Shown here: piece after piece, positions 1-64,000 of the stretch
Position numbering within the stretch: position 1 is the stretch's first letter
Layout of the letters: each line of letters begins with the position of its first letter
Source: Obrimoposthia wandeli
Taxonomy: Eukaryota
Length of the DNA stretch: 64,000 nucleotides
Direction: 5' to 3'
Assembly (NCBI GenBank): GCA_977020255.1
Contig: CDROCS010001000.1
Span: 496,001 to 560,000, forward strand
The notes under the pieces: generated by a model
Told to the model about the DNA's origin: nothing
Database searches by the model: none
What the model saw: the letters and a program-made list of their open reading frames with translations, nothing else
Made by a program: the position numbers and the translations under genes

Positions 1-424
1 TTTTCCACATAGATAGCTTTGTTCCAAATTTAATCTTTTTTGTAACCATAAACCCGAATTATTACAGTTCATTGCTTCTTTTTCGGAAACGCATCAACAT
101 CTATTTATCTTCCATAGTCATCTAAAAATGCTGTGTCAGCTCCTCGGATATAAAATTCGTTCTTATTGAATGTAAAACTTAGAACTGCCTTTTCTACTTT
201 CTGTTTAAAATATTGAAAATCTAATTTTTGAATATTTGATAGATAATAGCTAAACTTTATTTTTTCAATTTTCACAGGATTTACTAAAGCAATCAGTTGA
301 ACCTTCTTCAAAAATCTGACTATGTATTTGAAATATTGTTTCACTTCTCCATACATATTCTTATCCGAATCTCAAACATATCTAAATCTTCATCATCGCT
401 TAATATCCGTTGGCTATCGTCTAT
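1..424 (-). pseudogene. Maverick accessory gene, putative SSB/OB-fold-like (copy of 28105-28569)
   Basis: ORF 105-356 (MYGEVKQYFKYIVRFLKKVQLIALVNPVKIEK...AFLDDYGR) is closely similar to ORF 28105-28569. Confidence 0.85.
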
Positions 425-600
425 CATTGATATTTGTCTATGATATGAATACATTTTATACTAATTTGTAATAAAACATGAATCTCATTAGTTAATATAA
501 CTAAAGTATTGAATTTGATTGGACTAAATCCATATATAAAATCGAAATTAATTTTAAGAAATATATCATCCAGTTATAGGTTTGCAAGATATTTACAAGA

Positions 601-1158
601 ATGTGCAATAAAAAAGCAGGTTCAGACATGTATAAAGAAGAATTTACAGAAAACAATTTTAGTCTTTTGAAACTCGTAAATATAAATTATAAATGAAGAA
701 TATAATATGATATTTTGTACTTACCATTCAATGATTGGAAGCCGAGACAATATGTGAAAAGGTTTGATGATTTAACAGTTCTTATTTTTCTTTTCGGTTA
801 GATTTTTTTTCATGTTTAATTTTTTAGGAAGTTGTCATGTCATGGTATGCAAAACACCATTGAATTTGATCAATTTACCATTTGGAATTCAAATCAGCGC
901 CACACAATCAATCACAGTTTTAGTTAATCTCGGAAAAGCAATAAATCTTTATTAAATGGCAGAGAAAATGAAAGAAGAATGCATATTTGAACTGGACATT
1001 TTTCCTGCTCTAAGATATTTGTAGTTTACACTGATATGTGTAAATATATTTTTTAGTGGTAAAGTTATGATATTGGGATTGAAACATTTTGATTATAAAG
1101 ACACTGTTGAATCGATTTTAGAAATACATTTTATTAAATTTTGTTATCTTTTCTATAA
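601..1158 (+). pseudogene. TBP-like gene, decayed copy with GT-AG intron 797-827
   Basis: ATG TGC AAT AAA AAA GCA at 601. Remnants LLKLVNINYK, intron, then GSCHVM, CIFELDIFPAL and VNIFFSGKVMILGLK align to the 28783-29349 copy. Confidence 0.8.
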
Positions 1159-1184
1159 ATAAACCCGTTTAAAGTTGTTGTTTC

Positions 1185-1358
1185 ATGAATAATACTATAA
1201 ATACAGACAATGAAGTTGATCGTCTTGTCGATGATTTTCTTATGGAAAAATTAAGGGTTAACAAATTTTATCAGATTTAAAAATAATGAGTTAACAGGAG
1301 ATAATATTAATTTACAGTAGCTCTGGCATTATACTTTTCAATAAGTAAACTTCTATGA
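1185..1358 (+). pseudogene. Internally deleted copy of the 93-aa Maverick ORF at 29367-29648
   Basis: MNNTINTDNEVDRLVDD... start and shared 3' end (TTTCAATAAG.AAACTTCTATGA). Confidence 0.75.
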
Positions 1359-2950
1359 TAATATAAAAAAATATTAAGTATAAGATATAAACATTATTTA
1401 GCACATTATTTATTAAGTATTTGTAATATTTTATTCTGGAATTTTCACTATTTCAGTGAGCGTCTTATGAAAAAAAGATTTAATTTTTATACTTGACGAG
1501 AAAAGATGGGCCATTCTTTTACATCATCCGATACTTTCGTGGATATTAACTTCCCAAATTCATTGAGTCAGTTTTCAATAGCATCATTAGTGTTTCACTA
1601 TCAGTCGCGTCGATCGTTATATTAGCCAGTTTCATCCATATAGACTTGAAAAATAATCTTAATCAAAGAAATACATTCGGTTTAAAAATGACAGTGTTAA
1701 ATTCGAGAATTTAATTTAGATCTATCTGACTTTTCTTCCAAATATAATAAAACTTGTATAACTGAGTTAGATTTTTATTTTATTAAATTTGGAGGTTTTC
1801 TGTCTCATCATCCTAAAGGTTCATGACCTCAATTGTTACATAAATTCTAGCGTTCTAGGCCATGAAAAAAAAACATTCAGCCATTTTTTCGGGACCCTGG
1901 TTTTAAGTGGTGTCTTTTTTTATTCAGGTTTTTAATATGTGACCCACGGATCGAGATACAGTATAGAAATTAAAGCATTATAAGTGGCAGAAGCATTAAG
2001 TTTTATTCTTGCGGGAAATATTTTGTAAGGTAGTTTGAGTAAATTATCAAAACATTGTGTAACAGCTACATTTTTCCTACATTTAATTATATGCTAATTC
2101 AACAAATTAAAAGAACTGCTAAATAAATATTTGTATCAATAAAAAAAGACTCTAAAATTTCAGAATTCAGTAATTTTTAAAAATGAACTTCCATAAAAAA
2201 ATTAAAATTTATATTCTTTTCTTAATTACTCTTTGGGTTTAAAAATATTAAAATATGACCTATGACCTTGTAAAGATGGAGTAAATTGAGTCCATCCATA
2301 TCATTCATGTTTATCTTATAGGTTATAAATAATAAATTTATGATGAATCGGTGTCTTCTATTTGCTTAATATATCTGTTAAAAAACAGTAATTGAAATTT
2401 TCAAAATATCTTGTTTTAAGTTTGTATTATTTCAAATTATATGATTTTTTAATGTAATTACAAATTTTATTTTAAATAAACTATTATGAAAGTTATGGTA
2501 TACGTAAAATAAATGTTACAAAAATTAATTTGAACTGCAAAATAATTTCAAAGTATTAATATTTTTTACTTATATCTGATTTAAACTAAATAAAAAATGG
2601 TATAACTTATATATTAGTATAATCTGCATGCATAATTGTTAGAAAAAAGTTTCAAAATCAGTTTCGTTTGAAAGTTTTACTGTTTAAGAGCTTTCAAACC
2701 AAATTATTTTAATTCAAAATTTCTTGATTTTACAGGTATTTGGCCGATAGGAATAATTGAAATGATTTATTAGAAATATTTAGCTTCATTTAAAATTTTA
2801 TATTCAGAGAAGCTCAATTGGGATTATTTCCTTTTTCATATTTATAATTCATTAATAGTTTAATAATTTGAATTCAAAAAGACACTTAGAAACATTTATA
2901 TTGTAATTATTTGCTAAACCTGTTGAGCCATATTTTGATGATTGTATCAG

Positions 2951-5900
2951 GGTCGCTGGGACAAAACGAGCTGGGAGCCCAAAGTGTGGCATTCAACTTT
3001 GGCATGTTAATCTTCATGGTAAGTGATAGTAGACAGTACTAGAATAGGAAGATGAAGATACATTTTTCTTCATGGAGCTCAAACTTGTTTTGATTATAAA
3101 AACAATTTAAAACTCGGTTCTGTCAATTTTTTCTCATAATTTACAAATTTTAACTGAAAACAAATGTATAAATATTAAGTCATAAATATTTCAAACTCAA
3201 GTCTTTAAAGTCATAAAGTTTTTAATATATGTGCATTTATTAATTTTATTCACAAAACAACTTTATTTTATTAAGATTTTAGTTTATTAAAATAATAAAT
3301 GACTTTTATATGATTTGTTGAATACTCATATCTGTTGGGAATTAAAATATTACAATTTAAATTTAATCAAATTATCGAAGTGTCCACAGTCGAACAGCAA
3401 TTTTTGTCAGTGATGTTCAGGTTTTATCTTGTGCTTCGCGGTAGGAAAATTGCCCGCAAAGTAGGAGATAACACAGAAGAAATGACTGCATCCTCTATCG
3501 ATTTTTCTGCCTATCCAATTTTAAGTGCACTACATACACACACATGTTATTTTACTGCTTCTATCTGTGTAGTGGTGCCGATTTACGTGTGTGTCTACAA
3601 ATTTATGTACTGTCACTTATGATAGAAAAATTAATATAAAATTGTTTGTCATAAAAAGATTTGATATAATTTCTAAAATTACTTTTTTAAATTGCTACAG
3701 AAAAGAAGAATTATTGCTGATCATATTTATTACTGTTATTACAGAATACAGAAATTATTGCTGTTATTACAGAAAACGATACAGAAATTATTGATGTTTA
3801 TAATTATTACTGTTATTACAAAATACAGGAATTATTGCTGACCATAATTATTACATAATACAGAAATTATTGCTGACCATTGTTATTGCATTTACTGATT
3901 AAAACAGAATTTTATCTGATCATTATTTTATTGTTATTGCTAAAAATATAATTTTACTGATCATTATTTGTTGCTGTTATTACTGAAAACAGAAATTATT
4001 GCTAATGAATTAGTTGGAAATAATTATCAAATATAACATATCTTAGTCTTTTCCTTAACTGTATTCAACTCTTCAGCACAACAAAATCATATGTCCTTTA
4101 TATAAATATTTAAAAAAACATTTAATACAAAATTATTTATTTATGTAGTAATTCCATAAGATACCAACTAATGTAATCTTTGAGTTTGCTATTCTTTCTT
4201 CCGTTATTTTTCCTAATCGAAGTATGGGGACTGCTAAAGTACATCTGAAATCACTTTATACCAATAAACTAACAAGGTTGCAAATACACTTTCACAAAAA
4301 TATAGAAAAGAGCACACGATTTCTGATGTTTGAGGATACAAAGTTTTCATTGAATACTAGAACTCATTCAATGTCTCTACAATTTGAATGTATATTTAAT
4401 CGTAAAATCATAGATTAGTTCAATAAACTCATATTTAACTTCATATATTTCTTAGACATAATACTGGGTTGATACATAGTTAATGGTCATTTTTTCAATC
4501 ATCATAAATTATTTCAAATTTATCAGTTTGTTTCATTTTTTTCAAAAATAATATTTCTTTCAATTTAGTTGAAATAATGATTGTCGACAAGCGCCTTCAT
4601 ATTCGTCATATCATACTGTATTATTGCATCGCAGTCATTTTGCAATCTTAACAAACTCTCTGGGGAAGTAACAATTAGTGAAAGACAAATCTGAAGATGG
4701 TTCAATCGTTTCAAATTTGGCAACACAAGATTCAAATATGAGAAAGACAGAGATCGTCCTTCTGATTTTGATGATAAAGCTGTAGAAGAATATGAAAGTT
4801 TGACGGCACGGATATTGTCTGAGTAATTCGACGCCAAATAGTCCACCATTATCCACCGTTATATTAAAAAACATGGAAAAGTATAGATTTTGGCTTTTTA
4901 ATTCTAATTGAATCCGCATTTTTACCCAATTGCTTTAGTGAAACGAAAAAAAACGTATATTTCGACATCTGGTGACCGGTGATGAATCACGGCTTCTCTT
5001 CAAGAATGTTAAATGAAAGAAGATTTGCGTTGATCCCGCCAAACGTTTATCTCACTTGATTCAAACGTTTGAAAGTCACTATTAAAACCGAACATCCTCA
5101 AAAGAAGAGAACGCTATCATGAGAACGTCAGGTCACATGTCGAAGAACGAATTATCCGATCAATCACCAGAAATGATAAGAATTGCTTGATTTTTTTGTA
5201 AAATGCAATGGTTTCCGATTAAAACTAGAAATTAAATGAAATTTATTTTAATTATTCAGAAAAATATAACATTCATAAAAATCACAACTAGATTATGAAA
5301 ACTGATAACTATCAGTAATAACTTTGACTTAGAAAACAAGATGACGTTCCAAAATTTTTAAGTATTGCAAAAAAATATTAATTTAAGAAATCTTCACGAA
5401 TACGTTCATCAAATTTCATTTACGTATCTTTGATATTTCAGGATAAATTCAAAGCAACTAATAGGTGTATTTATTACACACCAGGAAAAGTATACTGAAA
5501 ATAAAATGTTCAGTCATCGCATTCACTCAACATATATTGGCTTCAAATAAAATATCTAGACTAGCAAGGGAAAACTTCCAACTTAGACACTCGGAATTGG
5601 AAGAAATTTTCTACGCAAATATATAAAAGTAAAATATTATACTCTCCCAATTTTTTCCGTGTGAGCTCAAAATAAGTCAGTATTTCAACAAAAAGAGACG
5701 CAGGAATTTTTTTAACTACACATATTTATTTTATTGAAAATATTAAAAATTATACATGATTTTGAGTAAAATGATAACAAAAATTCCAATTTTTAAGTGA
5801 TAAAAAAGTATAAATACAATTATAACTAATACATAAATAAATTAAATAATATTTTTTTAATCATATGAAAGAGATAAAACTTTAAAAGTATTCAATTTGT

Positions 5901-8900
5901 ACTATTACAAAATTACTTACTACATTTATTTATTTCTAGTGAATTTAAGGCAAATTATAACTATATTTATTATTAACATTTTATATTTATTATATTACTG
6001 TTATTATATGTTATTATAATATAAAATGGTTTTATTTTATATCGACAAAATGACTCTTTTCTTAATTAAAATTTTAAAATATATACTCTGCCAGATAATT
6101 ATGAATTACTTTGCTCAAACTCATTTATATTTTATAAGATTTTTAATTAAACAAATGTATTCAGGTTACCGTATTTCTATTGTTCCTTTAATCGAAATAA
6201 CAACTTATTTTTAGCCTACACAAAAAATCCTTGAGAAAGTATAATATTTTACTCTCATCTTTCTATATGCAAAATTTTATTGAAATTCAAGCATCTAAGT
6301 TGGAAGCCTTTTTTTAAAGTTTTAATTAAATTAATTAATTAAGTTTTTAAGTTTTCATAATTAAAACTAAAGCGGGTTGATATGGGTTAATAAACGTCGG
6401 ATCAATCTCGAACTAAGTTGACGTCTACTTAGATAAACATGTTTTAAAGCGCATAAATTTAACAGCAGTACACAAATGTTACTCAAACTCACCGTCTTCA
6501 AATCATAATTCATTATATGTGAATCCTTATTTCTTCAGCCGTGGGTGATGCTTGTTTAATAAATTCTATGTAACTTTCTTTTGGAGTTGTTATATTGAAC
6601 ATTTTACAAATTTATTTGGGCAATACTTTAAAAAAATACTTTGTATTCATTTTATAAATTGATTGCAGTCTGAATTTCATATTCTGTTATTATATATAAT
6701 GGTTGTTTCTTTGATATACACTTCTCTGCAATTTTCATTATTTTATAATTTATTCTTTCCCTAATAGGTAATCAACCAAGTTTTACTTTTTTTGTAAAAA
6801 ATGCTGTATTCAATGTATGTGTACACATGTGGGAAATTCCAGGAGTAAATGAAGGTTCATACTTTTTGAATTTCATTAAACCACCGTTCAGGCTCACATA
6901 GGCACTTCTATCGCGGGGGCCATTCGGTGTGGTCAGTTTCTGGGAGCCAATCAACCACTAAAGGCTGCTCTGACGACCAAGGTCATCCTTGTGACTGACA
7001 GTGAGTTTAATGAATTTGTAATCATTTGAATTTTGATTTACTATAATTTCAGTGATGATCGCCATACTTCAGGCTTCGCTTATAGTGCTTTTGCGTAAGG
7101 AAATACCAAAGTTGTTCACCTCAGATCCGTGAGTTTCTTGACTATACGTAATAAATATCTGCGTTTTATCGTCAGTTTATTCAAGCAATTTCAAAATGTT
7201 ACTAAATGAATGCTCTTGCATTCCAACTACTTTGCTGCTCAGTAAAATAAGTGTACAGTTTTGTTGACTGCAATCTCATCACCACTCAACAATTTATTCC
7301 ATTCTCAATTAGGTCGTTGTTTTACAAGAGCATAAATGTGCCAGCTGCATTTGAATTGAGCAGAATTGCAGTTGACAGGGTTAGTGGCATTAAATTGGCC
7401 TACTCTAGTATTTTGTTATAACACGGATTCATTATAACAAGGTTTCCCCGATATTTCAGTAAAAATAACAATATAAAGAGAGTGGTCGAATTTTATGCAT
7501 GTATTTATAAATAACCGGTAATTGTCGATTGCTTTGACTGAATATTTTCTCCAGCTTGTGGTAGACTTTTTTGATTAAAGTATTTCTGCAAATTAATCAA
7601 ACTTAATGACAGCTGCTCGGGTGACTGAGTCAGATGGTTGCACTTCTTCATTTTTATTCACATCCTTTCTGCATTTAATCCGATTCTCATCGCTACATTC
7701 TTTCACGGTTTCCAGGTTCTCATCGACATATAAATAGTGTGCTAATGAGTCTCGAATAATCAGTAGCAAGTATATCACATAGGGATCTCGTTTCTGAAAT
7801 TACAGTATCGTTAGTGAAATCTTCTACTGTAGATTCAGCTGTATAACCATGAACGAATTCAGCCTTGTGAAGACATTTTTGGATTGTTTCTTCATTGATG
7901 CTACACCAAATTTTCTAATGTCATTGAATTGCTTCTAATACATTTACATTAAAATTAACAATATCTGTCGTAATGTATAATCACAGAAGTAACTTGCCAA
8001 CTTTGTTTTCTATACCGCATTTTAGATTCTTGCAGGTATGTACAACGCTCGAAACATTGAAGACCCGTAGGTGTGAAGCGACATAACGCATCTTGAATGA
8101 TCTCTTTCTATTTTAATTTTATTGACAACGTGCTTGGAGTTATACTGTGTGATTTTGTTATATCAAACATTTTTCTATTCCATTTCCTTGGGTTTTAATT
8201 TTTTTTTAACGAATATCAATATTTATGTTAACTTAGGCGTAAATAACTGTAAAAATGTAAACTTGAAGGAAGTAAATAATATAAATTAGAAAATAACTTA
8301 TTTAAGATAAAAAATAAGTCATTAAAATGATTAAAAAAACATTTTTTCCCACAGAGAAAACGCGATATGACGAAATTCAACCCAACTTTATTCGCTGTAG
8401 TGGAGTTCATTATATCAGGGTTCATTATATCAGGTTTCATTATACTGTACACACATATTAGTAAACTGCAAAATTTTACAAAACTTTACCTTAACAGAAA
8501 TATGTTGAATGTCGAGAGCAGCTATATTCCGCCCCCCTCAATTTATATTGATAAAAAGCAAGTGTATCAATTTAATCGCATTTTGAAATTGGCTGAGTAC
8601 TTTAGCTAGTAACATGTAATATAAATTTAAATCGTACAATTTTAGCAACACATTCACTACGAACCTCTGTTAAAATGAATCCTAACTATAAAATTCCGAT
8701 TTATTTGCCGATAAAATAGGTTATCATAAATGTAGCTGCACTTTTCAGCCTGCTGACATGTATTTTAACTTGTACACTCTTGATTGCGATTTTTATATGC
8801 AACATCCCTTGACTATCATTTTCTTAATTAGCAATGCAGAAAATCAGGAATTGGGTATTATTCTTTATTTTCTCATAATTTCATTTTCTATATTCTAGCT

Positions 8901-11900
8901 GTTAAACAAGAATCTTCACTGGGAAATGTATTGCAAAATGTGATTGCATCGATCTCGTAGCGATCATGTCTGCTGACGAAAAAAAAAATAACATGATAAA
9001 ACAAGTACATAAAATACAAAATATTTTGACATTTTAGTGATATTATCGGCTTTAGTTAAATATACAATTAGTTTAAAAATTCAAGAAGTCAAGTTTCTAC
9101 CAGAATTTAAATATTCTAGTCTGCATATACCTGAATATGGTTGGTAAATTAAAAAAATAGTTTTTTTATAAATTTTCCACTTTTTTCGTTGTTATTTTGC
9201 AAACAGTATTTTTAAGCAATCTTTGATTTAAATGAATAGTATTTATTTATTGAATCTTATTTTTTTTTTGCATATTAAAGTTTATAATTTATCCAAAATA
9301 CTTAATTGTTAAAGTTAAGTCATATAAATATATTTCTTACAAATCAAAAGTAGTACATAACATATAATAAATATTTTATTATATAGATTTATTTTATTTT
9401 ATTAGCCAACCTCGTCTGTCAAAATATTTCAGGTTCGTTCCGCCTCTGAAATATGCTTATTTGATTCTCAGTCTTTAGTTGAATAAAATTTCAATAATGT
9501 CATTAAACCAAATATTTTAATTTTGACACGAACGTGTATTTGAATATAAAAAATGCCAATTATATAACGCTAACATAATGCCGCATACATTTTGGTACAC
9601 CAATCAGGGTAACTGAAATTTCTTACATAATAAATTAAATAGTTGTTTTAAGGAAGCGTGTCACTTAAAAGCTTCTTGGTTGGGAAATCATGGATTAGAG
9701 TATATTCTGAAAATAGCCTTATATCAACTTATGAGTTACACATAATTTTTTATTAGAATCATTTTAAATTCACACAATTTCTTTGTTCACCTTGACACAA
9801 ATTATATTTTTGTCTAATTTCAGAGATATAATATTGCTGGCGGAGACTCTACTACTTGCAGAGGCGGCTGCTGAGTTTTTTAATGGAATGGTTGTAAGTT
9901 CATTTTTTATCTTTTCACCAAGCATCTATCAGTTAAAAATTTATCTGATGTGACGATCTGACATTGTCGTTAAACGATTTAACAAATTATTTTTATGGAT
10001 TATGTTCCGTTGTAATGAGGTTGAGGCATAATAGTTAAAGCTTGATAAAATATCGTTAAAAGAGTGGCTTTAGTAGGTGGATATATCCGGTCTAATTCAC
10101 CTCCTCCCTGGAGAGGGTATCACTGTCCTTTAAAACTATGCATGTATGTGGAGTGAAATTTCGTGCATTTGCGTGGATTAAAATTTCGTGCATGTATGTG
10201 TGGAGTGAAAATGTTTCCATGTGGATGTATAAAAATATATACATGTCCTGAGGCATATATACACCTTTCAACTGTACAAGTGCAGTTTACTGACGGTGGA
10301 TGGTACAGTGGTCAAGGTGGCAAACGGAAAATCTCATAGAGCACCCACAGATTGAGGAAGTGCCTGAGAGGCCATCTGAGGGCCAACGCGTGCCATTTGT
10401 GCCCGCAGTGACCCGACGAGCAATATACATACAAGTGGAAAAAAATACGTATAAATATTTATAACCAGATACACTCAAAAATACTAGTTATTTTTCCTCA
10501 AAATCTCTACCCTCTAAATACGCACAATCAACAAAAACATATTAACAAAATACTACGATTTTTCGAATGAAATACGTTTTATATTTAATGATAGAGTCAC
10601 ATTCAAATGTTGTCAATAACCTAAGAAAAGATTATGGATTTTAAAATAAATTATTTGAATAACACGCTCTTATTGGACGATAAAATATGGGTTAGTTTGA
10701 TGTTTGTGTAGATAAGGAGACCTCTTTTCATTATTTTTCATAAATAAAAAACGTAAAAATGCCTCGAACTTGAAATCTTGGTGAGTCAATGCAAGCAGGA
10801 GGTGTCAAGGAGTGAACTCCGATATCTGGCCCTCTGGATAATATTAAGGTAAAATATTTTAAATTCAAAAATAAATTTAATTTGAAGCCGACAAGGTGGA
10901 GAAAATGCTGGAAGAGGCGGCTCTTAAACTATTGGTGGACAAGCAATGAGCTGTGGTTCAAAAGTAAAGAAAACACGATTCAAAACCCAGACTGTCCACC
11001 GGAAGAATACCCAAGCTGATGAAACAGACAAACCGGCCTGTTATCGAGATAAATGACTTATATACATGTATTTAAATGTTATTAATTTTTGTTTTGTGAT
11101 GCAGGAACCAGTGCAACTATTTGAGGAGTGGCTAGGAGAATGTGCTCCTATACAACTGGTGGGGCAAAAGCAAGCTTCGGTGCAAAGATCACAAAAGCAT
11201 CTAATCAAAAGCCAGACAGTCTGGAGGAAGAAGGCAAAGCTGATAAAACAAGCTAATCAGCCTGTTATTGAGATTATTTTTAAAATAATTAAAATTTCAG
11301 GAATATATTTTTGCAAGAACCAGCATTGTTAATTGATGATAGGCTGAGAGAGGCTACTACAATCTAATCAAGGTGGAAGCAGATAGCAGTGGTACGCAAA
11401 ACAAAGCGCTCAAGGAAGGCAACAGCCAGTCTGCTCACGTCTGTTGAGGTGTCGATGGGACAGCAGGATAATCTTCATTCTATTTTTAAGGTACATTTTT
11501 AAAATTTAATCTAAATTTTATTAATGTTTTGTTATACAAGAACCAGTACTGAGAAGAGGTTGCGAGAAACTTCTCTTATCCCACCCAGACAGAAGCAGGG
11601 AGCAGCGAAAAGACGAAAAGGGCTAAGAAGTCTACAACCACAATGATCACATCAGCAGAGGTGGTGATTGGTCGACAGGAGATTCTCCCATCTCCAGTGG
11701 ACGACGATTCAATTCTGTACAAGAGGATCCCAGTTTCTCCGTTCGAGATTAGTCCATATCCCTGCCAACAACGCCTGTAAGACTTTGCCTAAGCTCCCCA
11801 ACAGTCCAATCGAATCCTAGTCAAAATTTGGTAAGAGATTGGGAGGCTTTATCTCCTCTCCACAAGCTAGAATTTTAAGAGGGTTTGGCTCAACGCTGGA

Positions 11901-14900
11901 TTAGAGGAATTCCTGACTGAAATGGAGACTCCACAACCGGCCATGCATCCCGATTCAAAAGAGCAACAGGATAAAATGTCACGTCAGTTGGATAGGGAGA
12001 AGGAGGAGAAACAGACAAAAGCTCCATGGAAGGCGAAGGTTACAATACCACCAACTTCATTGGCCAGGCTATCTACATTGGCTGCACTTCCTCTCAAAAA
12101 GTTAAGGCAACTTCTGCCAAAACCGCCTGGAACGGCAATTGCTGCACAACAAATGGTTGTTGTGCAGCCGAAGAAAAAGCTGGGCCGACCCAAAAGAAGA
12201 AGCCGGTGCTATTTACGCACATACCCCTAAATCGGAGGGATATCAATGAGGACGATCTCAATAATGACTTTGTAAAGTGCTTTCGAAATAATATAATTCA
12301 TGGAAAATAATCCAATTTCTTCAGTTTTCATTTTTACCATTATAAATTTTTTTAAATTTTTTTAAATTTTTACTTTATTTTATGACAAAAAATGTTTTAT
12401 AAATAAATATATTTAAATTATTTTAGTAAAAGATAATAGATATTTTATAAAATATATTTTTCAAAAAATGTAAATTATTTTATTGATTTATAATTAAGAT
12501 ATAAATGTAGTTAGGATTTTTGTGATTTATAAATGTTATCTTAAGAAATGTAAATGTATTGATTAATTATTGATTTATTAACTTCTATATATATATATAA
12601 ACTTATTTGTTTAAAAAGATTTCCTTGAATTGAATGTGATTGGATTAAAAATATTTCAAATTTATATATATAGGTTCAAATTTATTTATCTCTTCATTAT
12701 TTAAAAAGGAAATTTATTCAATTGAAGAAACAGGTCAGAAGGATAGAAGTGAATATCCGGAAATATATAAAGAAAGGAGACTTACGAAAGAAGATTTTAA
12801 ATAAAAATTTGTATGCTGCTGCCGCGAAGGAGTGGAAACAAATGGTGGAGATTCAGGACATGAGAATAGCTGAACGAAGATGATTTTGATGAAGAAGACT
12901 TCCAACCAGCTACAGTTGGATCGCTTTATCGGGTAATTCTTGTTATGATTTTTTATATTTTAAATTAAATATGTCATATGATTTATTTTAATCAAGAAAT
13001 TCCTTGAGATCAGGGATGCCGCCCTCTACTCGACAGTGCGAGTGACTACATCGATGTTCGCACGCCGTAGAGGTAATGTTTAAAATAAATATAATTTATT
13101 TAATAAATTTCATTCAGCAGATGCATCATCGGCCTCAACAACAGTCGCATCCCGAGCTTCCCCGACTGCAATGCCACATTTATCATAGGTGGCACCAGGG
13201 TCAAATTTGCATGACTTAAGAGGTTAATTATAAATTATATAAACTATTTATTGATATTTTTCAAAAGCCTCACATTCAACGACGTCGTTGTCAGCATCAG
13301 CAGCTACTGGATTCCGAGTGGCTCTTACCACCTTTTCAAACGCAGCATATACAAGTGCTGTAGCCTCAACATCAGTTGCAGCACCATAAGCCGCTGTCAC
13401 CTCAGCAACATCCTCTACAAGAGCCTCCGTATACTCAGTGGCACAATCAGACGATGTAGCTTCAATTTCAGCAGAATCATCAACAAATTCAGCAGGATTT
13501 TGTAATGTAAATAGTTGTCTTCCATTCAATTAGGAGAGGTTTGTCGGCAATGGTAGGAAGAAAGGGGTGAGGTCAATTTCTTAATAAGGTCACACCAAAA
13601 AAACGTAGGGAAAACGGTGTCACTAGAGAGTATTACCTAAATATAAATATATTATAGTTAAGCTGCCAATAGGAAATAAAATATTATTAAACGTAGGTGT
13701 AGATGAAATATTGAAACTTTTTTAAAGTTAGAGTGACTAAATTAGGACAGGCTAAGATTCAGTTTTGCACAACAGTGCAGTTTAAATTGTCACTGAGGAA
13801 ACTAAAACGTGGGTAATTTCACACAAAGCAACTGTTTTCTACAATAATTTTGTAACTGAAATTGGAAGAAACCTAGATGAAAAAATTGCTAATTATAGCG
13901 AGTTAAGTAGTGGATGGAATCTAGTTAGAATTCACGATGTTAACTTTGTTCTAACAAAGTTCACTGACATGATATATCTTTCGGGGAGTTCATAAATTCC
14001 TTCACCTACATCTCTTCAACTTGCACGTTCCATTGTTAACGTACAAAACAGTGATAACCTTTGCTTTCTGTATAGCGTGTTGGCCATCCTCAAAATGGAT
14101 GTAATTACTGAACATAGAGAGCGTGTCAGTAAATATACCCCTTTTTTAAATGAATTGCAGTATCATGGAATAGATTTTCCTGTTAAATTAACTGCGATCA
14201 GGAAATACCGTGATACAGCCGTCATCCGCTACGACAGCTATGCCTCCCCCATCACGAGTTCCTACATCGATGTTAGCACGTCTTAGAGGTAATAATATTT
14301 AAAAATATATTTATTTTTTAATATATTTTTTCAGCAGTTTCAACCTCTACAACAGTCGATTCTTCATCGCCAATACCAGCGACTACCGTCATACAACCGT
14401 CTTCCGCAACAACAGCTATGCCGCCACCATCGCGAGTGCATACATCGATGTTAGCACGCCTTAGAGGTAATAATCTTTAGAAATATATTAATTTTTTTAT
14501 ATATTTATTTCAGCAGCATCAACCTCTACAACAGCCACTTCTTTATCGGCAATGCCAGCGACTACCTCAGCTACTCCAATTTCAAATACAGCTTCTACAA
14601 CTGCCATTGACTCATCATTTGCAGCAGCATCGTCTACTACAGCTGTGATTGCCTCAACATCGACATTTAATATAAATAGTTGTCTTCCCGTTCAATTATG
14701 GGGAGGTTTGTCAGCAACTGTAGGAAGAAAGAGGCGAGGCCAATTTCTTAATAAGGTCCCACCAAAAAAACGTAGAGAAAACGGTGCTACTATAGAGTAT
14801 CACCTAAATAATAAATATGTTATAGTTAAGGTGCCATTAGGAAATGAAATTTTATTAAACGTAGGTGTAGATTCAAATATTGAAAATCTTTTAAAATCAG

Positions 14901-17900
14901 AAGTGACTAAATTAGGACAGGCTAAGGTTCAATTTTGCGCAACAGTGCAGTTTAAAAATGTCAATGAGGAGACTAAAACTTGGGTAATTTCACATAAATC
15001 AACTGTTTTCTATGATAATTTTGTAACTGAAATTGGAAGAAACCTAGATGAAAAAATTGCTAATTATAGTGAGTTAAGTAGTGGATGGACTCTAGTTAGA
15101 ATTAACAATGTTAGCTTTGTTCTAACAAAGTTCACTGACATGATATATCTTTCGGGGAGTTCATACATTCCTTTACCTAGATCTCTTCAACTTTCACGTT
15201 CCATTGTTAACATACAAAACAGTGATAACCTTTGCTTTCTGTATAGCGTGTTGTTCCCAAATTAACATCAGGAAATCGCGTGAATCGCCAATACCAGCAT
15301 ACAACCGCTCAACCTTGTGCTCGTCTACTACAGCTGTGATAGACATTTAATATAAATAGTAGTATAGTTAAGGTGCAGTTCCGCCATTGATTAGCGAGTT
15401 CCATTGGTGATAACATAATCCTTAATTACTGAGCATAGAGAGCGTGTCAGTAAATATACCCCTTTTTTAAATGAATTGCAGTATCATGGAATAGATTTTC
15501 CTGTTAAATTAACTGCGATATCAAGATTTGAACATCTTAATAACTTGAGTAATAACTTCAAGTGTTGTTTGCGCGGATACTATTAAATCGGTGATGAGAT
15601 TACGGAGGCAAAGTTGCTAGTTTGTAGAGTAAAAGTTGAATAATCTGCACGTATTGGACATCGAATGGGTCTAGAGAAGCAAAATGAATGTTATCCTATT
15701 AGAAAAACTAATCTTGTTTCTCATGCTATACCTACAGGAGCACTATTTTATTACAAGCATCATATTTTTGGTGATATGGAACTCCCAAACGTTGTTCCTA
15801 ATGATATTTCTAATGATATACATGATCTATTGAAAGTACACACCTAAGCCTCGTTTAAATCACTGGGCAAAAATACACTATGATGTGCATTCTTGCCTGC
15901 TTCAAATGTATCTTAGACTTAGTGCTAACATACAAACTGTTCGCCGAGCAATCAAGTTTGCTCAAACTCATGTCTTTGAGCAGTATATTAAGTCAAATTC
16001 TGAGAAGAGGGCTATTGCTACTACTGATTTTGAATAAAACTATTATAAGTTGAAGATTATTTTTGGAAAATTCATAGAAAATTTGAAAAAGAGAATTAAC
16101 CTAAGAATCTGTAATACAGTGCAGAAACTAGTTATTTATTGTAAAGCTCAATTCCAGAAGTCAATATAAATATATGACAATCTTGTAGCGGTTTTATATT
16201 TGTCTTTATTTTTCATTTGTTTCTATTTTATTTTTTGATTCTATTTTAGATTTTTTATTTATTATTTTATCAAATTGTTACATAAATTAATACACATATA
16301 GCTGTTCTTATCACATTATGTAAATATTTCACTTCACATGCAAACACGCTCACATACACTAGTGATGTAATCGCGCTCTGTCAGGTTGTGATTTCATAAT
16401 CTTGTTACTTAGAGTAATCAACACATGCATACACTATTGATGTAATCATACTGTAATATTATGAATACATAATATTGTTACTAACCTAATCTACACATGC
16501 ACTAGTGATGTAATAAAATACATAATTACACAAATGGTAATTACATAACTTTTAACATATATTTATTTATTAAACTACTTAGAAAAGATAGTAATATGAA
16601 ATTTACTAATTAAATAAACCACTTAAAAATTATTCAATTTTGAAATATAGTTTACAGACAAAAGATAATAATTTAAAAACATCAATATTTATTGTTTAGC
16701 AGAAGGCCTTTTTTCATTTTGAAGATGTAGTATCCTTTTTTGCGCCTCTTGATGAATACCTTGTTTTGCATATTCCATCCTTTTAGCTCTGCGTATTTCT
16801 TTCATCTTCACTTTCCTTCTTTCTACCAATTCCTTATTCTCTAATTCTTTTTTCTTGGTCCATTCCAGGATCCTCCTTGTTTCAGCTAGACATTTATTTT
16901 GTACCGCTTCCAGCTTCTCATTCCACTCCGTTCTGGCTGCAGCATATAAATTGAGATTTACAATATGCTTGTGCAGGTCTCCTTTCTTCGAATTCTTCTT
17001 ATAATTTTTATGAAAATGGGAATTCCCATTATGAAATGAAACTAAAATTTTTCTCTTGTATACTCTTCTTGATTTTATTCATGCGTTAAAACAAATTCAC
17101 TTTAAAGAAAAAGGATAATAAAAAAAAATTCCAATTTAAATAAAATGCACATGGTATATAATAACCTAGATACATTGAACTGATTAAAATTATATTATAC
17201 ATTATGCATTTAGTTAAATGACTTTTGTTTAAATAATATATTATGAAATTTATGTATTTAAACAAAATGTCTTTGTGATGAAAGGATCCTCTGTTTCCTT
17301 TAGATAATATAATAAAAATAATATTTAAATTTACATGGTATATAATAACCGTTATAAAAATTATCTACTTTGAAATTAGAAGTAGAATATAAAACACTAA
17401 GTTTAAATTTTTGTTAAAATCTATTTTTGTAAATATTAGTAATTGTGATTCAAAGAAATTAAAAAGTAATTCTTTAAAGTTTTTAAATTTTTTTTTGGTT
17501 TTTAAAATTTTTGAATTTGGCACTATTTATTTTGAAAATTAAAACAAAAAGTAATATTTCAGTAAACGATTGTCAGGGCGAAAATAGTTTGAAAATTTAA
17601 ACAAAATTGTTTTGAATTTATTTGTCATTTAGGAAAAAATAAAATAAATGAAAATTTTGAAGGTTTTGAACCGAGTTCTGCCGAAGCCTATTATATATAA
17701 CTTTGAAAAGTAGAAAAAATAATAAAAACCTTCGAAGAACCGTCTTTAAAGAACTAGCTTTAAATAACCATCTCTTTGTTCTCAAATATTTTTTATATTA
17801 AACTTTTTTTAAATAAGGTAGTTTAATTAAATTTGCTTCAATGAACCAGGATAGATAACTCAGTAGGCTTGGATTGGAAATCTGGCCCATATTTGTTTAT

Positions 17901-20900
17901 AAATGCGGACATTCCAGTCAGTCCCCGAACCTTTCCCCATAAATCCCTTGGTATCCTATAGGGGTTCCATGAATTTTCCATTATACCCGTGCTCCAACCC
18001 GGTCTCATTCGTCAAATTCAGGGATTTCACAGTAATTACTGGCCTTACTTTTCCAATTTTCTTCCATTTACCAACAATTCCTTAAGTTTATTACTCTATA
18101 ACGTTTTAGTTCAGTTTGTTATATTGTACCCAATAGTGTTTCGATATCCCATATATACTCAATATTAGTTTAGTCATAACTCTGCTTATCATTTAATTGT
18201 ACGACTATTTTTATTTTCAATTACTTTTGGTGTAGTGAATAGGGGTTATAACTCATAGATACTACAATTAGATTATCTATGTACATTCAGGAGTTTTATC
18301 AGAGCGAATTAAATGATCTACATAGAGTTACTCGTTTTATTTATCCACTGTGAAGCATTAGTTTCATAATAAAAATGTTTTATTGATTTATAAGAATTTA
18401 TTTTTTATTAAAATTTCCTAGTAATATAATCAATATACCGTTTTACCTACAGAGAAGAGGCCCAAAACATATATTTATCAAATCCAAAATTTGGGATGCG
18501 TGAGTATTTTATAAATATATTTAAAATATCTACTTTGCTGAATACGTAATATGTGAGTGAAATTAATCAAATCAAATACCTTGCCTAAGGAAAGTCACTA
18601 GTGCACAAGCATATATAGGAACAAAAATTTTACATTAATTACTTATTACTTTGTTATGGTTAATGTAAAATATATTTCAATGACTGTTATCTTTCTGTTG
18701 ATAATAACGACTTATTTTATTTCTTTTAAAGAAGTATCTAAACCTAAAGGTGAAGGTGGTCTTATCTGCTGGTCATAATTTATTTCTTGAAATCTTTTCT
18801 AAAGTCAGGAGTGTGTACTATGCGCGTCTTATCTGTGGGTAAATACGGTAAAGTTAGTTAATATAGAAGACATGCAATTGCATTTATTTGGGAAAACGGA
18901 ATATTTGTATGTCATATTTTATATGCAGGTCACCCCAGCAGGTATTATACGAGCATGTGGGTTACAAATGCAGGGAGCAGCGGTGATGGTTATCTGCTAC
19001 TATATTTTCGGAGTTCCGCTTAGCTTCATCCTGACCTTTGTCGCGAAAATTGGCATTGTGGGTGAGATAAAGTATTATAAATAGTTCCATAAATTTCCAA
19101 GTACACATAGAAAACGTCATGGAATTTTTTAAAAAAATTAATCACGTCAAATATTCCAGTTTATCAGATAAGTTATCAATTATCAATTCAATATTTGGGG
19201 AAGAAAAAATCAAGTGTAAATTGATGAACAGTAGCTAAGATATTTACCATACTTGATGGTCATTTAAATGTCATATAGCTTATTTTAATTGTATGAATAT
19301 ATAAAATATGACAGTATTCATTTTCCTGTTTCATTTCTTTAAGCTCTTAAATAGGTTTCAGCCAACAATAATTTCAGGACCAAACATATCAATTATTTAC
19401 TAAACATTCACTAATGAGGTTTAACTTTTAATGTTTACTACACACAAATTATTTTATTAAGAAAACATGTGATAACTAGTAGTAAGACTGTTAAATTTGT
19501 CGATAATTTGGTATTTTTGATATTTGCTGAAGATTCTTTTTACCAAATTTCTCTTTTGTTATTAAGTAAGTTTCACCATTCTGACTTAGCTATGGGATCT
19601 TCTCTTAGTTTCAACCGACACAAATGGAAATATAATGATTTAAAGAAATGTTTTATCACTAAAAAATATCAAAATTGAAGCCCTTTCAATCCCATCTTAG
19701 GATGCAGGCTTTTGATAGAATTACGTCTGGTAAACAATCACTATATTTCAGTTTAATCGCTTGTCAGAAATAGGCTAGAAAGTATCATAATGAAAATTAG
19801 ATCCCAATTAAGTTTAATATGTTGTGAAAATTGTAAAAAAAAGGAAGAAAAAAAATGACCTTATTGTATTTCACTTTGTATTATTTTTGGAGTAGCAATT
19901 TTGGGTCATTATTTTAGGGATTATTGCAATAATTGTTGGCCTTCCTTTGTAAATGCATATGGCTTTAGAAAACGGCAAAGTTTAGCCCTAATTGTACATT
20001 TTGTAAGAGGGACTTGTGTTTTTGATTTTAGAAAATTAAATGAATTTATGAAAGGTTCAAAGATAAATGTTTCTTCAAATTTTTCATAGTTACTCATTGA
20101 GACCCATCGAATTCAGATATATAATATGAATTATACCTGATTTAATTCGAGTACTATCTCAGTATGTATAATTTCTTCTTTGTTACATTTCTCTTGAAAC
20201 AGACCTGGCTATTTTTTTAAAATTACTTTAAGATTATTTGTCCAATATTCCTATTTTGCAGAATCAGTTTTAAAAAATTGATAAAGTTTATTTATTTCAA
20301 AATCCCATGGATATAAACTTTCCCAAATCTCTGACCTACATCTTTGACATAGAATTAAAATGATTATTGAGTAAGTACTCAAAATACACAAACAACTTTC
20401 TGAACTTGGTTTCCTTCGCGACTCATTACCTTGACCTACACATAGCTCTATGTCACAGGGTTTTGGATTAGTCTGGCCACAAGTCTTGGGTTGGAGGGGA
20501 TCGTCTTCCTCATCATCATATTCCGCTTAAATTGGCCTAGAGAAGCCATCCGGGTACGTCTAGTACTACATTTATTGCTTCAGATCTCAATAAATATTAA
20601 AATATATTTGCGTAAAAAATGTCATTAAATGTCATAATTATTTTTATTTCTTTTTAACGAAATTAAATATCCAATAAACCTATTTTAATGAGTGATATGA
20701 TAATTGAGTTACATTTATATATGAGGTACAAGATTGTTCACTTAAGTCCAAATACACTATTTACCAAATTATAATTTTTATCTTTCCCTTTAATGCTAGC
20801 TTATTACGAAAATGTTGTTACAAAACATAGTTTTATATACAAAATAACGAATTGACATTTACATGAAACTGTTTATTTGGTTACAAAATAATTATTAATT

Positions 20901-22878
20901 ACGATCTGTAGCTAAGAAAACATGAAATTCTTGTATTAGTTGCTAATAGATTCCATTGGTGCAAACGTGAGCCGAGGAATATTCAAATATCTTACAAAGT
21001 CATCTAACTAACTTTAAGTTATTAATAAAGGTCTCTAACATTCGCATTTCATAATTTGTGTCTATAATATCAAATTCCATAATAATATCTTCGGTATCTA
21101 GTTCCTATATTAAACGTTACAAATAGCAGCAATGAATTAATTAAATAGGCATAAGAATATCAGCAACAAAAACATTTGAAAGTATAAAATCTTAATTTAA
21201 AATTTCAGGATGAAAAATTTTCTTTACAAAACCTAATTTCTTTAAAAAATAATACATGTCATACTGTAAACCTTGAAAGTTTTATAAAATTACGTACGTT
21301 TATTGGATTTATTTAACATTATAACAGATTTTTTTATATTTATTAGTGTTCTTCCACTTTGTCAATATATTATGTGAAAATGTGAAAATAATATGAAACG
21401 TACAATTTCATCATGAACCATGTATAAATATAATGTTAAATGATCTTGTTTATTTTAGGCCGAACAACGAGAAAAACAATCAAAACTGTATAGTGATGTG
21501 GAAACCGAAAGTAATGGAAATACAGAATATGAAGGTATACTTCAGTATTTTATTTAATAACATATCATGTGACATACGTTTTCTAGTATTTCTAAGTGCG
21601 CAGAAAGTTCTACTTTACCATATAGTTAAATTTACTAAATGTTACTAATTTTACAACATCATTTTATATTGAGAGCAAAATTGGAACAGTCAAAGATGCT
21701 AAACACATTCGAAATAGTCTAACTTGCATTCACTGTCGATGACCTTATATTGTCGTCAAATCTCCGTTCTCATCGACAGAAAGCATTCTGAATACATCAA
21801 GCTTTGATCTGTTTGTCTCTTGTACATGTTGTAAGGCAGTTTTTTCGGAGCGCCAGTTGAAGTGCTTTATTTCAATAAAATCGAAATTGCTCCTTGTTTA
21901 GCCATATGGTAGCTGACGACCTGTGTAAGTTTCAGAAAGAGGTGCATGAAAAAATACAGCCACTTTCACTGTTCACACTAACAGGTTGTGATGTAAAATA
22001 GTTCAATAGAGGCTGATTCCTTCTTGAATAATTTTCCAGAATCTGACATTTCATAGGATCTATGTATTTCCTGTAGGCATAAATCACATTGAATTTGTTT
22101 TTTAGACTGGCTCCTCGAGGTTTGCAAACTGAGTACTTTATCCAAAAGCCAATTGTTGCATTCTTCTCAACATCTTCAAAGAGAATATCAGTACAATTTT
22201 TGTTGATAATAGCATATCTGAAGATTTGGTCGAGGAAACTTAAAGACGTTTCAAGAATCACTCTTTGCTTCCGGAAATCTCAATTGTCATTTTGTTGTAA
22301 ATATTAAGGAGATGCATTAGTTGTAATAACAGGCATGGGTGCCATTGATCTTTCCTGAGTATTACGAGTCTGAGTAATCCGCTTCACGTCATTTTGTGAA
22401 ATATTTTTCTAACAAAAATATATTTTAGTATTAGCATTTATTGAAACAAATGCAACAACCTCCATATAATTTGATATTTTACCTGACTATTTATCTAGGT
22501 CTGCTACAATTTGCTGACAATGGGACAGAAGATAAAAAGGCAGAAGAGAAACCCTTTGACTTGATCCAGCACAGCCGGTCTGTCAGCGAAGCCAGTGCTG
22601 GCGTTGTGCAATCTCTGAGCCAGCCGAAAGCGGCAGCACTGGTTCCAAGTGTAGATGGAGGTGGTGATCGATGCAACACCGGTTGCAAGCGCGCTGTTCT
22701 TGTCGGATTTGCCGTGACTCTTTTTCTGGGTTCACTGTTGCTCAAGTTCTATCTTCCGCGCCGCTTCTTCGTGCCTTGTCTTTCACCATCCGCTGGCAAC
22801 TCATCTGCAATCTTCCAGCTCGCCACACAGAAGCACTATCCACTGTGCAACGATACTGCATATCAAGCCGGCCTCTAG
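2951..22878 (+). CDS. SLC47A: MATE / SLC47 multidrug and toxin extrusion transporter, 3' half (gene 1); exons 2951-3018, 6892-7000, 7053-7128, 9824-9893, 18929-19061, 20459-20553, 21459-21534, 22499-22878
   Basis: All exons have AG/GT boundaries and compatible phases, giving an open frame: GSLGQNELGAQSVAFNFGMLIFM / AHIGTSIAGAIRCGQFLGANQPLKA / LRKEIPKLFTSDP / DIILLAE / VTPAGIIRACGLQMQGAAVMVICYYIFGVPL / GFWISL...RLNWPREA. A C-terminal 13th TM (KRAVLVGFAVTLFLGSLLLKF) is typical of metazoan SLC47. Confidence 0.9.
3695..4010. repeat. Degenerate minisatellite (ATTATTACTGTTATTACAGAATACAGAAATTATTGCTG-like units)
   Basis: The motif ACAGAAATTATTGCTG / ATTACTGTTATTAC recurs about 7-8 times. Confidence 0.8.
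4565..4849 (-). mobile_element. Non-LTR retrotransposon (LINE) reverse transcriptase fragment
   Basis: LIVTSPESLLRLQNDCDAI resembles the post-YADD segment (I.S.ED...LQ.DLD) of CR1/L2/jockey-type RTs; the catalytic motif is degenerate. Confidence 0.45.
4940..5130 (+). mobile_element. mariner/Tc1 transposase fragment
   Basis: Translates FRHLVTGDES.LLFKN, resembling the mariner first catalytic motif IVTGDEKW..YDN. Confidence 0.5.
7200..8447 (-). mobile_element. Tigger/pogo-like DNA transposon remnant
   Basis: The minus strand gives WCSINEETIQKCLHKAEF (cf. AW..VT..TI.NCF.KAGF) and NAAGT remnants. The end at 8447 reads TA|CAGTATAATGAAACCTGATATAATG, a Tigger-like TIR with a tripled TTCATTATATCAGG unit. 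Confidence 0.6.
10072..10200 (+). repeat. Maverick terminal inverted repeat (AGT-type end)
   Basis: About 110 bp similar to 27510-27612: AGTAGGTGG..TCCGGTCTAAT..CACTGTCCTTTAAAAC..TGCATG..GTGGAGTGA.ATTTCGTGCAT. Confidence 0.85.
10759..12230 (+). pseudogene. Maverick accessory multi-exon gene with about 4 tandem basic (K/R-rich) exon repeats; function unknown
   Basis: ATGCCT start shared with the homolog at about 54551. AT-rich intron-like spacers ending in AG separate similar exons (EPVQLFEEWLGECAPIQLVGQKQASVQRSQKHLIKSQTVWRKKAK...PVIE). C-terminal VVVQPKKKLGRPKRR. Confidence 0.55.
12710..12885 (+). pseudogene. Charged coiled-coil Maverick gene, copy of 41263-41523
   Basis: QVRRIEVNIRKYIKKGDLRKKILNKNLYAAAAKEWKQMVEIQDMRIAERR aligns to the 41263-41523 product. 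Confidence 0.8.
13000..15545 (+). pseudogene. pPolB 5' region (spliced S/T/A/P-rich leader, NLS, terminal-protein and vOTU-like domains) reiterated three times
   Basis: ORF 14552-15265 joins the low-complexity leader to GQAKVQFCATVQF...SSGW...SYIPLPRSL...IVNIQNSDNLCFLYSV, nearly identical to 37898-38386. Introns at 14289-14334 and 14467-14513. Confidence 0.9.
15595..15800 (+). pseudogene. Major capsid protein fragment of a diverged Maverick family
   Basis: ITEAKLLVCRVKVE*SARIGHRMGLEKQNECYPIRKTNLVSHAIPTG...IFGDMELPNVV aligns to ILNAKLYVRRSKTEQSVLMAHNIGMEKNNACYPIRETKLISYSLGT...IFGDVRLPKFI in the MCP at 33345. Confidence 0.8.
15840..16200 (+). pseudogene. pPolB palm-region fragment (motif B) of a diverged family
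   Basis: HYDVHSCLLQMYLRL...RAIKFAQTHVFEQYIKSNSEKRAIATTDFE*NYYKLKIIFGKFIENLKKRINLRICN aligns to 35696-36313. Confidence 0.85.
16340..16520. repeat. Three dispersed direct repeats of CAC..ACACTAGTGATGTAAT
   Basis: The motif ACTA(G/T)TGATGTAAT occurs at about 16358, 16432 and 16501. Confidence 0.6.
16690..17040 (-). pseudogene. Third copy of the charged coiled-coil Maverick gene, opposite orientation to element A
   Basis: The minus strand gives IRRIRRKGDLHKHIVNLNLYAAARTEW, matching KKGDLRKSVLNQNLYAAVATEW. Confidence 0.75.
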
Positions 22879-23559
22879 CTATCTAGCACCACAATATAGG
22901 GTGCATTCAATAGGCTAGTAGCACATTAATTCTTACAGCAGCTTGTCCTTCATGTTACTGTATCTATCATACGTATTTAATATTTACATACTTAAAAATG
23001 TATTAATGAATAAAACTAATAACCATTATTTATTTTTAATTCATTTACAGTTTAAACTATCTGGAAGCCAATTTAATATTTATGAATACACGTGCAGTTT
23101 TAAATCTGCACCCTAATAAAATTGTAATGTTTCAAATATCATATACAAAATTTATATGAAATGATATGCATTTAACATATTTTCAAATAAATTATTTTAA
23201 TTATATTTTGAATCTATCATTCATATCCTTACATTGGTGTAACATTTTTTAGGAAAATTTGTGGAGCCAATATGATTGTTACATAAATTGTTGCTTTTAT
23301 CATTTTATGACTTATATTAATATTTTCATATTATTTTCAATTATAATAATTTTTATTAATATCTATGATTTAGTTCTAAAGATATTCAAAATTTAAAAAT
23401 CACTATTACACAATTTTAAAAAAATGCTCCATTATAAAAATCTATGAAATAGATTTACCAAATTAAACAATATTTATATCCATTCCTTTTCATTTCCACA
23501 ATTAAATACCAGTTTAGTTGTCTTAAAAATACTTATGTTGGTTTTGTTTCTAGTCAACA

Positions 23560-26085
23560 CAATCATATTACCAATTTATAATCAAACAAACAACATAGTT
23601 CTTGTTTCTTCCTACGTCCTTGGATTTTGACTGAGGATATTATGTGATAATTCGGTTATTGAGCATATCATTCATTCATTCAATTACACTTGCAAACATG
23701 CTAGAATCATATTCAATAGGTAGATTGTATAAAAAGTCATGAGGGTTTACAGGTATTACCAAGTCTTCCTCCATAACATAACCATATTCAATATGTTCCA
23801 TGTTCACATTTTTCATTTCATGCACTATTTCGTTTAGCTTTATATCATAAAGAATCCATTCAAAATCTCCTTTTGGTAAAGGTTGATCAAGAGCCCATCC
23901 ATATAAATTATTAACATCTATATATAAAAGACTAGTTTCTTCATCAGCAACTACATGATGCTTATTGACAAATATCATTCCTCCACGTATACCCGAATAA
24001 ATCATTTTGTACATTCCAGGATTCTACATCAGTTCAACCTTATGTTTTAACATTTTTAGAGCACTTGTCCAACTCGACTAAGAATGCAAAATAAACAAAG
24101 TGGTTCTAAACCAGCTTCGCTGAGAGCTTTTCTTCTGAATGTTTAAAACCCGTCAGCTAATAAATATACGTCAGTCTTTAAGTAAACTAACATAAAGTCC
24201 ATCATATTTCTACAATTTGTTATTTTCCAAACATCTTGTGCTTTTTGATATTCAGTGTCTGTGATTTTATCATTTTCTTTTACTGGAAAACCTAACTTAT
24301 TCTGGAGAACATTAAATGAAGTAGCAAGATCACATGGGAATATTCCTTTGTCATCAATGAGTTTAGATGGAAAATCTGATCTTGTTAATGGAATGCTTGG
24401 TAATTTACTGGCTAAATTCTCCAAAGATGATTGTAAAAATTGCAAAGAATCTATAAATCTCAGAGTTATTTGACCTAATCTTACAATCATTACCTAAAAT
24501 TTTTCTGTCGATTGAGGTATAATATTTATATCACAGTCAGTAAATTTATTCAATGCATGTTTTAAAATATGATGTAAATCATAACCTCTGAGATTATGAA
24601 ATACAATAGGTAAAGTTGGACGAAGTTTTCTTGATAAATTACATTCATTTCATGCAGGACCTAGATACTTGCCAGTAAAGTGATAATGATCTTAAACATA
24701 TTTTAAGGTTGGTTCGTGACCTAAATAACATTCATTGGCATTGCTAATTGCACGAATCTATGTATTTGTTCTGGGAATCATTACGTTTTCAAGCGCATTT
24801 AAATACCATGGCAATACCTTTTCTTTAACCAAGTTCTCCATTGACTGAAAATATTCAACTATACAGTCATCACTAACATTATGTTGATACTGGGTTTCAA
24901 TTTCATCTGTGATCATAAATAACATAATAGATGCGACATGCATATGCTTTTGATGATAAATCTTATCTGGTATTCATACAGATTCAAAATCAGCGAAAAC
25001 GACATATTTCGGCGATAGAGTCTTTGACCAATCGATCAATTTAACGTACTTATTCTTAGGCATAGTATACATTGTAGTGCTTTCTTGATTATAGTCACAT
25101 AAAACTTTGTGCTTTTCTAATGACCAATCGGTTTTGAATCCATGTAAACAATCTTCACACCATTTTCGGCTAACTCTAGTCGTTTCCGTTCGAATATTTA
25201 ATAGCCGGTTAAGACATCTTATTCCTATATAATGAAACCGTTCCTTGGATTCTAGTAACAATAAATTAACTATAGTTCATCTCTTTATTTTTGATTTGTA
25301 TGCGACATCGATATACGGATTCTTGATAACATCAGTTTTTGATTCTTTTTTCACTTACCTCATTGAATATGAATACATATATTATTATACCAGGATTTTG
25401 CCGTTCAAATTTTGATATATTTGATATTTTCATAGGCATGTTTTCGGTATTATATACAAAGTCATTTAAAAATCTTTTATAGTTGCTTGGTCTACTTCTA
25501 TTTATTTCTATTTAATTATATTTAAGTATTGATAAAATTGCATAAATAAAGCAAATATAATTAGATTTTTGAATATTTATGACTGCTTTAGATTTTGTAA
25601 GATAATTTGGTTATTTAATATATGAATGACCTGACAATGCACAAATTTGGCTATATTTAATAGCAATAAATGTGTGTTCAAGTATTTTCCTCAAATTCCA
25701 ACCACTACCTTTTTCTGAATATTCTTCAACTTTATTTTCTATTGTATCTTTCATCTTCAAAATTATAGCATGTAAATAAATCATTGCTCGATGCGAAGCA
25801 TACCATTCATTAGTTTCTCCATCATTCTTTTCAAACCTCATCCTGATGATGTATTGAATATTTGCATTTCTCATTAACTGTACTATTCTTTCTAGTTCGT
25901 TTAATAATGCACCTGGAACCTTATGACTTACAAGATTGAGGTGATCTAATTTTATGGATATAGTTGAATAAATATTTTCTAACGATGATTTAGTCTGTAT
26001 ATTGTCATTTATTTTACGTTTTCGTGATGGAGTAGGAGCTGGAACTACTACACGTGATGGTTCATTAACTATATCAGTTCTTTTG
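23560..26085 (-). pseudogene. Protein-primed DNA polymerase B (family B), frameshifted and 3'-truncated
   Basis: TP region EEYSEKGSGW; CEDCLHGF; VVFADFES (Exo I); endonuclease VII remnant; FIDSLQFLQSSL; YLKTDVYLLAD; GIRGGM...YIDVNNLYGWAL (Pol A). Motifs B and C are absent. Confidence 0.92.
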
Positions 26086-26086
26086 C

Positions 26087-26389
26087 TTAAAACTGGTACT
26101 TCAAATAATGTTTTTTACCACCATTTTTATATTCTGTAATATGACTAACATGTCGACTATAAAATGAGTTGTAATCAACATTTTCAGTACTTAAACATTG
26201 TGAACATATATAATAATTTACCCTATTGTATGAATAACCATAATAATTTTTCATGATATCATGACAGACTTGAGGCTTAAAATGTGTTACCAATGAACAG
26301 TAATTTGAATATATTTTGCATTTACTTATCTGTTGATTTGATTGGTCTTGAGACATTGATTGATTTGTATACTGAATTAAAAAAAACAA
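26087..26389 (-). CDS. Cys/His-rich 100-aa ORF, probably the frameshifted N-terminal leader of family-B pPolB
   Basis: C..C, C..C and H..H residues. It ends KNGG before an A-run, where a 1-nt shift continues into KTLFEVPV...PSRKRK and the pPolB frame. Confidence 0.5.
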   Translation of the reverse strand: MFFLIQYTNQSMSQDQSNQQISKCKIYSNYCSLVTHFKPQVCHDIMKNYYGYSYNRVNYYICSQCLSTENVDYNSFYSRHVSHITEYKNGGKKHYLKYQF

Positions 26390-26423
26390 TATAAATACAA
26401 TAACTTTAATTATTTTACTTACA

Positions 26424-26886
26424 ATGTTAACAAATATTAATTATAAAGGAATTTACCTAGATGATGTAACCAAATTAAATTTTCGAACACGATCAGAACA
26501 ATACGTTTATAAAACCAAAGATTATACAATACTTATTTTAGAAATAAAAAATGTAGGATCATGGGATGTAAGGTTCCTATTAAAAATATTTTTTATCCTT
26601 TAATATATATAATAGGTATATATTTAGTATTCAATCAATTACTGTATGTGAAAATTTAGGTCAAAGTATAAATCTATTCAGTTTATGGAATGTGTTACGT
26701 AATAAATGTGCATTTGAAGTTTTCCCAGGCTTAAAATTAAATATTTTCAATCCATTGTGTGGGAATATTTTCACTTATGGAAAGGTTATAATCTTAGGTC
26801 TTAGGAATATAAATGTTAACAATCAAATTAATGATATCATTACATACATTAAAAAATTATATAAATATGAATCAATTTCTAATTAA
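26424..26886 (+). pseudogene. TBP-like gene (family B), two frameshifts, no intron
   Basis: MLTNINYKG...TILI(F)RNKKCRIMGCK...IQSITVCENLGQSINLF...FEVFPGLKL..NPLCGNIFTYGKVIILGLR: two TBP-type repeats. Confidence 0.8.
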
Positions 26887-26901
26887 AAAATTCAATGCAA
26901 A

Positions 26902-27285
26902 ATGTCTTATAAAGCACTTCAAAAGTATTACGAGTACGATATGTTCTTCCTGACATCTGCATGGATTCATCCAATGACTATGCCAGTGACATTATCGAAA
27001 ACTTCGTACAATTACCGAGTCTCTGATTTTGACAACAAATACATCCAACAACTCAATGATGTCATCAAATATTTGAAGATTGACGTACAACTTGATAAAG
27101 TGGTATATAGTGTCGGTACTAAACCAAAGGAACAAGCCCCCAGTTAAATTTCTTAATACAACACCAAGTCAGGTCTGAGAGGGGGTACCTTTTACTGCAA
27201 AACCATTTTGGCGTTGTATGTGTGATTTCAAGAACAATTTTAAGTATGGCACTATATATCTTACCGTTTAAAACCAAAGTAGATT
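26902..27285 (+). pseudogene. SSB/OB-fold-like accessory gene (family B homolog of 28105-28569)
   Basis: FFLTSAWIHPMTMPVTLSKTSYNYRVSDFDNKYIQQLNDVIK aligns by eye with RFLKKAQLIALVNPVTIERRKFSYYLSNIQKPDFQYLKQKVE. After a shift it continues to FWRCMCDFKNNFKYGTIYLTV. Confidence 0.55.
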
Positions 27286-27494
27286 AAGTAGATTTTAAGT
27301 GACCAAAGTCTCCCTTGCGGAGCCCCCTAAGAGTGGAGCCCTTCATTTGAAGACCGGACAGCACCTTTGGAAAAGATTATATTTATATTACTTTTGTTTA
27401 AAGTTAACCTTGAAATAATAATAAAATCAATTAATTATTTATTCATATGATAAATAACACTAAAATAAAATCAATTAATTATTTATTCATATGA

Positions 27495-27969
27495 TTACAA
27501 TTCAGCGTCAGTAGGTGGTTGTGTCCGGTCTAATCCACCCCCCTCACGGGGAGAGCTACCACTGTCCTTTAAAACCGTGCATGTGTGTGGAGTGACATTT
27601 CGTGCATGTGTGTCTCCATTCCACCCAGCAAAATATCCATTGAGACGTATTGAGATATTCCATAGTTCTTCATCTAGAATTGGAGCAATCAAATATCCTA
27701 GATCATCTTTAAAATCCAGACTGGGATCAGTTTCAAGCTGGAAACAATTTCCTTCATATACATAATCAAGAATGTAAAATCCCAAAATATTTTTCAATTG
27801 ATCATTTATCAGATGTTGTTAAAATTTCGATGAGATATTTATTCTCCACTTTTGATATTTTCACAGGATTAATAACTCGTATAATTTGATGCCTCTTTAA
27901 TATATTACATAGTTTTCCTTTTGAAATTCTTTCTGGATAATAAAAATTTGCTACACATCTCTTACCCAT
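27495..27969 (-). pseudogene. SSB/OB-fold-like paralog B (tandem paralog of 28105-28569)
   Basis: Reconstructed ILKRHQIIRVINPVKISK...LKNILGFYILDYVYEGNCFQL...DFKDDLGYL...NISIRLNGY aligns with FLKKAQLIALVNPVTIER...LKQKVEKAVPNFTFNKNEFYI...AFLDDYGRY...TVTIRLYGY. Confidence 0.65.
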
Positions 27970-28104
27970 TCTAAAATAAGGAAACTGATTAAAAAAACAA
28001 TGTTTATAAAAAAACTACACATAAGATACATATAAGATACAAATATTTAAAAAATAAAACTGATTATTAAATGAAAGAAACATAGTAAAATCGATTACAA
28101 TTTA

Positions 28105-28569
28105 TTACACGTAAAAGTTAAACATAGAAATATGAGCACGTTCAATTTTCCACATAGGCAACTTTGTCCCCATTTCATCTTTCTTGTAACCATAAAGTCG
28201 AATTGTTACAGTCAGTTGCTTCTTTTTCGGAAATGCATCAATATCAACATATCTTCCATAGTCATCTAGAAATGCTTCATCGGGTCCTCGGATATAAAAT
28301 TCGTTCTTATTGAAAGTAAAATTCGGAACTGCCTTTTCAACTTTCTGTTTAAGATATTGAAAATCTGGTTTTTGAATATTTGATAGATAGTAGCTGAACT
28401 TTCTTCTTTCAATTGTCACAGGATTTACTAAAGCAATCAGTTGAGCCTTCTTCAAGAATCTGACTTTGTATTTGAAATATTGTTTCACTTCTTCATACAT
28501 ATCCTTATCCGATTCTTCAAACATTTCTATATCTTCCTCATCGTTTAACACCTGTTGGCTATCATCCAT
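28105..28569 (-). CDS. 154-aa Maverick accessory protein, putative ssDNA-binding OB-fold (paralog A)
   Basis: Intact ORF with an acidic N-terminus and a beta-rich C-terminus (LTVTIRLYGY...GTKLPMWKI) reminiscent of viral SSBs. Three copies in the window. Function is inferred. Confidence 0.55.
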   Translation of the reverse strand: MDDSQQVLNDEEDIEMFEESDKDMYEEVKQYFKYKVRFLKKAQLIALVNPVTIERRKFSYYLSNIQKPDFQYLKQKVEKAVPNFTFNKNEFYIRGPDEAFLDDYGRYVDIDAFPKKKQLTVTIRLYGYKKDEMGTKLPMWKIERAHISMFNFYV

Positions 28570-28782
28570 CGTTGATAATTGTCTTTGATATGAATGTATT
28601 TACTATGATTTGTCCTCCAATGACGCATTCTTTTATACTAATTTCAAACAAAGACATGAATATCATTGGTTAATATAACTAAAGCATTGAATTTGATTGG
28701 ACCAAATCCATATTAAAAATCAAATTTTATTGGAAGATATATATCATCCAATTACATTGGGTTTGCAATATAATTACAAGAA
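28570..28782. promoter_or_regulatory. Divergent promoter with six CCAAT/ATTGG boxes between the SSB-like and TBP-like genes
   Basis: CCAAT at 28617 and 28748; ATTGG at 28665, 28696, 28729 and 28756; TA-rich GATATATATC at about 28736. Confidence 0.55.
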
Positions 28783-29349
28783 ACGTGCAATAAAAAAGCA
28801 GGTTCAGACATATATAAAGAAGATTTTACAGAATACAATTTTAGTCTATTGAAACTCGTAAATATAAATTATAAAGGTAGAACAGAAGATGATGTTTCGT
28901 ACTTACCATTCTATGAATGGAAACCGAGACAATATGTGAAAAAGTTTGGCAATTTCACAGTTGTTATTTTTCCTACAGGTTAGTTTTTTATTTTATTTTC
29001 ATATTGAATTCTTTTAGGAAATTGTCGTGTTATGGGATGCAAAATACCAATACTTGGGTTCAATTTACCATTTGGAATTCGAATCACTGCAATACAATCA
29101 ATCACGATTTCGGCAAATCTTGGGAAACAGATAAATCTTTTTAAAATTGCAGAGAAAATGAAAGAAGAATGCATGTTTGAACCAGAAATTTTTCCTGCTC
29201 TCAGTTATTTGAAGTTTAAACCGCTATGTGTAAATATATTTTCCAGTGGTAAAGTTATGATATTGGGATTGAAAATTTTTGATTTTCTAGACATTGTTGA
29301 TTTGATTTTAAAAAATATATCTTATTACATCTTGTTATCTTTTCTATAA
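28783..29349 (+). CDS. TATA-binding-protein (TBP)-like protein, about 175 aa, exons 28783-28978 and 29018-29349 (start codon ACG here, ATG in the 601 copy)
   Basis: Spliced product: ...LKLVNINYKG...VVIFPTGNCRVMGCK...IQSITISANLGKQINLFKIAEKMKEECMFEPEIFPALSYLKFKPLCVNIFSSGKVMILGLK. This matches both TBP repeats (cf. ALIFSSGKMVCTGAK; YEPELFPGLIY; LLIFVSGKVVLTGAK). A 39-nt GT-AG intron removes an in-frame TAG. Confidence 0.85.
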
Positions 29350-29366
29350 ACAAACCTGTTTAAACA

Positions 29367-29648
29367 TTGTTTCAAATGAATAATACTATAAATAGAGACA
29401 ATGAAGTGGATCGGCTTGCCGACGAAATATTTTCTGGAAAAATTAGGGGTAAAGAAATTTTATCAGAATTAAAAAATAATGATATAACAAGAGATAACAT
29501 TGAAATATTGGTTAGATCACACGTTATTCGAGAATTTAGAAATCGTACACAAATAAATAAAATTATAGTCAAATATTCATTAATTAATTTTTGTATTTCA
29601 TCTACAATAGCTCTAACATTGTACATTTCAATAAGGAAACTTCTATGA
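29367..29648 (+). CDS. 93-aa hypothetical Maverick protein with a C-terminal hydrophobic segment
   Basis: Intact ORF ending IIVKYSLINFCISSTIALTLYISIRKLL; homolog at 1185-1358. Confidence 0.65.
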   Translation: MFQMNNTINRDNEVDRLADEIFSGKIRGKEILSELKNNDITRDNIEILVRSHVIREFRNRTQINKIIVKYSLINFCISSTIALTLYISIRKLL

Positions 29649-29685
29649 TAATATAAACAATATTAAAAATAAAAGAGTATATGCA

Positions 29686-30333
29686 ATGGAGCTAAATAAT
29701 AATGCAGTATTTCAAATAGTTGGTCCCAGTGGAAGTGGAAAGACACATTTCGTATGTAAATTGTTGCAAAATGAATCTCTTTTCAAATCTAGTTTCAAAA
29801 ATATTTATTGGCATCATGGTGGAGGAGGGGAAAGCGGATTAACCAAAACAGAAGTTTGCAAGTTGAAGAGAATACAATTTATTGAAGGATTTGATGCAAA
29901 TTGGTGTGAAAGATTGAAATAAGAAGATGTAATAATAATTGATGATTTGTATCAGGAAGCTAACAAGGAATCAGACTTTAATAATTTATTTACGAAGATT
30001 GCAAGACATCGTGAAGTAACAATTATATTTATCACTCAAAATCCTTTTCACCAAGGAGGTCACCATAGAACTAGAAATCTTAATGTGCATTACTTAGTTT
30101 TATTTAAAAATCCTAGAGATCAAACAGTTGTTGATTTCGTGGCCAGACAGGGATTTCCCCAAAATAAAAACGTTTTAGTTGATTCATTCCACGATGCTGC
30201 TAAACAAGCACATGGGTATATATTTATTGACTTTACACAAGCTTGCCCAGATGATTTACGTGTTTTAACAGACATATTTAATTCTAAGGGAGTAACTGTT
30301 TATAAACAAATAGAGAACAATCATAAAAGATAA
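29686..30333 (+). pseudogene. A32/FtsK-HerA-like DNA packaging ATPase with one premature stop (TAA 29920-29922)
   Basis: Walker A GPSGSGKT; Walker B IIIDDL; RHREVTIIFITQN; RTRNLNVHYLVLFKNPRD. The two ORF-track halves are in the same frame. Confidence 0.95.
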
Positions 30334-30340
30334 ATGTACA

Positions 30341-30481
30341 ATGCCTTTTACGAAGTTGATAGTAAAACGTAAAGCAAAGCCTAAGAAATCAAAAAAATGA
30401 ATCATTAAGAAAAAAGAAGTGAAAAAATTAATCAAATCTGTAGTTAGAAATATAAAAAAACTTAAATGGCTTCGAATATAA
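30341..30481 (+). pseudogene. Small lysine-rich basic protein (putative core/DNA-condensing), one internal stop
   Basis: MPFTKLIVKRKAKPKKSKK*IIKKKEVKKLIKSVVRNIKKLKWLRI. Confidence 0.5.
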
Positions 30482-30512
30482 ACAATATTTAAATTGAACC
30501 TTTTTTATTAAA

Positions 30513-30842
30513 ATGAAGAAAATACAAAGAAGCATACCCTATTTTAAAGCTTTAGTCAAAGCCTCTTCTCATAAGAGTATGATTATTCTTAAAGCATTTC
30601 CATCTTTTGTTGTAGATGATTTATTGGAAGTTTTGTATAATATAGTTTTGGGTCGAGTAAAAGTTGGAAATCGGAAAAATATATTAAAGAAATATAGAAA
30701 AACTCTTCTAGATATTGCTAATGTAAAAAGTAAAAAAAGGAAACGAAATATTATTCTTAAACATAATGGTGGTTTCATAGGGGCTGTTATTCCAGTTGTT
30801 GCTTCAATTATCAGTAGTATTATGGCTGCGACACGTTCATAA
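30513..30842 (+). CDS. 109-aa Maverick conserved basic protein with a C-terminal GG|F amphipathic peptide (putative virion core/membrane-active protein)
   Basis: Basic body followed by KHNGGFIGAVIPVVASIISSIM, a pattern typical of Polinton small structural proteins. Confidence 0.7.
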   Translation: MKKIQRSIPYFKALVKASSHKSMIILKAFPSFVVDDLLEVLYNIVLGRVKVGNRKNILKKYRKTLLDIANVKSKKRKRNIILKHNGGFIGAVIPVVASIISSIMAATRS

Positions 30843-30925
30843 ACAATTATTTATAAAATCAGTTAAAGATATGGGTGCTAACCCTTCTTTACCTAAATTT
30901 AAATTTTCTTTCAATTCAAATTGTT

Positions 30926-31945
30926 GTAATGGAGAAGAAATGGTTCAATACAAAAGATCCAATTGGCTACACAATAGTTTCAAAATTAGCAAAAAGAACA
31001 AAACAAAATTACAAGAAAACGCAGAAATGGTTGAGCAACCAGTTAGCCTACAGTCTGAACAAGCGGATGAGAAGAAGGTTTCCAACTAGAGCTTACAAAA
31101 CCAGCGGTCCTAATAATTTATGGCAAATGGATTTGATGGAGATGATCCCATATAATAAGGGATATCGATATATTTTAACATGTATTGATGTATTTAGCAG
31201 GTTTGCTCGTGCAATTCCAGTTAAAGCAAAGTCTTCAATAGCTATGCTTGAAGCCATTAAAGAAATATTAAAAGAGGACATTCCACAAAATTTGCAAACT
31301 GATTTAGGAAAAGAATTTTATAATAAGCAAGTTCAATCTTTATTTAAACAAAATAATATAAATCACTACTCTGTTTTCACAGTATAAAGCAGCAGTAGTA
31401 TAAAGATTTAATCGTACTTTAAGAGATCGAATAAAAATGTATTTCACAAAAGAAGGAAATAAAAAATGAATCCAAGTTTTATCTAAAATAATACATGCAT
31501 ATAATCACTCGGAACATAGAGGTCTCAAGGGAATGAGACCGGTTGATGTTACTAATAAAAATTCTATGGATATTTGGATGGACAGGATTTAAAAAGAAAA
31601 TATTAAAAAAGCTAAATATAAAAAAAACGAATATGTCCGAATTTCGAAAATTAGCTCTACTCCATTTATTAAATACTTTGGTCAGAATTGGAGCGATGAA
31701 ATATTTTGTATAGGTAAAATTGATCAAAAGAGTAATCCAATTATGTATACTATTAAAGATGCTGACAATACTATCGTTCACGGTAAATTTTACGAGCAAG
31801 AACTACAAGTAATATCAAATAAACCTAGCGTTTTCCGTATTCAAAAAATATTAAAATCTAAGGGTGCCGGTAAACATAAACAATACTATGTTAAATGGCA
31901 TGGTTATTCAGATCCAACTTGAATATCAGCATATAATATAATATG
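30926..31945 (+). pseudogene. Retroviral-like (rve) integrase with C-terminal chromodomain
   Basis: WQMDL, CIDVFSRFA and LQTDLGKEF (two catalytic D). KAAVV*RFNRTL has the catalytic E mutated to a stop. Also YNHSEHRGLKGMRP, WSDEIF, GKFYEQEL and chromodomain QYYVKWHGY. Confidence 0.95.
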
Positions 31946-32993
31946 AAGTCTATGTATATGGTTTTACTTAGTAACGGATGTCCGAAGACTCAACCAGATA
32001 ATTACGCTAGTAGCTTTATTATCGATTGGGAAAATCCTATAAATCTCCAAGGAGAATGGGAAGCGGCTTTAACAGAATTTTCCTTTTATTATTCTCCAAT
32101 TACTATCAGAAAAAACTCACATATTTCGTTTACAAAAGAAGTTGATCATGAAAAATCAATTGAAGTTCTGATTAGGTTTGATAGTAAAGGAAAATTCTAT
32201 TACAATTGTATAGATAAAGAAGTCAAAGTAATATATGAAAAAAACAAAGTCAGATTTAAAAATCGACTAAAACATTTTTTAAAACCTATTCAAATTATAT
32301 TTGGATCTGATAGAGAAGCTCTTCAATTCGGTTTTGACAGTGGACATGTAGTAGATATGAAGAGATCTGATATAGCCTCATCTAAATCGTTTAAAATGTA
32401 ACAAAAGTGTTTTTAGTTGAAACGAGACCAAAGTATGTAGTGGAACTGAAAATGTTTTCAAAAGATTATAAATTAGATAGCGAAGTGAATTTCTGTAAAT
32501 TAATACAGAAGGAATGTAGTGAATATTTCGATACATGTGTAACATTAAAAAATGGTAAAATAACGTTTACAGTAAAGAGCAATATAATACGAGTTTTATT
32601 TGATGATAAACTCGCTAAAACCTTGGTTTAAACAGAAATACCTTTGAAACCCATACAATAAAAACCATAAAAGCTAAAAATAAGGCAAAACTTTTAAATG
32701 CTGTTAATCATTTATATATTTATACTAATTTAATAGAACTAACGCTTGTAGGATGACAGCGAGTTCCACTTTTGAGAACAATATGGATATCTAAAAATGA
32801 AACTAGAGATGGGGACGCTGTCGGTATGTGTATAGATCAACCAATGCATCTTCCAGTTTCTCTCTTTTCTATAAACAATATTGAAGTAAATATTAGAGAT
32901 GATTCCGGACAACTAATAGATTTCACGTACGAGGCCAAGACAAGTTTAACAATACATTTAAGAAAACAAAATGGCGAATCCAGCAATAATTGA
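31943..32993 (+). pseudogene. Minor capsid protein (penton, PX), disrupted
   Basis: N-terminal YMVLLSNGCPKTQPDNYASSFIIDWENPINLQGEWEAALTEF and C-terminal IEVNIRDDSGQLIDF...LTIHLRK are typical Polinton penton motifs; it lies upstream of PZ and MCP. Confidence 0.85.
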
Positions 32994-33348
32994 AGCTTAT
33001 AGTTAAAGCCAACAAGGTGGAGAATTACCATATTTTGTTGGTAAACAATATGGATCTGGCTAGCTTAGAACATTAGGTAGATTAGCCTTTTATCTTTTAA
33101 AGAGACTCGGGCGATTTATATCAAAATTAGGAAAGGAATACCTTTCATCTAAGGACAATAAACTAATACCAACTTTTAAGAAGCATGCGCTTGAGGAACT
33201 TGATAATGTTTTACCTTAAGTTGCTAATTTGATTAGAAAACGTAAATCAAATAAAAGCCAAGGAGGTAGTGGATTTAAAAGTAAAAAGAAGCAAAAAATC
33301 AATATAAACAAACGTAAGAAAGTTGAAGGAACAATATTTGCAAAATGA
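32971..33348 (+). pseudogene. PZ-like conserved Maverick structural protein
   Basis: MANPAIIEAYS*SQQGGELPYFVGKQYGSG*LRTLGRLAFYLLKRLGRFISKLGKEYL (cf. Q.GGGLP.F.G...Q.G.G.G..L..LFR). The stop overlaps the MCP ATG. Confidence 0.8.
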
Positions 33349-34573
33349 GTTGCGCCAAAACTGAATTGTGTATTTTTGATAAACCGCTTCCACAAGTAGT
33401 TGTAGATAATGCTTCCTTTGAAGAAATATTTCTAGTTAACTCAGTTTCAGGAACCACTTTAACCGATTTAGAATTTAATATTAATGGTTCCAATAGCGAG
33501 TATTTAGATTTGAATGATACTTTGCTTTATGTTCAAATAAAAGTATTAAATCGGGATGGTACTAATTTAGATGAAAATGCAGATGTAACACCTGTACATT
33601 ATCTCTTTAATTCTTTATTTAGTGATGCCATTGTTACTCTTAATAATGTCAAAATTGAAGGTGGAAATTCTTCCTATGCTCATAAAGCGTTGATTGAAAG
33701 TCTTTTGAATTATAGTACTGATACTCAAAATACTAATTTGGCAACCATTGGTTATGATAAAACGGTCGCAACTCGCAAAGAATGGATTGCAGGTTCTAAA
33801 GCTTACGAAATGTGTGGGTCTTTGAAATTGAATTTCTTTGAACAACCGAAATATTTAATTCCCGGTGTTAATGTACATCTTCGTTTGAAACGTAATAAAT
33901 GGAATTTTTCTTTGATAAGCACAGACGTTCTAAAACCTAGACTTGATATTTTGAATGCAAAATTATATGTCCGAAGAAGTAAAACGGAGCAATCAGTTTT
34001 AATGGCACATAATATAGGAATGGAAAAAAACAATGCTTGTTATCCTATTAGAGAAACTAAACTTATATCCTATTCTTTAGGTACGGCTACACAAGCTTTT
34101 AATAAGGATCAAATTTTTGGTGATGTAAGATTACCGAAATTCATTTTAATTTCTTTTCAAAAAACTGCAAAGTATCTAGGAAATTATACGACAGATGCAA
34201 CTCAATTTGACAATCTTAATGTAGGTTCAGTGACACTTTCAAGAAATACGATTATCGTGAAACAAATAAAACAGATTTCGAAGGTACCGCTTATGCTTTG
34301 GCTTATACACAATCTATTATTCGGAATTTGGGCCAACTAGATAAAAATATAAACAATGGTATTTCTTTCACTGAGTTTAAAAGCAGCTGCCCCTTCTTCA
34401 AATTAGTTTTGGCACCAGACTTTGATATAAACCAATGCCAACTACCAAAGGATGGAAATTTACGACTAGAAATTAAGTTCAATGTAGCTTTAACACATCC
34501 TACTACGGTGCTTATTTACGGAGTGTTTGATTCCGAAATACAAATCAATAAAAACAGAACTGTCATATTATAG
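33345..34573 (+). pseudogene. Major capsid protein (double jelly-roll, PY), one frameshift near 34250-34300
   Basis: CAKTELCIFDKPLPQ, LEFNINGSNSEYLDLNDTLLYVQIKV, YAHKALIESLLNY, KYLIPGVNVHLRLKRN; C-terminal DGNLRLEIKFNVAL...VLIYGVFDSEIQINKNR. Confidence 0.93.
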
Positions 34574-34574
34574 A

Positions 34575-34955
34575 ATGAAGTAAGACATTTTTTAAATTTA
34601 TATTTATTAATTTTTATTTAGTTCAGTACAAGTACAAGTATGAGCAGAGAAGGTCTTGGGTGATAAATTCAATGGAGTTTATCCTATTGATATGATTCCA
34701 TTTTTTCAATCTGGAGGATACATTATCAATACTCATACTTCGAATTTACCAGGAGAACATTGGATAGCTATTTATGTTAGAGAGTGGACAATACATGTAT
34801 TTGATCCACTTGCAATGTATTATCCACACAAACGTGTTTCAACTATTCAAAAAGGACGAAGAAGAGTATTTTACAACAAGATACAATATCAGGATCCTGC
34901 GACGAGAATCTGTGGACATTTATGTATTTTATGGTTATCGTTGCAAAACGATTAG
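34575..34955 (+). pseudogene. Adenain-like cysteine protease, exons 34575-34579 and 34622-34955 (42-nt intron), one early TGA
   Basis: Spliced MNSVQVQV*AEKVLGDKFNGVYPIDM...GEHWIAI...VFDPL...QYQDPATRICGHLC contains the His-Asp-Gln-Cys catalytic set. Confidence 0.9.
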
Positions 34956-35220
34956 TGTGTTATAAAAATAGAAATTTTAAATGTTTTATTTTGAATTATT
35001 TTTTTTAAATCCCTAAAGATATAAGGGTAAAATAATAAAAGACATAAGACGAATTTTTTTTTAATACATTTATTAAAAACAACATCACAATGAGATCTGT
35101 CAGCAAAGATATGGTCCATCCTAAAAAATGTTTTGAAATAACAAAATGTTAGAGTCAAGGTGCCATAGGGATCTAAAATTTTAAAGGACTAATCTAAAAA
35201 AATAAAAAAATGAAAACCGT

Positions 35221-38200
35221 TTAAATTCGGAAGTGTCCATAAGCCAGGCTAGCGATTTTTGTTGATTTATGGGAATACATTTGATGGGCTCTTGAAATAA
35301 ATCTAGTTTGCTCAACGCTTTCAATACACCCAGTATCATAAACTTTCCGGTAGGCCTCATTTGTAAGATTGTTTCTTCCCACACCCTTTGCTCTCATTGA
35401 ACATGTATTATTAGATGCATGTAAACTGTAGCATTTAGGGCGTAGGAAAATACAATCATCATACGAAACCTGTCCCTCGCTTTCATCCTTAAATTTCCCG
35501 ATAATATCCTTTAAACCCATAGAGTGTAGAGGATGGTAGCGGGATATTTATGGGTATCTAGTAAGTTGTCCCTAAACATTGCCGGTAATAATTGACTATT
35601 TAAATTAACATTCCTACATTCTAAAAAGAAATAGTCAGTGTTCTCGGCTGCAATTTTGATCTCACAATTAAATTCATGTCGATATTTCTCTAATTCTATG
35701 TATTGAAGCTCGTACATTCTATTTTAGAAATGTCTAAAACCGTTTGACCTATGTAACTTGGTCTATTGAGACAAATTCTCTGTTTTCTTAATAATACTGC
35801 TACCAAGTCATCTGCAATTGTAAAACTACGCTTGAAGTTGTACTTGCTAGTATATGTTATTAGTTTACGCTCATCATTGCAAAACCGTAGACAAATACGT
35901 TTCCGCAAGTCCTCTACAGTTTTTCGAAATAAGCTATTACTTTTTAACTTGTAAAAATCCCGATCGAATTTGCTAGTGGCCAAATTACGCTTTCTAGAAT
36001 TCTTCTCAATATAGTCTTTAAACACAAAGTTTTGACTTAAGCTTATAGCACGATGAATTCGAGTAACTTTCGCTCCCAACTTTAAGTAGAATTGAAGAAG
36101 CCGCCAATGCACAACATAATTCAACTTGTCTTCATGGGTAAACAATAATTTCTTAACCTTTGAATTAGGTGGGCATTGATGAACAGGTGCTACTGGAAGA
36201 TCATCTAATTTATCATGCACATTGGACGGGATTGTTAAGTCAACCTCAACCAAATAGCCGATGTCTGATGAAACTGTATCAACAGTAGCCAACTCTGTCA
36301 TCAACTTATTCAACTCTTCCTCATCATAAACCCACTTAAAGTTGGCATGAGGTAGAGGTTGAGTAAGTGCTCACCCATACAAATTATTAATGTCGATGTA
36401 CAGAATCTCCGTGGATTGATTTTTGACAACATGATGTTTGTTGACAAAAGTCATTCCACCACGTATACCATAATCATACATTTGATACATCGCGGGATCT
36501 TGCAGTAACTCGATATTAATTTTAAGAGTTTTTATTGCTGTTGCCCATGAAATACCAGGTAAACTAAAGAAATGCATGGGATCTAGCCCATCTTCTGCTC
36601 AAGACTTTACACGAAAGGACTCAAAAACATCAGCTAAAAGATAAATGTCTAATTTCATATAATAAAGCATATATTCTAAAAGATTTCGACAATTATTCGC
36701 CCAAAATGTACGGGCCTCATTATAGTCTTGAAGACTTACACTTTCAAATTCAGTTATGGGTGGGATTTCTGTGGGATTTTCTAAATCTGCAAAGGTTTTC
36801 GCAAATTTATACGGAAAAATCCCCTTATCATTAACCGAAGCTGGGAACACTGACTATGTGATTGGCCATGCATTTAAAGATGTCGTTAAATTTTTTAAAG
36901 ACCCGCTCAAAAACTGCAGAGAACCTATGAATCTTAAACTGCAGAATTCAGTATATGCAGTTAAAGATAAATATTTATCTGAAGTTTGAGGTATACATGG
37001 AATTTCCCAAGAGCTTAATGTACCCAACGCATATCCTTTGAGGTTATGAAACACGATGGGAATTCGTGGTTTTTTAGGGAGACGACGGCCAAGGTTACAG
37101 AGGTTGCACGCCGCTCCCAAGTATCGCCCCGTAACATGATCGTGATCTCTGACTATTTTAGACTGGGTTCCACACAAATAACATAATCTACAAGAATTAA
37201 AATTAACCCAGTATATGCCTGTCATGATCATTGCTTGATGAGCATTAAGATCATACCACGGTTTGACAATTGTTGTTCCTAATTCCTCTAATTTTAACAT
37301 AAAATCTAAAATACAATTTATGATACTGGGTAATATTGGGACCTAATAATAGTAGTCCTGCCGAAGCCAGTAGGTGAATACTCTCATACTGGTCGTGCAA
37401 TGCTAAAATTGACTCAAAATCTGCATACACCCTGAATTCTACGGGTATGCATTTTGCCCAATCCCTGAATTTTAAATCCTTATCCTTAGGCATGCTATAT
37501 AGCTTATTGTCATCAGGATTCAGTGAACATAATGTCAGATGTTTGCTGTAAGAGAGCTCGGATCGGAATCCATGCAAACATCTATGACACCACTTACACC
37601 TTATCCTAAACGGTAAGGCTCCATTATCTAAATTTAAAAGACGATCTAAACTGGGAATTGCAGCATAATGGAATTTATTATTCTGTTCGAGCAAAATTAA
37701 GTTGACCTGAGTCTCCTCATTTTTACTCCTATAAATTACATCTACCAAAGGATTTTTAAATATTTCTTCATCTGTTACATTAACTGAGATATCAGTATTA
37801 TATTTGAATACATTAATACTCAAGTTATTAAGATGTTCAAATCTTGATATCGCAGTTAATTTAACAGGAAAATCTATTCCATGATACTGCAATTCATTTA
37901 AAAAGGGGTATATTTAGTGACACGTTCTCTATGCTCAGTAATTACACCTTTTTCGAGGATGGCCAACACGCTATACAGAAAGCAAAGGTTATCACTGTTT
38001 TGTATGTTAACAATGGAACGTGAAAGTTGAAGAGATCTATATGAAGGAATGTATGAACTCCCCGAAAGATATATCATGTCAGTGAACTTTGTTAGAACAA
38101 AGCTAACATCGTGAATTCTAACTAGATTCCATCCACTACTTAACTCGCTATAATTAGCAATTTTTTCATCTAAGTTTCTTCCAATTTCAGTTACAAAATT

Positions 38201-39766
38201 ATCATAGAAAACAGTTGCTTTATGCAAAATTACCCAAGTTTTAGTCTCCTCATTGACATTTTTAAACAGCACTGTTGCACAAAATTGAACCTTAGCCTGT
38301 CCTAATTTAGTCACTTCTATTTTTAAAAGATTTTCAATATTTGAATCTACACCTACGTTTAATAAAATTTCATTTCCTAATGGCACCTTAATTATAACAT
38401 ATTTATTATTTAGGTGATACTCTATAGTAGCACCGTTTTCTCTACATGTGTTTGGTGGGACCTAATTAAGAAATTGGCCTCGCCTCTTTCTTCCTATAGT
38501 CGCTGACAAACCTCCCCCTAATTGAACGGGAAGACAACTATTTATATTAAATCTTGAAGTTGGTGCTGCTGATGTTGAGGCAATCGCAGCTGATGTGGAA
38601 GGTGCTGCTATTGGATATGCTGCTGTAGTAGATGCTGCTGTAGTAAGTGCTGCCGCAGTTGTAGATGCTACATTTGGAGTAGTAGCCGACGAAGAAGCGG
38701 CTGTTGTAGAGGATGATGCTGCTGAAATAAATATATTAAAAAATAAATATATTTCTAAAAATTATTACCTCTAAGGCATGCTAACATCGATGTATGCACT
38801 CGCGATGGTGGCGGCATAGCTGTTGTAGCGGAAGACGGTTGTATGACGGTAGTCGCTGGCATTGGCGATGAAGAAGCGACTGTTGTAGAGGTTGAAACTG
38901 CTGAAAAAATATATTAAAAAATAAATATATTTTTAAATATTATTACCTCTAAGACATCGATGTAGGAACTCGTGATGGGGGAGGCATAGCTGTCGTAGCG
39001 GATGACGGCTGTATCACGGTATTTCCTGAATAAAAATAAAAATAAAATATATATAATTACAATTTATAAAAAGAATCTGAAAAATAATAAAAAAAACCTA
39101 ATGAAAGCAATCCAACTGGAGCTGGAATGAAGTCCTCTTCATTTATGGAATCCATCCAGCTGTCGTCCGTTATCTCGACGAAATCGGATTCCTCGATGGT
39201 TTCCAACCATGAGTTATCGCTCCACTGAGGCTGCTCCATCTTGAAATCTGACTGGGTGATATTTTACATCCAGTCATTGTTTGAGAATTGGGTTGCTGGC
39301 TCCATCTCCTCAAAATCTTCTTCGGAGATGTCGTTCATCCACTCATTGTTAGACATTTGAGTAGATGGGGCAGCAGCAGAATCAGGAGCCGGGACAGAAG
39401 GACCAATGGCAGGACCGTAAAAGGGTTGATCGACTGCAACTGGAATTGGAGGTGGAGCGGCCTACGAATCGCGCAACAATTGGACGATATCCCTCTTCTT
39501 GTTGTTGGCCGTGAAACACGATAGATGAGCTCGATGTTCACCGAAGAATTCTCGAAACTCCTTCTCCTCCATTGTTCCGAAGAAGGGGCAGACGAAGAAG
39601 TGAAGCCCGCGAGACTTTTTCCGATAGTAGGCGGACATTATCTCCATGCAGGTCTCTTCTCCATGCGGAGCCGAAGCACCACAATATGCTGGAAACAGGA
39701 TACAAGTAATCTGAAATAAGAAATATTAATAAGGAAATAATAAAAATAAATTCTTACCATAGACAT
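35221..39766 (-). pseudogene. Protein-primed DNA polymerase B (family C) with a spliced N-terminal leader; multiple stops and frameshifts
   Basis: Leader exons lead into TP (SSGW), vOTU-like (NIQNSDNLCFLYSVLA), CHRCLHGF and VYADFES. Then endonuclease VII (CYLC..RDHDHVTGRYLGAACNLCN), FHNLKGY, YMKLDIYLLAD, YIDINNLYG, KLKSNSLF.K, ENTDY (degenerate DTDS), LRPKCYS and the terminal AYGHFRI. Confidence 0.93.
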
Positions 39767-39805
39767 TATTTCAAATTGTCGGGGATTTAAATGAAGAAGA
39801 ATTGT

Positions 39806-40278
39806 TTATCTACATGTCAAGTAATAATAAGAAAGACTTAAACATTTTTTATATGCACAATGGTCACCATGATTACGATATGGACAGCAAATATTTCGTG
39901 GAATTTTTAATAGATGATCACGTGAAATATTTAAAGTATTCAACCTCAATTTGGGAAAATATTTATTTTGCCATCCATTTCATCTAAAACATAAAAAAAT
40001 CCATTTTCAATATCAAAATTAGATTTTATTGTATCGAAAATACATATTTCACAAATAGCCTTATGTCCTTCTTTCCATTTTAACAAATGAAAATAATTAG
40101 TTAGATATAAATTAGTAAATTTTTTCTTATAATCTAAACTTTTAAACGGGATATCTATTTGAAATATGAAATGCAAAGGATGAAAAACGTCGCATACATC
40201 CATAATACATAATTCTTTTATAATATAATCACCATTTTTGTTAATGAAAGCCTCAAAATCTATGATATATTCCTGCAT
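39806..40278 (-). pseudogene. DEDD-superfamily / Maelstrom-like nuclease-domain protein (one frameshift)
   Basis: N-terminal YIIDFEAF...IIKELCI (Exo I DxE). After the shift it reads NICCPYRNHGDHCAYKKC, a Cys/His cluster. Confidence 0.6.
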
Positions 40279-40377
40279 AATTATCTAAATTTGCAGCAAA
40301 TCCCGTTGTTTATAACGAAAAAAGAAAAAAGAAATTATTAAAATAACAAAGTATTCAGGATTCAATCCTTCATGTTT

Positions 40378-40860
40378 CCAACCTGCTGTTGTCGCTCCAC
40401 TGAGGCTGCTTCATTTAGAAATCTGACTGGGTGATATTTTCCATCCAGTCATTGTTCGAGAATTGGGTTGCTGGCGCCAACTCCTCAAAATCTTCTTGGG
40501 AGATGTCGTTCATCCACTCATTGTTAATCATTTGAGTGGATGAGGCAGCTGCAGAATCAGAAGACGTGAGAGAAGGACCAATCGCAGGACCGAAGATGGG
40601 TTGAACGACTGCAACTGGAACTCTTAAACGATATATCTATATGAAATATGAAATCCAAAGGATGAAAAACGTCGCATACATTCATAATACATAATTCTTT
40701 TATAATATAATATCCATTTTTGTTAATGAAAGCCTCAAAATCTATGATATATTCTTGCATAATTACCCAAATTTGTAGCAAATCCCTTTGTTTATAACGA
40801 ATAAAAAAACCATTCATCAAAAATTTATTAAAATAACAAAGTACTCAGGATTAATATTTT
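40378..40860 (-). repeat. Chimeric internal duplication: 5' part of the nuclease gene (40621-40860) fused to a copy of the acidic leader exon (40378-40620)
   Basis: 40378-40620 is similar to about 39203-39446; 40621-40860 is similar to about 40140-40375. Confidence 0.85.
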
Positions 40861-41262
40861 CATGTTAAGATTTGTATATATTGTCAATTATCCTATGAAT
40901 ATTAAAATAAATTATATTAAATGTAAACATACCTAAATATTTCGAAATTAAATTACATAATTTATATCCAACAATTTCCTCAGTATCATTATCTGAAAAG
41001 TAATTTTTTTTATAATCTTCCATTAAATCCGGAGATAATTTTATGTATAATTTATTTCAAATTTTATTATCCATTTTACAAAAACATTATATATAAAATT
41101 GTTTATATTTAGTATGCTTATGTAAAATATTTAGACAATTATATAAAATATTTAGACAATTATGTAACATAATCAACAAAGACAAAATAATATTCAAAAA
41201 ATTAATTTTTTTGGATAAGGACCCTCTTCCGGTTTAATCTGGAGGATTCTCTTTTTTGCTGC

Positions 41263-41523
41263 TCACCGATTATCCTCCATCTTTTCTCTTCTTTTTTCAT
41301 CCACCTTCCTTTTTTCAAATTCGATCTTCTTGTTCCACTCCACGATCCGACGTCGTTCTGCTAGCCGCCTATCTTGTATCTCCACCCGGCGATTCCACTC
41401 GGTCGCGACAGCAGCATACAAATTTTGATTGAGGACACTCTTTCTTAAGTCCCCTTTCTTCTCATTTATTCTGATGTTTGCTTCTATCTTCGCTACCAAG
41501 CTTTGCAATTTAATGAATTTCAT
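41263..41523 (-). CDS. 86-aa charged coiled-coil Maverick protein
   Basis: Intact ORF, E/K/R-rich; two more decayed copies at 12710 and 16690. Confidence 0.7.
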   Translation of the reverse strand: MKFIKLQSLVAKIEANIRINEKKGDLRKSVLNQNLYAAVATEWNRRVEIQDRRLAERRRIVEWNKKIEFEKRKVDEKRREKMEDNR

Positions 41524-41544
41524 TTTTTAATTATGAAGATGTTA

Positions 41545-41600
41545 ATAAATTTGAACCTATATATATATAAATTTAAGACATTTTTAATCCAATCACAAGC
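41545..41600 (-). promoter_or_regulatory. Conserved GATTGG plus TATA-like promoter upstream of the coiled-coil gene
   Basis: The minus strand TGTGATTGGATTAAAAAT...AAATTTATATATATATAGGTTCAAATTT is almost the same as 12636-12686 upstream of the element A copy. Confidence 0.6.
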
Positions 41601-41761
41601 AATGAAATTATATTTTTTTATGTATCAAATGAGAGTTTAATAAATCTATAACTAATCATTGCATTTATATTTAAACCTAAAACATTTTAAAAGATTCCTT
41701 ATTAATCCAATCACAGTCGAATAATTAAAATTCTGTATTAGACCGGACACATCCACCTACT

Positions 41762-42144
41762 GTTATTGATGATTATATCAAGTGGCTAACAAAGAATCTG
41801 ATTTTAATAATTTATTTACAAAAATTGCAAGACATAGAGAAGTTACTGTAATTTTTATAACACAAAATTTATTTCATCAAGAATGAAATCATCGTACTCA
41901 TAATCTTAATGTACATTATTTGATTTTATTTAAAAATCATAGAGATCAAACAGTGATAGATTTTATTGCTCGTCAAGCATTTCCTCATAACAATAGTTAT
42001 TTAATTGATGCGTTTCATGATGCTACATCTTTACCACATGGTTATTTATTTTTAAATTTTACTCAATCATGTCCTGATGATTTAAGAATTGTTACTGATA
42101 TATTTAACCGTAATGGTATTACAGTCTATAAACAAAAGAAATAA
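41762..42144 (+). pseudogene. 3' part of a second packaging ATPase, abutting the right terminus of element C
   Basis: VIDDLYQVANKESDFNNLFTKIARHREVT...PHGYLFLNFTQSCPDDLRIVTDIF aligns to 29935-30333. Confidence 0.9.
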
Positions 42145-42689
42145 TTTAAAAAGTTTAAATATATATTAAGATATTAAGATGATAATCTAATTTGTTTGAA
42201 TAATTTGTTTTATTTACATATTAAACAATGTGATTAAATTGATTTGGTATTATAATTTATTGACTAAGCTTTCAGTTTCTTTACTATTATTTTCATGTCT
42301 TTGAAAATAATTTTGCAATATTCGATAAACAGAGAATAAAATTGTTTGTTGAGTTAATTTACTAAATTTGTATATATAAATATATTTTCGAATAGTTAAA
42401 AAGAGAAACAAATAATGATAATTTCAAATTATATTTATGAATATATTTTTATAACCAAGTTATTTGAAAATAAAGAATTCAAATTTATCTAATTATTTAA
42501 AAATATTTCAATTAAGGAATGTTATTTAATTGCGGGAGTGTGTATGAACTGTTAACTTTAGAGCAAGTACATGAAGGTAAAATATGAAAAATCACATCTT
42601 AATTATTATAATTTTCATCAGATTGTTACATCATCTTCATTGATTGATATTATTAATTTATAATTAGCTAGTACTCACTTACAGTTTTA

Positions 42690-43160
42690 CATTCACTTGC
42701 AAATACTCTTACTTGTATTTGCATTCACTTCCATTCATACTTGCATTAAAATTCATTAATATTTTTTTATAATTTTCCTTCATACCGATAAACTTAGTGT
42801 TGTTTTCTATTAATCTAGCTGTAACTTAGTCGTTCTAACTTTTAACATAATTCAGTATCACTGCTTCTTATAGTTGCTTTCTTGTTATTAATCTAACTGT
42901 CACCTTTATTTATACGAAAACTCTATATTGATTTACTTATAGTCTAAATTACACTAGTATTCAATCATACTCTTAGATTCACTTGCATTAGACTCTTACT
43001 TGTATTTGCTTTCACTTGCATTCATACTTGCATTCATTTACATTCATTCTAACTTTAATTTATTCAAACTATTATTCAAAATCATTAATATTTTACTAAT
43101 TTTCTTTCATACTTTTCATTCGGCAATATATGTACTTGCATTCATTGTTAATTGTACTTG
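42690..43160. repeat. Degenerate low-complexity repeats (TTCACTTGCATTCATACTTGCATT), about 57-bp direct repeat at 42691 and 42977
   Basis: ATTCACTTGCA..(T/G)ACTCTTACTTGTATTTGC.TTCACTT.CATTCATACTTGCATT occurs twice. Confidence 0.7.
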
Positions 43161-44899
43161 CTTTATTTACATATAAACTTGTAGTAATTCATACAATCGA
43201 TAATAATTTTTAGTGTTCTTACAAGAGATTTTTAATATTTTAGAAAGTCAAATAATAAATAGAAATTCTAAGTAAATAACATAATTAAATATTTGGTATT
43301 CTAATCTATAAACAAAACTTTCAGTAACTTTGAATAACATGACGTATTTTAAACATTCAGAAGAAAAACTCTCAGCAAATATGGTTTAGAACCACTTAAC
43401 ATTTTAGCATTCCTGGGTTCTTTAAAAATGTTAAAACATAAGGTTGAACTGATGCAGGATCTTGAAATGTACAACATGATTTCTAAAAAAATTTGTACTT
43501 CAATATCATATTTAAAAAAAAATTATATCAAAATAAATTTTGTTTGATGTTTTAAAACAAATAGTTTAAATAAATTAATAAAATTATTGAAAATTTTGCA
43601 TAAATTAAAATATTTATAAAAAATATAGTTAAGTATTTTGAGCTTAGATATTTTAATATTTTATTTTAAAAAACTTGTTAAATTGAAATTTGTTTAACTT
43701 TAACAAAAACTAACAAATTAATTTGGCAAAAATTTAAATTAAAAAATATTATTTTTTTTGAAATTACAAGTATTTTTATTTTATCCCTTAACTTATCCAT
43801 GATCATAAGGTTATGATTGACCTCAATTTTGATAAACAAATGTTCCAAATCTGACCCCTAACTTGTGGACGACCATAATCATTTTACATGATTAAACGCA
43901 CAATATTTTGATAATCACAACCATGTACTTAAAACTTTGAAATCCCAACTTTTTTTACCTCTTTATTTATGATCAACCATACCTTTATGGATGAATTTTC
44001 CTTCTAAAGATGATTCCAACCATGTACTAAAACCTTGATATTTTAAACTTGAATTTGTTTATAGCCCGACACCTTGATTTATGGATGACATAACCCTTTA
44101 AATGCGTTAGTCAACTATAGATGACCCCAATTATACCTTCAAACCTTCAAGTCAAAACTGAGTCCGCCCCTTTCATCTATGGACGACCACAATCCTTTGG
44201 GTATGTTGGTCGACCATAGAGGGCCTGGACCATACCTTCAAATCTCCATAACTTTTCTGAGCCAGACCATTATGGTGTGGCAAGACACCCTTATCGTGTG
44301 ACACCCTTTGACATTGTGTGGCACACAGGTGAGGGTCAAGTGATCTAGACTTCATCCTTCTACCTACTTGATTCATTATCAAGTATTGAATGTTTAACCT
44401 GTGTACAATGTCAGACAATTCATTCAGTCCTTAAGTTATCTAATTTTAAAACAATATTAATGGCTTTAGTTTCAGAAAAAGAAGGTGAACAATTGCATCA
44501 ACATAATGAAGAAATTATAGAAATGAAGAATATAATCGATGAAGGCTTAGACGATTTTGAGGTTGAAAACGAGATATAAAATACAGAAGAAGAAAAAATA
44601 TGGATACGATAAACGTTAAAATTGAATTTATTTTTGAAATATCGTGAAGAATTATGCCATGTATATAGTGTAAAACTAAAGAAATTTAAAAGAGTATTTC
44701 AATATGAAAATAGTGATAAATTAAATGAAAAAAGTAAGATAAAGCTGAAATGGTCAAATTACAATATCAAATGCAGGCAAAACTATGAAACAACGGAAAA
44801 ACCACAGAATAGTAATATTTTTGAGTCCCATTTTTGTCGATCATTTTGGATTATTGTTGACCAATGCTGACAAAGGTACATAAAAAAATATATTAGCTA

Positions 44900-45720
44900 T
44901 TATAGACCAGGCAAACAAATCTTCAGCATTAGACTGAATGAGTGTCATGAGAAGAATTAAACCGTTAATTTTTGAAGCCAGCCTTGATGAATTCATTCGG
45001 ATACTTCATTTCATAATTAACTGGATATTGGGAAATATTGATTTGTAAGATAAGATTATCAACTTCGTTCATTGCCACTCAATATTTCCATCTTCAATTT
45101 TCAAATTTGGCAGGAAAAAGTCGTATTTGTTGCGTCCATACCTGGCAATGAATCATTTGATGAACCGAAGTAAGCCCCGATGCAGCTAAGTCAAATGAAA
45201 ATGTGTGCTACATCGCTTGGGAAGCCGATTCCCATGGCCATTTTTGAACTTTTATAACATTTCGGTGCTGGATGACTAAAGTTATCTTACATTTGACAGT
45301 TTGACTTCTTCTCTGCATAGTTCCTGGAAATGTGCCTTCTCTTTCCTCAACAGAAACATTGAACTCTTGTATTGTTTTCCTGCTTGCTTATTTGCTAAGA
45401 AATGCGGAACTTCCAGTTGCGTTAATAAACTATCTGGCTTCTTGTCGTTTCGTTGTCCGGGACTTCGCATCATATATGTGCTTATCAATAGTGTCGTTGC
45501 AGCAGTTGATCAAGATCTCCAGCGCATCGGTAGGTAACCCTGCATCAAATGCCAGATTGAGAACTTATTCGTAGGTTTCCGCTTTGAAGGGTAATTTCCT
45601 TCGGCATGTTGCAAAACAGTCAACTGAAGCGCTTGTAAGCTTTGGTTTTGTTTATCGCAAAGGTACATATGATCCTTGTTTCACAATTCTTCAAATTAAT
45701 AGAAGTGGAAGAACCGCTCA
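44900..45720 (-). mobile_element. Highly degenerate DNA-transposon transposase, possibly piggyBac-like
   Basis: Minus-strand FDAGLPTDALEILINCCND and FPGTMQRR weakly resemble piggyBac motifs (FFTDE+LE.IV..TN; F..TMSR.RF); many stops. Confidence 0.3.
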
Positions 45721-46379
45721 AAAATAGAAGAATCACATTGAGCTCATTTTCATTTTACTTCACTCAGACGCTCATCGATATTAGTATTTTCACTGAAGTT
45801 CGTAATTAGTTTTATTATTTGATCATTCATATATTTCTTCTTTATTCCGTAACGCTGAAATAAAATTTAAACCTAATTTACTAACTTTTTAAAATTATTT
45901 TTGAACACAATTTTAACCAGTTTGCACTACTTTATTTAAATTGGTTAATAAGAAATAAAGACACATTTTGTGACTAAAACAAATATTAACATCAATTACA
46001 AAAAAAGAAAATAAATGAAAAATTTTGACGAATTTTTTACCACAATTAAAACTATTGATTTTTCTTCAATATTTACATTTTTGAGCACATATAAACCGAA
46101 ATGTAATTTGTACTTTGGTTTTGTCTACTGGAAAATAACGGTAATAATCAAATACTCAATTGTTGACAACAGCCACTTTGAACTCCGATCAGTCACTTGG
46201 ATAAGCACTCATTTGAAGTCTCCTCAAAATGTAAGTAGTAATATTTTTATTACGATTTAATTATTGCAATTTTATAATATTTACTTAAGCGTAGTTTTTA
46301 ATTTAAACTTAATATTTCTATCCGTGATTCAACAAATATTTTAGTTTGTAAAATATTTTCTTTTTAGATTGTCTTTTGT

Positions 46380-47300
46380 AGTTGGGTAATATTTCGTTTT
46401 AAATTCCAGTATTAATCAGTAATCACTCTTGGTAGCGTCTTTCTATTTCCTCAATGGAAACGTTAAAAATGTTCTTCACATAATGCTATAAAATTCTCTA
46501 CCCACCGTATTTTTACATTTTGCTTTCATAAATGATTTTAAAAAATTCGAAATCTATTTTTGTATTGATTTCAAATCTACTCTCGAAATTCTTCTGCCAC
46601 CTACAGATTTTAAGATAAATTCTTTCTGGTAAGTTTTTTAATTTTCATAGATTTATAATTTTACAAATACATGGTTTATAATATTTTCAATAAAAACTTT
46701 TGGTTACATTTAATTATAAAAACGTGCAAAATATTTATTTTGCCATAAAAACGTAGTTACATCAAAAATCCTCAACATTTTTATTAAATTTGTGGCAAGG
46801 TGGTGATTAAAATTCAATGAACTGCAATAACATCCAAACTTTCAGAAGCATATTTAAAATATTTCGAATATGTTATTTGATGCAAAGATAAAGCAAGGGT
46901 TTAAAGCAGTCTGCTTGGAAATTTTGAAAACAGACTAAAATTTCACTATAATTTTTCGAAATCATATTTAATCACCAAAAATCGTGTTGTACGGTGTTAT
47001 GCTTTTTTATACTATGCTGATTCTTAATAATTCATACTATACATGCATGTTTATTATATAGTTGTAGAAATCTGAGACTAAATGAACCACAAAAAGAGTT
47101 ATGCTAAATCGCTTTACCATGTTGAAGAATTGAGTTTCAGAAACATGAAATTATTTTAAATGCTTAAGAAAACAGTTATTAAACATCTCAAAACTTGTAA
47201 CAAACGCATACAATTTCTGATTTCTACTCCACAATTTTGTAGCGTTATTTTCAGTTAGGGTAAACAACTGTGGGTTGCTAAATGTGTGAAATCACTAGTC
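46380..47300 (-). mobile_element. Non-LTR retrotransposon RT C-terminal remnant (R4/RTE-like)
   Basis: Minus-strand RIYLKSVGGRRI resembles the RLYL.R..GGRGL motif downstream of RT. Confidence 0.45.
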
Positions 47301-47390
47301 AGAAATTAGAATTTTACTACAAGAACTGAACGTAACGTCTTCAACCTTTAGTCTTTATATAATGCATATTGAGCCATTTTTGGGAAGCTG

Positions 47391-47453
47391 AACTGGCGAT
47401 GTAGGATGAACCCGTGAGATGAGGGATGTTTAGTTCATCCAACATCGCCAGTT
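47391..47453. repeat. 63-nt inverted repeat: 21-bp arms (1 mismatch) and a 21-nt loop
   Basis: AACTGGCGATGTAGGATGAAC ... GTTCATCCAACATCGCCAGTT. Confidence 0.85.
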
Positions 47454-47817
47454 ATACTTAACAAACATGGCATATTATTAATTCGATTTAAATCGGGCAA
47501 CTGCATTGAAGACAGTTATTTATCGTACATATTTAAAGTCGATAAGTTAAGGATTCCGGCTTAAATAGTTCTGTAGATTTATATTATTATATCTGACCGT
47601 TTGTCATATATTTAAATGAAACTTGGAGAATAATTCCAAAATCTCCATAACTAAATTTATGCACAGTTTTATTTAAATTCCAACTTTGTATTGTGAGAAA
47701 ATTAGAAAAAACATTGAATCATCCCTAAATCACGACTGGAAAAGATTATGTTTAAATTCATATATATATTTTTGTATAATTTATTAATATTTTGTTTTTT
47801 AATTTATTTACAGCACA

Positions 47818-50800
47818 ATGATTTGGAAATCATTTTATTCAACTGCTGTCCTTGAAGAACTGAAACAGCTTCTAATTCTGGCCTGGCCAATTGTAAGTTA
47901 CACATTATATTTTTGATTTTGGGGAATTAGGACGCAAATAAAACATAAATATATCCCATATGTATATAACACAATTTAGTTAATTGATACTCAATTATAG
48001 AGTGATTCAAAACTTTAGCACCATTAAATTGTTTTCTAAAACAACAACATATGCTTCAGAACTGATGGAATGCTCGTGTTAAAATTAAAGAATGCTATCA
48101 GTATTAATTTGATAAAACTAGGCAAGATAAAGAAAAATATGGGATAAAATGCGGTTTATGAGTCAGATATCTTTCCAGCACAGCGATATGTCATTTATAA
48201 CCCACTATATGTAAACACTTTTGCAAGTGGGAAGGTAAACATACTACTTGTAAAGATATTAGATTAAAAATATTTGATAGAGATTATTCTGTTTAATATA
48301 TATCTTCACACGTATGCTTTTTCTGTCCTCCTCTGAAACAAAGACACATAGTTACAAATAGTTGCATTTATTTTGCATAAAAGGTGCAATGTTACTTAAA
48401 GTAGATTTATATTTGTTTTCAGATTAATAGACAATAATTTATTAGCATTATTATATAGGACTACAACTTTTGATTCGACACAGAAAGTGAAAATAATGAA
48501 TCAGTAGAACCGGGAACAGCAGCAATGAGAAATCAAAAAAAACTATTGATGAAGTAAAGGTAGAAGAAATGATATTGGTAGAAATGAAGACAATTAATTA
48601 TGATGATGAAGAAAGGCAAAGATTAGATTTTTTTAAAATTCCTTGACTTTTAAGGAACCCATAATATCATGTACATCTAAGGAAATTAATCACATGACCC
48701 ACCTTTGTGATAGTTTGTTTAATCCAGCATAAGTCAATTTAGTGCAGAAAAATAAGCAGGACAAAACTGAGTTAGATTTTAGAAAATTAATAGTATGTTG
48801 GTAATTATCAAGATGCATTTGATGAAACTGGGCTCTTGAAATCAGGATTTACCACGTTGTAATACTTATATAGTGGATAAGATATCTTATAAAAAATGAA
48901 ATCTACTTCTATCTTTGTAAACGTAAAATTAGGAGAAACAATAATTACGTATTATTAGGAAAGTAAAAGACGAAAATAAGGGTGTTGTAACATATAAGCA
49001 GAGGATATTTTACGTCCAAAATCTTATAGTTTAGAAACTACTACTGAGGAAGGGCAGAGGAGAGGAAAGAAAATTTGTTTGAAAGATGATGGCTTATCAC
49101 ACGCTAATTACTTAACTGTATAAGACAGTGGAGTAAATGAAAGAATGGAACTAGAGTGCAACTCTACATTATACAGTTAAATAAATTATTGTTGAGCAGT
49201 TATAAAAATACACGAAAATATATTAAGAAAATTTGTCTGTTGCTTACGGCCATGCAGTACGTGACCATCTTTGTTTCAAACACACACTCTTGAATTTACA
49301 TATAGTTTTAAGTTTATGATTTTTTTTGGAATACGTGACAGTCTTTGTTCAAATTTGTTCATCTTTGTTAGACATACAAACATGAAAATATAAAGTTTTT
49401 AATTTCTTTTAAATATAAGTATTTTAAACATAGTTTAATGAAAAATAAGTTGTTAGAAGTGGGGTTTGAACCTACGCGGAGATACATCCAGTGGATCTTA
49501 AATTCCTCACATATCACTGCCATCTGGTTCAACTACTTGGTTTTAAAATATTAAAATAGTGATAACTTCTTACTAGTTTTCTCATATTTAAGTAATTTTA
49601 GTAATTTTAGTTTAAGTAAATATATAATACATATATTTATAAGTAGAAGGTGTTACGTAATTAAATTAAATTTTTTTAATAATTATTTATTTTTATATGT
49701 AGATAAAAAATAGTATTTGAATTTAGATAATTATATATTATTTATTTTTATAACTAGAAAGTAATGCATAATTAAATTTAGGTAAATATTTATTACTTAG
49801 ATTTATTATAAAATAATAAATTATTTTAAATGTTACAAAATTTAGTTACCTTTAATTGAAAGTTTCAAAAATATCTAAAAATTAATTTATAGAAAACGTT
49901 TTACGAATATTAGAGTTTTATTCCCTATCCTCTCCATTCCTTTCTTTTTTTGAATCTTAATGATGACTTTGGGGTCACTCATATGTGTTTATGTATTAAT
50001 ACAGTTAGAATGATAGGGTTGCCATCATTCCAGAAGTAATTGAATCTTGGTTGGCTCCAGTTTCTCTTTCTTATTTTGAATTAATGAAAATATTATTTTT
50101 TCTTCTTTTTTCTCTTTCTGGGATAATTAATTTTATTTATGCTTCTAACAAATGTTATTTTATTTAGCAAAGGGAAATATAATAAAATTTCGAATAAAAT
50201 AAAATACAAATCTTATATAATAACCTACATACATTTCAATTAAATTACTCTTGTTAAATAATATATTTAAGGAATTGATATACTTAAATAAAATCGCTTT
50301 ATAAAAAATAGTTGCATCTTTTTTGCAACTTACGAGCAAGAATAGTTTACATAATATTATCAACTAGAATAATATTAAAAAGTTTGTTTTGGACATTTGA
50401 AACTGTAACCCTTGAAGGTGTGAAGGTATAAGGTTATGGCTCTCCTATAGTGGTCAAAATATTTGTAAGTTTGAAGATATGTTACTAAAAGAAGAATAAC
50501 AAAAAACATGGGTTCCATTAGTACAACAAGTCATCATTTTTGGAAACAAATATCATTAAGTCAACGATTACGTCATCGATAAGAACAAAGACTGATTTAT
50601 AGGACAAAGACTATGGCTTGTTGAGGGGCTGCCTAAAGACACACATACCACTACTTATAAACGTGTACATTTTCAAAAGAAGTACTTAATAAAGGTCATG
50701 TTAATAAAACTCGACCGTTACTTCTTGAATTTTCTTGTCTGGATTATTTCCAAATAATAAATGTAGAGCTTTCTTCCCATATTTTAGGTTTCCAAAAAGC

Positions 50801-53800
50801 TATTTCCTAAACTTGAAAAGAATAGAGGACTCTAATGATTTTTAAACATTTTAAACAATTCTAAATAACGATACTCTTTTTTCTGGGGTCAATAACACGA
50901 ATAAAGCAAATTTTGTACAGATTCTGATGAGCTTCTTCCGATACGCGAATCCCACAGTCAGTGTTATTATTTGTGGTCATCTTTCTAAAGAAGAATTCAA
51001 TGCTGCCACATTGGCCAATAGTGTATGTTTTATTAATTTTTCACATTTTTTTGCTTTTCTGTTACAAATTAAGGATATTATATTATTGTAAATTATTGTA
51101 AATCGTAGTTTATTTAAAATGTAAAAAATAGCTTTTTATAAAATTGGAATATACATATAGTACTTAAAACAGTCAATGGTATAAATATCAATAAAAATGT
51201 AATATTTTCCGTTTTAGGCTCAATTTATATATAATATTTTAATTACTCACAAAACTTCGACAAAATTTCTATTTTAATTATATAAATCATTCTTAATTTT
51301 CATTCTTAATAGTCATTCCTAAAAGCAATTGAGCTTTGTATAAATCCTTATTGTCTTTAAAATCATTTCAAATAGTGTTAATAATTATTTTATATAAACT
51401 CGTTTAAGCCATTTAAAGTAAATGGTGATCTATTAATTTTTTGGGTGGAAAGGACATCTTGACATAACCACATTTTAATGCTATCATTCATCGTAGCAAA
51501 GATAAAATATGACTATTCGACCGACTTATGCGAGAGTGTAAGACTTGTTTTACTTAAAATTTAATTATTAAACAATTTTCCCGATCAAAGTTATTTTATC
51601 TTAAAAGCTTTTCTGCTACAGATCATCAGTGTATTTGGAGTCGCAGTAGACCAGGGCTTCTCTACTGCTTGCGATACTCTCTTTTCACAGGTATGTCCCA
51701 ATTGAACTCGTATATAGCATAATCTTGAACAGATTTATGGGAGTAGAAGCCGAAGAAGGCTCGGCCTGATGCTACAAAGAGGTAGGAATATAAATTATCA
51801 CCCTTCAGAATTCGTGATATGAGTACAAAAATATTTTATCAAAAAATTTGAAAATCAAAAAGTTCCATTTGCCGAACATTTTTCTATGGATTTCGTCTGA
51901 ATAACAAAGCTGAATTTTGATGCTACGGATATTTTGGGTCTTTTCTTACTTTGAAGGCTCAGAAAATGTCAAAATAACTCCAGGTTCTTTTATAAGTTAC
52001 AGTGAGAAGCAGAAAAGAAAATTTATGTCATTAGCAATAAAACCAAAAGTTTAGTTACTGTTTAAGCTTCGTTGTGGAGTATTGGTGTAGCTGACGATAG
52101 CAGTGTAAAGAGTATTTTCTCGCTCATCAACTCAATATCACCTCCTTAGCCAGACATAGATTAGGAGAGGGTTCAGTGATCCAGGGATCTGATCATTGAA
52201 AGACCATGTTATACACAACTTAAAATGAATGCAAGTGACAATGATCACTATTTTTCAAGGAAAGAAAAGCTGATACTTCAGAAGCGATAAAATCATAAAC
52301 CACGATTGGAATTTATGTGGTAACCTTGCTCCCTGAATCTTAATTCCCTCGACTTCTGCTTTTGGGACTAAGGCGATGCAGAAATTGAGTCTATGAAAGA
52401 ACTACTAGCCAAGATTACGAATGTTGTTTCAGACAGATACCAAGGAATAGTTATTGCCGGGATCCCCTTCTTCTTAAATCCGTTATTTCGGAAATGATTG
52501 TGCATAGAAAGTCTGATATAATATTTAGAAATCCCATTGTGTATCGATGTTTTAAGTTTTAAAACTATAATAATATTTATTATTTTCACTTAATTCATAT
52601 TTATTTTAGGACACACTGTATAATAACACAAATTTCTTTCTCCAGCAATGATGATAATGACGGTGGTGTATTTATTCCTGGGCTGTCTTCATTTCAACAT
52701 AGAGCCTCTTCTGATTCTTCTGAACCAGGATGTTGAAGTGTCGAGGTTAGAAAGATGTTTCCCTGAATTCAGTCTTACCAAAACTTAATTTTATTAGTAA
52801 ATTTTTATATTGAATCTTAATATTCAACACTTTTAATGCATAATTAAACATTATATACGTTAATAGATTACCCATATAAAATCCACTTAAAATAATTAAT
52901 TGTGTAATATTATTATTTTAAAATATAACTTACTAAATACATATTTAGGTAACTATATCAAAAGCTTTAATTGTATAAAATATTTTAATTTGCGTATATG
53001 TTTGAACTGTTATTCATCTATATCAGGGGTTCCCAAAGTGGGTTCCGCCAAAAAATTTGGGGTTCTGTGGGCTTTTTATTTATTTGTGTTATTTAACATT
53101 CTGTTTGCTCTATTATATGATTTACGTATTTTTCAATGTATACGATTTTTTTTAAAGTTCCATGAAAGTAAATAAAGTCCTATGTTCGAAAACAATATTT
53201 AATGTCTCATTAAAGTTTGATAAAATTGGGTTCATTCATAAAAAAATTAAAAGGGGGTTCCGCAAGCTATGGATAACCTTTTAAGGGTTCCACAGCTAAA
53301 ATTGTTTGGAAACCCTGATCTATATAATTGATACACACTGTTTTTTATCCAAGATGTCAATAGAGATTTGTATTATTTGTATTAAGATATTCTTAACAAC
53401 AACAGATTATTACTGATGTTTACGCGATATATTTCTGATATTAAAAGCCAGAATTCTATGGATGGGCTTCGTAAATATATATACAAAAATTAGAGAAGAT
53501 AAAAATATATGGTTTTTTTTTGACAATGTTGTATGTAAAAACGTCTTGAAAAGCAAATTAAGTTTCTGTTTTTATGATACATGATATAAAGTACAGATCT
53601 AGCATTTTTATTTGTTTATTTAGTATTATTTGAGAAACGGAACAGAGTAAATGAAAGAATAAAGCCAAGTATTTGAGTTGTTGACAAATAATGTTTTAAC
53701 CAAAATGCTCAATTAATATAATTTTAGAAGTGCTGACTACCAAGGCAGTATCACATATCAGGACATTTGTGTGATATTCAGTTTTACAGACTGAAAATGA

Positions 53801-56800
53801 GTTTATTTTAACATAATTTAAAATATTCTTATGAATTTTGTTTCATATTGGCTGGAATTTGGAGCATATTTTTATTTGATATAGTAAAAATTGTAGAAAT
53901 TGCGATTTATTTTCAAACTTCGAATGTGTCAAACTTCAATTTCAGTTCGCAACCTTGACCGTTGTACTATCTTCCGTCAGTAAACTGCTCTTATGTAGTT
54001 TAAAATTGTATGTATGTCTCAGTTTTAAAAGATTCTGGACATGAATAGATTTTTATATGAATACATGAAATTTTACTTCATACGCACATATACGGTTTTA
54101 AAGAACATAAGTCCCCTAGGAGTAAGTGGAAATTAATTGAAACCGGACACATCTACCTAGGTAACACGAGCCAACAAAGGCCCATCACACCCGATGTGAC
54201 TATCTGAGCATAGTGATATGTGAGAATAGTAAGGGGGACGATTTTTTTCTCTGGCACCCTTCGGCCACTCAGCAATATTTTATGTACATTTTCTAAAATT
54301 TATATATACATTTTTTATCATTTGTTCCTCTTCAAAACATGCAAAATTCATCTTCCCTTACTGAAATATATACTAGTTTTTCTACCCCACATGATACACA
54401 CACAACCATTGTAAAAGCTTTAAACAAAATCTTGTAAACGTTTTGGAAAAAAATTGAATGCCATGATTAATATTTCAATTCTCATTCGTTCTCAATCAGA
54501 TGCTAGTATATAAAAGCTTTCATCATTATTTTTCATTGTTAAAATTTACAATGCCTCATCACAAAAATAGATATATGAATACGGAGCTCGAAGACCAATT
54601 GTATGGAGACCATTATCTAGTGCAGCGACGAACGCCATAACCAGTAGGAGCAGCATCAGTACTACACCCGGCAGCATCACCAACAGCTACAGAAAGAGAA
54701 GAGGTAATGAGATCCAATATATTATCAGCCGTCAACTTCAGTGGAAGCCACAGAGAAACCCACGGCATCAATGTCACTAGTGAGGAAGAATACCAACATC
54801 TTCGACTTCTACAACGCTTCGATCAAACGCCAAAGTCAATGGCAATTGATCATATTGTCTCTGTCGGAGATAGTTCTAGCTCCAGACTCCCACGAGGATC
54901 TGTTAAGCGACCACAAAGCTAAACAGCTTTAGGATACCACCTCTTTCGGATCAGTAACGCAGGAAGGTCTTGAGAAAGATGATGAGGATTTCATTTCATT
55001 TCTTGAGTATTGTTATGGAGGTACATCGACTATCCTACCACATTCTGTAGTACGACGAACCAGTGACAGAATTTTGTTGAGTTTTCAAAGGATTTAAACA
55101 AAGACTTGATTCCTTTGCTCAATGAATTTGATGGTGTCCCGCCATCTTGCCTGCTCTTCTGATAAGCTGTGAGCACCTTGCTACAATTGACTCCCTCATT
55201 GCTGAGTAGGATAGTGACAAGTTGTGCCTGTTCACAGACGAACGGGTGAGATTGATGCCATCACTTGCTGCTGCTGCTCAGGTCCTACCGTCAACAACAC
55301 AGTGCTTTTGCCAGAGCATGTATTTCAAAGGCCACAGCCAGATATGAGATGGACTAAGAGAATTAAGGTGATGGATGAGGATGAATTATTTAATTAAATC
55401 ATATGCTTTTAATTTATATTTTTCAGGAAATCCAACTTGATATTGCGCAATTGTTGACTTTGATGGATATACAATTGGAATCAGAAATCATTGTAAGACA
55501 GTGCAACCCGGAGCTTCCACATACTCAGCTTTGATACCTACCTAACTTTGGACTGAACAGGAAAAATGATTTCGTATTTGAAAAAAATTAATTTAATTTT
55601 ATTTATGTATGAACCTCATCAGATCCAGCATGTGCAGAAGGAGCTGGGAGAGGCTACTCATATTGTGCAGAAGAAAACGTATTGGCAATTGTTCACCAAA
55701 GAAAAACGGTTAAGGTTAACAAGAAAATGCTCACGACAACGGATAACTGTCTCAACCAGCCGACGACGGACTAATCTTTACGCAGGATCCAAGTCACCAT
55801 AATTTAATTATCTCCACCGCTGTCTTAATGACATCAGGAACGGTCTATTCATTCATCTCTACCACTGATTCAACGACTGACAGCACTACCAGAGACTTCG
55901 GAGAAAAATACAACAAATTTGAACCAGAAACTGCGGTGAGCATGACAAGATGCTGCTGCTGCATAAACCAGTCAAAATTTACAAAAGACCAGGCTCGATG
56001 TAAGGTTGGATGATTTATTGGAACAAATTTTGAGTCCTTAACTGCAACCGCGACCCCCATAACAGTATTATCTTTTCCTGAGGAAACATGACGCTGATGC
56101 ATGGCAGCTGGTATGTGAAAAGAGCAGACGTGAAAAAAAGAGAAAGAAGCGGTCTCGCAAAAGGAAGACGGCCATTAGGGCTTCTATATTTCCCAGAATC
56201 TTTGCATTGTCAGGAAACTCTGTTCTTTGCGATAAAGACCCCCAGCTGGAGCTTTTACGTCGTCTGCAGCATCTCCTTGAAAGTCACGGCAAATCAAGTC
56301 AAAGTGGCCTAGGACGGCTTTTGTTGCACAACAACCAGTAGTTGTGCAACAAAAGAAGAAGCCAAGTCAGTAACTACTAAAAAGATCAGATCAAGGATCT
56401 TCTTCCAAAATATAAAATTTGTACAATGTATTTTTTGTGATTTTACGATTTCTTTAATGCATGTAACTAATAATTTTATGAAATATTACAAAATATAAAC
56501 AAATAAAATCCTAGTAAAGTCAAAATTTAGGAAATAACTTTATTATCTATAAAAAAATTATATTTATGAGTTTCTATAACATAGGTTATAAATTTATTTG
56601 GAATAGATTAAAAATTAAATTGTCCCCAGATTTTAGGGATGAATTAGAAAAAAGATTATTTGTCAATTGTATCCGAAGAGCTGAATCCGTGTTTTAGATG
56701 GATATTTAAGAAAAGTTTATGTTAATGTATTTTCGAAAAGGAAGCAATTGACTGTAACAATTTGACTTTATAGTTACACGAAGAATAAAAATGGAACAAA

Positions 56801-59800
56801 GTTATCTATGTGGAAATTTTAACGGGCTCATATCCTTATATTTTGACTATTTCTTTTCTTCTATCATGCTTTATATTTAATTATATCATGTTTCTTTCAA
56901 TTGCATATTTCTGTATTTATTAACTTTATTCTTATAATAAATTCTAATAAATTTTAATTTTTTTATTTCAGTTCATAATATTTGTATTTTGTTTAAATAT
57001 ATATTTTATATAAACATTTGTTTATATATTTTTTAGAATAAATCCTTTTCTGAGTTATGTACGAAAGTTTTATTACCCAGAAAGACTTTTCAAATTTTCG
57101 TTTATTACAAAGTTTATATATGAAAGTGGCATCAAATTATACCAATTATGAATACTGTGAAAATATAAAAATGCGAAAATAAATATATAATTGAAATGTT
57201 AACAACATTTGATATTGATCAATTCAAAATATGTTGGACTTTTACATACCTGATTATGCATATTATGAACATTCTTTCCAGATTGAAAGTGATCACAGGG
57301 TGGCTTTTATAAATGACCTTGGTTATTTGATAACTCCACATTTAGATGGAGAAATATTGAATATTTCAATATGGCTTAATAAATACTATGTTGATGGCGA
57401 TGAAAAAAATACAACATTAAACTTTGTGTGATATGGTGTTTTATATTTTATTTTTGTGTTATTTAATAAAGGAAGTTAAATTAATTTTGGTTTTCATAAA
57501 ATATATAAGTTTGAACCTATATATTTTTGTCATACTCTTAACCACCATACGAAATATAGTCATATATTCATACTAAATTATAATATATAATCTGGTATAT
57601 GATAAGTCGATTCTGTCCAATACTGATGAGGTCAATAGGGCTATCTGGATTCCTTTGGTTTTCTATGACCAATTTGATCTATTTTTTGAGTACCTAAGTC
57701 CATCCTTATTAGTCAGATGTAAAATTAATATGGACACGAGCATGAAATTTTACTTTATACATACATACAATAAATTAAACCCTATACATATGTACTGTTT
57801 TAAAGGATAGAAATGCCCCCAGACGGTAGGAGTGGGTGGTTTAGACTGTACATATCCACATACTCACATGATCAGTTCTACTTACCAAAAGTGACCCACT
57901 AGACATTCGTATTAAACCTTATCAGAACATTGATTTATGATATGTCATCTAAACAAATGTCAACATTTTGTTGTTGCTTATGTTTTTATTTAAAGTTCAT
58001 TCAAATAACAAAGCAAATTTAACCATAACCAGTTAATTTACTCCAGAAAAAATAAAATAACACGAAAATGTTAATACGCACTGCAAAGATATTTATTTTA
58101 ACTAATAATTCGCTTTTGTCGTGTGTTTTTTACGCCTGCAATTAAACGGTGTACTGTATTATTATTTACATGAAATTAAATATTATTATCTGCTTGAATT
58201 ACAGCTTTTGTGTAAGAATTATGAGATCTTGCTTTATATTTTGCTGTTGTATATATTTTCTGACAATGGCCCACTAGGCATTCTTATAAAAGTATGCGAC
58301 TTCAATGAAGAAAGCCGCACACCGTACCAATTTAAAGTTCAAGATGAACTCGAGACCGTTACATCATCAGTACTTATAATCATTCATATACCATATACAA
58401 CTACGCTCTAAATTACAGCTATCCTGAAAAACCTTTGGAGTAAACAAGTTACTAGATAGTTCGATTATTATTTCACAACTTAATTCGTGTCTAACGGGAC
58501 ATAAACTGCAGATGTGATTCGTCCCACATCGTCAGTTCTGTTGCCAAAGCATACATCACTTTGTTTTTAATTGGATACAAAAGGGAATCTAAAATAGGAA
58601 AGCTTGTAGGTCGTGTCAGTAGGGGTAATATTTCGGCAAGCCACTTTTACAACTCGCATTTGTACATGGTACTTTACATTTGCTGATTCTGGGATTATTG
58701 TGGGTTTGAGTTTGTCTTCATTATTTCTCCTCTCCTACATCGTAGAAATGATATTTGTTTCTGTTTGGCATACTAGTGCAAGCAATATGAACAGTAACAT
58801 GGTTTAGCATATCCGAATAAGTTTAAAATTACCCAATTAAAATCGAGACACACAAGCTAGAGGACCGAAATCATTTGCATGAGTTCATATCTAGGTACAT
58901 TAATTCATATTGCTCCACTTGCCTAGTCAAATGAGTCGAACAAGCAAGAACTCCTCCAGATCGGTAACCAAAAATAGTAGATTTGGTCATCAACGTTGGG
59001 ATTGAGAAACCGAGAAACCCATCTTCATACACCAGTTCCTAAAGATACTGACCATGCCCAACAGCTAATAGATACTACAAATACTACAAACAAATATGTG
59101 TTAATCTACATTATCTACATGATGCAATTTTTTATTTCGTTATCCCTACTCATGCAAAAGGGAATACAAAGTCGCTACTCAAGACCTGCGCTTGAATAAT
59201 TGATAATTAACATAAATTGACCAATTTCTGAATACAATAGGCAGACTCAATTAAAATTACTATAACGGTCTAGATCAACCACTAATTTATTATTAAAATG
59301 TGTATAAATAAAGATGTTTAACAAAATACAAATTGTGGGAAGTAATCTATTGGTCTCCTAACGTTTATGACTCAACAATTTAGTACTAAACAAAATATTA
59401 AAAAAAGTGTAAAGAACATTAAAATCTTTGCAGAAGCGACAAAATTCTGTCATGACGATCATTTTACTCAGTAGACAAAATATGTAAATTGTCAAAATAA
59501 ATATTCACTATAATTTACATTTTATGTACGTCATTCGTTATCATTGCTTCAATATTTCAGACTGACCGCCCGATATGTTGCGATTTACTTTTGGGGTCTC
59601 TTTGTGAGTTTATATTCCTTAGTGATTTTTTATTACGTTGCTATATTTATATTGACTTTTAGCTTATCGTATATTCTATAATATTTATTAATCGAAGTAT
59701 TTTACACATTTTATTCCACTGAAAAAGTCCTGCAGGCTTCTCGATTTTGAGTTAACTAAATTAGATTAACTCTATTCTTGTATTTCAGTTTGACTTCCAG

Positions 59801-61499
59801 TACTTGACCATATCACGATATCTGCAAAATCAGAACATCGTTTATCCCATGATGATATCTGCTTTTGTTGGATCTGCATTCAATGCAGTGAGTCAATATA
59901 TCGCTATTTTTGTACTCGGATACGGAATAGAGTAAGTGCCTTTTTTGATGTGGATGTGGCTATGGCTGTGAATGTAGATGTGATATGTGTGTGGGTAGGG
60001 AACTTTAGGAAAATTTGTGAATGGACAGCTAAGGTTTATTTTATATATATGTGTATGTGTTGCTTCAGTGCTTCCGCCATTCTGCAAGCGTGTGGTTGCC
60101 TGGTGATGTTCCTGATTCAGCTGGGCTACGTCCTTATTTCCGGAGTGTACAAGGACACATGGCAAGGTCAGTAAGACAATATACCTTGAGAATGTAAATT
60201 ATATATTATAAAATCATTTTACATTACGTAATTTTTTTTAAAATTGCTCATTTTATTTCAGAAGCAAAGTCTTGTTTTATACATATAGAGTTCATGGAAA
60301 CAGTTACCTCTATGTTTTGAAAACTTGCCTGAATTTCAATTTTATGTTTATCTTACGATCATAGAGAATACTGTTTACCTAATCGTATCATTTAATCACT
60401 ATTATAAAAAAGAGACGTTCCCATAATTCACCCATATCACTGAAATGTTTACTTTCCACAATTTATCAATAAGCCACACTCAACACTCAATTTCTCAGTC
60501 ATTCGATTTCTGTTTTTGTTTTAATTTTTAATTTTCAGTAAACGAATTTTAAACACATTTGAGATTGGACAACAAAGACTTATTTTCCCATTATGTACTT
60601 AGGTGATCAAATAGCTCATGAAAAGTGAGAGAATGTTAAAAATAAAATAAATTATTAATAATTAATTTTATAAAACATTTTTAGAAAAAAGTGTTCGATA
60701 ATAACATAACTTCTAATATTATAAAGGTGTTAAAGTTAATTACCTATCCTACCGAAATTTTCTAAATAAAACTTTCTTCTAGTTATGTTGGTTTAATAAC
60801 AAAAAGAATAAATTTGAAATAGTCTTAATGAAATTCTAAAAATAATGTTTGCTTCAGAAGTGGTTTCCTTCAATGATTGAAGTGTATGATAAAAAAACAA
60901 TGAAAGGGCTACATTTATTCATCATCAAAAAAAATTGTACATATATGTACATGAATAATAAACTGATATTGAAATTACAAATAGGTTTTAAACTCAGATT
61001 TTAACAATTGATATACGCTATTAAAAACTCTATCTGATATTAAACCCCAGATTTGAAACTGGTACACAACTGGATCAATGTATACCTTGATAATACCAGT
61101 TGAGCTAATATTGTAGAAGAGTCTTACAGACATTGCCCAACGTTTACCGAGGCTGGGGCTTAGTTGGCTTTTTCCAGTGGGAATCTATATTATTAAATTT
61201 TTTTTATATGTTATTAGAAATTTTATCATAAATGATTCATTTTCTGAAATTACGTTGAATTTGACTAAAATAACCGGTAAATGTTTAGAATCTCAATTTT
61301 TAGTAATCTTTTTATTAAATATTGAAAATAAAAGATCTGAATTATTAAATATTGAAAAATTAAAAGGTGTATTTACTCTTAGGTTTCGAGTTTCGCCAGT
61401 CTTTGGAAGCATGGGGAATATTTTTTAAGCTCGGGTTACCAGGAATTGTTATGGTTGGCTCTGAACAATGGGCCTTTCAAATATCAAATTTTTTGGCAG
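47818..61499 (+). CDS. SLC47A: MATE / SLC47 transporter, 5' half (gene 2); exons 47818-47892, 50921-51022, 51622-51690, 51733-51781, 52646-52745, 59561-59603, 59789-59931, 60069-60166, 61383-61499; continues beyond the window
   Basis: Phase-compatible GT-AG exons give an open frame: EELKQLLILAWPI / ICGHLSKEEFNAATLANS / GFSTACDTLFSQ / IYGS...LGLMLQR / LLNQDVEVSR / RYLQNQNIVYP / KDTWQG / WGIFFKLGLPG...EQWAFQI. Confidence 0.9.
49451..49528 (-). pseudogene. tRNA-Leu(UAA) pseudogene
   Basis: Minus strand ...TTTAAGATCCACTGGATGTATCTCCGCGTAGGTTCAAACCCCACTTCT matches the anticodon, long variable arm and T-arm of metazoan tRNA-Leu-UAA. The D-arm/A-box is degraded and the B box is mutated (GTTCAAA). 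Confidence 0.75.
53024..53317. mobile_element. hAT-family MITE with an 8-bp target-site duplication
   Basis: TIRs CAGGGGTTCCCAAA / TTTGGAAACCCTG; ATCTATAT flanks both sides (53016-53023 and 53318-53325); internal GGGTTCC repeats. Confidence 0.9.
53930..57864. mobile_element. Internally deleted Maverick derivative (element D) in the MATE gene 2 intron
   Basis: TIR-like ends in reverse orientation at 53930-54160 and about 57750-57864. Homolog of the element A repeated-exon gene at 54551-56400 and both SSB-like paralogs at 56560-56850 and 57050-57431. No core genes. Confidence 0.75.
56560..57431 (+). pseudogene. Decayed SSB-like paralogs A and B
   Basis: KRKQLTVTI*LYSYTKNKNGTKLSMWK (paralog A) and MLDFYIPDYAYYEHSFQIESDHRVAFINDLGYLITP...NISIWLN (paralog B). 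Confidence 0.8.
58350..59200 (-). mobile_element. Penelope-like retroelement RT remnant
   Basis: Minus-strand NVDDQIYYFW (cf. RYVDDIF..W), KQISFL and YPIKNKVMYAL (cf. HP..K) in the expected order; heavily decayed. Confidence 0.45.
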
Positions 61500-62218
61500 G
61501 TATGGACTTTTGAAATAGGACTAGAACCTTTACCTATATAAGCAATAGAGATCTGTGTTTAAAAAAAACACATTCCGATAAGAGAATAATAAAAATCATA
61601 TTTCATCTACTTAAATTTGTATTTAATAAGTATTCTATTATATTTAATCATTTTACTACAGGGACCAGTAAAATTTGTCTGTTATACTTCAGGTTGCTTT
61701 ACATATATTTAAAGCATAAGTTTTACTGGTACTATCTGACGTTGTGTTATAAGCAGGGATCCGAAACAAGCTCGATTTATGCGTTTGACACGTAAAATAT
61801 TTTTTAATAATATTTTTTGCAGACACTGAACATTTTTGGTTATACGTTGTTTAAATATATATTTATTCATACAATTTAAATGAAATGCCTGAGCTAATAC
61901 AGATAATAAGCAAAAAATCACCAGTACTCTCAAATTACAGTGCAGAGAAATGCACCAGAAAATACCATCTTAAGGGAAAATTGAAATTTAATAAAAATTC
62001 AAAAATCTAACATTTATAAATATACTGATATTAAATGAGAGTATATACATGGATGATAAGGATTGTACATGATAAATAAGATCACTAACTTTTTCCTAAA
62101 TACACATTTCCTAATTCTAGATACATTTTATTTTAAACATTTGATTATGATATGCTAAAAATGTCATAATGAATGTTGGTTTGTCAAATTTGATGTCAAC
62201 TCATTCATTTTGAATTCA

Positions 62219-62590
62219 TCAGTCGACATCATGTTGAGACATTATTTTTTTAAAAGTGTTTTCTGTTTTTATTGCATCAGCAACTGTTACATTACGTAAT
62301 GGTACACTATCATCGACATCAAATTTGCCTTCTACGTCTGTATTTGGAGAGCCTGAGGTAACAGGCATTATAATACCCCGATCAGAAGTTTGAGCACAAA
62401 CAAATACATTATCATCAATATATGGATCATGGCTGACTGTCGTATCTGAGGGCGAAGACAAAAACTGAGCAATTCGTTCAAAAAAAATGTCAAAGTAAAC
62501 ATAAAAGTCTACATCTTTCACATCACGATCTGCTGGAGCTTCTTGAGGTGAATGTCCAAAATCGCAATGCTTAAACCAGTTGGCAATCAT
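62219..62590 (-). mobile_element. Tigger/pogo transposase C-terminal fragment
   Basis: IANWFKHCDF...YIDDNV...SDRGII...VTVADAIKTENTFK matches the Tigger-derived C-terminal pattern (I.NCF.H.GF; ++DD.+; T..+A+..+.TL). Confidence 0.65.
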
Positions 62591-64000
62591 TTCTAATTTG
62601 AACTTTTTTCCACGCTTGTCATATCAATTGAATTGAATCGTATAACGTTATGACGAGTTATCTGTATTTTAGTGTATGATGTTTTGCTCATTATAGACAA
62701 AGGATTACACAGGAAAATAGTTTTAATTAAATTTATGTACAAATAAACATATAAAAAGGTGCCATGATAAAAAAAGAATTAAAACTTTTAACCAACCCTG
62801 ATGAATTAAATAGACAAAAAACTATGACAACCACGTTTAATCACACAATGGTCGGATAGCATATCTCTTGAAATGTCAGATAAACCTATATTACGACAGT
62901 ATATTCAGAATATAGAAAACATGGATTGCTTTAGAAGACTATTTAAAGTTCAAGGATAAAAAATAAAACTTCAATTATTTTTTAATAAATTAATAAGTAT
63001 TGTAGATAAATATTTATAAGTCAAAATTAAATTTATATCAAGTAAAATAATTCATTTTCAAGTATAAGATTATGTTTATTATTTAAATCTAAAGCCGTAA
63101 ATCTTTTAATGAAAACTGTTTAGTATTTTTATGTTTTATTTCAGTATAAATAAATTAGATAAAACGAGTATTTATAAATGTATCAAATTGTACCTTCCTT
63201 TTAGTCGATCAATAAAGCTTAAGTTAATTTTATAGAGGCTGTGCTTTCTTTTTCTGACATTTTTTTTAAAATTTGCTTCAGTAGGTGCCTTTACTAGTTT
63301 CAAATGTATTAATAAACCCAACAGTTGCTTGCAGGTGTGTTGCTAGTATACCACAAATCTGTCCGAGGGAATTATCACAATCCATACAGCAATCGCCCGC
63401 TTCTTGTATTGAGCAAAAGTTGCAGAAGTGTACTGTTTGGCGCATTTAATTTTATCTTGTGTCACTTTCTTTTCGGTACCATTTGGAACATAAAAAGTAT
63501 TTCATTAACTGTTAATTTTGAACTTAATTACGTATTAGTTTAACTTAGCACATTGATACTGTTGGGGTTTCTATATGAAACTACTGGATCCTCTGATGGA
63601 GGCCCCCAACGTGAGTTCTATAGAAGTAGGACTTGTAGTTGTTTGTGGCCTATTTAGATTGTGCTTACCTGTCTCAATGTCAAATCTGAAGGTTTGTTTT
63701 TGCTTGTTGTTGTGGAGTTGTGTGAAGAGCTGTGTATATGGTATTGGAAAAATTCCCTTGGTGTGGTGTAATATATGGAGTAGTTGGCGTTTTCTTTAAG
63801 TTCAAATACTTGTTCAACACAACGCTGTTTAATTGTAGGAAAGCTTTATTATTTAAAACACACTATGTTACGTTTCTAAAAAACGACAACAACTAATCCT
63901 AACTTCTCTTCACTAAACCTCACACAGATGGGGATGTCTTACGTATCGATTTTATAATTTATTCAGTTGAAGCGTTTACTTCTTATGATTTTATCGTAAA

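Follow-up and report, generated by a model that had tools for sequence, protein, structure and literature searches.

The stretch of Obrimoposthia wandeli DNA analysed here (the window, 64,000 nucleotides in length) contains TBP-like genes in the remains of two Polinton/Maverick families, termed B and C. The locus raises the question of how two families in one genome came to carry such a gene, why it is interrupted by a short insert in one family and continuous in the other, and what use a mobile element might make of it.

Maverick relics in the window

The window, an AT-rich eukaryotic stretch (about 28-30% GC), is a cluster of nested Maverick relics. Element C (27510..41761) is a decayed 14.25-kb Polinton/Maverick lying between two short terminal repeats; its ends match over ~25 nt at 27510 and 41761 and have the AG-starting terminal inverted repeats of Polintons, of which element B shows one eroded end (27351-27365). 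No 6-bp target-site duplication was found at element C, where the flanking six bases differ, and its right end abuts the 3' part of the ATPase gene of another copy (41761-42163), so that this copy of C has probably been rearranged. The ATPase piece against the right end indicates a nesting of family copies, one inserted within another.

The genes of element C encode an SSB-family protein, a TBP-like protein, a packaging ATPase, an rve integrase (PF00665, E 2.6e-14), capsid-type proteins, a protease, and a protein-primed DNA polymerase (pPolB; PF03175, E 2e-6) with an endonuclease VII domain. For the packaging ATPase, the match to PF04665 (E 4.8e-6) is that of the relative in metagenome locus L024; the protease has only a weak match to PF00770 (E 0.027); and the capsid-type genes, which have no match in Pfam, NCBIfam or the PDB, bear labels that we assume from motif and position. 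The SSB-family gene (28108..28566, minus strand), recognized from the family alignment and the model of a relative, lies head-to-head with the TBP-like gene. Alignment places exon 1 of the latter at 28774..28978 (plus strand), an open frame whose start codon is not established, and exon 2 at 29018..29349 (plus strand), with a Pfam TBP match at 29008-29346 (E 1e-12). A second family C copy of the TBP-like gene, A (598..1123, plus strand), contains stops, its region being 82.7% identical in nucleotide sequence to 28146-29501, and a fourth, more eroded TBP-like remnant (48073..48300, plus strand; tblastn 46%, E 1e-11) consists of the C-lobe only. In four DNA-type contig sets of one sample both families are covered very deeply, C about tenfold over B, a depth that is not to be read as copy number.

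Other pieces of the same or related families, from termini, pPolB, capsid-type genes and the SSB region, occur at 10072-10174, 12546-16200, 43340-43532, 54140 and 56667-57393, and a probable host exon at 18803-19081 (plus strand) has a motif that we take to resemble a MATE-type transporter. Within element C, an ORF at 39060-39460 (minus strand) has repeated acidic W-M-x-x-I-x-E-x-D-F motifs, presumably akin to an activation or host-protein-binding repeat. Another ORF, which has a D-x-E motif close to the start, is present in two copies (39949-40284 and 40560-40844, minus strand) and is conserved in L016, L017, L024, L028 and L032-L036; it has no Pfam match, is preceded by TATAAAC in C and several loci, and is assumed here to be DEDD-exonuclease-like.

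Element B, a relic of a second family

Element B is a broken 3.7-kb fragment of a second Polinton/Maverick family. Of its polymerase gene, the 5' part remains (23679..26114, minus strand), broken by stops and frame changes and without the 3' part; a Pfam search matched PF03175 at 24146-24493 (E 4.9e-7), and the aligned part contains 8 in-frame stops. Pieces of the B and C polymerases share 28-61% amino acid identity, mostly 40-50%, with one 148-nt match and no more at the DNA level. Each is 45-49% identical over long segments to the intact polymerase of L024 (45% for B), and all three pairs are roughly 45-49% identical. Because of these distances, the assignment of B to a second family with a clearly different pPolB, made in an earlier, sequence-only reading of the window, holds. 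TBP and pPolB of useful length occur together only in B, C and L024, too few for a tree.

Ahead of pPolB in element B, and head-to-head with the TBP-like gene, is a small Cys/His-rich ORF (26356 to 26090, minus strand). It has a homologue in C at 39465-39710 (minus strand; BLASTP E 6e-10, 21% identity) that also sits before pPolB; it has no Pfam match, and no homologue was found among 81 loci. Midway between the divergent B start codons (region 26356-26424), at ~34 nt from each, a canonical TATA-like box (26390..26397, plus strand) can be seen, a candidate compact bidirectional early promoter in AT-rich DNA that yields such words by chance. Downstream of the TBP-like gene are the N-terminal half of a gene for a single-stranded DNA-binding protein (SSB) with an OB fold of the T7 gp2.5/Enc34 type (26902..27147, plus strand; hhalign probability 95%, E 2.7e-8 against family alignment A6) and an eroded terminus (27351..27365, minus strand). 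The terminus, found by end alignment, carries the word TGTCCGGTCT, which is also present at the element C ends (5 occurrences across the window versus 0.76 expected, the B copy at 27351-27360).

The gene order proposed earlier, with the pPolB leader back-to-back with TBP and followed by SSB and the terminus, is thus right in placing TBP head-to-head with the pPolB side and in the succession of SSB-family ORF and terminus-like motif; it overlooked the Cys/His ORF between TBP and pPolB and the reduction of SSB to its N-terminal half. Given that only this half is present, the direct succession of SSB and terminus may be the result of an internal deletion. The position of SSB differs between the two elements, being head-to-head with the TBP gene in C and downstream of it in B. 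Neither an rve integrase nor ATPase, capsid or protease genes were found in the 3.7-kb B fragment, itself incomplete, and no other terminus of element B was found.

The TBP-like gene of element B

The compact TBP-like gene of element B (26424..26886, plus strand), delimited by motifs, Pfam and alignment to C, is intronless, has two frameshifts and lacks two stirrup codons. The five motifs from which it was first recognized are all present on the plus strand, starting at 26433 (NINYKG), 26552 (CRIMGCK), 26629 (IQSIT), 26713 (FEVFPGL) and 26764 (NIFTYGKVIILGL), and are spread over three reading frames. The frameshifts lie near 26540 and near 26600, and no workable GT-AG segment was found that would account for these frame changes. 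In the C-lobe stirrup a two-codon gap has removed the first TFIIB-contact glutamate and the proline behind it, the second glutamate being kept.

The sequence-only reading held that B still encodes a homologous two-repeat TBP-like protein. Homology is borne out by 45-49% amino acid identity between B and C pieces, by a Pfam TBP match of the 3' piece (E 3.7e-5), and by a score of 66 bits for C exon 2 against the B region, where 20 shuffled versions of that region reached no more than 18 bits. The frameshifts and the stirrup gap mean, however, that the B copy does not encode a whole protein any more: it is a broken relic. Nor is the term two-repeat apt, the first TBP lobe being reduced and not a full repeat.

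Age and origin of the gene

When C exon 2 was used as query, 7 compact relatives were found (47-55% identity), and a family profile search yielded 49 clusters (50% identity) at E<1e-30; at a looser E<1e-10 it yielded 433 clusters, which probably include cellular TBPs. Among 80 metagenome loci returned, 60 were classed as members of the compact TBP family, whose proteins are mostly about 145-180 residues long, typically ~150. Another element-C gene was matched in 41 of the 60 loci and a core Polinton gene in 28. The 19 loci without a match to another C gene are 1.0-3.1 kb long, and a core Polinton gene was present in 13 of the 15 family loci of at least 3.5 kb.

In a tree of 85 rows, built without animal TBP or TRF paralogues, a branch of length 1.44 (support 99) divides all 66 compact rows, A, B and C among them, from the rest: 18 rows of cellular type, which are of plant, protist or archaeal origin or, in one case, come from a viral contig, and a single row that was not assigned. 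Selection was evaluated from 496 codon-aligned pairs, of which 34 had pS in the range 0.03-0.6. The 32 unsaturated pairs of intact loci, which are not independent of each other, have dN/dS values of 0.05-0.48 (median about 0.18), and the intact relatives are under purifying selection. Values for the window copies are 0.81 for C versus A, which is read as decay after insertion, and 0.43 for L011 versus A; B versus C is saturated at synonymous sites (pS 0.85, pN 0.40), and dN/dS is not computable for this pair. Pairwise TBP identity is correlated with ATPase identity (Spearman 0.65, 17 elements, p 0.0005), with integrase identity (0.83, 7 elements, p 0.005) and, as a co-divergence check proposed from the sequence alone had envisaged, with MCP identity (0.39, 8 elements, p 0.036), deep splits supplying much of the signal in these correlations.

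A single clade, purifying selection and co-divergence together argue that the gene is old, inherited and maintained, and that it was not captured twice. The earlier suggestion of an old, retained gene instead of a recent host capture is therefore supported, on trees in which the compact clade stands apart from 18 cellular-type TBPs and its distances track those of ATPase and integrase. The accompanying statement that the second family carries the gene independently is not: B and C lie in one clade, and the simplest reading is common descent from one element-borne ancestor. Separate recent captures by B and C from different host paralogues, to which the differing gene orders and the composition of the trees (no animal TBP or TRF paralogue) would lend some room, are extremely improbable and already largely refuted, given the reduced N-lobe and family-specific residues common to B and C, the place of both inside one element-borne clade, and the distance of intact members from solved cellular TBPs (20-29% identity; best PDB matches of the family profile archaeal at 1e-18, ahead of human at about 4e-13). 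The genome harbours two families, separated by a deep split, each of which inherited the mini-TBP gene.

Origin of the short predicted intron

Both family C copies of the TBP-like gene have a GT..AG insert, at 28979..29017 in C (39 nt, plus strand) and at 797-827 in A (31 nt), and the DNA alignment confirms the earlier observation that this position is uninterrupted in B. The C insert is a predicted phase-1 intron that interrupts the Gly codon of the F-x-x-G turn in the N-lobe, and reading it unspliced leads to an immediate stop. In L037, a 40-nt GT-AG intron occupies the same Gly codon and phase as in C and A, and in each of the three genes, taking out the segment bounded by GT and AG brings together two halves of homologous coding sequence. 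Among the 55 family loci that are informative, 54 read through the intron position, the exception being L037.

Since nearly all members of the family are intronless, deep branches included, gain is the parsimonious reading, and the short predicted intron was probably gained rather than lost, in one or two events. The intron gain or loss inside a mobile element that had been proposed is therefore a real difference between B and C, for which the wider sample favours gain on the C side. The placement of B is unstable, with C at 90/80 (unstarred) in a 36-row tree and elsewhere in the 85-row tree, so that the intron may have been lost in B.

A single origin of the intron in the ancestor of C and L037, and perhaps of B too, with subsequent loss in B and other lineages, would explain why the L037 intron lies at exactly the codon and phase of that in C; it agrees with the position of B next to C in the 36-row tree, and a tree in which the three intron rows were held together was not rejected (AU p 0.29). 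It is nevertheless rather unlikely. The free 36-row tree needs two changes for the three intron rows, which were grouped in 0 of 200 bootstrap trees; in ATPase, integrase and MCP identity, L037 is no closer to C than are the intronless L013 or L024; and a single origin has to accommodate the 54 intronless loci. The intron site in C and L037 reads CAG|G, a common intron insertion context, which makes parallel gain plausible.

A segment scan listed further AT-rich GT-AG segments of 45-47 nt in C, at 39757-39711, 38946-38901 and 38768-38722 (minus strand) and at 35217-35173, and none in B. The first of these (47 nt) lies just after the start of the small Cys/His ORF of C, and the B homologue of this ORF is uninterrupted. 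Lineage C is, on these predictions, acquiring short host-type introns. Matching GT-AG segments are also found at 13073-13117, 14289-14334 and 14467-14513 (plus strand), in a family C region ahead of pPolB. Some of the family C segments lie in tandemly repeated exon-intron units, which suggests that the putative introns multiplied through local duplication. In the portions of the literature available here, vertebrate Mavericks are reported to be intronless (PMC8097293), and introner insertions are described for Polinton-like elements of dinoflagellates (PMC11957031).

Fold and conserved residues of the compact TBP family

An AlphaFold model of P0003, an intact relative (pLDDT 91.6), aligned with human TBP over all 146 residues (Z 13.0, rmsd 2.8), and its only helices of at least 4 residues are at 84-90 and 132-145. 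The compact TBP is thus predicted to have the two-lobed saddle fold of cellular and archaeal TBPs (PF00352; 7egb_P, 1cdw, 2z8u) without N-lobe helices; members of the family are about 30 residues shorter than cellular TBPs, with which they share 20-29% identity.

Residues were counted in an alignment of 118 family rows. Three of the four DNA-intercalating phenylalanines of canonical TBP are kept (113/118, 115/118 and 115/118 rows), and the first N-lobe one is replaced by proline in 104/118 rows; the correspondence of these alignment columns to the intercalating residues is our assumption. Family-specific substitutions are V to R (114/118 rows), T to M (117/118) and L to N (116/118), at positions that we take to lie on the DNA-facing strands of the TBP structure. 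The family also keeps the E-P-E-x-F-P loop of the C-lobe and the two F-x-x-G-K turns; the C-lobe stirrup glutamates are kept in 103/118 and 114/118 rows, element C having both and the B copy one. The columns of N-lobe helix 2 are gapped in about 60% of rows, including those of B and C, divergent members keeping part of it, and this helix of canonical TBP is missing from the model. According to the accessible part of PMC7221094, the C-lobe glutamates of TBP contact TFIIB, and N-lobe helix 2 carries a basic regulatory patch.

The SSB gene adjoins the TBP gene in B, C and several loci, in three different orientations. The model of an SSB relative resembles the SSB of Enc34 (Z 8.5, rmsd 2.8, 102 residues) and, more broadly, T7 gp2.5/Enc34 SSBs (5odk, 4klk, 1je5; Z 7.8-8.5 over 100-104 of 109 residues), but the protein is much shorter than these, with 6-9% identity, and B keeps its N-terminal half. 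In L020 (1479-2644), two SSB-family genes lie in tandem upstream of the TBP-like gene. L024, apparently an intact element, has a penton-type gene in two tandem copies (5616-7684) and a ubiquitin-conjugating-enzyme gene (PF00179). Cargo near TBP-like or core genes of other loci (L002:4008-4316, L028:1918-3327, L029:2303-3109, L037:1710-2168, L049:6273-7037) comprises a dual-specificity phosphatase, leucine-rich-repeat proteins, a RING finger and a dynamin-like GTPase. P0159, a single database record, links a TBP-like domain to one that resembles the ORF following TBP in L028 and L029; the fusion may be genuine or an artefact of gene calling, and the case for a TBP-SSB fusion is weak, the SSB probability of the extra domain being 2%.

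A candidate late promoter and the likely role of the mini-TBP

On the sense strand of the ATPase-integrase-capsid-protease module of element C (29345..34432, plus strand), the word TATAAAC, a candidate late promoter, occurs eight times (at 29345, 29652, 30301, 30477, 32870, 33303, 34348 and 34426), versus 1.5 expected (30 dinucleotide shuffles). Across 17 loci, some of them near relatives, the packaging/capsid strand has 85 such words versus 17 expected and the opposite strand 3 versus 13, counts to be read with the fact that many of the words fall within codons that are conserved in the gene upstream and that the shuffles were not codon-preserving. TATAAAC lies 25-80 nt before an ORF start at 43/73 sites, versus 21% of random positions. 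The variant YATAAAC was found within 90 nt upstream of 28/47 other genes versus 1/49 TBP starts, the start codons having been picked automatically, with a few wrong and one row representing a cellular TBP. Element B, a fragment without the capsid module, has 0 plus-strand TATAAAC sites.

Four partial Polinton contigs of another type, obtained with an integrase query and including three close relatives, served as a control and gave no TBP match; TATAAAC occurs 0-1 times per strand in three of these contigs and, on one strand of the fourth, 6 times versus 3.1 expected. ATPase and MCP queries of viral contigs found no TBP-less Polintons. No TFIIB match was found by Pfam in 39 ORFs of the window, nor in 66 and a further 17 proteins, a search of partial loci in which a divergent TFIIB could be missed.

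The reading favoured here, with somewhat better than even confidence in it as a whole, is that the TBP of the B relic shares an element-borne ancestor with that of C, that gain of the intron probably took place on the C side, and that the intact protein is likely a late-promoter factor, predicted to bind TATAAAC and to recruit host TFIIB and RNA polymerase II. Early on, host TBP would serve the TBP, SSB and polymerase genes through ordinary promoters. The mini-TBP would then recognize TATAAAC through the family-specific residues on its predicted DNA face and dock host TFIIB through the conserved E-P-E-x-F loop, so bringing host TFIIB and polymerase II to the late packaging and capsid genes, and it could escape host regulators that bind N-lobe helix 2. 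Against such a late-promoter role, host TBP may read TATAAAC as well, and the B copy is dead and has kept a single stirrup glutamate of the two.

The main rival is a decoy or inhibitor, with TATAAAC serving as a compact promoter for host TBP: the mini-TBP would titrate host TFIIB or occupy host TATA boxes and so damp host transcription. Retention of the TFIIB-contact glutamates alongside loss of one intercalating phenylalanine and N-lobe helix 2 would suit such a protein, as would the difference of TATAAAC from the canonical box at one position only and the presence of the TBP gene itself among the early-type genes. The near-invariant family-specific residues on the predicted DNA face nevertheless fit changed specificity better than loss of function, and three of the four TBP-less contigs are without TATAAAC enrichment, which makes a decoy unlikely. 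A role in replication or packaging, for example in bending origin DNA together with the neighbouring SSB, is suggested by the proximity of the two genes in three orientations and by the TBP-then-extra-domain order of P0159; it is very unlikely, since the TFIIB-contact loop is conserved, TATAAAC tracks gene starts and not termini, and the extra domain of P0159 is not clearly an SSB.

The late-promoter reading can be extended, tentatively and with rather less than even confidence, to a broad clade of small animal Polinton viruses having their own early-to-late switch, in which a single TBP of ~150 residues, its regulator surface shed, uses host TFIIB directly at a private TATAAAC box. In such a clade the gene would have diversified with the elements, and the intron in the N-lobe Gly codon would have been gained twice in parallel.

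Comparison with known systems

The TBP-like factors of large dsDNA viruses resemble the mini-TBP in being virus-borne and, as far as the accessible text of PMC7221094 describes them, without the eukaryotic N-lobe regulatory signature; Foldseek matches of the mini-TBP to them have 8-20% identity. In the same text (Ravarani et al. 2020, PMC7221094), conservation of the first glutamate in these viruses is put at about 40%, and almost all of them encode their own TFIIB, whereas the mini-TBP family keeps the two glutamates in the large majority of rows (103/118 and 114/118), in an element of about 14 kb in which no TFIIB was detected. The gammaherpesvirus TBP mimic ORF24, as portrayed in the available part of PMC12529657, serves late genes through TATTWAA, alongside host-like early promoters and host polymerase II. 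ORF24 with TATTWAA has the same working logic as that proposed for the mini-TBP with TATAAAC, but the mini-TBP is not a member of that group: ORF24-type mimics have extra domains that bind polymerase II and activators, and the mini-TBP is, according to the model, a bare TBP core of ~150 residues throughout.

Polintons/Mavericks (adintoviruses) are characterized in the consulted portions of PMC8502044 (Starrett et al. 2021), PMC8097293 (Barreat and Katzourakis 2021) and PMC10748475 (Jeong et al. 2023) by pPolB with an inner endonuclease domain, an rve integrase, a packaging ATPase, a protease and AGT-starting termini. The polymerase and the termini have counterparts in B and C and the integrase in C, and the packaging ATPase and protease of C are putative counterparts. 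In the accessible material of Starrett et al. (PMC8502044; 10.1101/697771), TBP occurs as a figure legend label for elements from non-animal datasets, with 0 matches in one supplement. Neither a Polinton TBP family nor a TATAAAC promoter came up in full-text searches or in the available text of PMC11161782, PMC10748475, PMC8097293, PMC11957031, 10.1101/2023.10.06.561300, 10.64898/2026.06.19.733378, 10.64898/2026.10.13.758929 and 10.1101/2025.04.19.649669, a scope outside which lie figures, bioRxiv supplements, Repbase annotations and subscription papers.

Implications

The inheritance of the gene by two families, together with the short host-type introns predicted in one lineage, is a modest but real addition to the biology of these elements; annotation based on ORFs would take such intron-split genes for broken ones. 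The timing of capsid-gene expression in Polintons/Mavericks is a matter that the cited Polinton literature, in the parts available, does not cover. If the late-promoter reading is true, a minimal TBP that is conserved and has a promoter word to match it would offer a testable answer on this timing and would be more evidence for a nuclear viral cycle of Polintons/Mavericks. It would also provide, in natural form, a minimal TBP whose specificity has changed, of use in learning what a TBP needs in order to start transcription.

Follow-up and report, generated by a model that had tools for sequence, protein, structure and literature searches.

The region at 28849-29349 on the plus strand harbors the relic of a gene for a shortened TATA-binding protein (TBP) paralogue, split by a single GT-AG intron and located within a decayed virus-like transposon of the Maverick/Polinton type. 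The window referred to throughout is the whole stretch of 64,000 nucleotides that was analysed, from Obrimoposthia wandeli (assembly GCA_977020255.1, contig CDROCS010001000.1, positions 496,001 to 560,000 of the forward strand). The gene is a standard component of a whole clade of such elements. The relatives used for comparison are referred to by locus (L) or protein (P) number. The features of the TBP-like gene and of its other copies in the window are as follows.

28786-28800, plus strand: conserved upstream motif (TGCAATAAAAAAGCA) of the TBP-like gene
28811-28819, plus strand: canonical-type TATA box (TATATAAAG), 38 nt before the conserved N-terminus
28849-28978, plus strand: exon 1, a degenerate N-terminal half-repeat (family HMM positions 2-45, E 1e-9), with the start codon lost and no other break
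28979-29017, plus strand: 39-nt GT-AG intron, phase 1, inside a Gly codon
29018-29349, plus strand: exon 2, the end of the N-half plus a complete TBP repeat (family HMM positions 45-150, E 2e-37), with the TAA stop at 29347-29349
29343-29356, plus strand: variant box (tctATAAACAaacc) overlapping the TBP stop codon, 30 nt before the ATG of the next ORF (29376)
667-1168, plus strand: copy A, a pseudogene with 5 in-frame stops and 1 frameshifting deletion that keeps a 31-nt GT..AG intron
26424-26886, plus strand: copy B, of a more distant subfamily (about 48% aa identity to copy C, the copy at 28849-29349), with no intron at the shared site and at least 2 frame changes; family HMM hits in three frames cover positions 2-152
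48151-48258, plus strand: fragment D, about 36 codons of the C-terminal repeat (family HMM positions 99-134, E 5.5e-11)

The surrounding element, referred to as element C, contains the following genes, nearly every large one of which is broken.

27509-41762: tentative extent of element C, bounded by a 29-nt inverted repeat (27509-27537 / 41734-41762, 93% complementary)
28105-28569, minus strand: 154-aa gene divergent from the TBP-like gene, a conserved neighbor in relatives (tblastn to L006, L011 and L012; same layout in L044)
29376-29648, plus strand: small ORF (90 aa) preceded by the variant box
29686-30333, plus strand: A32-type packaging ATPase with 1 in-frame stop and a P-loop hit, 75-81% identical in aa to relatives annotated PF04665 Pox_A32
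30513-30842, plus strand: 109-aa conserved small gene preceded by the variant box
30871-31943, plus strand: rve-type integrase (Pfam rve E 2.4e-14) with at least 1 frame change and up to 4 in-frame stops
31949-32975, plus strand: homologue of a 353-442-aa protein of relatives, without an assigned function, with 1 frame change and 1 stop
33345-34570, plus strand: double-jelly-roll major capsid protein, 55-58% identical to 407-410-aa relatives, with 1 frame change
34656-34952, plus strand: protease-like gene
35230-37775, minus strand: protein-primed family B DNA polymerase with an Endonuclease VII domain (Pfam DNA_pol_B_2 and Endonuclease_7), with at least 2 frame changes and 3 stops
39821-40278, minus strand: homologue of the roughly 160-aa gene that lies next to the TBP gene in the second layout of relatives, with 1 frame change, partly duplicated in tandem up to 40866
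41765-42163, plus strand: C-terminal fragment of an older ATPase gene (73.6% nt identity to 29938-30338), directly outside the candidate right end of element C

Gene structure and state of the window's copies

The frame from 28774 is open to 28980, and a second piece runs from 29020 to 29346 and ends at a TAA stop. The segment at 28979-29017 starts with GT and ends with AG, and is the only GT..AG segment of 25-70 nt whose removal leaves 28849-29346 open. The sequence-only reading, which had proposed an intron-containing TBP-like gene at 28783-29349 within a Maverick/Polinton, is confirmed in its observation. Its spliced model of 176 codons including the stop aligns as one HSP to intronless relatives of about 150 aa (56% over 147 aa, E 8e-54, to P0002, the closest full-length relative), and scores 174 bits in one domain against the family HMM, as opposed to 126 + 35 bits for the two pieces apart. 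In an alignment with the family the two pieces abut exactly (..VVIFPTG | NCRVMGCK..). The reading's statement that ORF callers miss the N-terminal half also holds, since ORF calling gives only a 105-aa ORF from an internal Met.

A number of its details, however, require correction. The intron holds two in-frame stops, a TAG and a TGA, and not just the TAG that was described. The codon at the proposed start, 28783, is not a start codon, and the proposed 22-residue N-terminal extension is not supported: the first 66 nt, from 28783 to 28848, are promoter and not coding. They contain the canonical TATA-type box and the upstream motif, exact copies of which are found at 604-618 and 28786-28800 in the window and at 163-177 of L016, and nowhere else in 34 loci, which also led us to reject TGCAATAAAAAAGCA as a general promoter. 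Homology with relatives begins at 28849, and this copy has no in-frame ATG ahead of that point. The description of two TBP-type repeats is likewise weakened, as the first is a degenerate half that Pfam does not detect on its own. Finally, the second copy, placed by the reading at 601-1158, is real, with window positions 1-1308 matching 28146-29501 at 82.7% identity, but it is a pseudogene, and two further TBP-like relics (B and D) lie in the window.

The intron is shared at the same codon and phase by copy A, in which it is 31 nt, and by the metagenomic relative L016, in which it is 40 nt, and at these three lengths its removal restores the frame; all three share an internal TTCAT string. Intronless relatives are contiguous at this site. 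A further 40-nt GT..AG intron is found at another site in the same gene of L035. Database proteins of about 103 aa that start at the internal Met could be taken as signs of the same intron, but L005, L006 and L007 are contiguous there, and these are start miscalls. A ciliate-type genetic code, with TAA/TAG read as an amino acid, was considered because of the in-frame stops and low GC, and was rejected because genes end at TAA where their relatives end. No single intron was found that explains the stops in the 32986-33345 gene, and these are counted as breaks.

The copy at 28849-29349 is itself a relic. It has lost its start codon and sits in a decayed element, while the exons of copies A and C are 83% identical with a dN/dS of 0.84, so that nothing here is under selection. 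In contrast, dN/dS is 0.16-0.31 among the close relatives L012, L013 and L014, which indicates purifying selection.

Homology, predicted fold and distribution

Exon 2 alone matches Pfam PF00352 (TBP) at E 9.7e-13, with 48.2 bits against a cut-off of 22.9, and relatives score 50-74 bits (E 1e-13 to 1e-20) with two stretches. The family profile searched against PDB sequences returns only TBPs, down to E 1.4e-23, with the best scores to archaeal and microsporidian TBPs, which leaves the origin of the protein unresolved. An AlphaFold model of P0002, which is a relative and not the window's own protein, has a pLDDT of 96.8, and its top 44 Foldseek hits in the PDB are all TBPs, at TM 0.6-0.74 over the full length. 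Cellular TBPs and TBP-related factors have a core of roughly 180 aa built from two tandem repeats, each with the order strand-helix-four strands-helix, that form a ten-stranded saddle. In the model of P0002 the C-repeat is complete, whereas the N-half has four strands and no helix; hhalign of the N-half against the C-half of the family nevertheless gives 91% probability, E 1e-6.

Among 65 family members the nearly invariant columns include E100, E102, F104, F120, G123 and G129 of the C-repeat and F41 of the N-half. In tool alignments these match the YEPE.FPGL and IF.SGK stretches of cellular TBPs, which comprise the acidic stirrup that contacts TFIIB and the phenylalanines that kink the DNA. 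E100 and E102 align with the YEPE stretch of solved TBPs, so that contact with TFIIB is inferred from conservation alone. F104, F120 and F41 are at least 90% conserved, but the partner position in the N-half is not, so that DNA bending like that of TBP is not assured.

The gene is not a one-off capture, which was one of the outcomes named beforehand as refuting the reading. At least 52 protein clusters exist at E<=1e-30, and the window alone has four copies, each next to element genes. Synteny with L006 and L016 extends over 28108-34952. All six long contigs recruited through the capsid protein, down to 39% capsid identity, carry PF00352 beside a packaging ATPase, rve integrase, double-jelly-roll capsid, protease and protein-primed polymerase, and position is conserved in more than 10 independent contigs. 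TBP is not among the classical Maverick/Polinton core genes, but here it is present in every sufficiently long relative examined. A scan of IMG/VR with the family alignment gave 33 pattern matches, none of which was confirmed.

The remaining genes place the element among the Mavericks/Polintons and polinton-like viruses. DNA_pol_B_2 is detected at 35699-36313 and 24146-24490, and the polymerase shows about 50% identity to an 802-aa PolB of L039. The rve integrase is accompanied by a Chromo domain in L040 and L042, and the ATPase is 75-82% identical to proteins with PF04665. An AlphaFold model of the capsid relative P0160, which is 58% identical to the window gene, has a pLDDT of 88.6, and its top Foldseek hits are the capsid proteins of PBCV-1, SGIV, Sputnik and mavirus (E 7.5e-17). 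The protease-like ORF has no direct Pfam hit but is homologous to genes with faint, weak or full Peptidase_C5 hits in L002, L040 and L042. The 29-nt inverted repeat gives only tentative element boundaries, drawn without reference to a target-site duplication, and no terminal repeats were found in L040 or L042. Rfam and tRNA searches gave no hits, and Pfam gave none on about 30 ORFs outside the elements; the only taxon names among capsid or ATPase homologues belonged to distant (29%) Littorina saxatilis proteins.

In some respects the protein resembles the TBP-like proteins of giant viruses (Nucleocytoviricota), which are its best matches in the viral structure library, for example Heterosigma akashiwo virus at E 1.4e-8. 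Those proteins are longer (190-500 aa), share only 11-20% identity in the structural alignments, and serve viruses that carry their own RNA polymerase, whereas we could discern no polymerase subunit in this element, and its gene has a spliceosomal-type intron, which implies nuclear host transcription. A second, working analogy is with the herpesviral late-gene TBP mimics (the KSHV ORF24 / EBV BcRF1 / HCMV UL87 family), in which a virus-encoded TBP-fold protein reads a non-canonical TATA variant in the virus's own late promoters and recruits host Pol II. A BcRF1 protein and a U58 protein appear as weak structural hits (E 2e-3 to 4e-3), but there is no detectable sequence relationship and the herpesviral proteins are much larger. 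The presence of such a gene is not wholly new, since literature searches found that a "TBP" gene, possibly of the same family, has been labelled, without description of the fold, intron, distribution or promoters, in maps of midsize eukaryotic linear dsDNA (MELD) viruses with adintovirus-like PolB from non-animal datasets (Starrett et al. 2021, Virus Evol, PMC8502044, Fig. 5 legend). The same legend lists a TRAF-like gene, and L035 has a MATH/TRAF-type gene beside its TBP gene. No other description was found, and a literature search for the box sequence described below was uninformative.

Two classes of promoter

A box ATAAACA, scored as AT[AG]AACA at -60 to -15 from the ATG, is found in 46 of 119 element genes, with a median position of -35 and an sd of 7 nt. 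For four loci, 28/72 genes carry it against a 2.6% background (P 1.5e-25), and the same boxes precede the window's own genes. None of 29 TBP genes has it (Fisher p 1.4e-5), and these carry canonical-type TATA boxes instead, at about -36 to -47. The box is conserved across elements whose capsids are only 39-58% identical. The signal lies in position and strand relative to gene starts, since there is no window-wide enrichment of ATAAACA (38 found, 35 expected). It should be borne in mind that only about 39% of called genes show the box, that gene starts come from a prokaryote-style caller, and that no box-bearing elements lacking the gene were among those examined.

Interpretation

The interpretation offered by the sequence-only reading, a virus-like transposon lineage with its own basal transcription factor or a TBP mimic or antagonist, is partly supported: the protein is a genuine TBP homologue that belongs to the element and not to the host, and its gene is split by a real-looking intron, but its function remains an inference. 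The explanation we favor, with moderate confidence, is that in intact relatives the gene would be transcribed by host RNA polymerase II from its ordinary TATA box about 36-47 nt before its ATG and, in this sub-lineage, spliced of a roughly 40-nt intron. The protein of about 150 aa would then bind the variant box (C/T)ATAAACA(A) that sits about 35 nt before the start codon of many other element genes (ATPase, capsid, small ORFs) and, through its conserved C-terminal stirrup, bring in host TFIIB and Pol II, thereby switching on the rest of the element in a two-tier, self-encoded promoter-recognition system. Our analysis establishes the homology and predicted fold, the intron by comparison with relatives, membership of the element's gene set across a clade, purifying selection among close relatives, and the two promoter classes, whereas expression, splicing, DNA binding (to TATA boxes in general and to the variant box specifically), TFIIB recruitment and temporal order are inferred. 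The window's own copies are non-functional remains, and host TBP might read TATAAACA perfectly well by itself.

Among the alternatives, it is possible but unlikely that the protein is a general extra TBP that substitutes for or supplements host TBP on all element promoters without sequence discrimination. The box would then be read by host factors, either host TBP or a forkhead-type protein, or would serve mainly as a combined stop and 3'-end signal. ATAAACA does fit both a TATA-like core and a forkhead-type consensus, and in 10 of 42 cases the box contains the upstream gene's TAA stop, so it could partly act in 3'-end formation. However, the distance to the downstream ATG is tight (sd 7 nt) while that to the upstream gene end is dispersed (sd 218 nt), three boxes lie in divergent intergenic regions where no gene ends, and the box is conserved across divergent elements.

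Similarly unlikely is a TBP decoy or antagonist that keeps the DNA-binding and/or TFIIB-binding face and competes with host TBP, either to damp host transcription or to protect the element from host repressors that act on TBP, without reading a special promoter. The model lacks H1 and H2 of the first repeat, which in TBP carry binding surfaces for TFIIA, NC2, Mot1 and TAF1, and the stirrup motif is conserved. This reading does not explain the sharp promoter dichotomy between TBP genes and the other element genes, nor why an integrated, mostly silent element would keep a general antagonist as a core gene.

A non-transcriptional role, such as recognition of genome ends or of a packaging signal together with the neighboring ATPase, is suggested by the layout in which the gene lies just upstream of the packaging ATPase, but appears very unlikely. 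In the second layout the gene lies after the protease and a roughly 160-aa gene, far from the ATPase, and the sequence similarity is specifically to TBP, including the TFIIB-stirrup motif. It is more doubtful still that the 39-nt segment is an insertion that broke the gene and that the spliced frame is an artefact. The element is otherwise decayed, and the splicing is inferred from sequence alone, yet the segment has GT..AG ends and a T-rich 3' part, three diverged copies restore the frame at the same codon and phase, the copy in L016 sits in an otherwise intact gene with an ATG and in a contig whose capsid gene is in one frame, and L035 has its own intron. A host TBP/TRF gene or pseudogene that merely lies among transposons has nothing to commend it beyond the TBP homology and is effectively refuted by the synteny; also against it are the four copies in 64 kb and a protein of about 150 aa with a predicted helix-less first half, unlike the cellular TBPs retrieved.

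Taken furthest, and only tentatively, the evidence would allow that a widespread, mostly metagenomic clade of Polinton/Maverick-like viruses runs its own two-tier transcription programme in the host nucleus, in which an early gene with an ordinary TATA box makes a minimal "one-and-a-half-repeat" TBP that specifically reads the variant box (TATAAACA) about 35 nt before most other element genes and hands them to host Pol II. This would be a small-virus counterpart of the herpesvirus late-gene TBP mimic, and in some lineages the system would have become so nuclear that the gene has acquired spliceosomal introns.

A conserved, self-encoded TBP paralogue together with a clade-wide promoter box makes directly testable the essentially unknown matter of how Polintons/Mavericks and polinton-like viruses, which have no RNA polymerase of their own, get their genes expressed and timed. 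Gene and box together would give a simple sequence signature for recognising this clade and its regulated genes in genomes and metagenomes. The protein would be the smallest natural TBP-type saddle known to us, which is of interest for how much of TBP is needed to nucleate a pre-initiation complex. Finally, the shared and independently placed introns of about 40 nt, as identified by sequence comparison, show that these virus-like genes live long enough in nuclei to acquire host gene structure.

Structure of the intron-split gene and its copies

In the sequenced interval, the frame that enters at 28774 stays open to 28980, and a second piece runs from 29020 to 29346 and ends in TAA. The segment between them, 28979-29017, begins with GT and ends with AG, holds two stops when read in frame, and is the only GT..AG segment of 25-70 nt whose removal leaves 28849-29346 open. 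When the two exons are joined as they stand, the product, which amounts to 176 codons including the stop if counted from the start proposed in the sequence-only reading, aligns as a single HSP to intronless metagenomic proteins, such as the relative P0002 (56% over 147 aa, E 8e-54). The joined product scores 174 bits in one domain against a family HMM, whereas the separate pieces score 126 and 35 bits, and in the alignment the pieces abut without gap or overlap (..VVIFPTG | NCRVMGCK..). Exon 2 alone passes the Pfam TBP profile (PF00352) at E 9.7e-13. The observation of an intron-containing TBP-like gene is thus real and far beyond chance.

Some details of the sequence-only reading nevertheless require correction. 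Homology with every relative begins at 28849, and the 66 nt that had been included upstream as coding sequence hold a canonical-type TATA box together with a 15-nt motif that is also found, non-coding, about 70 nt upstream of the ATG in the metagenome locus L016. These 66 nt are promoter or leader rather than coding sequence. As it stands, this copy has no in-frame ATG ahead of the conserved N-terminus, and its start codon is lost. The second copy, at the start of the window, lies within a block (1-1308) that matches 28146-29501 at 82.7% identity; it keeps a 31-nt GT..AG intron but is interrupted by stops and a deletion, and the dN/dS of 0.84 between the two copies indicates neutral decay. Two further TBP-like relics, which had not been listed, are also present. 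The features concerned are as follows.

28786-28800, 15-nt upstream motif shared with L016
28811-28819, canonical-type TATA box
28849, start of homology with relatives
28979-29017, GT..AG intron of 39 nt
667-1168, second copy, with 5 in-frame stops and one frameshifting deletion
26424-26886, TBP-like relic of another subfamily, with no intron at the shared site and at least two frame changes
48151-48258, TBP-like fragment of 36 codons

The intron finds support in comparison with relatives, although the inference rests on sequence alone. Locus L016, which has an ATG and an otherwise intact gene, harbors a 40-nt GT..AG intron in the same Gly codon and phase, while most relatives are contiguous at this point. 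Three lengths (39, 31, and 40 nt) all restore the frame, so an intron is much more likely than an insertion. In L035, another related locus, the TBP gene has a 40-nt GT..AG intron (L035:5230-5270) at a different, phase-0 position, and introns have therefore entered this gene at least twice. The host of the window is AT-rich (about 28% GC), uses the standard code, and has introns of about 30-40 nt.

The predicted protein

A profile of the family finds only TBPs among PDB sequences, down to E 1.4e-23. The C-terminal repeat aligns best with the second repeat of cellular TBPs, including the YEPE.FPGL and IF.SGK..TGAK stretches. The structure was predicted with AlphaFold2 for P0002, the closest full-length relative, which at 56% identity stands in for the window's own spliced protein; with a 65-sequence alignment, the model has a pLDDT of 96.8 and a pTM of 0.87. 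In this model the C-half is a complete TBP repeat, whereas the N-half has four strands and no helix. In a Foldseek search against the PDB, the 44 significant hits are all TBPs, aligned over the full length at TM 0.6-0.74 and 20-25% identity. Against viral models the best hits are giant-virus TBPs, with weak hits to herpesviral BcRF1/U58-type proteins, and no polinton or virophage protein appears.

An hhalign comparison of the N-half with the C-half gives a probability of 91% and E 1e-6 over 28 columns. The N-half is therefore a degenerate repeat and not an unrelated domain. Columns conserved in at least 90% of 65 sequences include F41, R47, and G50 in the N-half and E100, E102, F104, P114, V117, G123, and G129 in the C-repeat, and M49, N118, and F120 are invariant.

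The element and its relatives

The gene is surrounded by a P-loop ATPase that is 75-82% identical to PF04665 proteins, an rve integrase, a 407-aa-type protein, a protease-like gene, and, on the other strand, a DNA_pol_B_2 polymerase with an Endonuclease VII domain. The 407-aa-type protein is a double-jelly-roll capsid protein, as judged from the predicted structure of its relative P0160 (pLDDT 88.6), whose best PDB matches are PBCV-1 Vp54, SGIV, Sputnik, and mavirus capsids (E 7.5e-17). This is a Maverick/Polinton-type element. The Endonuclease VII domain lies within the polymerase region (36854-37300, minus strand) and is also seen in the 1158-aa polymerase of the related locus L037 (L037:1-2421), which appears to represent a nuclease-polymerase fusion in this clade. 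The copy is decayed, with the following breaks.

ATPase, 1 stop
Integrase, at least 1 frame change and up to 4 stops
Homologue of a 353-442-aa protein, 1 frame change and 1 stop
Homologue of a 113-aa protein, 3 stops
Capsid protein, 1 frame change
Polymerase, at least 2 frame changes and 3 stops
Homologue of a ~160-aa protein, 1 frame change
TBP-like gene, start codon lost, otherwise intact

A 29-nt inverted repeat (27509-27537 / 41734-41762) may mark the ends of the element. A GC-richer stretch at 27150-27620, just left of and overlapping the candidate left terminal repeat, contains a short internal repeat of the 'gaccggaca' type and could be a terminal region or a small inserted repeat. Directly outside the candidate right repeat (window 41734-42163) lies the C-terminal half of an older ATPase gene, 73.6% identical to the element's own ATPase; the matching N-terminal half was not found on the left side. 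This suggests nested or adjacent insertions in a Maverick graveyard. Segments of the element's left-hand (minus-strand) genes are also repeated and tandemly duplicated at 84-91% identity (13503-15253 against 37849-39029; 39199-40866), including a 237-aa ORF at 14552-15265 with no Pfam hit. Islands of higher GC (about 39% against 28%) at 10001-12300 and 54000-56200 hold ORFs of 90-120 aa, one with an AT-hook-like basic tail; they gave no family match and are possibly other transposons.

The TBP-like gene is part of the lineage. A search of 1.84 billion representative proteins gives 52 clusters at E<=1e-30 with full-length, single-stretch matches of about 140-200 aa, and 27 metagenome loci were retrieved. 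L006 and L016 are syntenic with the window from the divergent 154-aa gene through TBP, ATPase, integrase, and capsid to the protease. As an independent test, we recruited long contigs through the capsid protein rather than through TBP, and all six (L035, L037, L039, L044, L040/L041, and L042) carry a PF00352 gene, with capsid identity down to 39%. Two layouts occur: in one the TBP gene lies just upstream of the ATPase, and in the other it lies after capsid, protease, and a ~160-aa gene. Among the close relatives L012, L013, and L014, dN/dS is 0.16-0.31 at dS 0.1-0.34. Accessory genes sit next to the TBP gene in relatives, namely a MATH/TRAF-type protein in L035 (L035:3952-4941) and a RING-finger protein in L006 (L006:1446-1868).

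Two promoter classes and a putative role for the protein

In seven related loci, 46 of 119 genes, with starts as placed by an automatic caller, have AT[AG]AACA, usually (C/T)ATAAACA(A), at 15-60 nt before the ATG, with a median distance of -35 and a standard deviation of 7. In four loci, 28 of 72 genes have the box, against a background of 2.6% per window (P 1.5e-25). The distance to the end of the preceding gene is, by contrast, dispersed (sd 218). In ten cases the preceding stop codon lies inside the box, as with the window's TBP gene, and three boxes lie in divergent intergenic regions. The box is seen in L006, L035, L037, L039, L040, L042, and L044, and in the window it occurs as follows.

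29343-29356 (plus strand), before the ORF at 29376
29650-29663 (plus strand), before the ORF at 29686 (ATPase)
30475-30488 (plus strand), before the ORF at 30513
30836-30849 (plus strand), before the ORF at 30871 (integrase)
33301-33314 (plus strand), before the ORF at 33345 (capsid)
40300-40316 (minus strand), before the ORF at 40278
40782-40798 (minus strand), before the ORF at 40760

None of 29 distinct TBP-gene upstream regions has this box (Fisher p 1.4e-5). They show ordinary TATA-type boxes at about -36 to -47 and a TCATAA-like string just before the ATG. This string, seen in L008, L010, L012, L015, L020-L026, L035, L039, and L044 about 30 nt after the TATA-type box, may be an initiator, which would imply near-leaderless mRNAs.

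Viral TBP homologues are established in giant viruses, and a 'TBP' gene is labeled in maps of midsize eukaryotic linear dsDNA (MELD) viruses with adintovirus-like PolB, in the Fig. 5 legend of Starrett et al. 2021 (PMC8502044). The same legend lists a TRAF-like gene, and L035 has a MATH/TRAF gene beside its TBP gene. The half-repeat architecture, the clade-wide presence, the introns, and the promoter dichotomy appear undescribed in the literature searched.

Other explanations cannot be excluded. The protein could be a non-specific extra TBP, with the box read by host factors, or a decoy or antagonist, or it could have a packaging or end-binding role. A host gene, or a mere insertion in place of an intron, is very unlikely.

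The interpretation in the sequence-only reading is partly supported, but its functional proposal, that this transposon lineage carries its own basal transcription factor or a TBP mimic or antagonist, remains an inference. The promoter dichotomy, the conserved stirrup and phenylalanines, and the core-gene status of the gene support the following reading, in which binding, specificity, and timing are inferred. Most likely, this is an element-encoded, minimal TBP, which would be expressed from a host-type promoter, read the variant box of the other element genes, and recruit host TFIIB and Pol II through the conserved stirrup, with the herpesviral late-gene TBP mimic as the closest working analogy.
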